DNA of 64,000 bases, taken from assembly GCF_004010195.1 (NCBI RefSeq), contig NC_057717.1, positions 102,731,676 to 102,795,675 of the forward strand, written 5' to 3'. Under the pieces are notes generated by a model. The model saw only the letters and a program-made list of their open reading frames with translations, did no database searches and was not told where the DNA came from. Of this stretch, positions 1 through 64,000 are shown in pieces (the first letter of the stretch is position 1; each line of letters begins with the position of its first letter). The translations under genes and the position numbers were made by a program. Source of the stretch: Chiloscyllium plagiosum (Eukaryota).

Positions 1-1548
1 CACACTGTCTATCACATCTTGACCCTGTGGTATTTACACACTGTCCATCAGCTCCTGACCCTGTGCTATTTACACACTGTCTAACACATCCTGACCCTGT
101 GGTATTTACACACTGTCTATCAACTCCTGACCCTGTGGTATTTACACACTGTCTAACACATCCTGACCCTGTGGTATTTACACACTGTCTATCAACTCCT
201 GACCCTGTGCTATTTACACACTGTCTAACACATCCTGACACTGTGGTATTTACACACCAGCTCCCGACCCTGTGGTATTTACACACTGTCTATCAGCTCC
301 TGACCCTGTGGCACTTATACACTGTCTATCATATCCTGACCCTGTGGTATTTACACACTGCCTATCAGCTCCTGACCCTGCCGTATTTACACACAGTCTA
401 TCACATCCTGACCCTGTGGTATGTACACACTGTCTGTCACATCCTGACCCTGTGGTATTTACACACTGTCTATCACATCCTGACCCTGTGGTATTTACAC
501 ACTGTCCATCAGCTCCAGACCCTGTGGTATTTACACACTGTCTATCAGCTCCTGACCCTGTGGTATTTACAAACTGCCTATCAGCTCCTGACCCTGTGGT
601 ATTTACACAGTCTCTCACATCCTGACCCTGTGGTATTTACACACTGTCTATCAACTCCTGACACTGTGGTATTTCCACACTTTCTATCACATCCTGACCT
701 TGTGGTATTTACACACTGTCTATCACATCTTGACCCTGTGTATTTACACACTGTCCATCAGCTCCTGACCCTGTGCTATTTACACACTGTCTAACACATC
801 CTGACACTGTGGTATTTACACACTGTCTATCAGCTCCTGACCCTGTGGTATTTACACACTGTCTATCAGCTCCTGACACTGTGGTATTTACACACTGTCT
901 ATAAGCTCCTGACCCTGTGGTATTTACACACTGTCTATCACATCCTGACCTTGTGGTATTTACACACTGTCTATCAAGTCCTGACCCTGTGGTATTTCCA
1001 CACAGTCTATCAGCTCCTGACCCTGTGGTATTTACACACTGTCTATAAGCTCCTGACCCTGTGGTATTTACACACTGTCTATCACACACTGACCCTGTGG
1101 TATTTACACACTGTCTATCACATCCTGACCCTATGGTATTTATACGCTGTCCATCAGCTCCTGACCTTGTGGTATTTACACACTGTCCATCGGCTCCTGA
1201 CCCTGTGGTATTTACACACTATCCATCAGCTCCTGGCCCTGTGGTATTTACACACTGTCTATCACTTCCTGACCCTGTGGCACTTATACACTGTCTATCA
1301 CATCCTGACCCTGTGGTATTTACACACTGTCCATCAGCTCCTGGCCCTGTGGTATTTACACACTGTCTATCACTTCCTGACCCTGTGGTATTTACACACT
1401 GTCCATCAGCTCCAGACCCTGTGGTATTTACACACTGTCCATCAGCTCCAGACCCTGTGGTATTTACACACTGTCCATCAGCTCCTGGCCCTGTGCTATC
1501 ATATCCTGACCCTGTGGTATTTTCACACTGTCCATCAGTGTCTGACCT
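1..1548. repeat. Minisatellite, 36-bp unit (CACACTGTCTATCACATCCTGACCCTGTGGTATTTA), ~43 copies, runs off the window start
   Basis: Direct periodicity; 12-aa repeat in the ORF translations. Confidence 0.97.
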
Positions 1549-1669
1549 TCTGATGTTAGTTCATTTCCCGTGGAGTTGGCTCTGATCTTGTGTTGTCCAG
1601 CTGACCCATTCCGGGGAGTGTTTGTGTCTCCTCCCTGCTGAGGAGAAGTATCTCCCACTTAAGCCTGTT

Positions 1670-2235
1670 ATTCTCGAGCACCCACTGTTCTTACATAGCC
1701 ACCAACCTTGAGTTCCTGCCATTATCGAATACCCGCCATTCTCGAGTACCTGCTGTTCCCGAGTGCCGCCATTCTTGAGTGCCCACTATTCCTAACTACT
1801 GGTCATTCTGAAGTGCCCGCTTTCCCAAGTGCATGCCATTCCTGAATCTCTGCCGTTCTCGAGTACCCGCCATTCTCAAGTACCTGACATTTTCAAATCC
1901 CCATCGTTCTTAAGTATCTGCCAATCATGAATACCCGCCGTTCTTGAGTGCTTGCCATTCTCAAATACCCGCCGTTCTCGAGTACCTGTTGTTCTTGAGT
2001 ACCTGCTGTTCTCGAGTACCTGCTGTTCTCGAATGCCTACCATTCTCGAGTACCTGCCGTTCTCGAGTATCTGCTGTTCTCGAATGCCCACTGTTCTCAA
2101 GTACCTGCCGTTCTCGAGTGCCCGACATTCTCGAGTGCCCGCCGTTCTTGAGTACCTGCTGTTCCTGAGTGCCCACCATTCTCAAGTGCCCGTTGTTCTC
2201 TAGTGCCTGCCATTCTTGAGTGCCCACTGTTCTGC
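1670..2235. repeat. Minisatellite, 17-bp unit (TTCTCGAGTACCTGCCG), degenerate
   Basis: Direct periodicity, most regular at 1930-2235. Confidence 0.9.
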
Positions 2236-2802
2236 CCCCTGGATTGATTACCCTTATTTGCCCCGCTCAATGCCATGAGCTGTAGCCTGGTGGATGGTCT
2301 CCTCTGATGAGAAAGTGAGGTCTGCAGATGCTGGAGATCAGAGATGGAAATGTGTTGCTGGAAAAGCGCAGCAGGTCAGGCAGCATCTAGGGAACAGGAG
2401 AATATCAGAGATGGTCTCCTCTGATGGACAGGTTACACCAGCTGGTTCATGAACCTTGACTGTCCTGCCGTCACCACAGGCCGCCATCTCCCTCCAACCC
2501 TGCAGGCACTAATCTGTCGCTCTCACCCAGTCTCGGTGTCTGAGCAGGAATGTTATTACACACAGAGAATGCTGAACTGTCCTCGATTGATGAGAAGCTA
2601 AGATTTTAATCTTGCTCCCTGACAGGTATGAAGTGTGTGAAAGATGTCAGCATAGTATCAGCTCCATTTCCCTCTGGCCATAAGCTCACGTGCTGTTAAC
2701 ATGCCTGTACCTGACTTTACTCATCGTTAACATGGCTTCTCCTTCTGATAGATGCCTTTCTCTGATATCTGCTTCTCTCTCTCTCTCTCTCTCCAAACGC
2801 AG

Positions 2803-2877
2803 GGTCCACCTGGACGCCCTGGTCTCCCCGGAGTTGATGGAATACAGGGCCCTCCTGGGACCATGCTGATGTTGCCG
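2803..2877 (+). CDS. Collagen V/XI exon (75 bp): [25 protein letters not shown], end of minor helix
   Basis: CT tract + cgcAG acceptor, GTGAGT donor; [10 protein letters not shown] hallmark of clade-B collagens. Confidence 0.96.
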
Positions 2878-5800
2878 GTGAGTTTGTTTCAACAATTTAT
2901 TTGAAGGATTAACTCTGAAAAACCTGTGGATCGCCACCGCATCAGGCAACTGCATGAGCTGGACTGCAGCAGTTCGTGTAGGCAGCTCACCATCACCTCC
3001 TCCAGGACAATGAGGAAATGTAGGGCCCAGCTAGTGACGCATGAAGACTGCGAATCCCTTTATGTTATGGAATTGACTGTGGAATTGTACAGGAGGCCAT
3101 TCTGTCCCTTTGACTAGTAAAGACTCTTAGCAAGAGCCATCCTGTTATTCCACATTCTTGCCCTCACCCCACAACTCTTCAGATTTTATCTCCTTTAAAT
3201 TTTTCTTTTCTTTATCCATGGGATGTGGGTATCACTGGCTGGGTCAGCATTTATTGCCCATCCCTAGTTTCCCCTTGAGAAGATGGTGGTGAGCTGCCTT
3301 CTTGAACTGCTGCGGTCCAATTCGTGGCGAACCATGCGCAATGCTGTTTTAGGGAGGGACTTCTAGAATACTGCGTTGCCAGTTTTGTTATGTGAGGAAC
3401 AGACAGACCCTTTCCGGATTACTTTATGGTAAACAGGCTGGGCCTGAAGAAGGATGAAGTCCTCCTGTGGTTAGCTGGGTCTTTAGCAAAAGTACAGCTA
3501 CAAAGAAAGTACAGAGAAAGACCAACTCTAATGTATGAGAGCTCCATACACAAGTCTGATAACAGCGGGAAAGAAGCTGTTCTTAAATCGGTTGGTGCAT
3601 GTTTTCAAACTTTTATATCTTCTGCCTGATGGAAGAGAGTGTAACTGGGATGGGAGGGGTCTGTGATGATGTTGGCTGCTTTCCTGAGGCAGTGGGGAGT
3701 GTAGGTGGAGTTAGTGGATGGGAGGCTGGTTTGTGTGATGGACAGGGCTGTGTTCACCACTCTCTGCAGTTTCTCGTTGTTTTTGGAACAGTATTCACCG
3801 TACCAAGCTGAGATGCATCTGGATAGGACGCTTTCTACGTTTCATCTATAAAAATGGGTAAAAGTCCTTGTGGACAATGCTGAATTTCCTTAGCGTGGCC
3901 TTGTTTGTTGCTGAGAGACTATCTCCCTTGACTGGAGATTCTAGCACGAGGTGTTGGAGTCTCTGCTCAAGAAGTCGGGAATGTGATGAGGAGAAATGGC
4001 CTCCTGCAGAAAGCTGTGAATGTTTGGAATCTTGTACCTCTGGGTCGCTCAGTTACTGAGTGTATTGAGGATTGCCATCCACGACCTAAGAGAACTGAAG
4101 ATGGGATGGAGTTGGAGAAGGGCGATCAAGACGTGGTTGAGAGACTCGTACAGGCTCAAGGGAACTTTAATAGCCTCCTCTGGGTCACATTTCTTCATTT
4201 CCTTATTGTGACTGAGTTATCGTTCTTATATCGGCTTACTGTCCTGAGATGGTGTGTAATGTACTGACCTGAGCTGTTCCTGTCTGACAATGATCAGTGT
4301 TTTCCCTCCTGTGCCAAGCTCCGATGTTGTGCCTGGCAACTGAGTGGAAAGTAACCCAGGTGAGATACGGTGAGAAACTGCTTTCGGACAGCTGAGAATT
4401 GAACCTCAGCTGCCCAGCTTAAACGGCTCACCGTGATGCTGCCTGCGGACTTCAAAAGGAATGACCGGCTGGAGGGCAGACACTTCTTTCCAACTGAAAG
4501 AGCATCATGAAATCAGCTGCAGATATTGACGAACCAATCTCGACTGGGAGAGTGTTTGGTTTTTGGCTCTGCTGAAGCTGAAGTTGATTGACAGCGTGGG
4601 AGACTGGGTCCAGTCCGCTGAGGCATGATAAAGAGAACACAGTCAGGGGCCAGTTTTTGAGGGGACTGGGGGAGGGAGGGAGCTGTTCACATTGGTGTGG
4701 ATTTGGATATCCCCGTGTCCCTGATTGAGTGGCTCTTATTTTGAAAACACCGTGTATTTCCAACTTAAAAAAGAGAGTTACTGTATTTCACCTGAATTAA
4801 GGAAGATATTTTACTTGAAGTAAAGGAATTATTATACCTTAGGAAAAGGGAGATGTTGCAATGTTAACAAGGGAGTATTACGTTGGAGAAAGAACTGTGG
4901 ATGGTGTAAATCAGAAACAAAAAGAGAAATGGCTCAGCAGGTCTGGCAGCATCAGCTGGCAAGAAATCAGCGTTAACGTTTCGGGTTCAATGAGCCATCC
5001 TCAGAACTGACTAGCCACACAGACTAACAGATACTGGAGAGAGAGATACACAGAATAATGTATTGGGGAGAGAGGTTACACAGGGTAACAGATACTGGGG
5101 AGAGAGCTACATAGGGCAACAGGTACTGGAGAGAGAGCTACACAGAATAATGTACTGGGGAGAGAGGTTACACAGGGTAACAGGTACTGGAGAGAGAGAT
5201 ACACAGAATAATGTATTGGGGAGAGAGGTTACACAGGGTAACAGGTACTGGGGAGAGAGATACACAGAATAATGTACTGGGGAGAGAGGTTACACAGGGT
5301 AACAGATACTGGGGAGAGAGCTACATAGGGCAACAGGTACTGGGGAGAGAGTTACACAGAATAATGTACTGGGGAGAGAGGTTACACAGGGTAACAGGTA
5401 CTGGGGAGAAAGCTACACAGGGTAACAGGTACTGGAGAGAGAGCTACACAGGGTAACAGGTACTGGGGAGAGAGCTACACAGGGTAACAGGTACTGGGGA
5501 GAGAGCTACACAGGGTAACAGATACTGTGGAGAGAGCTACACAGGGTAACAGGTACTGGGGAGAGAGCTACACAGGGTAACAGGTACTGGGGAGAGAGTT
5601 ACACAGGGTAACAGGTACTGGCTACAGAGCTACATAGGGCAACAGGTAATGGGGAGAGAGCTACACAGAATAACGTACTGGGGAGAGAGTTACACAGGTA
5701 CTGGGGAGAGAGTTACACAGGGTAACACGTACTGGGGGGTGAGTTACACAGGGTAACAGATACTGGGGAGAGAGTTACACAGGGCAACAGGTACTGGTGA

Positions 5801-8800
5801 GAGAGTTACACAGGGTAACAGGTACTGGTGAGAGAGTTACACAGGGCAACAGGTACCGGGGAGAGAGCTACACAGAGTAACAGGTACTGGCTACAGAGCT
5901 ACACAGGGTAACAGATACTGTGGAGAGAGTTACACAGGGCAACAGGTACCGGGGAGAGAGTTACACAGGGTAACAGGTACCGGGGAGTGAGCTACACAGG
6001 GTAACAGGTATCGGGGAGAGAGTTACACAGGGTAACAGGTACCGGGGAGTGAGCTACACAGGGTAACAGGTATCGGGGAGAGAGCTACACAGGGTAATAG
6101 ATACTGTGGTGAGAGCTACAGGGTAGCAGATACTGTGGAGAGAGTTACACAGGGTAACAGGTATTGGCTACAGAGCTACACAGGGTGACAGGTACTGGGG
6201 AGAGAGTTACACAGGGTAACAGATACTGTGGAGAGAGTTACACAGAACAACGTCCTGGGGAGTGAGTTACACAGGGTAACAGGCACTGGGGAGAGAGTTA
6301 CACAGGGTAACAGGTATTGGCTACAGAGCTACACAGGGTGACAGGTACTGGGGAGAGAGTTACACAGGGCAACAGATACTGTGGAGAGAGTTACACAGGG
6401 CAACAGGTACTGGGGAGAGAGCTACACAGGATAACAGGTACTGTGGAGAGAGGTTACACAGGGTAACAGGTACTGGGGAGAGAGCTACACAGGATAACAG
6501 GTACTGTGGAGAGAGTTACACAGAACAACGTATTGGGGAGCGAGTTACACAGGGTAACATGTACTGGGGAGTGAGTTACACAGGAGAGAGTTACACAGGG
6601 TAACAGGCACTGGGGAGAGAGTTACACAGGGCAAGGTAACAGGCACTGGGGAGAGAGTTACACAGGGCAACAGGCACTGGGGAGAGAGTTACAAAGGTAA
6701 CAGATACTGGCTACAGAGCTACACAGGGCAACAGGTACTGCGGAGAGAGTTACACAGGGTAACAGGTACCGGGGAGAGAGCTACACAGGGTAACAGACAC
6801 TGTGGTGAGAGCTACACAGGGTAACAGGTACTGGGGCGAGAGCTACACAGAATAACGTATCGGGAGAGAGTTACACAGAGTAACAGGTACTGGGGAGAGA
6901 GCTACACAGAGTAACAGGTACTGGGGAGAGAGTTACACAGGGTAACAGGTACTGGGGAGAGAGTTACAGAGGGTAATAGGTACTGGGGAGAGGGTTACAC
7001 AGGGTTACAAGTACCGGGGAGAGAGCTACACAGGGTAACAGGTACTGGTGAGAGAGTTACACAGGGTAACAGGTACCGGGGAGAGAGCTACACAGGGTAA
7101 CAGATACTGTGGTGAGAGCTACAGAGTAACAGGTACCGGGGAGAGAGCTACAGAGTAACAGGTGCTGGCTACAGAGCTACACAGGGTAACAGGTACCGGG
7201 GAGGGAGCTACACAGGGTAACAGGTACTGGGGAGAGAGCTACACAGGATAACAGGTACTGGGGGGGAGAGCTACACAGAATAACATACTGGGGAGAGAGT
7301 TACACAGGGTAACAGATACTGTGGAGAGTTACACAGGATAACAGGTACTGGAGAGAGAGCTGCACAGGGTAACAGGTACTGGGGAGAGAGTTACACAGGG
7401 TAACAGGTACCGGGGAGAGAGCTACACAGGGTAACAGATACTGTGGAGAGCATTACACAGGGCAACAGGTACTGGGGAGAGAGTTACACAGAATAACATA
7501 GCGGGGAGAGAGAGGTACACAGAGTAACAGGTCCTGGGGAGGGAGCTTCAGCAGTGTTGGTGGGTGTCTGAATAACGAGGTACACGAGAAGTAACAAATA
7601 TCAGACGAGGATGATATATGCAGAACATAAAGGATGTCAGAATTCCAGGTTATATGGGTATACAGTGGCAGGTTATGTGGAGAGTGCAAGATATTGGAGA
7701 GAATGCTACACTGAAAGGTGGGGGAGAACATCCAATGGAATAGCCTGGTAAAAAGCGAGTGCGCGTGAACAGGAACTGGCCAGCAGAAGTGGCTGACCCT
7801 GCAGCTTTCAGCCAGTCGAATGGGTTTGGCTGAGACTACAGAATTGGATCAATCACATGGGCTCTTGATTTCAGCTTTGTCTATCTAATTTGCAGTTCCA
7901 GTTTGGAGGCGATGGTGTGAAGGGACCAGTTGTTTCACCCCAGGAATATCAGGCACAGTCCATCCTTCAACAAGCAAGGGTAAGCGATTACCTGCCAGTC
8001 TCTGAGCTCAAGCTTCACCAAGCCCTCCAGCTTTAGCTCTGAAGGAGTTCTATAAGAAAATATTTGAAAGAATATTGATTTGATATTGGGTTGCTCTTCA
8101 TAGTGTCGGTGTGGACTTGTTGGGCCAAAGAGCCTGTTTCCACACTGTAAGTAATCGAATCTAATCTAATCTTGACGTGGATATACAGAACCCAGACACA
8201 ATCATTTCAGGTCCAGTTGACTTTTGGGACAGTTTCAAGGGGCTGAATGGCCTACTGCTCATAATATTCCAATGAACAATACTCAGATCCAGGGAATTCA
8301 CTCAATTCCATAATAACATCCTCAAGCTGAGGTCAAGAAATTTAAACGGAGTACCAAACTTCATTATTTTGGTTGTGGGTAAAGTGTTGGAAAAAAGTTG
8401 TGAGATAGGTTTTATAATCATCTCGAAAGGAATCAGTTGGTGAGGGATAGTCAACATGGTTTTGTGAAGGGTAGATTGTGCCTCACCAAACTTATTGAGT
8501 TCTTCGAGAAGGTGACCAAACACATGGATGAGGGTATATGGATTTCAGTAAGTCGTTTGATAAGGTTCCCCACGATAGTCTACTACACAAAATACGGAGG
8601 CATGGGATTGAGGGTGATTTCGCGATTTGGATCAGAAGTTGGCTAGCTGAAAGAAGACAGAGGGTCGTGGTTGAAGGGAAATGTTCATCGTGGAGTTCAG
8701 TTACTCGTGTTGTACCGCAAGGATCTGTTTTGGGTCCACTGCTGTTTGTCATTTTTATAAGTGACCTGGATGAAGGTGTAGAAAGATGGGTTAGTAAATT

Positions 8801-11800
8801 TGCAAATGACACTAAGGTCGGTAGAGTTGTGGATAATGCCGAAGGATGTTGTAGGTTACAGAGGGACATAGATAAGCTGCAGAGCTGGGCTGAGAGGTGG
8901 CAAATGGAGTTTAATGTAGAAAAGTGTGAGGTGATTCACTTTGGAAGGAGTAACAGGAATGCAGAATATGGGCTAATGGTAAGATTCTTGGAAGTGTAGA
9001 TGAGCAGAGAGATCCCGGTGTCCACGTACTTAGATCCCTGAAAGTTGTCACCAGGTTGATAGGGCTGTAAAGTAGTTATATGGTGTGTTAGCTTTTATTA
9101 GTAGAGGGATCGAGTTTTGGAGCCATGAGGTCATGCTGCAGCTGTACAGCACTCTGGTGTGGCTGCACTTGCAGCAGTCCTGGTCACCGCTGTGGTGTAG
9201 TTGCATACGGTTCTGGTCACGGCATTGTAGGAAAATGTAGAAGCATTGGAAAGAATCCAGAGGAGATTTGCTTAGATGTTGTCTGGTATGGAGGGGAAGT
9301 CTTACGAGGAATGGTTGAGGGACTTGAGGCTGTTTTCGCTAGAGTGGAGAATGCTGAGAGGTGACTTAATTGAGACAGATAAGATAATCAGAGGGTGAGA
9401 TTGGGTGGACTGGGAGAGCCATTTCCTTCGAATGGTGATGACTGGCATGAAGGGACATAGCTTTAAATTGAGGGGTGATAGATATGGGACAGAAGTCAGA
9501 GGTAGTTTCTTTACTCAGAGAGTAGTAGGGGTGTGGAATGCACTGTCTGTAACAGTAGTAGACTCGCCAACTTTAAGAGCATTTAAATGGTCATTGGATA
9601 AACATATGGATGAAAATGGAATAGTGTAGGATAGACGGACTTCAAATTGGTTTCACAGATCGGCGCAACATTGAGGGCCAAAGGGCCTGTACTGTGCTGT
9701 AATGTTCGAAACAGGTATCAAGCATGTTTCTCACGCCTTAAACGTCATGGAGAAACCTTTCCCAGAAATGGGCTGTTTGGCCCATCTAGTCTATACTGGT
9801 GTTAATGCTCTCAGCCTGCAGCACTATAACTCATTAGCTGTGCCCCTCGTGTTTACCCAACTTCCCCTTCAATGCGTCCACATGATTAATTTCAAACGAA
9901 TTGTTTCGGAACGTGGTGGGAATGTGGTTCTCGTCGGCTAACGAGATTACTGCGGGTTGGTTAGCGCCCACCTTCTGCTCCTGATGCGTGGCTCCTTCAC
10001 AAATGGGGCTATCTACAGCTAACCTATCGGACTTTCCTATAACCCTGGAAACTCTGCCCACGGGCTATCCCCTCCCCCTTGGGTTTCATGGAGCGGCCTG
10101 CTTGGAATTAACACTGTCCCTTGTGTTTTGCTTCCTAGCTTGCGATGAAGGGCCCACCCGGTTCGATAGGACTGACAGGCAGATCTGGCCCGATGGTGAG
10201 TGTGAGATCCGATCAGGGCAAAGGCAGTTCCAGCGCTAACACAGTGGGGGGAGGGTCCTCTCTCATGACATTGTTTCAACTGGGCTTTTGGGTTGGGAGA
10301 TGCTGTTGACCAACTGGTTGGTTCGACTCAATGTGTTTGGGTTTTCTTGATACTTTATCTACTGACCCAACCTCGCCCAGCCCCCCATCACTTTCTCGCC
10401 TGGGTGTGGTGGGTGGGGTGCGATCTGCTGTGTTTGAGGTCAAGCAGAGCCCCACAGGGTTGTAAAGGTCGTATGGGATTTGAGTACCAGACATTTGGAT
10501 GGCTGGTGGGGGAAGCGTCATTGATTGGCTTCCTCCCTTCTTTGACTATGCGTCCAGCCACTTGCTGATGGTCACTGAAGTGACTGGCTAAGGGTCAGTG
10601 TGGCCCCATTACTCCCACTGAAACCCCAAATCCATCCACAGATTGGAGTCTCCAAGCTGCCGCTGGTATAATAATGTGGTGACTAACATGGGATGAATCT
10701 TTTTTTGAAACTTATGCATTCATGCAATGCAGGCATCAGTGGGTGGGCCAGCATTTATTACCCGTCCCTAATTGCCCCAGAAGGCAGTTAAGAGTCGACC
10801 ACATTGCTGTGGGTCTGGAGTCACATATAGGCCAGACCGGGTAAGGATGACAGTTTTCCTCCTTCAAGGAAATTAGTGAACCAGATGGGTTTTTCTGACA
10901 ATCGATTCACGGTCATCATTAAACTTTTAATTTGGCATTTTTAAAAATTGAATTCAAATTCCACCATCTACCACAGCGGGATTCGAACCCGGGTCCCCAG
11001 AACATAACCTGGATTAACAGTCTAGTGATAATACCACTAGGCCATCACCTTCCGTAATTCGATGTTCCACGTTTCCCAAAACGTCGGAAGAAGAGGGGTG
11101 AGCGAAGGTTCTGGTTAGTACTTGGGGTGCAGGAGGATACATGCCAATGAGTCCCCTGCCCTCATGTGGGGACCTCAATGGAACTAGCCTTATCACGTTT
11201 AACATGGAGAGATGGTGTCTTGTCTAGAAATGTAAAGGTTTAGGGAGTGTTAGTCAGCAGCAAAGAGGGACAACACACAAGCGACTCCAAGGTCAGTAGC
11301 AGCTGTTTTGGCTCAAGTCTGAAGTTGGGAGTTTTTTCACGTTTCGGTCTGTTTTTCTCCCATACCCTTCGACCCAACCCTTACTGCTTGCCCGCTCCCC
11401 TCCAGAGGGTCGAGACTCAGTTGGCTGGATGGCTGGTTTACAGAGTGACGGTAACTGTGTGGGTTCAAATCCCACACCAGCTGAGGTTACCATGAAGGAC
11501 TCTCCTTCTCAACCTCTCCCCTCGCCCGAGGCATGATGACCCTCAGGTTAACCCCTACCAGCCACCTCCCTCTGTCTCATGAGGGAGCAGCCCCTTGGTC
11601 TGGAAAGGCTATAGCAACTTTACCATTCCTTACGGACTCTTTCTATGCCTGAGATGGAAATGAAGACTGGAACTACTTCCTTCTTTTTGTTGGTCAGAGG
11701 TCATCAATGAAAGGCAGGGAGGGAGTTAAAGGCAGGATATTACTAAGCTGGAGAGGGTTCAGAAGATATTTACCAGGATGATGCCAGGATGGAGGGTTTG

Positions 11801-14800
11801 AGTTATAAGGAGAGGCTGGATAGGCTGGGAGTTTTTTCCCTGGAAAGTAGGAGGTTGGGGGGGGTGACTTTACAGAGGTTTATAAAATCATGACGGGTAT
11901 AGATAAGGTGAATGACAAAGGTGTTTTCCCTAGGGTGGGGGATTTCAAGACGAGTGGGTGTATTTTTAAGGTGAAAGGAGAAAGATTTTAAAAAGCCACG
12001 AGGAGCAATTTTTTACACAGACAGTGGTCCGTGTGTGGCATGAATGTCCAGAGGAAGTGGTGGATGTGAGTACAATTTCAGCATTTAAAGGACATTTGGA
12101 TAAGTCCATGAATAGGAAAGGTTTGGAGGGATATGGGCCAGGAGCAGGCAGGTGGGACTAGTTTAGTTTGGGATTATGGTTGGTGTGGACTGGTTGGACC
12201 GAAGGGTCTGTTTCCGTGCTGTATGAGTCTATAACATGGCTTTTTATCATCCCTTTTTTTCACTAAAATCTTTTTCTATTGAAGATTATGAGTGCATTTC
12301 CTGTAATCCTTGAGTGCCTTGTTGCAGTGAAGAGGGGGCATACCTTCAGGGTACTCAGGGAAGAACAGGATTGGCTGACAAACTTTTTAATGTTTCACTT
12401 CTCCCTCCCTCCCCCAACAGGGTCTCCCTGGTAATGAAGGTCAGAAAGGAGACGCTGGTGAGATGGGGCCACAGGTAAATGCTTGTCCTCCAACAGTTCT
12501 TAGTGATTGATCATGGTGCGTGAGAGCCACTGACTGGGGCGGGTCCAACCCAGGGCTGTGTCGGAGGACATAGTGGAGTGACGTTGTGGATCAGTGAGAG
12601 GTACCTTACTCCCACAGTGACTGTGGGATGTGGGGAGATCTTGAGAAAGATTGAATCCCTACAGTGAGGAAAGAAGTCATTCAGCCCATTAAGTCTACAT
12701 CTGAAGAGCATCCCACAAAGAATCAGCCCTCTACCCAACACTGTAACCCTGCATTTTTCACAGCTAACCTATATAGCCTACACACTCCTGGATTCCACGA
12801 GGCAATTTAGCATGGCCAATCCACCTAACCGCCCATCTTTGATGCTGAAGAACAAATCGAAGAACTGCCTTGAATAGCAGACAGGAAGAGTAAAACTTTA
12901 ACAAGTGGTGTTAAAGCTCTTGAGCACTGTCATACCCACTGAGGGAGTGCTGCATTGTCAGAGGGTATGACCATTTGGATGAGATCCCATCTTATCTGCT
13001 CTCTCAAGGCACTCAATCCAACAAGAGGATTTTTAAAATTCATTTACAGAACAAGGGCTAGGCCAGCATTTATTGCCCATCCCTAATTGCCCAGAGGGCA
13101 ATTAAGAGTCAACCACATTGCTGTGGGTCTGGAGTCATATGTAGGCCAGACCAGGTGAGGATGACAGTTTCCTTCCTTAAAGGTCATTCGCAAACTTCCC
13201 AACAATTGATAACGGATTTGTAGTCATCATTAGACTCTTAGTTCCAGATTTTTATTGAATTTAAATTCTGACATCTGCCATGGTGGGATTTTAACCTGGC
13301 TCCCCTTGAACATTACCGGGGTCTCTGGATTAACAGTCCAGCAATAATACCACTAGGCTATCGCCCTTCCCATGATTCAGGAGAATGCTCATTTATTCCT
13401 CAGTTCATATCATTCAAACAAATGCCCTGGTTATTGTCAAGATGTTGGAAGTGGCCCATCTGATTGAGTTTTTTCCCTTAGTATTTCAGTATGGTTTTTC
13501 TGCAATGTGCTTTGACTGCCTCCTTACTGCTCCCCCTCAAGGTGGAAGCAAAGACAGAAATTACTTCCTGGATTAGACATCATCAAGGAACAAAACAAAA
13601 TTCGCATTGTGGGATCATGCTGTGCACAAATTTCTTTGCATTTCGTACATTAGAACAGCGACTGCACTTCAGTATAGACTGTTTCGTCCTTTGGGGGACT
13701 ACCTTTGTGGTTGTATATAAATGCAGACCTCTCTTTCTTTCCTAGGGACCTCCAGGCATTCCAGGACCTCTGGGACCAACAGGAAGATCCGGACGAAGGG
13801 TAGGGACATTCTTGGTCAAATTAATGGCACTCATTTCCAAGGATTCAGTGGGATGCATAATGCATTGTAATCCCATAGTCAGCTGTTTACCATCTGCTCC
13901 AAGCTAAGACTTGCCCTCAAGAAATGCAAGATCTAATCAAGTGGGAGAAATATCTTCATCCCACAGAGTGATGCTTGAGCATGTGGAGTTTGCCACTCCA
14001 GAGGGTGGCTTGTTCAGTATATTCAAGGCTGAGATGGACAGACTTTTAATCAGTCAGGGGAAAGGCAGGAAAGTGGAGCTGAAGATTATGATATCAGTGA
14101 CGATTTCATTGGTGTTGGAAGATCCAATGGGCTGAATGGCTAATACATCATACAGTCTCACAATAATCAGGGAGCACTGTCATGTTTGTGAAAATCCAAT
14201 GGATGTGCCATTTATGAAAAAGAGGTCCAAATTCTCCTGCTGTAGAAATGAATCCAAGTTGCACTCCTGTGAAGTCTGACCTTAATTTTCAGAATCTGAG
14301 CCACCATCCTAAACTCCCCAGTAAGGGTTGCCAACCCTGATGAAGTATGTGTCTGGAGGCTGTATCCCAGGACTAGCCACTCTAGCCCCACAGTTTTGCA
14401 ATCAATGCTTCCACCCAGGTGACACCCTGCACTCCCACCACAATCGGAAAGCCAAAGACCCCATCACGCAATTGGATGATGCTTGACTTTGAGCGGAATG
14501 ACTTTCTACTTGCCCCATTTTCAATCTCTGTGATGCTGACAGAAGGTGACGGGGAAAACAATCCTTTTGAATGACCCCGTGAATTTTCCCTCCAGGGTTG
14601 CACACCACATGGTCTTTGAGATTATGGATGTAGGTTTGCTTGCTGAGCCGGAAGGTTCATTTCCAGACGTTTCATTACCCTACTTTTCTTGGGTGGTAGA
14701 TGGGGTCTAACTTGATGTGTTTGTTGATAGAGTTCCGGTTGGAATGCCATGCTTCTAGGAATTCTCGTGCGTGTCTTTGTTTGTCTTGTCTGAGGATGGA

Positions 14801-17800
14801 TGTGTTGTCCCAGTCAAAGTGGTGTCCTTCCTCATCTGTATGTGAGGATACTAGTGAGAGTGGGTCATGTCTTTTTGTGGCTCTTTCGTACAGTCCTTGC
14901 ATGGTATTTTGCAAATAATATTAGCTTTGCTCGCTGTCTGTATAGGGTCTTTAGCATATACTGTAACAAACACTACATTGGACAACAGGCAGAAAACTAG
15001 CCACCAGAATACATGAACTAGCCACAAAATCAACAAACACATTGAATTAGACCCCATTTACCACCCCCTGAGAAAAGGAACAGGAAGTGACTTCACCACA
15101 GGAAATGACATCACCAACCCAAAGAAACCCAAACATATAAATAGAAAGCAGGAATTTTCAGCATTGCTTCGCCTGAGGCCCACTGAAGATGTTATCTAGT
15201 AGGGTAACAAAACATCTGGAAGTGAACCTTCTAGCTCAGTGAGCAAACCTACATCCAAAACCCCAACCTGAGCTATAAATCTTCTCAAATTCCGTTGAGA
15301 TTAATCTTTAATTTCTGGAGATGCCAGACCATATGGCTGGAGAGTTGGCAACCGTACTCCTCAAGCAGTAAACAATTTGCTGTGCTTCTCTCTGCTCCCC
15401 TTAGCATCTTGAAAATGTCAAACAATCACCCCTTATCCTTCGAAATTCAAAGGAATCTTACCCTAATTTGTCACCAACATCATTTTATAAATGAAATTTG
15501 CGTTTGGAATCATTATGAATCACCTGAAGTTAGTGTGCAGATGCAGCAAAGTCATTCTAAAAGCAAACGCAATGCCATTGCTCATTGGAACTGGAATGGA
15601 ATGCCCAAGTCAAGATGTCAAGAGTCAAGATATTGGTGTAGACGTGTCTCCGCTACACCCTTATCTGAAAAAAAATCTGGAAGCAGTTTCGAGAGATTTT
15701 TATTTCCAGGATGAAAGGATTATCTTATGAGGAAAGGTCAAGACCAGAGATATTGAGGTTCAGAGGAATGAGAGGTGATCTGATGGAAACATCTAAGATC
15801 TGGGTGGGATTGGAGAGCGAAACTACAAGTGGGGTGCTCAGTCTAAGGAGAAGGGGACTTCCTTGTTTACACAGAGCTGAGGACAAAGTTATTCTCTCAA
15901 ATCGAGTGCTGAGTTTTCTTGCTCAGGCGGCCGTAGAGGCAGAGCTGTTTATTTTAAAAATGTATTCATTTTGTGGGATGTGGGTGTCGCTGGCTGGGCC
16001 CAGCATTTATTGCCCGTCCCTAGTTGCCCCTGGAGAAGGTGGGGGTGTGCTGCCTTCTTGAACCACTGCGGCCCACCTGACCCACAATGACCTTAGGGAG
16101 GGAATTCCAGGAATTTGACCCAGCGACTGTGAAGGAACGGCGATATATTTCCAAGCCTCAATCCCAGGCTGAGTTGGGTAGATGTTTGATAGACTGCAGG
16201 CACGTTAGGCCAAATGGCCTCTTTCTGTAACCCTTCCACTTCTGTCGTTCTGTGGAGAGAGTCAAAGGGTCGAGGGTGCACTGAGGCCAAGGACGTAACC
16301 AGGCTGCCGAGAATTTTACAGAATGGTAAGACAAACCCCTTATGGGCTGAATGATCTTGGGTCCTACACTCAGAGAATCCCTACAATGTTGAAACAGGCC
16401 ATTTGGCCCAATAAATCCACACCAATCCTCCATAAGAGTATCCCACCTAGACCCATTTCTCTACCCTATTACTGTAGATATCCCCTAACCAATGCATCCT
16501 GCCTAAACATCCCTTAGCGCTATTGGTAATTTAGCATGGCCAATCCACCCTAAGCATCTTTGGGCTGTGGGAGGAAACCGGAGCAAACCCATGCAGACAC
16601 AGGGAAAATGTGCAAACTCCACACAGATAGTCGCCTGAGGCTGGAATTGAACTTGGGTCTCTGATGCTGTGAGGCAGCAGTGCCAAACACTGAGCCACCG
16701 TACCACCCCATATTACTCCTGTGTTGTACACAAGTTGGTGTTGTGCAGTCCCATCGAGGTAGATTTGTATCAGTCTCTCTCTTTCTCTCACACACACACA
16801 CGTATATACACACACACACACACACATACACACAGACAAACACACACACTCCTAGTTGCCTTTCGCGAACACACCAGATTGTTATTTGTCAGTGAAGCGA
16901 TGGAGAAGGGTGTGTTGCAGCGATGTTAAAACCTGCATGTGGATCTGGAACACCAGCAACAGCCCTTATCTCGAGAGGCTGTCTCTTCCTCTGCCCCACC
17001 ATCGACAATTCAAAATGCACATAAACCCGATGCTGGCAAAACATTACCATCAACAATTCAAACTGCCATCCCACTCTCGCAAACAAGTGGTTCCTAAGCT
17101 GTGGGTGTTGTGACTCTGTTCACTCAATGGCCTTGTCTGACTGATGTTGGCTTCAGGAGCAGCTCACTGAATGGTATCTCATGTGACGTTCTTGGCCGAG
17201 TGTTTGCAATGACCTGGCAGCAGCCCAAACTCCTGTTCTATAATCCCGCAGCTTGGCTGAGATGTCTCCTTGCAGTTTTTGGATCACACGTTAAGGAACT
17301 TGTACAAAGCTGCTTGGACATCGCCTGGAACTGTCCCACGGTGGTACACGTGGAAATCAGGAATTCAGCAAGGAGCCTGGAGTCACAGCTGCCTGCATGT
17401 TACACATTGCACCTGTTTACTGCGCTCAGCGAGTTTCCCCATCTGCCTCACGCCAGCTCTCTCTCTTTCCCTTCCTCTCTACTCTCTCTTATACTCTGTC
17501 TTTCTTTCCTTTCACTCCCTCTCTCTCCAACACTTCCACACTCCTCCTGCTCCCCCTCAGACCTACCTCTGACTCCAGCTTTCTTAATCTTCCTTGTCCC
17601 TCGAGCCCCCATTCCTCCTCTCCTCCTCCTGCTCTCTCCTTCCCCTCTCCCTTCCCTGCCCCTCCCACCTCTCCTTTCTCCTCTCTCTTCCCCCTTTCCC
17701 CTCTCCTACCCCTCCCTCCNNNNNNNNNNNNNNNNNNNNNNNNNNNNNNNNNNNNNNNNNNNNNNNNNNNNNNNNNNNNNNNNNNNNNNNNNNNNNNNNN

Positions 17801-20800
17801 NNNNNNNNNNNNNNNNNNNNNNNNNNNNNNNNNNNNNNNNNNNNNNNNNNNNNNNNNNNNNNNNNNNNNNNNNNNNNNNNNNNNNNNNNNNNNNNNNNNN
17901 NNNNNNNNNNNNNNNNNNNNNNNNNNNNNNNNNNNNNNNNNNNNNNNNNNNNNNNNNNNNNNNNNNNNNNNNNNNNNNNNNNNNNNNNNNNNNNNNNNNN
18001 NNNNNNNNNNNNNNNNNNNNNNNNNNNNNNNNNNNNNNNNNNNNNNNNNNNNNNNNNNNNNNNNNNNNNNNNNNNNNNNNNNNNNNNNNNNNNNNNNNNN
18101 NNNNNNNNNNNNNNNNNNNNNNNNNNNNNNNNNNNNNNNNNNTCTCTCTCTCTGTCTCTCTGTCTCTCTTTGTCTGTGTTTCTCTGTCTCTGTCTCTCGT
18201 TCTCTGTCAATCCGTCTTCCCATCTCTCTCTCTGTCTCTATATGTCTCTCTCTCTCTCTGTCTCTCTTTTTGTGTCTCTCTATCTCTCTCTGTCTTCTCT
18301 CTGTCTCTGTGTTTCTCTGTCTCTGTTTCTCTCTTTTTCTGTCTCTCTGACTGTCTCTCTCCTGCCCATATTTAATAGTATCCTGAATATCGAAATTGCC
18401 TCTGAATGATGGTTAGTCTTTTATGTAGTCCACGAATCAGAGCCGTTAATGAAGTCCGAGTTAAGGACAGTCCACGTTGCTGGTGCAGTCAGCAACGATG
18501 ACCCACTCACAGTGGCACCCTCACAATTTTAATTTAAGGTCCATAAAACCAACTCTTTATTCTGAGGAAAGCTCAGTAAATTATTATAAACTAGCTGTCC
18601 TGCTGTTGATTAAGACATACACTGAAGGAGTTACTTGACCAAGTTTAATGATTGCATTCAGAACAAAACAATGGCTTATTTGATTTGATTTATTCCTGTC
18701 ACGTGTACTGAGATACAGGGAACAGTGTTTTCTGAGTGCTTTCCAGGCAGATCGCACTATACAGGTGCATCAGGGTAACAGAACAGAGTGCAGGATACAG
18801 TGTTACAGCCACACAGAAGGTGCAGATAGAGACCAACATTAACATTAAAGAGGTCCATCCAACAATCCAATAACTTGTTTCTATTTTCCTGCACTGTAAC
18901 GAAAGAAAAATCAAGATTGAAAATAGGTAATTCAGCCCATCTAAACCTATCACCTCCAGTCTTTATGTCATTCCTCCCAGCACCCAACTGCACTTTAAAC
19001 ATTCATCTTGTGCAGTTTTGCTTCTTCTGCCCAGCCAGGGAAAGCATCACACTCACTAAATATCTTTCTGAGTGATAAACTTCTTTTTAAATTGATATCT
19101 TAACCCGTTCGTATCTATGTTACCAATTCAGAACGGTGGTGGTGGTGGGGGAGGGGAGTGGGGAATCTGGTGGTGGCGACAATGACAAGTTCAGACAAGG
19201 AACAGGCCTTACCATTAAGGACGGAAAATATCCTATTTCACATTTAATATGTTGAGCAATCCATGATTTATACTCAGCATATGGAAAGAAATTGGAGCAG
19301 ACACTTCAGATTTGAAGTCTCTGTTACAGATTCCCTCCTTCCCTCCATATGACAGAATCACAAAATTGTTATAGCACAGAAAGAAGCCATTTGGCCCATT
19401 GTAGCTGTTCTATCCCCTAATGCCAACCTCCTTGTCTTGACCCCAGCAGCTACACACCGTGTCTATCCAAATAATTACCCGGTGCCCTCCACCACATTTC
19501 CAAAGCCCCTCATGGCTTGCTCTGTGAAAAAAAGTTTTCCCTCACATCACCCTTGCTTTGTTTGTACATCATCTTAAAATCTGTGTCCTCTGTCCCAGGC
19601 ATTTCACCATGGCATTTGGCAAAAGTTAAAACTGCATGTTTATCATTCCTGCCTCGTCAGTGCCAGGGAAACTGCAGTAACTCACCGAATCTCCCCTGAC
19701 AGCACCTTCCAAACCCACGACCACTTCCACTTAGAAGGACAAGGGCAGCAGATACATGGGAACACCACCCCTGCAATTTCCTCTCTGAGCCACCATCCCG
19801 AATTGGAAATATATTGCTGTTCCTTCAGTGTTACTGGGTCAAAATTCTCTCTCTAATGTCGTGATGGGTCAACCCACAGCACATGGAGCGGTTCAAGAAG
19901 GCAACTCACTACCACCTTCTCATAGAGTCAGACGGTCATACAGCATGGAAACAGACCCTTCAATCCAACCAGTCCATGCCGACCATGTTCCCAAAGTAAA
20001 CCACTCCCCCCTGCATGCACTTGGCCCACATCACTCCTAACCTTTCCTATTTATGAACTTATCCAAATGACTTTTAAACATTGTAACCATACCTGCACCC
20101 ACTACTTCCTCAGGAAGTTCATTCCACACACAAACCACACAAAATAGTCCCTTATGTCTTTTTTTAATCTTCCTTTTCTCACCTTAAAAATATGACCCCG
20201 AGTCTTGAAATCCCTTATGCTTGGGAAAAGTCAACTGTCATTCACCTCATCTATCCCCCTCATGATTTTATAAACCTCTGGAAGGTCACCCCTTAACCAC
20301 TTACATTCCAGTGAACAAAGTTTCAGCCTCTCCTTATTCCAACCCTCCCTTCCCAGCAACACCCTGGTTCATCTTTTCTGAACCCCCTCCTGTTTAATAA
20401 TACCTGTCCTGCTAACAAGGCACCCAGAACTAGATACAGTATTCCCAAAGGGGCTTCATCCATGTCCTGTAAGCCCAGCCAACCATGCCCACATCCCAGA
20501 AATGAATATAAGGAAAACAATCTGTCATTTGTGCACATGAAAAGACTGGTACATTTGCTGGGGCAACAATGTCAGTCAAAAAACATATGGGGTGCATGCC
20601 TATTGGCTGAGGCATACAAGACCAGAAAGGATATGCCAGAATGAAAACAGAAGTGCTGGAGAAACTCAGCAGGTCTGGGGAGAGAGCAACAGTTAATACT
20701 TCAAGTCCAAAGACTCTTCTTCAGGCCTGAAGTAGTTTGTGTTTATTTGGAAGGCTATAAAATGGTGGTTGGGTCTGGCTGGAGCACACTTTGCAGATCA

Positions 20801-23800
20801 GGGACACCTCATTCTAGGAAGGATGCGATTGCATGAGGGAGTGTGCTGAGGAAACTCACCAGGTTGCTGCCTGGACTGGAGAGTCTGAGCTATGAGGAAC
20901 GATTGGATACGCTGGGAGCAGTGAAGCCTGAGAAGAGGCTGGTAGAGGTGTTTAAGATTATGTGGGGTACAGATAGGCTGGATAGAAAGGATAGAAAGCC
21001 TTAGATAAGCTCATGGATGATTTTGGGATAGTGTAGGGGGACGAGCTGAGAAAAGTCCACAGGTCGGCGCAACATCAAGGGCCAAAGGGCCTGTTCTGTG
21101 CTGTATTGTTCTATGTTCTGAAGGCACTTTTTCTCCCCCATTAGTAGCAGGGGCTATAGATTTAAGGTAGAAGACTAAGGTAAGAGCTTTGGAGAATTAT
21201 TTTCTGTCAGAGGGTGATGGGAATCTTGAACTGACTGTTGGAAAGGATGCTGGAGTCAGAAGCTTTCGTGATGTTTCAGCAGTAGTTAGATATTTGCATG
21301 CATGGCTATAGCCTGAGAAATGGGATTAATCTAGTCAGATCTTTGTCAGCCTGGGCTTGATGAGCTGATTGGCCTCCTCTGTGCTGTAACCATCTATGAG
21401 TCGATGCGAAATGAAGTCTTAAAATGCAAATGTTCTTTCCTGAATGGGCATAAACCTTGGTCACTATCAGTCCTGGTAAAAACAAAAACAGTGTGTAAAG
21501 GCAGTCTCTTGTTTCTGTTGTTCCCATGAACAGGGACGTCCTGGGGTGAATGGAATCCGTGGTTTACCAGGAGAGCCAGGAGTAAAGGTTAGTATTTTGT
21601 TCAGAGAAGCCTGGTGAGTGTCATGCTGGGGTAAAGATTAGTTCCAGGCATGAGTGGAATCTCTCCCTGGCGCTGATCGACATGGTGCATGGAGATGAGA
21701 TTCTCATGACTGAGCAGCAAGGGGCCAGTTTGAAGATGTTTGGGGTGCACTAACGTCTCTCCTGGAAGTTGTCTCCCCTCTTCCATGTGCACTTTCCCAC
21801 CGGGGATCGAACCTCGGCACAGTGACAATTGCCGACACGGGAATCCGTGAGAGTTTTGCTGCTGGCTCCCAGCTCACTCCTCCGTCTTGGAGACTTGATG
21901 GGCCAAATTGCCTCCTCGCCACACTGCAGGGATTCTGTGACAAGCTTCTAAGCATTGGGATCACTTCAGAAGCTAAAGCAGACCCATTCCAAACTAACGG
22001 AAGCATTTTAAGCTGCAGGAAGTCTTTTGGCTGAAGAGCAAAATTACTCTGGTCATGAGTAAACCCTCTGGGAGGGGGGGTGACTTTGTCCAGAGAGTGG
22101 AGGATGTGGAAGTGGCCACCATGGGGTATTGGGTTGTGGGGGAAGGGGTGCAGGTTTGGTGGTAGGGAAGGTGAGTGGATTTGAGGGGAAGCCGAGGGAG
22201 AGAGGAATGGAAGGTCTGGCCGACAGAGGGAGGAGGTGACTCCATGGAAAGCTGAGACCACTTGCTCGGCTGTGTCTGTGAAAGCTGCAGCTGATCAAGC
22301 TGAGGTTTCCATATTCCAGACTCTCATCCCGGAACGATGAGAGAATTGCGGAATAATAATAATCAGAATAAAGCAGAATATTGTACAGATTGTGCAATTA
22401 TTTGATCTAATCAGTTACTGGCAGCAGACCCTGGAGTTGTTCCTCTAAACGGAATATTAAACTGTGATTGATTTGTAGCTCGCTCTAACTGCGAATTCCT
22501 ATTCCCTTCTGCACTACATTAGCATATGAAAACCTCATTTGAATATGGTTGAAGTTGAAAGTGGCACCAGGGTACAGTTTGCACAAAACGTTTATTTTTA
22601 ATGGTTAAAATTACTCAGGGTCCACATATGCTCTTAATGGGAGGTTCTCTTGAATTGAATGGAATTGAATTTATTGTCACGTGTACCGAGGCACAGTGAA
22701 AAGTTTTGTCTTGTGAGCAATACAGGCAGATCACAGAGTTAAGTTGCATAGATAAGTGAATAATAGGTAAATAGCGGCAAAAACAAAAACACAGGTCCAG
22801 GCAAATGTTGAGAGTTTGTGAGTTCATTCACTATTCGAACAACAGTAGGGTAGAAACTGTTCCGAAACCGGCTGGGGCGTGTGTTCAGGCTTCTGTACCT
22901 TTTCCCCAATGGTAGAAGTTGTAGAAAAACATTGCCAGGGTGGGATGGATCTTTGAGAATGCTGGTGGCCTTTCCTTGACAGTGGGCCAGGTAGATGGAT
23001 TTGATAGATGGGAGGTTGGCCTTTGTGATTGTCCGGGACCCTCCCTGTGTAGCAACCAGCTGGAGTGGAATGCATCAACCCACTTTGGCTTGAAGTGACG
23101 GAGCACAGAAGGAGGCCATTTGGTCCATCTGATCCTTGCTAACCCTTGCAAGGAGCTCTCAGCAGAGTGGGTGGTGCAGGGTGGAGTTGGGTGGAGAAGA
23201 TTGGAGGAGGCCGTGAGGAAAGGGGCTCATATCTGTGCTTGCTCTGACCTGCAGTGTCTATTGACTGGATTGTCAGTATCATTGCACAGATTAATGAGAC
23301 GTTGTTGTCTTTCTTGCAACAGGGCAACAGAGGATTTGACGGGCTCCCCGGACTGCCTGGAAATAAAGGCGACAGGGTAAGGGAAACATCAACGCTTGGC
23401 TCGGACTGTCACTTGGAGAAATGGTCTCGGGTCTAGTGAACTCATCTCTCTCCTTGTTTAATGCCTGCTTTCCTTCCCGCACGCTGGGATACAGTGGCCA
23501 CAGTTTCTGCCTCTTGACTGAGGTGGCCAACGCTGAGATGTGAGAGTTGGCAGGCCACCCATCACTGTCAAACGCAACACTGCCTCACCTCACACGTGTA
23601 TGGTGTGTTAATTAAGCACTTTCTGCTGGATAGGAAGCTGACTTTTATGGGAGCACTCATTCCAAAAAAGTGAGAGCAAACCTTGTTTTAACCAGCACCT
23701 TATGTACCACCAGTCTAGTTAAAGGTTATATCCCTGAAATACCGCAGCATTTACTCTATTGTCACAATCTGCGAGTAGTTAGTTGAGGGTGCGAGTGAGA

Positions 23801-26800
23801 AAGCTCTCTGCCAGTAAGTTTTATTTCAGGCAAAGTTGCATTCTTATTGAAGTGACGTATGCTGTAAATAAAGCCTAGCAATGTGACTATGATTCTATTA
23901 CTTAGTGGGTGTTTTTACATTGATTATATGGACCTCTTGATTTGATCAATTGGTACATTTCTGGTGCCCATAGGTGCTGAATAATAAAATGGTTGCAGTA
24001 CCAGCATTGTTATTGTAAGGGAGATTAGATGATTCAGCACCAAGTGGAACATTTATCATCTCAATGGCTTGCCATTGATTGGATGGGTTGTATGTGTGGC
24101 TGATCTGACTCCACTCCCCACCCCATTCAATGCCCATCCCTAACTCCTTTCTGAGAAGGTGTTGGTGAGAGATGTGGAACACATTGTCCGATCGGGTGGT
24201 GCAGACAGGTGCAGGGGTGGTGATGGTCTAGTGGTAATATCGCTAATCCAGACACCCAGGTGATGTCCTGGGTTCAAGTACGACAGATGGCGGAATTTGA
24301 ATTCAATAAAAAATATCTGGTATTAAGAATCTAGTGATGACCATGAATCAATTGTCAGTAAAACCCATCTGGTTCACTCACATCCTTCAGGGAAGGTAAC
24401 TGCCATCCTTACCTGGTATGGCCTACATGTGACTCCAGACTCACAGCAATGTGGTTGACCCTTATAGGCACTAAATGCTGAACTTGTCAGTGACACTCTC
24501 ATCCCATGAATTAATTAGTTAAAGTAGGGGTTTTCAAAAGGGAAGGCATTGTCTCTGGGTTAATAATTCTGAAGCTTGAGTGACATACTGGGGATCTGGC
24601 TTAGAATGCCACCATTTCAGAAGCTGCCCCTGTTTCATCCCTCTCAGTTGACCTCCCATTCTAGAGGTAAAAACAATGACTGCAGCTGCTGGAAACCAGA
24701 TTCTGGATCAGTGGTGCTGGAAGAGCACAGCAATTCAGGCAGCATCCGAGGACAGGCAAAATCGACGTTTCGGGCAAAAGCCCTTCATCAGGAATGATGA
24801 AGGGCTTTTGCCCAATTTTGCCTGTCCTCGGATGCTGCCTGAATTGCTGTGCTCTCCCATTCTAGATATGATCAAGGCCTCACAAGTCTCTTGCTGTCTG
24901 CTTCAGCCCAGCCTCATCCAGGAGATGGGTGTACCATACTGAGAATTCAATGTCGATAATGTAATGATGAAACTCTGACACTCGTTCCCGGGATTCTGAG
25001 AGGAGAGGATGGAAGATCCTCACTGTCTGCGAGTGATCAGTATTCCATCCGTTAGTGTGTTAATTAAAGAGGGTATTGAAACTCCTGCCAGTGTGCTTTG
25101 CTATTACAAGTGCACATTAAAATAGTTCTCCCAGGGTAGGCACAAATTACTGTAGATGCTGGAATCTGTAAAAACAGCAAATGCTGGAGATGACAACTCG
25201 TCAGGCTCAGCTAGACTTGAAACGTTAGCTTGCTCTTTCTGACCTGCCGCTGTGATCTCCAGCATTTGCTGTTTTCAAATCAGACCCAGCCTCTGCTCGA
25301 TAAAGCAGAACTGCAGCAGCCTCAGAGCAGGGGCAGTCCAGTCTAAGAGAGATGCCTCTGCCATACAGGACCAAATCCCCACTATCGAGGTAAGCAGAAA
25401 CCACTAGGCTTCAATAACATTGAGTTGTAACCATGGTATCAGTGCAATGTCTTTCTCTGAGGGTTAAGAGTCTCGGGGATTCCTTTCCTCAAAATGCAAA
25501 TTCTTTGCATAATTTTAAGAGTCAGATAGATTATTGGTGACCAAGGGGATGAAAGATTATTGGGGGATAGGCAGGAAACTTGAGTTGAGGTTAAAATCAG
25601 ATCTTATTGAATGATAGGTTAGGGTCAAGGGGCTGAATGGCCAAATGTTCATTGTTTATGATAAATTGCACAGTGCTGGGGTTCGGCTCTGTCGGTGGTG
25701 GGGTAGGTCAGGAACAAATCTTAATACACTTCATCGAATCATCAAATTCCTACAGTATGGAAACAGGCCCTTCGGTCTAGCAAGTCCACACCGACCCTCC
25801 AAAGAGTGCCCCACCCAGACCCATTTCCCTATTACTGTACATTTACCCCTGACCAATGCACCAAACCCACTCATCCCCTGAACACTATGGGGCAATTTAG
25901 CATGGCCAATCCACCCTAACCTGCACATCTTTAGATTGTGGGAGGAAACCGGAACATCTGGAGAAAACTCATGCAGACAAGGGGAGAGCATGCAAACTCC
26001 ACACAGACAGTCACCCAAGGCCTGAATCGAACCCAGGTCCCTAGCGCTGTGAGGCAGCAGTGCTAACTACTGAGCCATCATGTCACCCCAGCTGCATTTC
26101 TCGGATTGAGTTGGCACCAATGTGCGAGCGTGACTCTGGTGAGGCGGGAACACCTGGGTATGACAGACCATAGGCATTGTGTCATGTTGCTGTATTAACA
26201 CCCTGTCTTTCTTTCAGGGGAACTTTGGTCCAAAGGGACCACTCGGCCCAATTGGAGAGAATGGAGTACGGGTAGGTGCCACGCAAAGTCACAGGCTTTC
26301 TCATAAACTACACAGCCGTGTACCCAGCCAAGTGATGGAACAGGCTCGAGGGGCCGAATGGCATTCTCCTGTTCCCCATGTTCGTCAGTGAATGTGCGCA
26401 ACGTGTGATTTTGTTTAACATCCTGTGTTCCGCGATCTCTCTGCTGCTGCTTCCGTTTACCGAGACTCAGACGCCGGTGAGGAGGTGATTACCAGTCTGT
26501 CAGCTGGCGGTTGGAAATTTCCTGTCTGGGGGCTCCTTTAACAGATCGTGTGTTGCCAGGGAGCCCTGGAACTTGAGGAAGGTCGTGCACTGTGTCCTCC
26601 CCTGTTCTGTCTCTCCCAGCCAGGATCCTTCAAAGATCCGCTTCTGCTTAGTAAATATAAACGGAGCCAATGAGGAAATGAGGACTGCAGACGCTGGAGA
26701 TCAGAGTCGAAGAGTGTGGTGCTGGAAAAGCACAGCAGGTCAGGCAGCAGGAGAGTCAACGTTTCGGGGCATAAGCTCTTCATCAGGAATGTATGCTCGA

Positions 26801-29757
26801 AACGTCAGCTCCTCAGATGCTGCCCGACCGGCTGTGCTTTTCCAGTGTCACACTGAGGAACTGGCAAAGGGACCTGGATTTGTTACTGATTGCTTCCCTC
26901 TCCTTCTTGATCTTCCAGGGTGGCGACGGATCAGTGGGACCGAGAGGCTTACCTGGTGAACCGGTCAGTAAAGCTCTTTGAGGTTGTCTTGCTGTTTCGT
27001 ACATGGTCAAGGTCGACATTAATGATGTGTTTGCCTCCTTCCCTCAGGGACCACGAGGACTGCCAGGCCCGAGGGGACACGTTGGCATGCCCGGACAGCA
27101 GGTAGACCTTCCGATCGCGTGCATGTGCTCGCTGTAGTTCCAAGCCTGCTCGGCCTAACCCGTTACTGCTGGCGGGGAATCCTCAAAGTCTCCTCGGGAA
27201 CTGAGCTCCGCGCGGTCTCCTGCAGGCGGCAGGCCATTCAGCCCCTCACTTCCGACCCACTACCTCAACCATCTCCATCTTCCTTCACAGAGTCAAAGAG
27301 CTTCACAGCGCAGAGAAAGGCCCTTTGGCCCATCAAGACAATGTCGATCAAAACCAACTACCTCAACGTTCTAATCCCATTGCCCAGCACCTGGCCCACA
27401 GCCCAGTGTGCTTTGCTATTACAAGTGCACATTAAAATAGTTCTGCCTCTGCCACTCATACAGGCAGCGAGTTCCAGATTCCTACCACCCTTCCTCATAT
27501 TTCCCCCCCCCAAAACCTTCTGCACCTCACATTAAATCAATACTCACTGTCCCCCAGGACCTTCCCAAGGGGAATTTTTTTCTTCCTTTCTATGCTCCTC
27601 ATAATTTTAAATATCCCTATCCTCTGCCCCCAGTCTCAGTCTCCTCTGCTCTAAGGAAAATAACCCCAGTCTGTCCAATCTCTCTGCATCACTGAAATCT
27701 TCCAGCCCAGGTAGTGGTGGCAGTGGTTAGCACTGCTGCCTCACCGCGCCAGAGACCTGGGTTCAATTCCTGTCTCAGGCAACTGTCTATGAGGAGTTTG
27801 CACATTCTCCCCGTCTCTGCGTGGGTTCCCTTCGGGTGTTCCAGTTTCTTCTCACAATCCAAAGATGTGCAGGTTAGGTCAATTGGTCATGCTAAATTGT
27901 CCACAGTGTTCAGGGATGTGTAGGTTAGGTGCATTAGGCAGGGTTAAATGTAGAGTAGTAGGGGAATGGGTCTCTGTGTGAGATACTCTTTGGAGGGTTG
28001 GTTTGGGCTGAAGGGCCAGTTCCCACACTGTAGGGATTCAATGATTAAATCTCCTCTGCACCCTCCTACACACTATACTCTACCTGCGGCCCAACCAACA
28101 TCTTATACAGTTCCAGAATCACCTCTCTGCCCTTAATCTCTCTGCCTTGGCTAATAAAGGCAAGTATCACATATTCATTCATCACCATTTCACATCTTAG
28201 TATCAAGAAAGATATCAGTCTCTTTGACTGTTCCCTCAGTGGCTGAGAATCCTTCCCCACTGAGGGAACAAGTTCCTCCTCATGTCATTCTTAAATGACC
28301 CGCCCTTTATTCTGAGATAGTGCCCCCTCCTTGGTTCTCCAACCCCAAGAGTGACCATCATCCTTTGTACATCCAGTCTGTTGAAGTCCTTTAAGAACTC
28401 TGTGGTTTTTCAATGAGATAGAGAGCCCTGTCCTGTCGCTTCTCCAGATGGTCTTTGATCACAGCTTTAATGTCAGAAGAAGACAACACTCAATGGAGGG
28501 CAAATGTCCCCCCACACCTAACAACAAAACGTAGTTTCCGAGCTCTGGTTCAGAAGTCTAGTTCCCTGCCTCTCTACATGCTAGACTGATGTACAGAGAG
28601 TCTTAATGAAGTCTAGGGATAGTCCACATCAAAATGTGCCATTCACAAGGAGATATGTCCAAGTTGCACTTGGGCAAAGAGTGGATGGTACTACATTGCA
28701 GGAGGCTGTTCAGCACCTTGAGTCTGTGCTGGCTTTTTCACAGAATCATCACAGTGGTGAAGCAGGCCATTCAGCCCATCAAGGCCACACCAAACCTCTG
28801 AACAGCATCCTCATCCTGTAGCCCAGCATTTGTCATGGCTAAAGCATCTGACCTGCACATCTTTGGACTGTGGGAGGAAACCCACGCAGACACAGGGGGG
28901 AATGTGCCAACTCCACACAGACAGTCACCCAAAGCTGTAATCGAACCCGGGTCCCTGGCACTGTGAGGCCGCAGTACTAACCACTGAGCCAGTTTGCACA
29001 GAGTAATCTTTCACAGAGCAATCCAGTTAATCCCCAAACCGTTGCCACATCCCGGCACTTTTTCTTCCTCTCCTGTGAATTTATGGAATTCCCTTTTGAA
29101 AATTCCTACTGACTCTGTCACCCAATCAGACAGCATGTTCCAAATTTCTTACCAATGTCTTAACAAAGGGTAATTAAGGATGGGAATTGAATCAGGGGCA
29201 GGGGGAAGGGGTCACATCAGCAAAACGTACAAACCACAGAAAAAAATCAATCTGAACCACTCAAAACTCCATTTTCATCAAGTTGCATGTTTTGTTTTGG
29301 CCAACTGCCTTTCATTCTCACACTCTGGTTAGTCACAGTTCAGCCATTGTAATAGTTTCCCATTACTATTCCATCAACCCCTCTCTTGGCCTAGTCTACT
29401 CTGAGGAAGGAGCAGCCTTCCTGTGGGTACATATTTATTTCCCAGACGTTAGAAGCTGGGCAAATCGAAAAAATACGAAGAGTAGAAGTATTCTCCTTGT
29501 GTCTTCCTGCTATATGTTGGTGCCTCAATACTTCCCCTTGATGAAGAATCGACCCATGCAGTCTACATGGGCACGTATAGCATTCTAGGGAACTTTAACA
29601 ATTCTCAATATCTGACCAAAGTATGAGCTGATTTGTTGTTGACTGTCTTGACTATGTATTGTGTATTTAACCCAATCGCTCACTGTCATGGATGGTCGGA
29701 GTAATTCAGCTGTGAATTCCTTTCCAACTTAAGGCCAAAATTGTGGCTACACACACA

Positions 29758-29796
<39 letters not shown>

Positions 29797-32700
29797 GCAC
29801 ATGTGTGTCTCTGGTAACCATCCATTCTTCGGATTAAGTGTGGAGCCTTGACATGGAGCCAATTCCTACTTTTACTGTACAGCTGCACAGCGGTCTCAGT
29901 AGTTCAGGGTCAACAGTGACTCATCCCCATTAATAAGTCAAGCATGTTCCAGAGCTCTGTGCCAACCCACAGAGTCCCAATAAAAAAAATCTGCGCTCCC
30001 TTCTTCCTGTTTTGGGGAATTCTGCCGGGTTGATTTATCTCCTGCTTTTTTGCTGCGACAATGCATCCCATCAGTTGGGTCAAGTGATATAAGTCTCTTC
30101 TCCCCACGGCCGCCATAACTACACCGTTCCTCATCCACAAACTGATCCCCTTCCCCGCCATTCACATTCTGTGGAGTCCCAGTATCTCACATTGACCTAC
30201 CGAACTGGATCATTCATACTGCCCGGGTAAAGGAGCCCGAACTTTAGTCAGTTTTGGCAAAGCTCTGACTGCACATTACAGACAGGGTAACTGAGGATGG
30301 ACAGCTCGACCCAGGAGTCTCAGTATCCAATCTGAACTTCACTTAAGTTTCCGGAAGAATGGGAAATAGTAATGTGGTGGTGTTGATTCTGGATTATGAA
30401 TCCAGGAGCGCAGGCCCGCAGGCTCAACTCCAGGGCACAGGTTGCAATTTAAACCTGATTAATAAATCTGTAATCTTCTCCGTAATGATGATCATAATGC
30501 TACCAGATGGTTGTAAAACTCCATCTGATTCTCATGTTCATCAGGAAAGGAAATCTGTCATGAAGTCTTAGAGAACGGAAACAGACCCTTCAGTCTAACC
30601 AGTCCCTGCTGACCATGTCCCCAAACTAAACTAGTCCAGCCTGCCTGCTCCTGGCCCATATCCCTCCAATCCTTTCCTGTTCATGTACTTATCCAAATAT
30701 CTTTTAAATGTTGTAACTGTCCCCACATCCACCATTTTCTCTGGACGTTCATTCCATTCTCTGTATGAAAAGGTTGCCCCTCGTGTCTTTTTTAAGTCTT
30801 TCTCCTCCCACTTTAAAAAAAGCCTCCTCGTTTTGAACGTGCCCACCTTCGGGAAAGGACCTTTGCTATTCCCCTTATGTTTGCCCCTCCTTCCCTTTGT
30901 ATGTGACTCCAGACCCAAGGACTCTTCAGTGCCCGCTGAAAGGACACACTCGCTGAGGGGCAACTGGGGATGGGCACTAAATGTTGACCTTGCTAGTGAC
31001 ATTTTATTGAAACAACAACAAATAATCCTCTCCATCAACATTACTGCCCCATTCCACCCACCTAACGTTGCTCATCTCTGCCTCTCTGACATAGCACCAG
31101 GGGTACTGGCTGAAATCCCAGCCTTTTGGTCTCTCGGATCGACAGTGCTGATATTCCACTGGCTAGCTTTCCATCCTCTAGGAACGTCAGTTCATCCTAA
31201 ATCCCACTCACCCCTCCCACCCAGTCCCATCATGCTGCTCTGGGATCGTAGTTAATGCTGTAACCCTAACTATTGATGCATTTCCTTCAATTTTAACCAA
31301 TGAATCTCAACAGGAGTTGGTTATACACTAAAAATCTGTTCATGTGAAAGACCCATTTTCGAATGAAAGGTTTTATTTTGTTTTGAAGACAGTGTGCACG
31401 TATATCCAGGAATGATTAATTAGTGGGTTCTTTTATTTAACAGTCTGGTCTGAGACAACCCCGTAACATATTTATTAGTATCGATCTGTAATCTAACATA
31501 GTATTAGGCCTCTAGTCTGCACAGTTTTGCATCGACTGATAACCAGCTGACCTTGTCAAGCATGACTTCAGGAAATGCCCCACTTTCCCAGTGAATTATT
31601 TAAAGTGTTCAACCATTCTGCAATTTTTCTTACTATCAGGCCTATTTATCACCCTGCCCCCTGTGCAACGTGACTTTATCTCTCATTTGCCCCTCTTCAT
31701 AGAATCCTCACAGCATGGAAACAGGCCATTTGGCCCAAAAATCCCACACTGACCTTCCAAAGAGAGTCCCACCCAGACCAATTCCCCTACCTTATTACTC
31801 CTAATGTCCCTAACCTGCACATCCCTGAACACTCTGGGGCAATTTAGAGATTAGATTAGATTACTTACAGTGTGGAAACAGACCCTTCGGCCCTACAAGT
31901 CCACACCAACCCTCCAAAGAGCAACCCATCCAGACCCATTTCCCTATATTTACCCCTTTACCTAACACTGCAGGCATTTTAGCGTTGGCCAATTCACCTA
32001 ACCTGCACATCTTTGGACTGTGGGAGGAAACCGGATCACCTGAAGGAAACCCACGCAGACACAGGGAGAATGTGCAAACTCCCCCCAGACAGTCGCCTAA
32101 GGCTGGAATCAAACTGGGTCCCTAGTGCTGTGAGGCAACAGTGCTAACCACTGAGCCACCATACTGTTCGAATTGACTGTAAAGTGCCCAACTGCGGTCC
32201 CAAGTCCCAGCCTCAAAAGAGCTCCTTCCGACTGCACCAGTCTGACGTTTATCATTTATCCCACCCCGTACCTAAATGATAATTCAGCTCTGGGCACTGA
32301 TGCAGGGCATACCCCTGTCCCCACTTGACTCATGAGAAATATTCTCCCTTGGGGCCAGTATACCTTTCAAACCGATTGGCTACAGCAGAATCCTGCGTTC
32401 CAAAGATGTGGACACTAGCTGTCTTGACGATGGGGACCTCTGGTTGCCCCAGGAAGTGCCAATGTTTACTTAAAGTCGATACGGGATGAGAGGCACAATC
32501 TGGAGGTGACCAGCACTGGTCCGCAACTCCAGATGGCCGCAGAACTGGTTTTTGACAAGATTGGAACTGTTTCTGTCTTCTGCGTCCCACTTTGGACGCA
32601 GCACGGTGCATCCAGCGATAGTTCAGGTGATGGTTACCAATCTGCGAAGCTGAACTTGACCATTTATTGTTAACACCAGACTCCAGGTCACGTTCTCGGG

Positions 32701-35700
32701 GACCCCAGCTTCAGATCCGGGTTGCGGCAGGTGGTGGAATTTCAATTCAGTGACAAATCTGGGATTAAGAGCCCTAATGATGGCCATGCCCATTGTCAGG
32801 AAGTCCCCATTTTGGTTCACTCATACCTCTTTCGGGAAGAGGATCTGCCATCCTTACCTGGTCTGGTTGACATGTGACTCCAGACCCATAGCAATAGATC
32901 AAAGAGTCATAGAGGCCTCTAACGCAGAAAAAAAAGACCTTTTGGCCCATCGAGTCTGCAGCAGTCAAAACCTAACTATTCTCATCCCATTTTCCACGAC
33001 TTAGTCTCGATATTGCAAGTGCACATTTAAACACTTGGTAAATATTATGAGGGGTTTCTGCCTCTCCCACCCTTGCAGGCAGTGAGTTGTATATCCCCTA
33101 CGCCTTCTGAGTGAAAGAGTGTTTCCTCACATTCCCCTCGAAACCTCCTGCCCCGATATTAAACCTTTGCCCACCGGCATCCCTATATGGTTGACACTGA
33201 ACTGCCCTCTGGGCAATTAGGGATGAGTAATAAATACTGGCCTGGCCTGTGGCACCCACATCCCATGAATGAAATAAAAATATTATCACTGAACCAAACA
33301 AAACTCCGAACTAGTGAACCTTTGAAGTTGAACTTTATTATCTAACAAATTGAAGTCCTGCTTCATAAGCTTTTCTGGCACATTGCCTTCACTCAGCAAT
33401 CCTATCTTTATTAAAGTGCGTAACAGATATCTTTATTTCCACATAAAAAGTTTGAAATCTCTGCCATTTTCTCTCAGAGTATTACAAATTGGATAATCGG
33501 GTAACCATTATATCCTTGGGGTCAAGTACATTGCAATTAAGTCTGCACTGTGAACTTTATGGCTCGTGAGAGAGAGTCCATGCTTGGACCGTGTTTAGAA
33601 TCAATTGCAAAGTCAACTGTACTGTACTCACAAAGAAATCTCTGTAACTGTGGACTCCAGTTCCTGAGCCAAAGCTAATGGCAGCTCAATTGTTATACTT
33701 CACCCACTAATAATTAGTTGATGCCATGAGAAGTTTCTACACTCTCCTTCAGCTGTTCAACCGCATGGCCTTTTGAGCAGCCATTTGGTAAAAACCCAAC
33801 CAGCTCATCAAAGTAAATCCTTCCCCTTTCCTAAATCTGATTGACACCATTTCCAGATGTCCAGTGTTGTGCAGTGTCGATGTCAGCAGATCCCTCATCA
33901 GATGTAACTCCCACACTCCACAATCTCGTGTTATTGTAATAGCTGAAATCAAGGGGATGTTGTTTAAGAAGCTAATAACAAAGAGCAGGAGTAGGCCATT
34001 CAGCCCCCTGAGCCTGCAGCCCCACTCACGTAATACCATCATGGCTGATCCCATCTCGGCCTACACTTTCCCTGCCCACTCCCCGTAGCCCTTCAACCCT
34101 TTAGTTATTAAAAATCTGTCGATCCCCTCCTTAAATTTACTCCCTGCCCCAGCATCCAACGCACCCTGGGGGAGTGACTCAATCTCCCTTTGAGAGAAAT
34201 AATTTCTCCTCGTCTCTGTTTTAAATCTGCCACCCCTTATCCTAAAACCATGACCACTCATTCCAGATTACCCTCTCCAAGGGGAAACATCTGCTCCATG
34301 TTAACTTTGTCAATCCCCTTTAGCATCTTGCGTACCTCAATTAAATCTCCTTTCATTCTCTTGAACTCCAGCGAGAACAGGCCTAAACTACTCAGTTTCT
34401 CTCTGTAAGACAAGCCCCTCATCTCTGGAACTAATCCAGTTAACCTTCTCTGAACTACAATTACATGCTTCCATCCTTACAATAACTTGAACTGGATCTT
34501 TCTATCATCTCGGCCATTGGCTCCCCATCAATTATTCCGATCGAATTCACTTAAGTAAATGTAACTTTATATAAATTAAATAATGATGCAAAATAAAGAG
34601 CTCATCACATTTCCTCACAAAAACCATTAGTCTCATTTGACACGATGGGAAATGGTGGTGTTGTGTTCACCTCACTGGTTCAGTAGTCCATAGGCCTAAG
34701 CTAATGCTTTGTGGAAATTTCAGTTTGAAATAAAACCAGGAAGTGCTGGAGAAGCTGGAGCAGGCCTGAGGAACATTCATACGGGAATTAAAATGTGTCA
34801 TTCTATTCCTCTCTCCATTGATACTGCCAGACCTGTTGAGTTGCTCCAGCACTTTCTGTTTTTGATACTTTGGAAGTATATTTTCAATTTCCATTACATC
34901 TGCTGGTGGTATTTAAATCCATTTCATGAATCTGGAATTATGAAGTTAGGTTGAAATAATTTAGCAAGCCACTTAGAGGGCAGTTAGGGCATTGCTGTGG
35001 AACTGGAGACACATGCAGGGTAAGAAGCACAGTTTTCCCTCCTGGAAAGACGTTAGTGAACCAGATCAGTTTTCACCATGAATTGATAGTTGTTCTGATG
35101 ACTGTTAACCAAAAGTATTCTGGGTCCATTGCTTGCCCACATTGGGATTTGAACCCCAGAGCCTGGAGTGTTGTCTGGGCTTCTGGATGACTGCTCCAGT
35201 GAAGTTACCATGACGTCACCATATCCCATAGAACAGAGAACAGTACAGCACGGTACAGGCCCTTCGGCCCTTGATGTTGTGCTGACCTTTTATCCCACTC
35301 TAAGATCAGTCTAACCTACATACCCTCATCCATGTGCCTGTCCAAATGTCCCTGATGTATCTGGCTCTACTGCCATTGCTGGAAGTGCATTCCACATACC
35401 CGCCACTCTCTGTGTAAAGAACCTACTTCTGACATCTCCCCAAAACCTTCCTCCAGTCACCTTAAACTTATACCCTTCACGATAGCCATTTCTGCCCTGA
35501 GAAAAACCCTCTGACTATTCACTCTCTCTATGCATGTCACCACTTTGTACTCGAGCAAGTCACCTCTCATCCCACTTCACTCCAATGAGAAAAGCCCTAG
35601 CTCCCTCAACCTAAGACATGACCTCCGGTCCAGGCAGCATTCTGGTAAATCTCCTCTGCACCCTCTCTAAAGCTTCCACATCCTTCCTGTTATGAGACGA

Positions 35701-38700
35701 CCAGAACTGAATTGAGAGTGTGGTGCTGGAAACGCACAGCCGGTCAGGCAGCATCCGAGGAGCAGGAGAATCAACATTCCAGGCATAAGCCCTTCATCAG
35801 GAACTGAACACAATATAGCAACTGTGGTCTACCAGGACTCTATAGAACTGCAGCCTCACCTCAAGGCTCTTAAAATCAATCCCCCAGCTAATGAAAGCCA
35901 ACAAACCATATGCCTTCTTAATAACCCTATCAACTTGGGTGTCAGTTTTGAGGGATCTATGGACATGGGCCCCAAGATCCTGCTGTTCCTCCACACTGAT
36001 TGAGGATGTTTCCTTAAAGCAGATGAGATAGAGGGAGCATGTGATTGAAATGTACAAAACTCTGAGGGGCATTTATACGGTAGACAGGAAGGAAAACTTC
36101 CTCTTGATGGAGGGATCAATGACCGGGGGCATAGATTGAAGATAAAGGGAAATGGTTTAGAGGAGATATGAGGGGAAGACGTTTTCACCCAGAGGGTGGC
36201 GGGAATCAGGAACTCACTGCTTGTAATGAGGGAGAGGCAGAAACCCTCATCACATTGAAGACGTAAGTATTCAGATGTACACTTGTGATGCCTTGAGTGG
36301 CATACAGTTCAGAGGGTTGGTTTAGACTCAATGGGCCAGATGGTCTGCTTCTGCACTGCAGGGATTCTATGATAACTCTCTTCCCCTTTACACCCCAGAC
36401 TCTACTCTCCCTGTTTCTCCTTCTCTCCTCCTGTACATCCTAAAACCCACTCTCCCATGTTTCTCTCTCCCTGCAGTCCCCAGTCCCCACCCTGACAGCT
36501 CTCTTTCCCCAACTCTCTCTCTCACTGAGGGGCCACGGCAATGTTTGAGCCTCAAACTAGGATCACTGTGGTGGGCTACAAGATTGGAAGCACCACAGGG
36601 AGTGATGCAGCATCATATAGAGTCATAGAGATGTACAGCATGGAAACACACCTTTCGGTCTAACCCGTCCATGACGACCAGATATCCCAACCCTATCTAG
36701 TCCCATTTGCCAGCACTTGGCCCATATCCCTCTAAACCCTTCCTATCCATATGCCCATCCAGATGTCTTTTAAAGTTGTAATTGTACCAGCCTCCACCAC
36801 TTCCTCTGGCAGCTCATTCCATACACGTACCACTCTCTGCGTGAAAAAGTTGCTCCTTAGATCCCTTTTATACCTTTCCCCTCTCACCCTAAACCTATGC
36901 CCCCTAGTTCTGGACTCCCCCACTGCAGGGAAAAGACTTTGTCTATTTATCCTATCCATGCCCCTCCTGATTTTATAAACCTCTATAAGGTCACCCCCTC
37001 AGCCTCCGACACTCCAGGGAAAACAGCCCCAGCATGTTCAGCCTCTCTCTGTAGCTCAAATCCTCCAACCCTGGCAACAGCCTTGTGAATCTTTTCTCAA
37101 CCTTTTCAAGTTTCACAACATCTTTCCAATAGGAAGGAGACCCGAATTGCACGCAGTATTCCAAAAGTGGCCGAACCAATGTCCTGTACAGCTGCAACAT
37201 GACCTCCCAGCTCCTCCATTCAATGCATTCACCAATAAAGGAAAGCATACCAAACACCTTCTTCACTATCCTATCTACCTCTGACTCCACTTTCAAGGAA
37301 CTATGAACCTGCACTCCAAAGTCTCTTTATTCAGCAACACTCTACAGGATCTTACCATTAAGTGTATAAGTCCTGCTCTGATTTGCTTTTCCAAAATGCA
37401 GCACCTCACATTTACCTAAATTAAACTCTATCTGCCACTCCTCAGTCCATTGGCCCATCTGATCATGTGAGGTAACCTTCTTCACTGTCCACTACACCAC
37501 CAATTTTGGCGTCATCTGCAAACTTACTAACTATACCTCCTATGTTCACATCTCCTATATAAATGATGAAAAGCAGTGGGCCCATCAGAATTGGGTCCTG
37601 TAGCCAAGGGGCGAGTAAAGGTCCCTGTTGAATGCTGCGACGGTTAATAATGTTTGGAAATAAAAATTGATGTTGTGGATCTGACCTCAACAGATTCTGA
37701 CAGTTAGGCAACAACTCACAGGATATTGGCCAATGGTGGAACTCAATCCCAATGGTTAAGCCTTTCAAAAAAGTACCTGTAACCAGCACACTGTTGGGAA
37801 CAAATAATCTGTAAAATCATGCAAAGGTTTGTTCTTCCTCTAATCATCGTTGAATAGTAGATTTGTGAGTAATCTGCCTGCACCAAACAATGCAAACACC
37901 TTGTTCATCTTTGGAGAGTAAGAGATGGAGATGCATGAATTTCTTTTTCTGTTGTTTCAGGGAATAACAGGTGCTGATGGTCATCCAGGTCAGAAAGGAA
38001 ACTTGGTAAGGAGTCATTTTAAATGTGACTTGGATTTACATTTTTTCCACATTGACTTTATGTTTCCAGGAGTAGGAACAATTTTTAAAAATTAAGTCAT
38101 TCATGTTGACATTGCTGGTTGGGTCAACATTTATTGTCTGTCCCAATTTGCCTCTTGAGAAGGTGGGGTGAGCTGCCTTCTTGAACCGCTGCAGTCCATG
38201 TGCTGTGGTTGACCCACAATGCCCTGAAGTGGGCATTTCCAGGATTTTGACCCAGTGAAACTGAAGGAATAGCAATATATTTCCAAGTCAGGGTGGTGAG
38301 TGACTTGATGGGGAACTTGAAGGTGGTGGTGGCTGCTGCCCTTGTCCTTCCAGATGGAAGTGATTGTGGGGTTTGGAAGGAGCTGTCTGAGGATCTTTGG
38401 TGAATTTCTTCAGTGCATCTTGTAGATAGTGCACACCGCTGCTACTGAGCGTCGGTGTTGGAGGGAGTGGATGCTTGTGGATGTGGTGCCAATCAAGCGG
38501 GCTGCTTTGGCCTGGATGGTGAGAAGCCCCTGCACCACAATGCCAATAAAACAACAATCACAAGTTGCCTCTAATTTCAAGCAAGCTGAAAGTGACTTGA
38601 CTTTGATATCTTTAAAAAGAGTTCAATATGGGCGAGGTGGAGAAAAGTGATCCCTGCACAGTGAAGATCAATATGAGATTCATTGATATTTGATACTCAC

Positions 38701-41700
38701 TCATAAGTATAACAACATTCATTGCATTCACATAGCACCAATTAATACTGAGAGACATTGCAAGGTACTTCATAGCATAATTTCAAGCTGAACTCGGCAT
38801 TGAGTCATGTCATCAACCATCAGGAAAGCTAACCAGAGGTTTGGTCCAGGGGTTTGCTAATCTGGGGAGAGATTTCCTGGATCCAGGCAGCTGAAAGCAT
38901 GGCAACTGTTGGCAAGGATAATGAGACTCAGGATTATACAAGAGGCCAGAATGAGTTGTGAGCTGAAACCTCGGAGGATTGTACATTTGTGAAAGGTTAC
39001 GGTGATGAGGAGGCGAGGGATTGGAAGACCAATGGAGAATCCTGGAAAAACCCGTTTAACCAGAGAGTGGAGAAATTGCAGTTATAGAGTTATACAGCAT
39101 AAAAACAGACCAAGTGTCTTGCAGTAAGCTAGTCCCCCTTGCCTGCACGTTTACAGATCCCTGTAAACTTTAATATTCATGCACCTGTCCAAATGTCTTT
39201 TAAATGTTGTCATTGTACCTGCATCCACCACTTCCAATGGCAATCCATTCTGGGAGGTTTCAGCATTGACTCTGGATCCCATGAAGTCTCATGGCTTCAG
39301 GTTAAACATGGGTAAGGAAACGTCTTGCTGGTTACCATGTACTGTCCTCCTTTGGCTCCTTCTCCATGCTGATCAACACTTAGAGGAAGCACTGACTGCC
39401 CACTTCACTCTCCAATTTTCAGCCCATTTCACCAGAAAGCACCTTTCCCCCCCATGTCCCTTCCCTTGGAGGTACAGAACAAACGGATGACCCAAAACCA
39501 GTTCCTCTGACAAAGCCTGCTCCCAGGGACAATCAGAAGCGTTCAGGAATAAAGGCAAAACACTGCAGATGCTGGAAATCTGAAAAAAAACACAGAGCAT
39601 GTCCAGCAGGTCTGGCAGCATCTGTGGATAGAGGGATACAGAGAGAGAGAGAGAGTTAACATCCAGTAAAACTCTTCTTTCAGAGTCCTCTGTGTTGTCA
39701 GGTGTGACTAAAGGACAAAGTGAGACATTGGTCTTCCCCATTGCTGTTCCTCTGGGACAAGGGAGCCCATTGGACCATCTGATCTGACTCCTGAGGCTGA
39801 TTCTGAATTGTGACAAGCCCCATCCCATTGGATCAATGAATATAGTTCCACTGGATATAGGCAAGCCAACCACAGAGCTCAGCGTACTCCACCGTTTTAC
39901 AAATCCATCATTTCTAATGCTTCAATTGAGGACAAGAGGTTCAGGTCTGTACAGATCAAGTTTGATTTACAAGGACCTGTTGGTGAGACGGGGAAGAGAC
40001 TCAATGCGTTTTAAACCCATCGGTTGGAGACTCCTTGATGTCTTTGCCAATTAACTTCTCGACCCCAATGGCTTCTCTGGCGGAGGCTAGTTGTTATTGC
40101 ACCACCATCCTCTCATGATCAGTATCGGAATTCTTAAACTTCCTCGATAGCGGATCAGATTAACCATAAAACATGACAATGTTTCCCTGGGCTCCACACT
40201 GACACTAAAACAGCAAAATAATGGGAATGTATGACGGCAATCAAAAAATGTTCAAAATATATCGCCCAAGCTGCCCTTACGAAGGTGGTGTTTAGATCAG
40301 AGTGGTGCTGGAAAAGCACAGCAGGTCAGGCAGCATCCGAGCTGGAAAATCAACGTTTCGGGCAAAAGCCCTTCATCAGGAATAAACTCTGGTTTCCAGC
40401 ATCTGCAGTCCTCTCGTTTGCCTTGAGAAGGTGGTGGTGAGCTGACTTCTTGAACTGCGTTAAAAATCTCACAACACAAGATTACAGTCCAACAGGTTTA
40501 GTTGGAAGGCACAGTGTGCTTCCCCTTCATCAAGTAGCGAGTGGGGCAGCATCATAGGGCACAGAATCTGTAGTAAAAGATATAGCGAAGGAGCAGTGCT
40601 ATGAAAGCTAATGCTTCCAAATAAACCTGTTGGACTTTAACCTGGTGTTGTGTGATTTCTAACTTTGTCCACCCCACACTGGCACCTCCACATCTTGAAC
40701 CGCTGCAGCCCACCTGCTGTGGGTTCACCCACAATGCCCTTAGGGAGGGAATTCCAGGATTTGGACGCAGCGACACTGAAGGGACGGCGATATATTTCCA
40801 AGTCAGGATATTAATTTGGGACGTGGGCATTGCTGGCTGTGTCAGCGTTTATTGCCTGTCCCTAATCGCCCTTGAGTCCTTGGTCTGGCTAAACTGACAG
40901 CTCCTGTTGTGTTTCCAGTACAGTACTGATTGCTCTTTTTTATTAAGAGCATGCATTTTACATTGTGGTTGTACCATTGCACATGAAGACAAACTCCGGT
41001 AAGTGAACAGGCTATGAAAAGTGTGCTCTCGCACTCTCCTTTCCTCCCAGTTACATAGTTGCATTGAAGCAGTAAAAGTTTACTTCTCCAAGGTAATAAC
41101 CGTGCTTTTGAAATACTTGTGCGCAGTAGATGCTTTAAGGGCAGGTTTAAGTTGACTAAAAATTACGATGAATTCCTGAAGGCACAGCAGTTCCGAAGGG
41201 CGATTGACTCAGCCTTAAATGTGTCAACAGATCGTTCAGTTCTCCATGGATTTGGGTATAAGCTATCCACAAACTGCTTTTCAAGTCCCAACAAAGTCTC
41301 AAGGTCATTCACAGGGCATGAGGAGCAGCAAGCTGTTATACATGCAGACTTGGCGATGGGTGTTCGCACAGCAAGATCCCAGTAATCACAGAGAGTTAGA
41401 TAGACCAGATAATCTCTGTTGGAGGTGTCTCTTGTGGAGTAATATTAACTGGTATCCTGAGAGGAGTGCCCCAACCTTCAGACAGAGCCTCAAATACACT
41501 CACCTCCAATGCACCTCACACCCTCCAATGCAACATATCCCCACCTCCAATGTGCCTTACACCCACCTCCAAAGCACAGATTTTCTGCCAAGGTAGAGAG
41601 CTTCAGACTGACTCAGCACTCTACATTGGGCACCTGTCAATGAGGGCTCAGACTCCAGGAAGACAAATCTACAACAACGCAATGAAATCCACTTTACTCA

Positions 41701-44700
41701 TTCACTGATTGGCTGATAGGTCAGTGAAGTACCTCTCACTGTGTAACTATCACCCCCCCCCTGTGGCACCAGCGTTGATGTACCATGGGACCCCTACAGC
41801 TCTAACAAAATTACCCCCTCACCATAAAATAAATTTGCACTTCGGGATCGGTCACCTTGATTGTCAGATGGCTGTCGTCTGCCAGGAGCTGTTTCGGGGG
41901 ACCGTTTCTGAGGAGATATCAATGTGTTGAGAAACCACTACGGAATTTCTAGGGCACACATTTCCAAACCTGCACCCGACTTCATTTTAAAGTCTAATCC
42001 GACATCTCAGGTAAATGATCTTTCATCAGAACTGGGGAAAGACTCAGAGCTGTGACAGGTTTCAGTGAGCCATAGAACCAAGCAAGTGAGGAGAGGTTGG
42101 TAGACAGGAGAGATTGAATGAATGGTAGACCTGCTTTCAGACGAAATGCGAGTGATGAGCATGATGTAACCTTGGCGATGCCTAGCATCATCGCAACATC
42201 AGAAAAACTGAGGACGGACAGATCAGTGTGTGGGAGTCAATCAGAGAGTTGGAACAACAGGTGACTTTGCTATAACCCCATGGGGAATCTTAATTAATCC
42301 TGATTAATCTCCTGTGGAGCTCGATGAGAATGAGTTCCCTTGGTAACTAGCAATGGCCTACCCGGCTTGAACTCATCACCTGATCCCTTTATAAAGCAGA
42401 CCTCAAAGCGCCCTCTTGTGGTGTGGCGGTAGTGCCCCTACCCTTGGACTGAGAGGCCTCGCTTCAAGTCCCACCTGCTCCAGAATTATGTAATAACATC
42501 TCTGAATAGGATGATTGGAAAAATAGGTTAAAAAAAAGGTGTTTTCAAAGCCCCCTTGTGGTGCAGTGGTAGTGTCCCTACCTTTGAGCCAGGAGACCTG
42601 GGTTCAGGTTCTATCAGTTCCAGAGGTAGTGTAATAGTATCAATGACAGGATGATTACAAAATGCAAAGGGATACCAGCTTAGTCCATGGATCCTTTAAC
42701 AGGGCCCTCCTGTGAAGTGGTAATGTCACTACCCCTGGACTGGGATGCCTGGGTTCAAAGCCCAATTGCTCGAGAAGTGTGTAATAACATCCCTGAACCA
42801 GATGACTAGAAAAGTAGGGAGGGGGAAGACCCAGAGGCCCCTCTTGGAGTGGAGTGGTCGTGTCCCTACTCCTGGACTGAGAGGCCCAGATTCAAGTCCC
42901 ACCTGTTTTAGTGGTGTGTGAGAACATTGCTGAGCAGGTTGATTCGAAAATAGGTTTATAAAACTAAAAGATAAAGTCGATGCAGAGATGAATCTGCAGA
43001 GCTGCCTGTCCCAGGCCGAGGTAAAGCATGAGCAGTGGTTCCATTCTGGTGTTCACCAATAAACAAAATTCCTTTCCTGTCACCTCCCGAGTTATTATAA
43101 TGACCAGAAGTTCAGGGCCATGAGAGCAGCCTGAATGAAAAAGCGATCGCACAAGCTGCACTTTGTCTCTCAGTTACAGAGAAGATCAGGGAGTGCGCTG
43201 CATGCCTGAGTTTCTGTACAGTGAACAGACCCAGCTGCTTTCATCCATGTGAGTAATCAAGCTGAGCACCTCAGGGCTGAAGCCCGGATAATTAGAGATT
43301 TATCTTCTGTCTATCTTCCACCCTCAGGGTCCTCAAGGTGAACCTGGACCTCCAGGACAGCAAGGCAATCCAGGAGCTCAGGTGAGAAAACACTGAAGTA
43401 CCATAAAAATATTGAAGTGGCTCTTAACCAGAGAAAATCAAATGCCCTTCAGTTACTGTTGTATCATTCTCGATGACATGTTGGATGCTGCTGGCTCTCT
43501 GAAGTTCTACATCAAATTAAGGGGTGAAAGGGAGAACGTTCTGTTAAATTTGTTTATTAACGACTGTTCTTTCAATAAAGTAGTGGGGCCAGTTGTCAGG
43601 GTTCAATTATAGAATTCCAACATCGCAGGTAGAGGCTATTTGGCCCATTGAGTCTGCACTGACCCTCCGAACAACATCCCACCGGCTCACTGTAATGTCA
43701 CCGACACTATGGCTAATCCACCTAGTCTAAAGTTAAAAATCACACAACACCAGGTTATAGTCCAACAGGTTTATTTGGAAGCACTACTCCTTCATCAGGT
43801 AGCTGTGATCAGGTTTGTCTAACCACCTGATGAAGGAGCAATGCTCCGAAAACTAGTGCTTCCAATTAAACCTGTTGGACTATAACCTGGTGTTGTGTGA
43901 TTTTTAACTTTGTACACCCCAGTCCAACACCGGCATCTCCAAATCATGACCACCTAGCCTATGCATCCCTGACCACTATGGGCAATTTCCCGTGGCCAAC
44001 CCACCTTAACCTGCGCATCTTTGGACCATGGGAGGAAACCCACGCAGACACAGGGAGAACGTACAAAGACAGTCGCCCGAGGGTGGAATTGAACGCGGGT
44101 CCCTGATGTTATGAGGCAGCAGTGCTAACCACTGAGCCACTGTGCCAGCCCTACTGCTGTGTTAGGCAGTATTTATTGTGACATGTTGTAAGGCATTATA
44201 TAAATCACTTTGGTGAGACTGGGTAGTGCCCAGTTACTGAAAATTGGGGGTATGATTGGAAAGTAAGAATCCGCAGGACTGGCAATGACTATTGTAGTCC
44301 TTCTGCCAAGTCCCACGATCTAGGCAATCTCATAATCTTTAATAAACTCGATACATGCCTTCTCCAGCATATGCTGATCCAATTAGACTCCTGTTGTTCT
44401 CTTGGCAGCCCATCCCCTTCCATCCATCAAACTCAGTATAAACTAGTTAAATTTTAAATCCTTGCTGGTAGGTGATTCTATAATAATGAGTCATGCCTCT
44501 TTAATTATCAAATTACATTGCAGATCCATTGAGAGAGAGAGGCTTGTGAAAGGGGTAATCACACCACTGTTGCTGCATTTCTCAGGTTCTGTGTTCCCAA
44601 TGTTCCTCAAGCTGCTGACTCTAGGTCTTGAAACAAAAACAGAAGCTGCTGGAACAGCTCAGCAGGTCTGTGCAACATCTGTGAAAAGAAATCCGAGCTA

Positions 44701-47700
44701 ACGTTTCCAGTCCGGTGACCCTTCCTCAGTCTCCAGGTCCTCAGCACCATTAAAGATTGAGTCACCAAATGTAAGGTGGCGCTTTTAAAATTAAAAAGCT
44801 TCCCAAACAGCTGAGTGCGTTCCAACCAGTGACAAGGAAGTGGAGTTCTGAGTTAACTATGGGGCAGATTATCAGGGGCAGATAATCAGAGGTTATATCT
44901 GTTCAGGTGGTTGTGAAGGAGAGCACTCCGACTGCTAGTGCTTCCAAATAAACCCGGTGTTGTGTGATTTTTAACTTTGTCCACCCCATCTCCTCCACAT
45001 CACGTAGGGTGGCATGGTGGCTCAGTGGTTAGCACTGCTGCCTCTCAGCACCAGGGTCCCAGGTTCGATTCCAGCCTCGGGTGACTGTCTGTGTGGAGTT
45101 TGCACATTCTCCCTGTGTCTGCATGGGTTTCCTCTGGGTGCTCTGGTTTCCTCCCACAGTCACAAAGATGTGCAGGTCAGGTGAATTGGCCATGCTAAAT
45201 TGCCCATAGTGTTAGGTGCATTGGTCAGAGTGTGGGTTAGGTGGGTAGGTGTGGACTGGTTGGTCCGAAGGGACTGTTTCCACACTGTAGGGAATCTAAT
45301 CTAATCTAATCATGACCATCTAGCCTATGCATCCCTGGATACAATGGGCAATTAAGCTTCCCAAATCCACCCTAACCTGTACATCTTTGGACCATGGGAG
45401 GAAACCCACACAGACACAGGGACAGATTATCAGAGGTTTATCTGTTCCTCAGGCTGCTAAGGAGGTTTTGGAGCCACTTCACCAAAACAGGCTTTCTGAG
45501 ATCAAAAATGTGTCATCTCTTTGTAAAGAAAGTTGTCTTTTCTCCTTGCAGGGTTTCCCAGGACCCCAAGGCCCCATTGGACTTCCCGGGGAGAAGGTAA
45601 GTTCTCAAATTGACTTCATTTTCAAAATTGAGGCTTGTCCCTTTAGGACAACTGCAGGACGGCATTATCACCTCTTGGACAGTTGTGTAATTTTGGAACG
45701 GTGTGTTTCAGGAGGTAGGGCCACTGGATATTTTAAGGACAAAGATGGATAGATTCTTTTTTAGGAGCAAATTGCTGCAGATAGAACCATAGAGTCATAG
45801 AGATGTACAGCGCGGAAACAGACCCTTCGGTCCAACCTGTCCATGCCGACCAGATATCCCTACCCAATCTAGTCCCACCCGCCAGCATCTGGCCCATATC
45901 CCTCCAAACCCTTCCTATTCATATACCGATCCAAATGCCTTTTAAATGTTGCAATTGTACCAGCCTCCACCACTTCCTCCGGCAGCTCATTCCATACACG
46001 TACCACCCTCTGTGTGAAAACGTTGCCCCTTAGGTCTCTTTTATATCTTTCCCCTCTCACCCTAAACCTATGCCGTTTAGTTCTGGACTCCCCGACCCCA
46101 TCCTATCCATGCCCCTCATAATTTTGTGAACCTTATAAGGTCACCCCTCAGCCTCTGATGCTCCAGGGAAAACAGCCCCAGCCTATTCAGCCTCTCCCTA
46201 TAGCTCAAATCCTCCAACCCTGGCAATGTCCTTGTGAATCTTTTCTGAACCCTTTCAAGTTTCACAACATCTTTCTGATAGGAAAGAGACCAGAATTGCA
46301 CGCAATACTCCAACAGTCGATGGGATTTGAAACCCAAACGAAGGTTTTCCAGGATCTTACTGAATGGCAGAGCAGGCTAGAGGGGCTGAATGGCCTGCTG
46401 CTATTTCTGTTCATGCGTTGAGAGGCTATGACATTGAGAAAGGTCAAAGTATGAGACCTTGCAGCTGTGGGACAGACACTTGGAGGTTTCCGCTGGGCTT
46501 GCCCATTGCTAAAAAAAGCATTAGACGTTTTTGAACCAGAAATATTCGTAGCAATTGCGAATACTCTGGCTGAGTTTTTAAAACCTGTTTGCTTTCTCGG
46601 ATAAATGTAAAAGATCTCCTGGTACTCCACAAGGAAGCACATGGGAGCATTTCCTGACCAACATTTGTACCTCATGCTAATAGAGCAGATGATAGAGTCA
46701 TAGAGTGTGAACAGCATAACCTGGATAGTTATTACATCTCTTGAGGGTTCCTGCCCCCACCACCCTTTCAGGCAGTGGGTTCTGGGTAAAAAAAAAAGTT
46801 TCCCTCAAATCCCTGTATAGGCCTCCTGCTTTGTACCTTAAAGCTGCATCCCTTACTTATTGATCCATCTAATGATAGGAAATATCCCTCTCTACCTACG
46901 CCCCACAGAACTTTGTGCCCCTCAATTTATCTGGTGAATGCTGTTCGTGGCATCTTGCTTTTTGCTATTGCCAGCACACTTAGGATTTATCGTGCACACC
47001 CAGGATTTGCGTTCAGATCTGCATTCAGATTTCTCGCTGCATCCTAAGTTGCACATTTTGCAGTCCATTAAACCCGTCCTGATAATTTAGATAGGAATAG
47101 ACGTTACTCGTCTCTAACTCTGCCCCTTCCAGACACCAGTGTTGCAACAATTTCAATTGCAGTTGAATGAACAGAGGGCGGGTAGGATTGCTAGGGACTG
47201 TACATCAACATGATCTGTTATAATGCTACACTGCTCATCTTAATGATATGTCATGGATCCACAGTATCTGCATACGTTCAAGCCTTGTTCAGTGCTAAGA
47301 GATATTATGGACAGGGGAGAGGGAAGGTGGCTGAGTTTTCTCTCTGTATGATACAGGAGCTGACATCGCACTCACTGTTTGATTCGTTCTGATAACGTCT
47401 TGTTTTGTTTTTGCAAATGTTGCAGGGACCTCCAGGCAAGCAAGGTCTACCTGGTCTGATTGGAGCAGATGGCCCTCCGGTGAGATATGTACATTGCATG
47501 GCTTTGACTCTCTGACCATGAGCATGCCAACCTTTCCACTATATCAAGGCTGTTGTTTGGCTGTGCCTGATGTTATGGGGACTCGCTCTTCAGATTACAG
47601 ACTTCCCTTCAAATCAACGTCTGCCAGGTGCTGGAAACCTTGGAATAAAGCCAGAAGGTGCTGGAGAAACTCAGCAGGTCTGGTAGCGTCTGTGCAGAGA

Positions 47701-50700
47701 GAAACAGAGTTTACACTTTGTGTCTTGGTGTGACCTTTCTTCAGAGTAAGAACACTCTTTGGACTGAAAATGCTTCTCTCTCCACAGACTGTTTGAGTCT
47801 CTCCAGCCCTTTCTGGTTATACAGATGTGCTGATTGCTAAAATTGTCTCTGGTGGTTTGGTTTGCCCAGTCTCTATCTTGACTCTGTATAACGGCAAGAC
47901 CTGGTCACTGCTCCTGTGGAGCCTCTTGGTACGTGTTGTCCAATTGCAGGCTTCATGTCGACTCAGATTGTTCATGAGTCTTACCGTCTCTCCTTGGTCA
48001 CAATCTTTCCTGCCTCTTCTTGTCTCACGGACAGCCATCGTTATACCTTCATTGTCGGAGTTAACAAGGGGGTCTTCTGGAATCCGTGTGAGAAGGTAAC
48101 CAATTGAATATATAAGAGCCAGGAGCAGGAGGAGGCCATTCAGCCCTTTGAGCCTGCTCCACCATTTAATACTATTATGGCTGATCTCATCTCAGCCTCA
48201 ACTGCCCTTTCCTGCCTGCTCCCCATTACCATTCCTGATTAAATATCTATCTCCTCCCTCAGATTTATTCAGTCTCCCAGCATCCACCACACTCTGATAG
48301 TAAAACTGCCATCCTTACCTGGTCTGGCCTATGTGTGACTCCAGATCCACACCAATCCAGTTGACTCCAAACTGCTTCTCGAATGGCTGAGTAAGCCATT
48401 CAGTTCAAGGGCAGTTAGGGACAGGCAACAAGTGCTGGGGTTGATACCCACATCCTGTGAGTGATTAAACAAATAAAGATAAATCCCTCAGGCCCAGCAG
48501 AAATAATTGCCATATCCACTGCACCCTGGGGAAGTGAATTCCACAGGTTCATGACCCTTTGAGAGAACTAATTTTTCCTGATCTCTGATTTAAATCTGTT
48601 TCCCCCGTATCCTCAAACTCTGACCTCTCATTCTAGATTATCCCACATAAGGAAACATCCTCCACTTTGTCAAACCCCTTTTAGCATCTTCTGCAGATCA
48701 ATTAGGTTCCCTCTCGTCCTTCTAAACTCTGCTCAAGCTCTCCTCATGAGGTTAAAAATCACACAACACCCGGTTGTAGTCCCAACAGGTTTATTTGGAA
48801 GCACTGGAAGGAGCTTCGAAAGCCATTGCTTCCACATAAACCTGTTGGACTGTAACCTGGTGTTGTGGGATTTTTAACTTTGTCCACCCCAGTCCGACAC
48901 CAGCTTCTCCGCATCATCTCCTCATGAGGCAAGTCTATCATCTCTGTAATTACTCTCGTCTCAACTGCCTCCAATGCAACTCAATCCCCGCTCAAATAAG
49001 AGAACCAGAACTTTCAACAGTACTCCTGATCTGCTCTTACTCCTGATGTGCTCTTATTAATGCCCTGTACACCAACACTTCCCTACTTTTATACTCTATT
49101 CCTTGAGGAATAAATGTCCAAGTCCCATTTCCCCTGCTTATTACCTGCTGTAGATTGAAGTGAAGGAACCTCACATGGAGACAATCTTTTGAGCAACAGT
49201 TAAAACATTAGGCACTAGCACCTGTATTGTGCTCGGCAGCTGTGTTTTAACAAGACGAGCACATTTCTGAACAGAGGTGCTGTTGCAGCTGTGAAAGACA
49301 ATTGGGTTTGAGAGTTTTTGTGGAGACCAGACATTTGAAGGAATCTTTTTATACATTTTTTTTTTGATCTGGGTTTTGAGCCTTAAAGTTGGAATTTGGC
49401 TTTTGAGGTCTGTGCTTTTTATCTCAGGGGAGGTATAAATAATCATTACAGCATCATAAAGGGAGCAGCGCAATCCTTTTTGTTTCGCCAGAAACGAGGG
49501 TCCAAATTGTGAAAATGAACCACACCACGTACTCCTTATAATGAACTGGACCTGTTTATGTCCTCAGTGGATTACTGGGGAATTAAAGGGAGAGACACCA
49601 GGAAAGGAGGGGAATGAGGGAGGGGCACTGGGGAATGAGGGAATTGAGGGAGGGACACCAGAGAATGAGGGAATTGAGGGAGGGACACCAGGAAATGGGA
49701 TGGAGGGAGGGGGAACAGGAAATGAGTTTGAGAGAGGGACGCTGGGGAATGAGGAGATTGAGGGAAGGACACCAGGAATTGAGGGAGGGAACACCAGGAA
49801 ATGTGGAGTTTGAGGGAGGGACACCGGGAACTGAGGAAATTGGGGGAGGGACACCCAGAAAATGAGGGGATTGAGGGAGAATGCTGGGAATGAGGGGATA
49901 GATGGAGGGACGCTGGGGACTGAGGGGATTGAGTGGGGGACAGTTGTAATTTTATTTCTTATTTTGTGATTTGGGCCATCACTGGCAAAGCCAGCTTTTG
50001 TTGTCATCTCCTAACTACCCTTGACTAGAGAGCTAGATCCAATTCAGAGGGCAATTAACAGTCAACCACATTGCTGTGGCTCTGGAGTCACATGTCGGCC
50101 AGACCAGGTAAGGATGGCAGATTTCCCTTCCCTCAAGGACATTAGTGAACCAGATGGGCATTTACCACAATTAAAGACAGTTTCCTAGGCTGTAGCACTG
50201 AGTCTAACTGTGTGATTTTAACCCATCTCCATGAACACAAAACTGGATCCTTGGATTTTTAATCCAGTGATGTTATCATCTCCACTATAACTAGGGGAAT
50301 TGAGAAATGGTATCAGTAATGTGAGGTGGGGTGGGGGAACTGGGAATTAAGGAAATAGGAAAAAACCTGAAACTTCCAGGAGTTAAAGTGTACCCTATGC
50401 ATATGCAGTAGGCCTTGGACTCATAGAGTCAGAGGGATGTACAGCATGGACACAGACCAACTTGTCCATGCTGACAAGATGTCCAAAATTAATCAAGTCC
50501 CATTTACCAGCATTTAGCCCATATCCCTCCAAACCCTTCCTATTCATGTACCCATCCAGATGCCTTTTAAATATTGTAATTGTACCAGCCTCTGCCACTT
50601 CCTCTGGCAGCTCATTCCATACACATACCACCCGCTGCATGAAAAAAGTTGCCCCTTATGTCCCTTTTAAATCTTTACCCTCCTTAAACCTATGCCCTCT

Positions 50701-53700
50701 AGTTCTGGACTCCCTCACCCCAGGGAAAAGACCTTATTTATTTACCCTGTCCATGCCCCTCATGATCTTATAAGCCTCTATAAGATCACCTCTCAAACTC
50801 TGAAGCTTCAGGGAAAACAGCCCCAGCCTATTCAGCCTCTCCCTGTAGCTCAAACTCTCCAACCATGGCAACATCCTTGTAAATCATTAGATGTATGTGC
50901 ACGCCTGGTGAACGGTGGGACTTCACTAGGTCTGCTATCTTTTTGAAAGACTTGTTAATGAATATCAGAGAGGTCTCCTTTCTCTCCTTTTCAGTGCACT
51001 CTGTATATCTGGTTGAACTTATTCTGTCCCTCCAAAGAGCAATTGGAACACCAACAGTAACAATGGGCCAACACATTTGTATCCGTATGTTGTAATTGGC
51101 AACAAAAGCGCTGAGATTTAGAAAGGTCTTAGTGTAAATCGTCAATTTAAGACAAACATCAGTTTCCACCTTTCCTTTCCCTGTTCAGAAGCCTACATAC
51201 GTTACAGAAAAACTCAGCTCTTTTTAACTCATTCCAATCACCAAATTGACGGGCGCGCAGTGGGGGGTGCTGTAATGTTAAGCAAAACAGAAATTGGGAG
51301 AGGCTAAGGGGAATTAAACCAAACTGTTGTTGGAAAGGGAGATAATATACTCCAGGCCCCATATATTCCTAAAAGGTCTAGGCTACCTTGGTAAAATATT
51401 TTGAGGGGGGTCTGGTTCAGTGGGCACTGTCGTGCTCCCTCTCCAAGGAGAACTGGGCAATGGCTAGAGGACAGGGGTAGCCATCGGGATTGATGACCGT
51501 AGAGCTCAGCTCTTAAATGCACATCCCAGTGAATGTTGCCTGCTCTCTGCCAACTCTCTTTATGCATTAAAGTGACCCGTGTGTCTAAATGTGGCAGCAT
51601 TAGCTGCAACCTTTCTGATGTGGGAACAGAAATCAGTGTGAAGGAGAGCGTGCTGAAGAAGCTTCTTCACCAGATTATGAGGCAGCAGCGATTCATAACG
51701 CAAAGGCCTGGGAACGGGCTGCTTGCCAGGTCTCCTGGGAGTGTGGCCAACCTTCCAAGACTGCCCCTGGAGTCTCCAGGGACTAAAGACTAATCCCTGG
51801 GCAATGCTTTGAGCAGCCCTTGCCAGGAAAACCATAAAGGGGAATTATAAGACACCTTATGTTTAAATATTCCCTAAGTAACTGAGTTTATTAATTGTGA
51901 AAAAATAAACTTTTGGAATCACGGGTCTGGAAGGTTGTTACAGAGGGTGGAACCTCCTGAAATACGGAAAAGTCGAGCGAGAAATTTCGGGACTAAATCA
52001 AACAATTTACAGCGTGGGGTCAGGCAGAAAATAATGTTGGAAGTTTCCGACTACAGCCGTTTAAAGGGTTATGAAAGGCCTGCTGCGCTTGATATGCTTT
52101 GCTAAATTTACTGCGTTAATTTGAAGTGACGCTATTTAGTTAAGAATGATTTTTGTTTCGTTCTCAGGGTCACCCTGGTCGAGAGGGTCCTGCAGGTGAT
52201 AAGGGGAATGCGGTATGTTCTTTACTGACTGTTGGAAAGATGGTTGCTGGGTGTAAGTGGGTGGTGATTGTAATGTTCCACAGTTCTGGGTTTGGCTGTG
52301 TGAGTCTGTTTACTCCTGTGACAATGCTGTAGCATTAAGAGGTTATTTTGTCCTGAATTTTTTAATTGATTGAATGAGAGGCACCAGGCTAGCTACTGAA
52401 GACCACTTGAGTAAACAGCTTGAGAAGCCTTGGGTTTTATGCATGCAGCCTGACAGGGTGTGGCCAGCTCTCATTGATCAGGATTACCTGAGTAGCATCA
52501 GCAGCTGTTGGGGTCAGAACAGAATCGGGAGCTTCAGTGAATGTCTCCTGGCTGCTACTCTCTCTGAATTTTCTCTTGATGTTTTTCTTCCTCCTGGATG
52601 GGAGAACTGTATGTGAGAATCTATGTCTGAATTTGCCTTTTTGCCAAGGGGCATGTTTATGGGATGTTACTATATTCAAACAGTTCATAAGTAATAGTTA
52701 CTGCATCTATTATTCTATAAAGTTTTCCAATAGAGTTGTTAATCTAAGTTCCTTTTTCTTTGGTTGTATTTTAACTGCATTGTTTAAAGAAATAGTGTTG
52801 TGCTTCACATTGAGTTATTTGACCATCACATCGCATCGGGAACAGACACTTTATATTTTCCTTTAAAATAAGAATAAGTTAGGGTCTAGGCTACCATGGT
52901 AAAATATTTTGAGGCAGTCTGCTCTAGTCCATAACACTCCTGATGCTCTGTGGTTAGCACTGCTGCCTCACAGCGCTTGGGTCCCAGGTTCGATCCCAGC
53001 CTCTGGTGACTCTGTCTGTGTGACGTTTGTACATTGTCCACGTGGGTTTCCTCCCGGTGCTCCGGTTTCCACCCACAGTCCAAAGATGTGTAGGTCAGGT
53101 GAATTGGCCGTTCTAATTTGCCCATAATGTTAGCTGCGTTCGTCAGGGAGGAAATGGATCTGGGTGGGTTACTCTTTGGAGGGTCGGTGTGGACTGGTTG
53201 GGCCGAAGGGCCTGTTTCCGCACTGTAGGGAATCTAATCTAATCTAAATTGAGAAGAAGCAACAAACAGGGGATGTGGATGGCGTTGATGTGTCTGACTG
53301 AGGTGCATGATGGTCCCTTTGTTAACGCCCAACTTGGCCAATGAGGAAGGATACCACATGTATAGTCCGCTTCGTTGATCAGGTTAATATGAGGTTTTCA
53401 GGTTTGAATGCAGCTTTCAATGACAAGCTTTACCCCCGATTAGACTCCTGACTTCAGCATCTCTCTCAAAATGTGATGCTCAGTCACATTTGAAACCATT
53501 ACAACCACATTCTTGTGCCATGTTGCAGGGTGCAGTGGTGGTCTAGGTGGGGAATGACCTCGGACTTACATGCTGGGACAGTGAGGTGAAGAACCGAGAT
53601 TGTTCATGGCTTTAATTTGGACAGAGTGAGTGAGGGCTGCAGATGCTAGAGATCAGAGTCGACAGTGTGGTGCTGGAAAAGCACTGCAGGTCAGACAGCA

Positions 53701-56700
53701 TCGACGTTTCGGGGAAAGGCCCTTCATCAGGAATCATTTAGTTTGGACTGGTCACCCTACCCTCCCAGTTGGAAGGCCCAGTGATTGTATTTTTTCCTTC
53801 TGCCTGACTCCTTCCCTCAGTGATTTAAGATTCTCGAGTCGAACTTCCAGCAGTGGGGAAAGTACAGAGTTTCTAGCACCTCCAGCAGCACCCCTCACTT
53901 CCCTGGAGATGTGGACTCTCTGGGTGAAATAGTGCAGTTTCTGTTGGAGCCCAGCCCTGGGGTCTGTGCCTTGCTGGGTCTTACTGGAAGGTGGACTTCC
54001 TGTTGGAACGAAGGCAACTGCATTTATATAGCACCTTTCTCAACGTGAGGACTAGCACCCCGATGTGCTCTGTCACTGATTAATTACTTCTGGAAGGGTA
54101 GTTGCTGTTGAAGGAAAAGCAGCAGCCTGTTGATGCAAAGTGAGCTCCCACGACCAGCAACGACGTAGTGACCGGTGACGTTGGTTGAGGGTTAAGTGTC
54201 AACTCCACCCCTCTTTTCCCCCCCCCCCCCCCCCCACCCCCCCACCCCATTCTCCTTGCAGGCCTGGGATCCTATATGTCTTGTCTGTGCGGGGAGATGT
54301 TAGACATCTCGTCCAAAATAGTTCCTCTGGCGCTATCGCACGGTCGTGTACTTTTGAGGGGGTTGGTTGAGGTACCAGTCTACATTGGATGCTCAGGTCA
54401 ATGCAGTGAGATTGGACGACACTGAGACCAGGTGCTGGTGCCTGGGCCAGGATCCATCCCTGGATTAAGGGTAGTCTCTGCAGCATCCCCAGCCTGTTGC
54501 TGGACCTGCCTCAAACTGGTGTTTGAGATTTTGCTGCAGCTGCAGTCTGCCCCCTCAGTATTTCACACACATCAGCCTGTGTAGCTACATTTTGTTCCCA
54601 TGCTATGAGTTGATGCTCCGAGCCCCCCAGCTGTTGTGGGCAGATGTGGAGAGTTGCCCGTAGGGAAATTCGGAAGGAAGGAGAAATCCTTATGGCAGCT
54701 GCTCAGGGAAATACTGTGGCTCGAATAGAGCCCTGGGTGTCACCCTATCCCTCAGCATCACTCACTCTGTAATCCCGCAGTCCACCGCTTTCCAGTGACC
54801 CCTGCTGGATAAAGCAGCAAATGCCAGGCAAGGCCAGTCGGTGGTCTTCATTGCAATGCCACACGCTGTCAGATAGCAAGTCAACTCTTAGCTGCTACTG
54901 GAACATTGTTCACAGAATTGCTGACTGTGGGCCGAGCTCAGCCTGAATCCTGGAGAAGGGTTGTATTGTAGAATTAAAGATTGTAAGTCATGCAGATGTT
55001 GTGAGTTGCCAGTTATTGCATTAGGGTAACACTTCTTAATTCCCAATCTTCCCCTTCATCCTACTGACTCTTTAGTGTTCTACTCCAGGAAAGAATGTTC
55101 TTGTTTCTTTCCTTTTAAAGTTCAGTTGTCAGTTCAATACAAATGTCATCAGAATTGTTTTTTAACAGGGTCCTGCAGGTGCACAGGGTCCAGTCGGATA
55201 TCCTGGGGTTCGAGGTGTCAAGGTAAGAAGGTTGCAGAAAAATGTAGTGTGTGAGGGATGTGGGCATGCAATCTATGATTGTGTCTGTGTGTGCGCGCGC
55301 ACACACGTGCGTGTGTGTCTGTGTGTGCGCACGCACACACGTGCGTGTGTGTCTGTGTGTGCGCGCGCACACGTGCGTGTGTGTCTGTGTGTGCGCGCGC
55401 ACACACGTGCGTGTGTGTCTGTGTGTGCGCGCGCACACACGTGTGTGTGTGTCTGTCTGTGTCTGTGTGTTTGCATGTCTATGTGCATGTCCCTGAGTAG
55501 ATGGGTGTGTGTGTATGTCCATTCAATTTTGTGTCTGTATGTGTGTGTCTTTGCTAGTAAGTGTGTCAATGTTAACGGTTCACAGGTTGGAATGAAATAA
55601 GTTGGCCAATGCAGTGTTTGTCAGGTAATTCAGGTTATTAAAACATCCATTGTTCTATGTGGCACTGAGTTTACATTAGTTTACCGCAATAGGTTTCTGC
55701 CTATAAAATGTATCTGAAACCTTCAAAGAAAACTCTCTCTTCAATTTGCGGAATGTTTAGTTCCTAGCCTCTGATTGGATGTAACTGAGTAAAACGTTTG
55801 TGATGAAACCGAAAAACCCAAACACAGAGATACACATACAGACCCTCACCCTCACCCTCACCTGCAGACACTCACTGAGACACACGCACACACTGAGACA
55901 CACACAGGCACACCATGAGAGAGAGAGAGAGAGACACACACACAGAGGCACACCATGAGAGACACACACACACCATGAGAGACACACACACACACACACA
56001 GGCACAGATATACACACGCACATACAGATAGACAGACACACACACACACACCTGACTGTGGGCTGTGACCTGAGAAACCACTGACTGGGAGTTAATTCAG
56101 GCACCTGTCCTGTTTGATGCTTCTCTAACCTGCATTCCCCTCTCTCGGCAGGGTGCTGATGGAGTCAGAGGACTGAAGGGACACAAGGGGGAGAAGGTGA
56201 GGAAAACCTCCACTGCAATAAAAACAAAATACTGCAGATCCTGGGCACCTGAAGCAAAAACAGACAGTGCTGGAGGAACTCAGCAAGTCTGGCACCCTCT
56301 GAGGAGGGAGGAGCAGAATAAACTCTTCAACTCCAAAACGAGCCTTCTGAGTTTCTCCTGCACTGTCTGCTTTTAGTTTAGGAAAGCCCCACACAGTATA
56401 ACTTGTAGCTAAAGATGCTAACCCTCCAGACTGGTCCTGGAGTTTCTGATCATTCTCTACAGCACCATTGACAAAAGAGAAAAACACAGATTGTAAGGGT
56501 TGGGCAAACCTTTCAGTCTATTTTACATTTTTTGCTTCAGTTTCTCACATTTTTAGTTTGCTAGTTCCAAAATGGAGACATTTTATAGAAGTGTTTAATC
56601 TTTCGCTCTCTGGGACAATTGCCATCACTTGTGAACTAATCAGTGCCCTCCTCTCAGGCACTGCCTCATTGGTGGTTTTCCCTTTCATTTGGTATTCTTG

Positions 56701-59700
56701 CAATGTGTCCTGATGAGGGCAAGATGCAAAGCTTTGACAAAATGTGTATTTTTCACTGATACTCAAATTCTGCTGTTCCAAATGACTATTAGTTATAAAG
56801 ATATTGTAATCTAGGGAACAGGCTCGTTAATGGATGAGAGTGGAGGCTGCAACTCATCCATTCTGGGGCGGTGATGGCCAAGTGGTATTATCACGAGATT
56901 GTTCATCCAGAGCCCCAGGTAGTGTTCTGGGGATCTGGGTTTGAATCTCACTGTAGCATATGGTGGAATTTGAAATGAATAAGCATCTTGAAATAGCAGT
57001 CTAAAGCTGACCATGAAACTATTGCTAATTGTCATGAAAAATCCATCTGGTTCACTAATGTCCTTTAGGAAAGGAAAGTGCCATCCTTACCTGGTCCGGC
57101 CTACGTGGGACTCCAGACCCACAGCAATGTGGTTGACTTCTAACTGCCCTCTGGGCAATAAATGCTGGGCCTCGTAAATGAATTAAAACAAGTCAGGTTG
57201 GCTGAATACGTTCCACCCTGTGTTCCTACTTTGGGAAGTGTAAAGGAGCTGCCATTGAAGTGTCCTCACTGTCTCTGAGTCAGGAGCATATCAAAGTCAC
57301 TGAGGTGGATCTTACAGGGAGCCTGCAGTAGGGGCTTTCTGGTGCTCCCTTGGGCCTGGACGGTGCATGAGCGAATCCAGGCCACAATCTGTGGTGAATC
57401 CACTTTGTGGTGCACCATCTCCTCTTGCTCCAGCAAGAGCAAAGTACTTTACTGATCTCCTTGCAGCATTAATGCATTAGATTCCCTGTTTTGTCATGTT
57501 TTGAGTGTGTAGCTAAAGACATTGCTCATTTATTTAATCATCAATGTTTGACTTTTGTGTTTCATTAAAGGGCGAAGATGGATTCCCTGGTTATAAAGGT
57601 GACATGGGAGCGAAAGGGGACAGGGTGAGTTAAATGTGGGCGTGGTTGGGTTAGCGAGCCCGAATCTAACAGAGCAACTTGTTCAGTGGCATCTTTGTAT
57701 GGTTTTACTTGCCTTTACTCTCTTTTAGACAGTCTCCTCCTTAATCTTCACACTCGTGCTCCTGTGGAATGACTATGCTAATATTGTAAGTGTGTTTGGT
57801 GTTGCCTGTCTGTCTCTCTTTCTTTCTTTCTCTCTATCTCTCCCTGTCTTATTTGGCCCATCTCCCTTTCTCTGTCACTCTCTCTCTGTCACTCTCTCTC
57901 TCTGTCACTCTCTCTCTCTGTCACTCTCTCTCTCTGTCACTCTCTCTCTCTGTCACTCTCTCTCTCTGTCACTCTCTCTCTCTGTCACTCTCTCTCTCTG
58001 TCACTCTCTCTCTCTGTCACTCTCTCTCTCTGTCACTCTCTCTCTCTGTCACTCTCTCTCTCTGTCACTCTCTCTCTCTGTCACTCTCTCTCTCTGTCAC
58101 TCTCTCTCTCTGTCATCGCTCTCTCTCTCTCTCTCGCTCTTTCTTTCTCCGCCTGCTGGTGGGAATCAGTGCCGTTGATGCCTTCCAGCCTCTGTGCAGC
58201 TGAATTGTATCAGGCCCCTGCTTACACGATCTGACAGAAGGGGGCCATTCTACCCACTCTGCCAGAACTAACCCTTTGTAAAAGAGCGATCCAATTGACC
58301 CCACTCCCACGTGAGCTTCCCCTGTTGGGGGAGGGGAACGTTTTCACAATCTTCACTGACTAATCTTCCTCTTGTCAACAACTGATGAAGCTTGGCACAG
58401 ACGATCACACTCGTCACTGGAGGATTATGAAGAAAGCTGAGGATTTTGATAACCATTAAACTGTGCCTCCTTCAGGGAGGGATGAGCTGTTTGTACATAA
58501 TGCCTCACTGATTCCCAATTTCCCTTGTCATGTTTTGCAGTGATTGCATTACTCTGTAGTGCTATTTGTTTCACCTGACACAAAATCTCGCCTTCTGCTT
58601 CCCCTTTGACCTTCAACACCTCCAGTCAATGACACCCCTCGTGAGTCCTTCAGAGCACGCCCAGAGTCTGTCTTGTCTTCCATTACTCAGTGCATCACTT
58701 CCTCTGTTTCTTTCTGACCTGACCACAACCTCCCCCCACTCCTCCCACCCCAACACGTCTCCCGACCCGCGGTATGATACAGGCTTGACTAATCCATTTT
58801 CAGTACACTAGCTTGATTCCAGGGGTGAAGGTAGATGGACTGGGCCCATGCCCATTGCAGCTTAGAAGAAGAAGAGATGATCTTATTGGAACGTATGGCC
58901 TGGTGAATGCTGAGAGGATGGTTCCTTTACCTTCGAGGGGGAATATGGAAACCAGGCACACTGTTCCCGAATCAGGTGTTGCCTGGTTGGTTGGCTGTGT
59001 TTGGTCGGTTGGCTTGTAATGCAGTCTGAAACGTGGGTCTGGCTCCCACACCAGCTGAGGTTACCATGAAAGTCTCTCCTTCTCACCCTCACCCCGCTGC
59101 CCAGGTTAAGCTCACCATTGTCTCTCTCCTTCTGTCTAATGACAGAGCAGCTTTATGCTCTGGTAGGACAATGGATAAAGAGGGTTTTTTTTAACCCCCC
59201 TCTTAGAAAGTGGTTAATCTTTGATATGTTCTTCCCTGTGGAGGCTTAGACATTGAATATATTCAGAATGAAGTCAGGAGCGGAACAGGTGGGAGAGTAG
59301 GATAGAGGGCACAATCCGACCATCCAATATGTGGGTGGCATGGTGGCTCGCTGGTTAGCACTGCTGCCTCACAGTGCCAGGGACCTGGGTTTGATTCCAC
59401 CCTTGGGTGACAATCTGTGTGGAGTTTGCACATTCTCCTCGGGTCTGCGTGGGTTTCCTCCGGGTGCTCCGGTTTCCTCCCACAGTCCAAAGGTGTGCAG
59501 GTTAGGGTGGATTGGCCATGCTAAATTGCCCACAGTGCACAGGCTAGGGTGTATTGACCATGCTAAATTACCCATAGTGCACAGGCTAGGGTGTAATGGC
59601 CATGCTAAATTACCCATAATGCACAGGCTAGGGTGGATTGGCCATGCTAAATTAACCTGTAATGTCCAGGGATATGCAGGCTAGGTGGGTTAGCCATGCA

Positions 59701-62700
59701 GAGTTACAGGCATGGGATGCCCTTCAGAGGGTTGGTGTGGACTTGATGGGCCGAATGGCCTGTAGGGATGCATGGTACAGCAGGATTGAAGTGGATTGTG
59801 CACCTTTCCTGGATTCTAGTAGAGCCTCACTGTCAATGAAATGTTGAAGTCAGTGTCTGTTGAAATCCGAATGCAAGTTTTCGCTGTCGAAGATCAGTGT
59901 GACATCACACTCGCTGGTACTATCCGCACACTGGGATGGGCTTCCAAGGAATTGAAGATGGGGTTTGTTTTCCAATGGTGCGGGGTGGGAGGCGGGGCAA
60001 GTTGCCACTAACCGTTTAATCCCACCAGCTTATTTTGAATTCTTCATCTTGGAAGAGGATGGCCTGTTTCAATGGCTTGCTTAGCACTGGGCGTATCTGC
60101 TAGAACGTAGTCTCAAACTAGGGAGATAGGGTTGGGAAGACTCACAGTTGTGAATGATTGGAGGAGGCAATGAGTGCACTGAGGGGGATGGTCAATATGA
60201 GGAGAAGACTCTGATTTTATTTTCTCATTCATTCAATGGGGGTGGTTCAGCATTTATTATCCCTCCCTGGAGATAGTGGTGATGAGCTGCCTTCTTGAAT
60301 CCTTGGGGTGTAGGGACACGCACAGTGCCCTTAGGGAGGGTGTTCTAGGATTTTAACCCAGCAACAGTGAAAGAACAGCAGTGTACTTCCAAGTCAAGTT
60401 GGTGAGTGGATTGGAGGGAAACTTGCAGGAGGTGATGTTCCCATGTAACTTTTGCCCTTGCCCTTCTAGATGGAAGTGGTCATGAGTTTTGTTTTTATTT
60501 TAGATTAGATTCCCTACAGTGTGGAAACAGGCCCAACAAGTCCACACCAATCCTGTGAAGAGTAACCCACCCAGACCCATTCCCCTATACTAATGCACCT
60601 AACACTACGGGCAATTTCCCATTGCCTATCCACCTAACCTGCACATCCTTGGACTGTGGGAGGAAACCGGAGCAAACCCACCCAGACATGGGAAAAGTGT
60701 ACAAACTCCACACAGACAGTTGCCCGAGCCGGGAATTGAACCCGGGTCCCTGGTGCTGTGAGGCAGCAGTGCTAACCACTGAGACACCATGCCACCTGGT
60801 GTTTCAGTCATATCAACCTGTCATTCAGACTTAGAATCATACAGTGTGTAAACAGATCCCTTGGTCCAATTGGTCCATTAAGACTAGATATCTTAAATTA
60901 ATCTAGTCCCTTTTGCCAGCATTTGGCCCATATCCCTCCAAACCCTTCCTATTCATATACCCATCCAAGTGCCTTTTAAATGCTGTAATTGTACCAGCCT
61001 CCACCACTTCCTCTGGCAGCTCATTCCATACACGTAACTCCCTCTGTGAAAACGTTACCCCTCGAGTCCTTTTTAAATCTTTCCCCTCTCACCCTAAAGC
61101 TATTCCTAATAGTTTTGGACTCCCCTATCCTGGGGAAAAAGACCTCGGCTGTTTACCCAATCCATCTCTAATGACAGGGCACAACCATCCATTGCTCACT
61201 TGTCTGTCAGCTGTGACTCAGTGTATCTGTCACTGAGTCTGAAGGTTGTGAGTTCACATCCCACTCCAGAGACTTGGTTGTGAAATATTCTGCTGGGACA
61301 GTGCCGTGGGACAGTGCTGCATGATCAGATGGCATGTTCAACTGAAATCTGGGTGTGGTTTCTCAGGATTTGAACGTATCTGCGGTGTTATTTTGAGGAA
61401 AGTGAAATAACAACAGAGGCTGGTATACCGTTGCCGGATCACCCTTTATTTACACCGCGCACAGTCCTTGACTCCAGTCCTGTCTCATTCAGAGGCAGCT
61501 TTCAGAGTGGCAGTAACTCTAATTGTCCCCTTTTATTTTTTTCATCTTTTTTTATCTTATTTCCCCCCACATTACCGCCTAACTGCGATAGTGCTTATTT
61601 TATCCCCAGCACTCATGGTGTGTGTGTGCAGGTGTGAGACACAGTGAGAGACACAAGGTATACGAATCTTTATTCAGTTTCCACCACCAGGAAGAAAGGA
61701 AACACCCGAGTGGCCAGTGACAAGCAGTGCCCTTCACATCAAAGGGCAATGCTGTGTGATCAAACAGTGAAGGGCAGGGATTAAATCAAAATAGTATTGG
61801 ACAGGGAAATAATGCACTCCACTCCCTGCGGCGCCCACCTCTCCCTGAACAACTCCAGGGTGTTGGTGGACATCGTGTGCTCCTTCTCCAGAGACACTCA
61901 GGCTCTAACATAACCGGAAAAGGGGTAGGCAGTCCACGACCCCCTCCACAGCCCGCTGCCTGGACCTGTTTATGGCCCAGGAGCAGACCCATGAGGAGGT
62001 CTTCAGACCTGCCCTCCCCCCTCCGTACTGGGTGCCCGAAGATCAGGAGCGTGGGACTGAAATGCAACCAAAAACAGAGAAGATTGTGTCCTTTTTTTTT
62101 TTAAAACACTGCCCTTTCTCCTGTTTATTTTTTTTTTTCCTCTTTTTCTTTTTTTTTTCTTTTTTTTTCTTTTTTTCTCTTTTTTTTTTCCCCCCACACT
62201 ACCGCCTAAGTGCGGTAGTGCTTATTTTATCCCCAGCACCCATGGTGTGTGTGTGTGCAGGCAGGGATTAAATCAAAATAGTATTGGACGGGGAAATAAT
62301 GCACTCCACTCCTTGCGGCGCCCACCTCTCCCTGACAACTCCAGGGTGTTGGTGGACATCGTGTGCTCCTTCTCCAGAGACACCCAGGCTCTAACATAAC
62401 CGGAAAAGGGGTAGGCAGTCCACGACCCCCTCCATGGCCCGCTGCCTGGACCTGTTTATGGCCCAGGAGCAGACCCATGAGGAGGTCTTCAGACCTGCCC
62501 TCCCCCCTCCGTACTGGGTGCCCGAAGATCAGGAGCGTGGGACTGAAATGCAACCAAAAACAGAGAAGATTGTGTCCTTTTAAAAGGTCAGCCTGGACTC
62601 CCTGATTGGACCAGGTTAAAAGCCCCAATTAGGAAACTCATATTCTATGAGGTCCAGCTAGCTGACCTCATTATAATTACGACAGAGCGATCATTACACA

Positions 62701-63209
62701 AACATAACTTTGAATTTAACGTAGAAAACCTCAGCGAGTGTGGAGAGAAACCGAGTTGGTATTTCAATCGACAGCCCATTGTCTGAATTGGTCACCCCTA
62801 TGGTGCTGTGTGTGGGAGCTTGCTGTGCAGAAATTGGCTGCTTTTGTTTCTTACGTTGCAGCAGTGACTACTCTTTGAAGATGCTTCTTTGGCTGTGAAG
62901 GGATTATGGGGGTGTCCTGTGGCGCTACAGAAGTGCAAACCTGGTTTTCTGTTAACCAACAGGTGTGCAGCTGTATGGGTCCAGCAGGGATATGCTGCCC
63001 CCTTGTGGAGAGTGCTCTGCTCAGCAGCAGGTATCAGGTCCTGGTGATCGATCCTAATGTGATAATGTGAACTAATTTGCTGTTTTTCTTCTTGGCCGCA
63101 GGGTGAAGTTGGTTTATTGGGCCATCGGGGTGAAGATGGTCTAGAAGGAATCAAGGGTCAGATGGGTCCGATTGGCGAGGCCGGTCCCAATGGGCCATCT
63201 GGTGAAAAG
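2803..63209 (+). CDS. Clade-B fibrillar collagen (type V/XI alpha chain; alpha1(XI)/alpha1(V)/alpha3(V)-like), partial gene, 19 exons joined
   Basis: Spliced translation [64 protein letters not shown]...[22 protein letters not shown]...GPSGEK follows COL5A1/COL11A1/COL5A3 as I recall them. Exon sizes 75/84/57/54/45/108, all phase-0 GT-AG. Paralog not resolved. Confidence 0.96.
3560..3895 (-). mobile_element. Rex1/Babar-type LINE 3' fragment
   Basis: Minus strand reads [25 protein letters not shown], the typical Rex/Babar C-terminus. Confidence 0.75.
4913..5010 (-). mobile_element. Penelope-derived short element, family C (other copies 20644-20726, 25142-25277, 34730-34864, 39552-39685, 44631-44732, 47625-47817, 56219-56373)
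   Basis: Shared CTCAGCAGGTCTGGCAGCATC block; several copies palindromic; decayed hammerhead core. Confidence 0.7.
5022..7545. repeat. Minisatellite, 31-bp unit (GTTACACAGGGTAACAGGTACTGGGGAGAGA), ~80 copies
   Basis: Period 31 (e.g. TACTGGGGAG at 5461 and 5492). Confidence 0.97.
7896..7979 (+). CDS. Collagen V/XI exon (84 bp): [30 protein letters not shown]2/N-telopeptide
   Basis: tgcAG / GTAAGC; matches the F..GG..KGP..S.QE.QAQAILQQAR motif. Confidence 0.95.
8373..9707 (+). mobile_element. CR1-clade LINE (shark HER1-like), 5'-truncated decayed RT plus 3' UTR
   Basis: [75 protein letters not shown]; frameshifts. Confidence 0.95.
10139..10195 (+). CDS. Collagen V/XI exon (57 bp): [19 protein letters not shown], start of major helix
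   Basis: cctAG / GTGAGT; expected 57-bp junction exon. Confidence 0.95.
10715..11053 (-). mobile_element. tRNA-derived SINE, second family (copies 13040-13372 -, 24215-24512 +, 32690-32895 +, 49945-50290 -, 56866-57185 +)
   Basis: Head GATGGCCTAGTGGTATT...GGGTTCGAATCCC; body CCATCTGGTTCACTAA...CCTTACCTGGTCTGGCCTACATGTGACTCCAGAC. Confidence 0.82.
11410..11625 (+). mobile_element. Unclassified tRNA-like SINE (second copy 58985-59175)
   Basis: GGTTCAAATCCC B-box-like; shared CCAGCTGAGGTTACCATGAA...TCTCCTTCTCA block. Confidence 0.55.
11737..12233 (+). mobile_element. CR1-clade LINE 3' fragment
   Basis: Homologous to the 3' end of the other CR1 copies. Confidence 0.88.
12421..12474 (+). CDS. 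Collagen exon (54 bp): [18 protein letters not shown]
   Basis: aacAG / GTAAAT; Gly-X-Y. Confidence 0.95.
13746..13799 (+). CDS. Collagen exon (54 bp): [18 protein letters not shown]
   Basis: cctAG / GTAGGG; Gly-X-Y. Confidence 0.95.
14324..15357. mobile_element. Possible old non-autonomous DNA transposon hosting the Penelope insertion (related ends at ~51743 and ~56417)
   Basis: GGTTGCCAAC ... GTTGGCAACC inverted termini. Confidence 0.35.
14625..15294. mobile_element. Penelope-like element relic with inverted arms, GIY-YIG endonuclease fragments and 9-bp TSD (TTGAGATTA)
   Basis: Minus: [12 protein letters not shown] and [11 protein letters not shown]...[10 protein letters not shown]; plus: CNKHYIGQ. 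14625-14684 is the reverse complement of 15198-15257. TSD at 14616-14624 and 15295-15303. Confidence 0.88.
16372..16708 (-). mobile_element. HE1-like V-SINE (tRNA head, CR1-like tail)
   Basis: A/B box head; V-domain TGTGTGGAGTTTGCACATT...GGTTTCCTCCCACAG. Confidence 0.88.
17720..18142. other. Assembly gap (423 N) flanked by CT-rich polypyrimidine tracts
   Basis: N run. Confidence 1.
19700..20465. mobile_element. Two adjacent CR1-like 3' fragments (19700-19921 +, 19922-20465 -)
   Basis: Similarity to copies at 38090-38522 and 36617-37200. Confidence 0.8.
20780..21058 (+). mobile_element. CR1-like 3' fragment with ATGTTCT-type tail
   Basis: 3' end similar to 9600-9707. Confidence 0.75.
21534..21587 (+). 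CDS. Collagen exon (54 bp): [18 protein letters not shown]
   Basis: aacAG / GTTAGT; Gly-X-Y. Confidence 0.95.
22650..23045 (-). mobile_element. Rex1/Babar-type LINE 3' fragment with (TTCAA)n tail; related UTR piece at 18680-18880
   Basis: [25 protein letters not shown] terminus and microsatellite tail. Confidence 0.75.
23323..23376 (+). CDS. Collagen exon (54 bp): [18 protein letters not shown]
   Basis: aacAG / [17 protein letters not shown] motif. Confidence 0.96.
24666..24853. mobile_element. Palindromic Penelope-derived short element, family A (other copies 2310-2409, 26676-26854, 35712-35800, 40293-40423, 53628-53735)
   Basis: Long inverted arms; 13-bp TSD CTCCCATTCTAGA; hammerhead-like core on the minus strand. 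Confidence 0.8.
24761..24795 (-). ncRNA. Minimal type I hammerhead ribozyme motif (Penelope type)
   Basis: ATTC-CTGATGA-A-GGGC-TTTT-GCCC-GAAAC-GTC-GAT: intact core, stem II and GUC cleavage triplet. Confidence 0.7.
25745..26089 (-). mobile_element. HE1-like V-SINE
   Basis: Same family. Confidence 0.88.
26218..26271 (+). CDS. Collagen exon (54 bp): [18 protein letters not shown]
   Basis: ttcAG / GTAGGT; Gly-X-Y. Confidence 0.95.
26919..26963 (+). CDS. Collagen exon (45 bp): [15 protein letters not shown]
   Basis: tccAG / GTCAGT; Gly-X-Y. Confidence 0.95.
27048..27101 (+). CDS. Collagen exon (54 bp): [18 protein letters not shown]
   Basis: ctcAG / GTAGAC; follows an 84-bp intron. Confidence 0.94.
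27714..28040 (+). mobile_element. HE1-like V-SINE
   Basis: Same family. Confidence 0.88.
28740..28992 (-). mobile_element. HE1-like V-SINE
   Basis: Same family. Confidence 0.82.
30570..30860 (-). mobile_element. CR1 3' fragment
   Basis: [20 protein letters not shown]. Confidence 0.85.
31700..32163 (-). mobile_element. HE1-like V-SINE (31848-32163) abutting an older HE1 3' fragment (31700-31846)
   Basis: (AATCT)n tail; two successive 3' ends. Confidence 0.85.
33980..34460 (-). mobile_element. CR1 3' fragment
   Basis: [32 protein letters not shown]. Confidence 0.85.
35228..36372. mobile_element. CR1 fragments (35228-35996 minus, interrupted by a Penelope-derived insert; 36015-36372 plus)
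   Basis: [22 protein letters not shown]1 3' UTRs at both outer ends. Confidence 0.82.
36617..37550 (-). mobile_element. CR1-clade LINE 3' fragment
   Basis: [41 protein letters not shown]; 3' tail. Confidence 0.93.
37961..38005 (+). CDS. Collagen exon (45 bp): [15 protein letters not shown]
   Basis: ttcAG / GTAAGG. Confidence 0.95.
38090..38522 (-). mobile_element. CR1/L2-like LINE 3' fragment of a second family (related pieces at 3215-3370, 15965-16155, 40420-40805, 60225-60490)
   Basis: Recurrent block GCTGCCTTCTTGAACCGCTGCAG...GACCCAGTGA...ATATTTCCAAGTCAGG. Confidence 0.75.
42411..42963 (+). repeat. Four tandem copies (~140-150 bp) of a short tRNA-like/Pol III SINE
   Basis: Units at ~42411, 42551, 42705, 42840, each with A box, B box and A-rich tail. 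Confidence 0.82.
43328..43381 (+). CDS. Collagen exon (54 bp): [18 protein letters not shown]
   Basis: ctcAG / GTGAGA; highly conserved clade-B segment. Confidence 0.97.
43730..43949. mobile_element. Palindromic Penelope-derived short element, family B (other copies 40459-40692, 44905-45003, 48752-48916)
   Basis: ~55-bp inverted arms; TSD CCACCTAG(T/C)CTA; hammerhead-like core at 43824-43858. Confidence 0.8.
43824..43858 (+). ncRNA. Minimal hammerhead ribozyme-like motif (family B)
   Basis: CAC-CTGATGA-A-GGAGC-AAT-GCTCC-GAAA-ACTA-GTG; stems I and II pair perfectly. Confidence 0.6.
45007..45310 (+). mobile_element. HE1-like V-SINE, full length, (AATCT)n tail
   Basis: GGTGGCTCAGTGGTTAGC A box, GGTTCGATTCC B box. 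Confidence 0.92.
45552..45596 (+). CDS. Collagen exon (45 bp): [15 protein letters not shown]
   Basis: tgcAG / GTAAGT. Confidence 0.96.
45789..46314 (-). mobile_element. CR1 3' fragment (relatively young)
   Basis: [34 protein letters not shown]. Confidence 0.9.
47426..47479 (+). CDS. Collagen exon (54 bp): [18 protein letters not shown]
   Basis: tgcAG / GTGAGA. Confidence 0.96.
48108..49152 (-). mobile_element. Old CR1 3' fragment interrupted by a SINE piece and a Penelope-derived insert
   Basis: Similar to 33980-34460. Confidence 0.7.
49575..49940. repeat. G/A-rich degenerate ~30-bp tandem repeat (GGGAATGAGGGAATTGAGGGAGGGACACCA)
   Basis: Repeated GGGAATGAGGG / GAGGGAGGGACAC blocks. Confidence 0.8.
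50419..50884 (-). mobile_element. CR1 3' fragment
   Basis: [18 protein letters not shown]. Confidence 0.88.
52168..52212 (+). CDS. Collagen exon (45 bp): [15 protein letters not shown]
   Basis: ctcAG / GTATGT. Confidence 0.96.
52317..52936 (+). mobile_element. Solo LTR (620 bp, TG...CA) with 4-bp TSD CTCC
   Basis: ctcc|TGTGACA...ATAACA|ctcc; its 3' end is also present as a fragment at 51375-51420. Confidence 0.75.
52948..53247 (+). mobile_element. HE1-like V-SINE
   Basis: Same family, (AATCT)n tail. Confidence 0.88.
55169..55222 (+). CDS. Collagen exon (54 bp): [18 protein letters not shown]
   Basis: aacAG / GTAAGA; GYPG.RGVK motif. Confidence 0.96.
55280..55470. repeat. Alternating purine-pyrimidine ~34-bp repeat (TGTGTCTGTGTGTGCGCGCGCACACACGTGCGTG) x~5
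   Basis: Directly visible. Confidence 0.9.
56152..56196 (+). CDS. Collagen exon (45 bp): [15 protein letters not shown]
   Basis: ggcAG / GTGAGG. Confidence 0.96.
57571..57624 (+). CDS. Collagen exon (54 bp): [18 protein letters not shown]
   Basis: taaAG / GTGAGT; GEDGFPG.KGDMG.KGDR motif. Confidence 0.96.
57868..58135. repeat. 16-bp tandem repeat (TCTGTCACTCTCTCTC)n
   Basis: Period 16 (57901, 57917, ...). Confidence 0.93.
59333..59770 (+). mobile_element. HE1-like V-SINE with an internal 42-bp tandem amplification
   Basis: Same family; repeated GGCTAGGGTG...CCATGCTAAATT. Confidence 0.88.
60500..60795 (-). mobile_element. HE1-like V-SINE
   Basis: Same family. Confidence 0.88.
60833..61165 (-). 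mobile_element. CR1 3' fragment
   Basis: Same 3' end as 45789-46100. Confidence 0.85.
61403..62683 (-). mobile_element. Probable solo LTR split by a Tx1-like LINE insertion
   Basis: TG...CA ends; AATAAA on minus strand near 61444; CCAAT and TATA-like motifs in 62580-62683; no clean TSD. Confidence 0.5.
61531..62568 (-). mobile_element. Two tandem 5'-truncated Tx1/L1-clade LINE 3' ends with poly(A) tails
   Basis: Minus strand [16 protein letters not shown]...DLLMGLLLG and [28 protein letters not shown] (Tx1-type ORF2 C-terminus); T tracts at 61531 and ~62092-62190. Confidence 0.75.
63102..63209 (+). CDS. Collagen exon (108 bp): [36 protein letters not shown]
   Basis: cgcAG / GTCAGC; 108-bp exon at the position expected for clade B. 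Confidence 0.95.
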
Positions 63210-63348
63210 GTCAGCTCCTGCCTCTTTGGTTCTGAGTATTGGTTTGTGTCCTGGAGACCCTGACATTCAGGAGAAGCAACAGTATCCCTGCCACTCACCC
63301 CATTAGCTCTCTCCAACAAGTGAGCTCCCAGCTGAATCGCTCTCTCGA

Positions 63349-63380
<32 letters not shown>

Positions 63381-63518
63381 TCTTTCTCTGTCTCATTCTC
63401 ACTTTTTATCTCTCTACATCTCTCCCTCTATATCTCTCTATCTCTTTTTCTCTTTCTCTATCTCATTCTCACTTTTTATCTTGCTCTCTCCCCCTCTATG
63501 TCTATCTTTCTTTCTCTC

Positions 63519-63788
63519 NNNNNNNNNNNNNNNNNNNNNNNNNNNNNNNNNNNNNNNNNNNNNNNNNNNNNNNNNNNNNNNNNNNNNNNNNNNNNNNNNN
63601 NNNNNNNNNNNNNNNNNNNNNNNNNNNNNNNNNNNNNNNNNNNNNNNNNNNNNNNNNNNNNNNNNNNNNNNNNNNNNNNNNNNNNNNNNNNNNNNNNNNN
63701 NNNNNNNNNNNNNNNNNNNNNNNNNNNNNNNNNNNNNNNNNNNNNNNNNNNNNNNNNNNNNNNNNNNNNNNNNNNNNNNNNNNNNNNN
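63519..63788. other. Assembly gap (270 N) flanked by CT-rich tracts
   Basis: N run. Confidence 1.
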
Positions 63789-64000
63789 CATCTCTCCCTC
63801 TCTCTCTCCCCCCCCCTCCCTCTCTCAACCTAGTAATATTTTCAGCCATCGAGAATTCAGCAGGCTTCCTTCTGCTGGCCCCCAGTGTCAGGACAGGGCT
63901 GGAGCTCTGGGAGGGAACGGTTGCCAAGGTCCATCTTTTTAATGGAAGCACTGCTAAACTTGTGACACAGACCTTGCCCTGAATCCCACAGTTCAGCTTC

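Follow-up and report, generated by a model that had tools for sequence, protein, structure and literature searches.

A hairpin-shaped insertion of probable Penelope origin, with a minimal hammerhead core, in a collagen intron of Chiloscyllium plagiosum

What kind of element left, in a collagen intron of the shark Chiloscyllium plagiosum, a short stretch of DNA that folds back on itself almost perfectly and carries a hammerhead core on one strand, and is that ribozyme likely to do anything there? A preliminary description of the stretch analysed here (64,000 nt, hereafter the window, to whose first letter all coordinates refer) had read positions 24666-24853 as a copy of an abundant, retrozyme-like family of hairpin-shaped elements, and had proposed that the antisense orientation of its copies could reflect selection against self-cleavage of the host pre-mRNA. 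Our results support, with good confidence, a model whereby 24666-24853 is a heavily 5'-truncated insertion of a Penelope-like element (PLE) that is joined to an inverted 5'-truncated copy and was dead on arrival. In this model the hammerhead would be a passenger.

The 188 bp form a single insertion, bracketed exactly by a perfect 13-bp target-site duplication (Table 1). Because 24792-24794 are the native TTC that lies 5' of the minus-strand copy, this copy begins at -3, and because the junction sits at U4, the plus arm is devoid of C3. The plus arm terminates within the stem-loop of the 3' module and overlaps the duplication by 2 nt; its end corresponds to neither of the regular 3' sites of the family, which fits the fold-back model set out below and is not direct evidence for it. 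Relative to the minus arm, it matches over its first 19 bases, then has a gap of eight bases (GAAACGTC) after 24813, and shows one mismatch over the next 32 bases compared. A 28-nt stretch spanning the deletion has a single match in the 3.56-Gb genome, which is this locus; the loss is probably a mutation that arose later and is confined to this locus, through slippage from one CG dinucleotide to another and a subsequent CpG transition. Around the GGAA/TTCC centre both strands fold back (-136.5 and -134.6 kcal/mol; z-scores -16.8 and -14.7, with 0 of 200 shuffles folding as well), and RNA from this copy is predicted to form, at the former energy, a 64-bp hairpin from which only GAAACGUC bulges out.

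Table 1 Features of the insertion at 24666-24853 and related copies in the window. Strand is that of the copy; a dot marks features without strand.
Feature	Coordinates	Strand	Basis or remark
Left target-site duplication copy, 13 bp, CTCCCATTCTAGA	24653..24665	.	identical to 24854-24866
Optional 35-nt 3' tail of the probable PLE insertion	24666..24700	-	far 3' end of the minus-strand copy, without poly(A)
3' module downstream of the predicted cleavage site: GTGCT/AGCAC stem-loop and AC-rich short end	24701..24763	-	sequence
Minimal type I hammerhead core	24764..24791	-	features fit the min-HHR description (PMC4209133)
Fold-back centre, GGAA on the plus strand	24791..24794	.	fold and sequence
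Inverted 5'-truncated copy (short arm)	24795..24853	+	starts at U4, without C3
Right target-site duplication copy, 13 bp	24854..24866	.	sequence
Second hairpin-type insertion	26672..26856	-	minus copy 26672-26791 with near-intact core; inverted arm 26808-26856 cut within the hammerhead
Minus copy with intact core, ending at the short 3' site	40290..40413	-	tail segment inverted at the 5' end (40383-40413)
Solo copy, core boxes intact	53629..53736	-	starts about 4 nt upstream of the core; duplication of about 12 bp
Solo copy, decayed core (GAAAC to GGAAT)	35713..35803	-	sequence
Copy 5'-truncated at about +29, adjoining the predicted cleavage-product start	2309..2403	-	duplication of about 17 bp

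The stability of the hairpin on both strands is compatible with a hairpin RNA gene, that is, with a microRNA precursor or another structured RNA and not a transposon remnant, and Rfam returns weak matches to hairpins of microRNA families, such as mir-3158 (49.5 bits). However, all such matches reach about half the gathering score or less (49.5 versus 97), any long inverted repeat yields matches of this sort, the arms consist of a repeat that is present about 100,000 times, and the unit bears a target-site duplication. We consider a hairpin RNA gene highly improbable, and continue with the insertion of a PLE.

On the minus strand, 24764-24791 reads CTGATGA-A-GGGC-TTTT-GCCC-GAAAC-GTC, which comprises C3 to A9, an additional A, a helix II of 4 bp capped by a UUUU loop, G12 to A14, an ACGU palindrome and C17, with the cut predicted between 24764 and 24763 (C17 and G1.1). 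All conserved hammerhead core bases (CUGAUGA, GAAA and GUC) are present on this strand, there is no helix III loop, and the cleavage triplet GTC fits the NUH form. The core has all four traits of the minimal hammerheads (min-HHRs) described in PMC4209133: the two catalytic boxes, CUGANGA and GAAA, are both conserved; the extra base at 9/10.1 is an unpaired A; the G10.1-C11.1 pair is present (A-GGGC...GCCC); and the loopless palindromic 15.2-16.2 stretch is ACGU, which follows straight after GAA where helix III would be and could allow pairing of one copy with another. Pairing in helix I is marginal, with C-G and U-A followed by a U.U mismatch and A-U. The pattern CTGANGA-N6-30-GAAAC has seven matches in the window versus 1.41 expected, and 0 of 100 shuffles reach seven. 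Three further cores lie on the minus strand at 26761-26786, where helix II contains an A.C mismatch plus an additional C, at 40355-40379, and at 53706-53730, where helix II has a C.C mismatch at its top. The preliminary description had anticipated much of this, having given the boundaries of the element, its near-perfect fold-back around GGAA, the intact minimal core on the minus strand, the loss of a core segment from the opposite arm and the additional antisense cores; the absent C3 of that arm had gone unremarked.

The hammerhead model scan that had been named as a check on the motif did not return it: across the window no Rfam family attained its gathering score, and two stretches searched down to E<=10 gave no match to any hammerhead family; the Rfam hammerhead models expect helix III. 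Nearest-neighbour folding is not a method by which hammerhead cores can be judged; it favours the active form neither for the monomer (z -0.44) nor for a two-copy dimer modelled one base out of register, from which we draw no conclusion. In published work, Penelope hammerheads show weak cleavage and need dimers or protein help; minimal hammerheads cleave poorly even as dimers (PMC4209133; for dimers see also Lunse et al. 2017, cited in the review PMC6765202), and a study of an Anolis PLE reports no reads ending at the cut site (PMC11167929). Because the complementary arm is predicted to pair with its core, the hammerhead of 24666-24853 is very unlikely to act as a ribozyme.

The connection with an autonomous PLE comes from longer copies, in which 5' truncation is variable and the sequence reaches 400-700 nt upstream of the hammerhead. 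The DNA upstream of the hammerhead in these copies codes for a GIY-YIG motif (Pfam PF01541, 22.8 bits versus a cut-off of 22.6 and hence marginal, 0.2 over) as well as a C-x4-C-x2-C linker, with the hammerhead about 250-300 nt downstream of the endonuclease-coding frame. At one locus (L040), RT motifs followed by the same endonuclease occupy one 410-aa frame, for which 62 longer proteins were found at E<=1e-10; PF01541 is present in 15 of the 62. In two homologues, each about 800 aa long, RVT_1 spans about 290-480 and GIY-YIG about 705-785. RVT_1 was below its cut-off in every shark fragment scanned, the first four ORF fragments gave no Pfam match while later fragments gave marginal matches, and the readable part of the DNA upstream of long copies, most of which is N, contained no full-length ORF joined to this exact hammerhead subfamily in one open stretch. 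A long copy about 70 kb before the window start also has an RVT_1 fragment immediately upstream of it. In agreement with the Penelope assignment of the preliminary description, the min-HHR traits are thus combined with an RT and GIY-YIG ORF upstream in longer copies. A Cys-rich CX2-5CxxC linker between RT and endonuclease is a trait of the Neptune clade, and the C-x4-C-x2-C motif, the one character used for this placement, suggests that the parent was probably of Neptune type. In this parent, the hammerhead would lie in a terminal repeat just downstream of the RT-endonuclease ORF.

Copies of the family have two discrete 3' ends about 35 nt apart, the intervening segment being the tail of PLEs. 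Nine of 30 anchored loci (L001-L030; 26 plus and 4 minus among the matches listed, from which many minus-strand matches are absent) end before the 35-nt tail segment and 16 after it, and in an unbiased sample the 3' end falls at +63..+95 in 19 blocks and at +112..+130 in 34. By comparison with the Anolis PLE (PMC11167929), the 3' module would be the reverse-transcription entry region. Target-site duplications vary in length among copies, and there is no poly(A). Hairpins recur: those at L012, L025, L026 and 26672 have differing junctions and arm lengths, L026 is the mirror image of the 24666-24853 element, and the 26-nt fold-back junction (-3/U4) is found at 131 loci genome-wide. This recurrence of one junction could also mean that some hairpin units have been copied again. 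Among 51 blocks in 224 kb (the window plus 160 kb around it), there are 11 head-to-head pairs, one tail-to-tail pair and no head-to-tail tandem. As to the pseudo-LTRs that partial tandem copies form in PLEs, same-strand cores lie 776 bp apart in L014/L015, and L034, seen in part, appears to pass from the endonuclease frame into a further unit.

We suggest that the insertion at 24666-24853 arose as follows. The PLE enzyme would have nicked the intron and started reverse transcription within the PLE RNA, using the outer one of its two entry sites, which would be why the copy carries the 35-nt tail. About 130 nt would then have been copied through the hammerhead as far as an RNA end 3 nt upstream of it, at which point the new DNA may have folded back, copied itself for about 60 nt and joined the target via the 2-nt overlap. 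The outcome of these steps would be an inverted duplication enclosed by the two copies of a 13-bp target-site duplication, with the hairpin as a by-product. The proposal of a distinct hairpin-shaped family is not supported, as copies run into RT and GIY-YIG sequence, junctions and arm lengths vary and the deleted arm occurs once in 3.56 Gb. The label retrozyme-like is not supported either, with 0 of 51 blocks head-to-tail and a hammerhead that is minimal, not canonical; what survives of that claim is the abundance of the family. The exact 27-mer core has 20,210 copies genome-wide, 119,183 cores are within two mismatches of it, and a 33-nt anchor from the 3' module has 49,083 exact matches.

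A less expected point is a 5'-end hot spot beside the hammerhead. In 21 of 53 unbiased copies (about 40%), the 5' end falls at -10..0, with starts 2-9 nt upstream of the hammerhead, versus 3-8 per neighbouring bin between +1 and +45 and 11 for all positions further upstream, with BLAST end points being good to a few bases only; there is no matching pile-up at the predicted cleavage site. This is not the distribution that plain random 5' truncation predicts, and the available parts of PMC8557442 and PMC11167929 contain no description of such a hot spot. Thirteen of the 30 anchored loci share the same 5' end or junction position near the hammerhead, and target-site duplications abut ends at -7..0 in L013, L020, L021 and the copy at window coordinate -28236. 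Among 26,334 exact cores, the native TTC at -3 is kept in 22,251 and the native sequence to -10 in only 11,788, counts that also drop through mutation.

These ends, together with the -3/U4 junction at its 131 loci, make it tempting to speculate that PLE enzymes copy a dedicated non-autonomous retroposon of about 95/130 nt (hammerhead plus entry module) as a LINE copies a SINE, that this unit has its own RNA 5' end just upstream of helix I, and that hairpins form when reverse transcription reaches the RNA end. The terminal repeats of PLEs reportedly contain the transcription start of the downstream unit (PMC6765202). However, the short units are plain sub-segments of long copies with no sequence of their own, the promoter and RNA start are putative only, and if the promoter lies upstream, then the short copies are dead ends and not a lineage. 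We regard a dedicated retroposon as possible, though rather unlikely. With similar reserve, we note that the template RNA of about 40% of the more than 100,000 insertions might start 2-9 nt upstream of the hammerhead and end at either entry site, making for a Penelope-driven SINE-like unit whose RNA starts with the ribozyme. If so, the hairpin copies would be a record of enzyme fold-back at the RNA end, and the lack of a 5'-end pile-up at the cleavage site would imply that the hammerhead rarely cuts before copying. For 24666-24853 itself we retain the truncated PLE insertion with an inverted copy.

Is the hammerhead maintained or avoided in genes? Two CpG-decay variants of the core, of which G12A is dead and C11.1U is not, are equally common (5,329 and 5,346 copies), and the bulk of copies therefore decay neutrally and are not maintained. 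In the window, all family copies are antisense to the collagen gene, and in this the reported antisense bias was correct; the 7/7 pattern does not persist over the 80 kb that follow within this gene, and the gene span seen contains nine unpaired antisense blocks versus eight unpaired sense blocks, plus seven inverted pairs. On the explanation offered for the bias, intact hammerheads in sense orientation within introns would cleave the pre-mRNA and be eliminated or inactivated, leaving intact cores mainly in antisense. Consistently, intact cores of this family in the gene span are four to five antisense (24767, 40355, 53706 and 78577, with 26761 near-intact) versus none sense, and among four sense copies over the hammerhead region and one truncated within it, none has a working core (65485, core deleted; 132918, both boxes mutated; 104075, GTC changed to TTT; 107273, no C3; 95826, truncated). 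Hammerhead tandem repeats are reported to be depleted from Xenopus genes in a 2026 preprint (10.64898/2026.07.22.740005). But these numbers are tiny and too few to decide (5 versus 0, p ~0.06), four antisense copies are broken too, and all-copy orientation in the gene is close to even. At 17-28 kb upstream of the first Gly-X-Y exon there are two intact cores on the plus strand, which may still fall within the same gene (no collagen N-terminal exons were found upstream among the 100 of 389 plus-strand ORFs scanned). Genome-wide strand counts are even in every search, with 10,037 plus to 10,173 minus for exact cores at 0 mismatches. The equal frequencies of G12A and C11.1U, the poor cleavage of minimal hammerheads even as dimers and the Anolis reads mentioned above also argue against host selection, which we consider improbable.

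A strand bias of intact cores that appeared among the matches listed for the first 15 Mb of contig C1 (76 plus to 24 minus) was rejected: a 0-mismatch search gave 44:56 in 0-9.56 Mb of this contig, overturning that listing, and CpG-variant controls in its first 15 Mb gave 16:21 and 21:20.

Similarly to the min-HHRs of metazoan PLE terminal repeats (Cervera & de la Pena 2014, PMC4209133), the shark motif has a type I layout with both boxes, A9 is followed by an additional base, the G10.1-C11.1 pair is present and helix III is replaced by the palindrome ACGU; the motif is located just downstream of the RT-endonuclease ORF, and it occurs mostly as solo motifs from truncated elements with some opposite-strand pairs. 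Unlike the Schistosoma min-HHR families, in which helix II has 7-8 bp, it has a helix II of 4 bp with a UUUU loop, and its copy number, counted here by sequence, is far above the ~4,000 (coelacanth) and ~9,000 (Xenopus) in the same work. Endonuclease-positive PLE insertions, as described by Craig et al. 2021 (PMC8557442) and Frangieh et al. 2024 (PMC11167929), likewise have strong 5' truncation, a target-site duplication, a 30-40-bp tail at either end, two internal reverse-transcription start sites and, adjoining the 5' end, an inverted copy that is itself 5'-truncated, whereas the unit here is extremely short at 188 bp. The inverted-copy architecture is already published for PLEs, and 24666-24853 alone is an ordinary transposon remnant, an example of a described kind.

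Two groups of short elements are also comparable. Metazoan non-LTR retrozymes (Cervera & de la Pena 2020, PMC7229834; Li, Clavereau & Pollet 2026, preprint, 10.64898/2026.07.22.740005) are, like the shark unit, short, non-coding and hammerhead-bearing, show relatedness to the terminal repeats of PLEs and probably depend on PLE enzymes for their mobility, but they are head-to-tail tandems with canonical type I hammerheads and circular RNAs, in contrast to the dispersed arrangement (no tandem) and minimal motif found here. The schistosome Sm-alpha/Sj-alpha SINE-like hammerhead elements (PMC6765202) are likewise short dispersed hammerhead-bearing retroposons; in these, a promoter belonging to the element precedes a canonical hammerhead, whereas any promoter of the shark unit is putative.

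The roughly 119,000 near-intact cores of this shark are among the largest sets of minimal hammerheads for which we found a figure. The family is thus a natural data set for asking whether Penelope hammerheads cut RNA in living cells and, if they do, at which step of the cycle, and it offers three patterns that can be tested genome-wide, namely the 5'-end hot spot at the ribozyme, the lack of one at the cleavage site and the equal decay of the CpG variants. Locally, a long hairpin in a collagen pre-mRNA could matter for RNA editing or small-RNA production.

Our analysis identifies the element at window 24666-24853 as a truncated, inverted-duplicated Penelope-like (PLE) insertion that carries the minimal hammerhead ribozyme (min-HHR) of its repeat family, family A, a kind of insertion already described. 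The preliminary description had given the same boundaries, and they enclose exactly one insertion because perfect 13-bp duplications bound it on both sides. The minus-strand core is intact, as had been proposed: all conserved type I hammerhead bases are present (C3-A9, G12-A14, A15.1, U16.1 and C17), helix II has 4 bp, an additional A follows A9, and the palindrome ACGU stands where the helix III loop is absent. In defining the minimal hammerheads of PLE terminal repeats, Cervera and de la Pena listed three traits that the window core shares, namely an extra base after position 9, a G10.1-C11.1 pair and palindromic positions 15.2-16.2 (PMC4209133). The inverted arm and the forward copy are identical over the first 19 bases; the arm then lacks 8 bases (GAAACGTC), a loss noted earlier, and has 1 mismatch in the 32 bases compared thereafter. 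It also begins at U4 and so is without C3. The fold-back is indeed near-perfect, a hairpin of ~64 bp on both strands (-136.5 and -134.6 kcal/mol) equalled by 0 of 200 shuffles. In the RNA fold, GAAACGUC is the sole bulge, and the opposite arm base-pairs with the CUGAUGA box and with each helix II strand, so that the ribozyme is predicted to be structurally locked despite its intact core.

Features of the window element, related copies and N runs (window coordinates; values above 64,000 lie in the flank)
Feature	Coordinates	Strand	Description
Duplication	24653-24665, 24854-24866		13 bp, two perfect copies
Inverted arm	24795-24853	+	first part of insertion, minus-strand reading
Native TTC bases			second part, between inverted arm and forward copy
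Forward copy			third part, hammerhead, then 63-nt 3' module, then 35-nt tail
Tail	24666-24700		end of forward copy
Hammerhead core	24764-24791	-	CTGATGA-A-GGGC-TTTT-GCCC-GAAAC-GTC
Predicted cleavage	between 24764 and 24763
Window copies with 5' end near hammerhead	24792, 26791, 35803, 40386, 53734
Broken antisense copies	35713, 66598, 96759, 107142
Second family	4978-5004, 44703-44744	-	minimal hammerhead
Second family (flank loci L046, L049, L050, L055)	79026, 92618, 98847, 98907, 110549, 128487
N runs	17720-18142, 63519-63788

The link to PLEs comes from long copies of the family (loci L004, L023 and L024), which reach 400-700 nt upstream of the hammerhead, where the DNA codes for a C-x4-C-x2-C linker and then a GIY-YIG motif. 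Two further loci have an endonuclease frame: at L034 the Pfam GIY-YIG model scores 22.8 bits (cut-off 22.6), and at L040 a 410-aa open frame runs from RT motifs through the linker to the endonuclease. Compared with longer proteins, the L040 frame has 62 matches at E<=1e-10, mostly of 730-950 aa with RVT_1. Of the 62, 15 have GIY-YIG in addition. In two matches that were rescanned, RVT_1 lies at ~290-480 and GIY-YIG at ~705-785. PMC8557442 gives an RT with a GIY-YIG endonuclease C-terminal to it as the architecture of canonical endonuclease-positive PLEs. The endonuclease fragment alone yielded 116,709 first-look genome candidates, 150 of which were scored, and the long "open frames" in that search were artefacts of N runs. 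The DNA beside the long copies reads largely N, and N runs in the fetched loci begin ~10-330 nt upstream of the long-copy hammerheads, for which reason they probably cover retroelement ORFs. The two N runs within the window may be either assembly gaps or masked DNA.

The hairpin had been taken for the form of a retrozyme-like family. BLAST searches with seven natural copies detected 51 family blocks in a contiguous 224 kb (the window and 80 kb on each side), with adjacent pairs that are head-to-head (11) or tail-to-tail (1). Metazoan retrozymes are tandem repeats with canonical hammerheads (PMC7229834; preprint 10.64898/2026.07.22.740005), and the window element has neither feature; with no same-strand adjacent pair among the 51 blocks and a hammerhead that is minimal, not canonical, the label is not supported. 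The hairpins differ in junction points and arm lengths, and a 28-nt stretch spanning the 8-base deletion has a single genomic match, the window element itself. We therefore conclude that the hairpin shape is a recurrent product of insertion and that the arm was disabled by a private mutation. Its sequence is compatible with slippage between two CG dinucleotides and a later CpG-to-CpA change as the origin of the deletion. The window element's 26-nt junction is matched exactly at 131 loci, and the same gene contains another, older example at a distance of 83 kb.

Published PLE insertions have similar features. Min-HHR motifs are mostly solo remnants of truncated elements, some of them paired on opposite strands (PMC4209133); in the account of Craig et al., insertions are heavily 5'-truncated and often have an inverted 5'-truncated copy directly against the 5' end as well as a 30-40-bp tail, which can be at either end (PMC8557442); and Frangieh et al. 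report for an Anolis PLE two internal RT start sites in an AC-rich stem-loop, the tail being the stretch between them, and an enzyme by which both DNA strands are extended (PMC11167929). The window element is consistent with all of these descriptions, as is copy 40290-40413, with the tail inverted at its 5' end. The solo copy at 66598-66728 has 16 extra bases between target-site duplication and 5' end that derive, in inverted orientation, from its own short 3' end, in effect a very short hairpin arrangement. Cleavage by min-HHRs is weak and was limited to dimers and constructs with an artificial helix III (PMC4209133), and the Anolis hammerhead cleaves only with protein, is dispensable for insertion in vitro and has no RNA-seq reads ending at the cut site (PMC11167929).

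The proposed abundance of the family in this shark is confirmed by searches of the 3.56-Gb genome, in which the window lies on contig C8. The 27-nt core has 119,183 matches at <=2 mismatches (59,724 + 59,459) and 20,210 exact ones, a 25-nt core has 26,334 exact matches, and a 33-nt anchor from the 3' module has 49,083, with 0 matches for the reversed-pattern control in each search. In thirty loci of 3 kb, each with an exact core at its centre, 5' ends are variable and 3' ends fall into two classes, ~+90 to +100 (n=9) and ~+121 to +136 (n=16), separated by a segment of ~35 nt. Of the remaining five, four continue into neighbouring repeats, and the hairpin arm of L026 stops at +70. Four loci (L006, L012, L025 and L026) have an inverted copy at the 5' end, and L026 mirrors the window element, with a forward arm that ends in the same stem-loop and a tail on the inverted arm.

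About 40% of family copies have 5' ends clustered 2-9 nt ahead of the CUGAUGA box. Counted from the C of this box, the 5' end lies upstream of -10 in 11, at -10 to 0 in 21 and at +1 to +45 in 21 of 53 blocks with the 3' module (an unbiased sample from the 224 kb and the flanks of anchored loci; BLAST ends are good only to a few bases). Three of the last group have their 5' end at +25 to +31, around the point where the predicted cleavage product would begin (+28), and thus form no similar cluster there. In several copies, direct reading showed duplications that adjoin a 5' end at -7 to 0. Genome-wide, 22,251 of the 26,334 exact cores have the native TTC at -3 and 11,788 have native sequence to -10, a fall due in part to mutation. 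Hairpin junctions at -3 to -5 in the window element, L025 and L026 coincide with the cluster. These ends suggest a template RNA whose 5' terminus may often be fixed immediately upstream of helix I. This terminus may correspond to the transcript start reported in PLE terminal repeats (PMC6765202); an enzyme reaching it would fold back and yield a hairpin copy. We met no description of the cluster in the portions of the PLE literature compared.

Gly-X-Y exons of 45-108 bp lie on the plus strand throughout the window and span window coordinate -9838 to beyond +142,695, with at least 48 exon matches spread over >150 kb of the window and its flanks (L043-L058); the 5' end of the gene was not found within 80 kb upstream of the window. 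Because these exons surround the minus-strand core, the element occupies an intron of a fibrillar-type collagen gene, antisense to it. The seven family copies initially detected in the window all lie on the minus strand, and selection had been suggested as the cause of an antisense bias. This antisense-only pattern breaks down outside the window: the gene span seen holds 9 antisense and 8 sense unpaired blocks, some from a related second family, together with seven inverted pairs, and the downstream 80 kb alone holds 8 sense and 5 antisense unpaired blocks. Intact family-A cores in the span number four antisense (five counting 26761) and no sense, and none of five sense copies read has a working core (core deleted, both boxes mutated, GTC to TTT, no C3, and truncated, one each); four antisense copies are broken. 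These core counts are too few to decide on selection. Upstream of the first Gly-X-Y exon, at a distance of 17-28 kb, are two intact plus-strand cores in DNA that may still belong to the gene. Forward and reverse totals genome-wide are even in every search, strand ratios being taken from totals or 0-mismatch searches; a 76:24 bias on contig C1 arose because the list made with mismatches allowed had dropped many exact minus-strand matches (complete, 44:56). The CpG at C11.1-G12 serves as a natural decay control: exact copies number 5,329 for the dead variant G12A and 5,346 for the C11.1U variant, and these near-equal counts lead us to conclude that G12 is not maintained in bulk copies, as expected of dead insertions. 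On these counts, the selection argument is not supported.

Three further antisense cores had been named in the window; all are present on the minus strand, and helix II is defective at 26761 and 53706. The descriptor CTGANGA-N6-30-GAAAC has 7 matches in the window versus 1.41 expected. Rfam gave no family at its gathering score in the whole window, and in two stretches where the threshold was relaxed to E<=10 its hammerhead families still gave no match, as expected because the motif has no helix III. A second minimal-hammerhead family has the box CTGAGGA, a 5-bp helix II (GGGUC/GACCC; GGGC/GCCC in family A) and a 3' module clearly related to that of family A. Its helix II is intact through an extra U-A pair, hence covariation between the families, and every copy seen is decayed.

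On the plus strand, window 24718-24858 forms a near-perfect 64-bp hairpin (-134.6 kcal/mol) in the collagen pre-mRNA, and this predicted structure could be subject to RNA editing or be processed into small RNAs.
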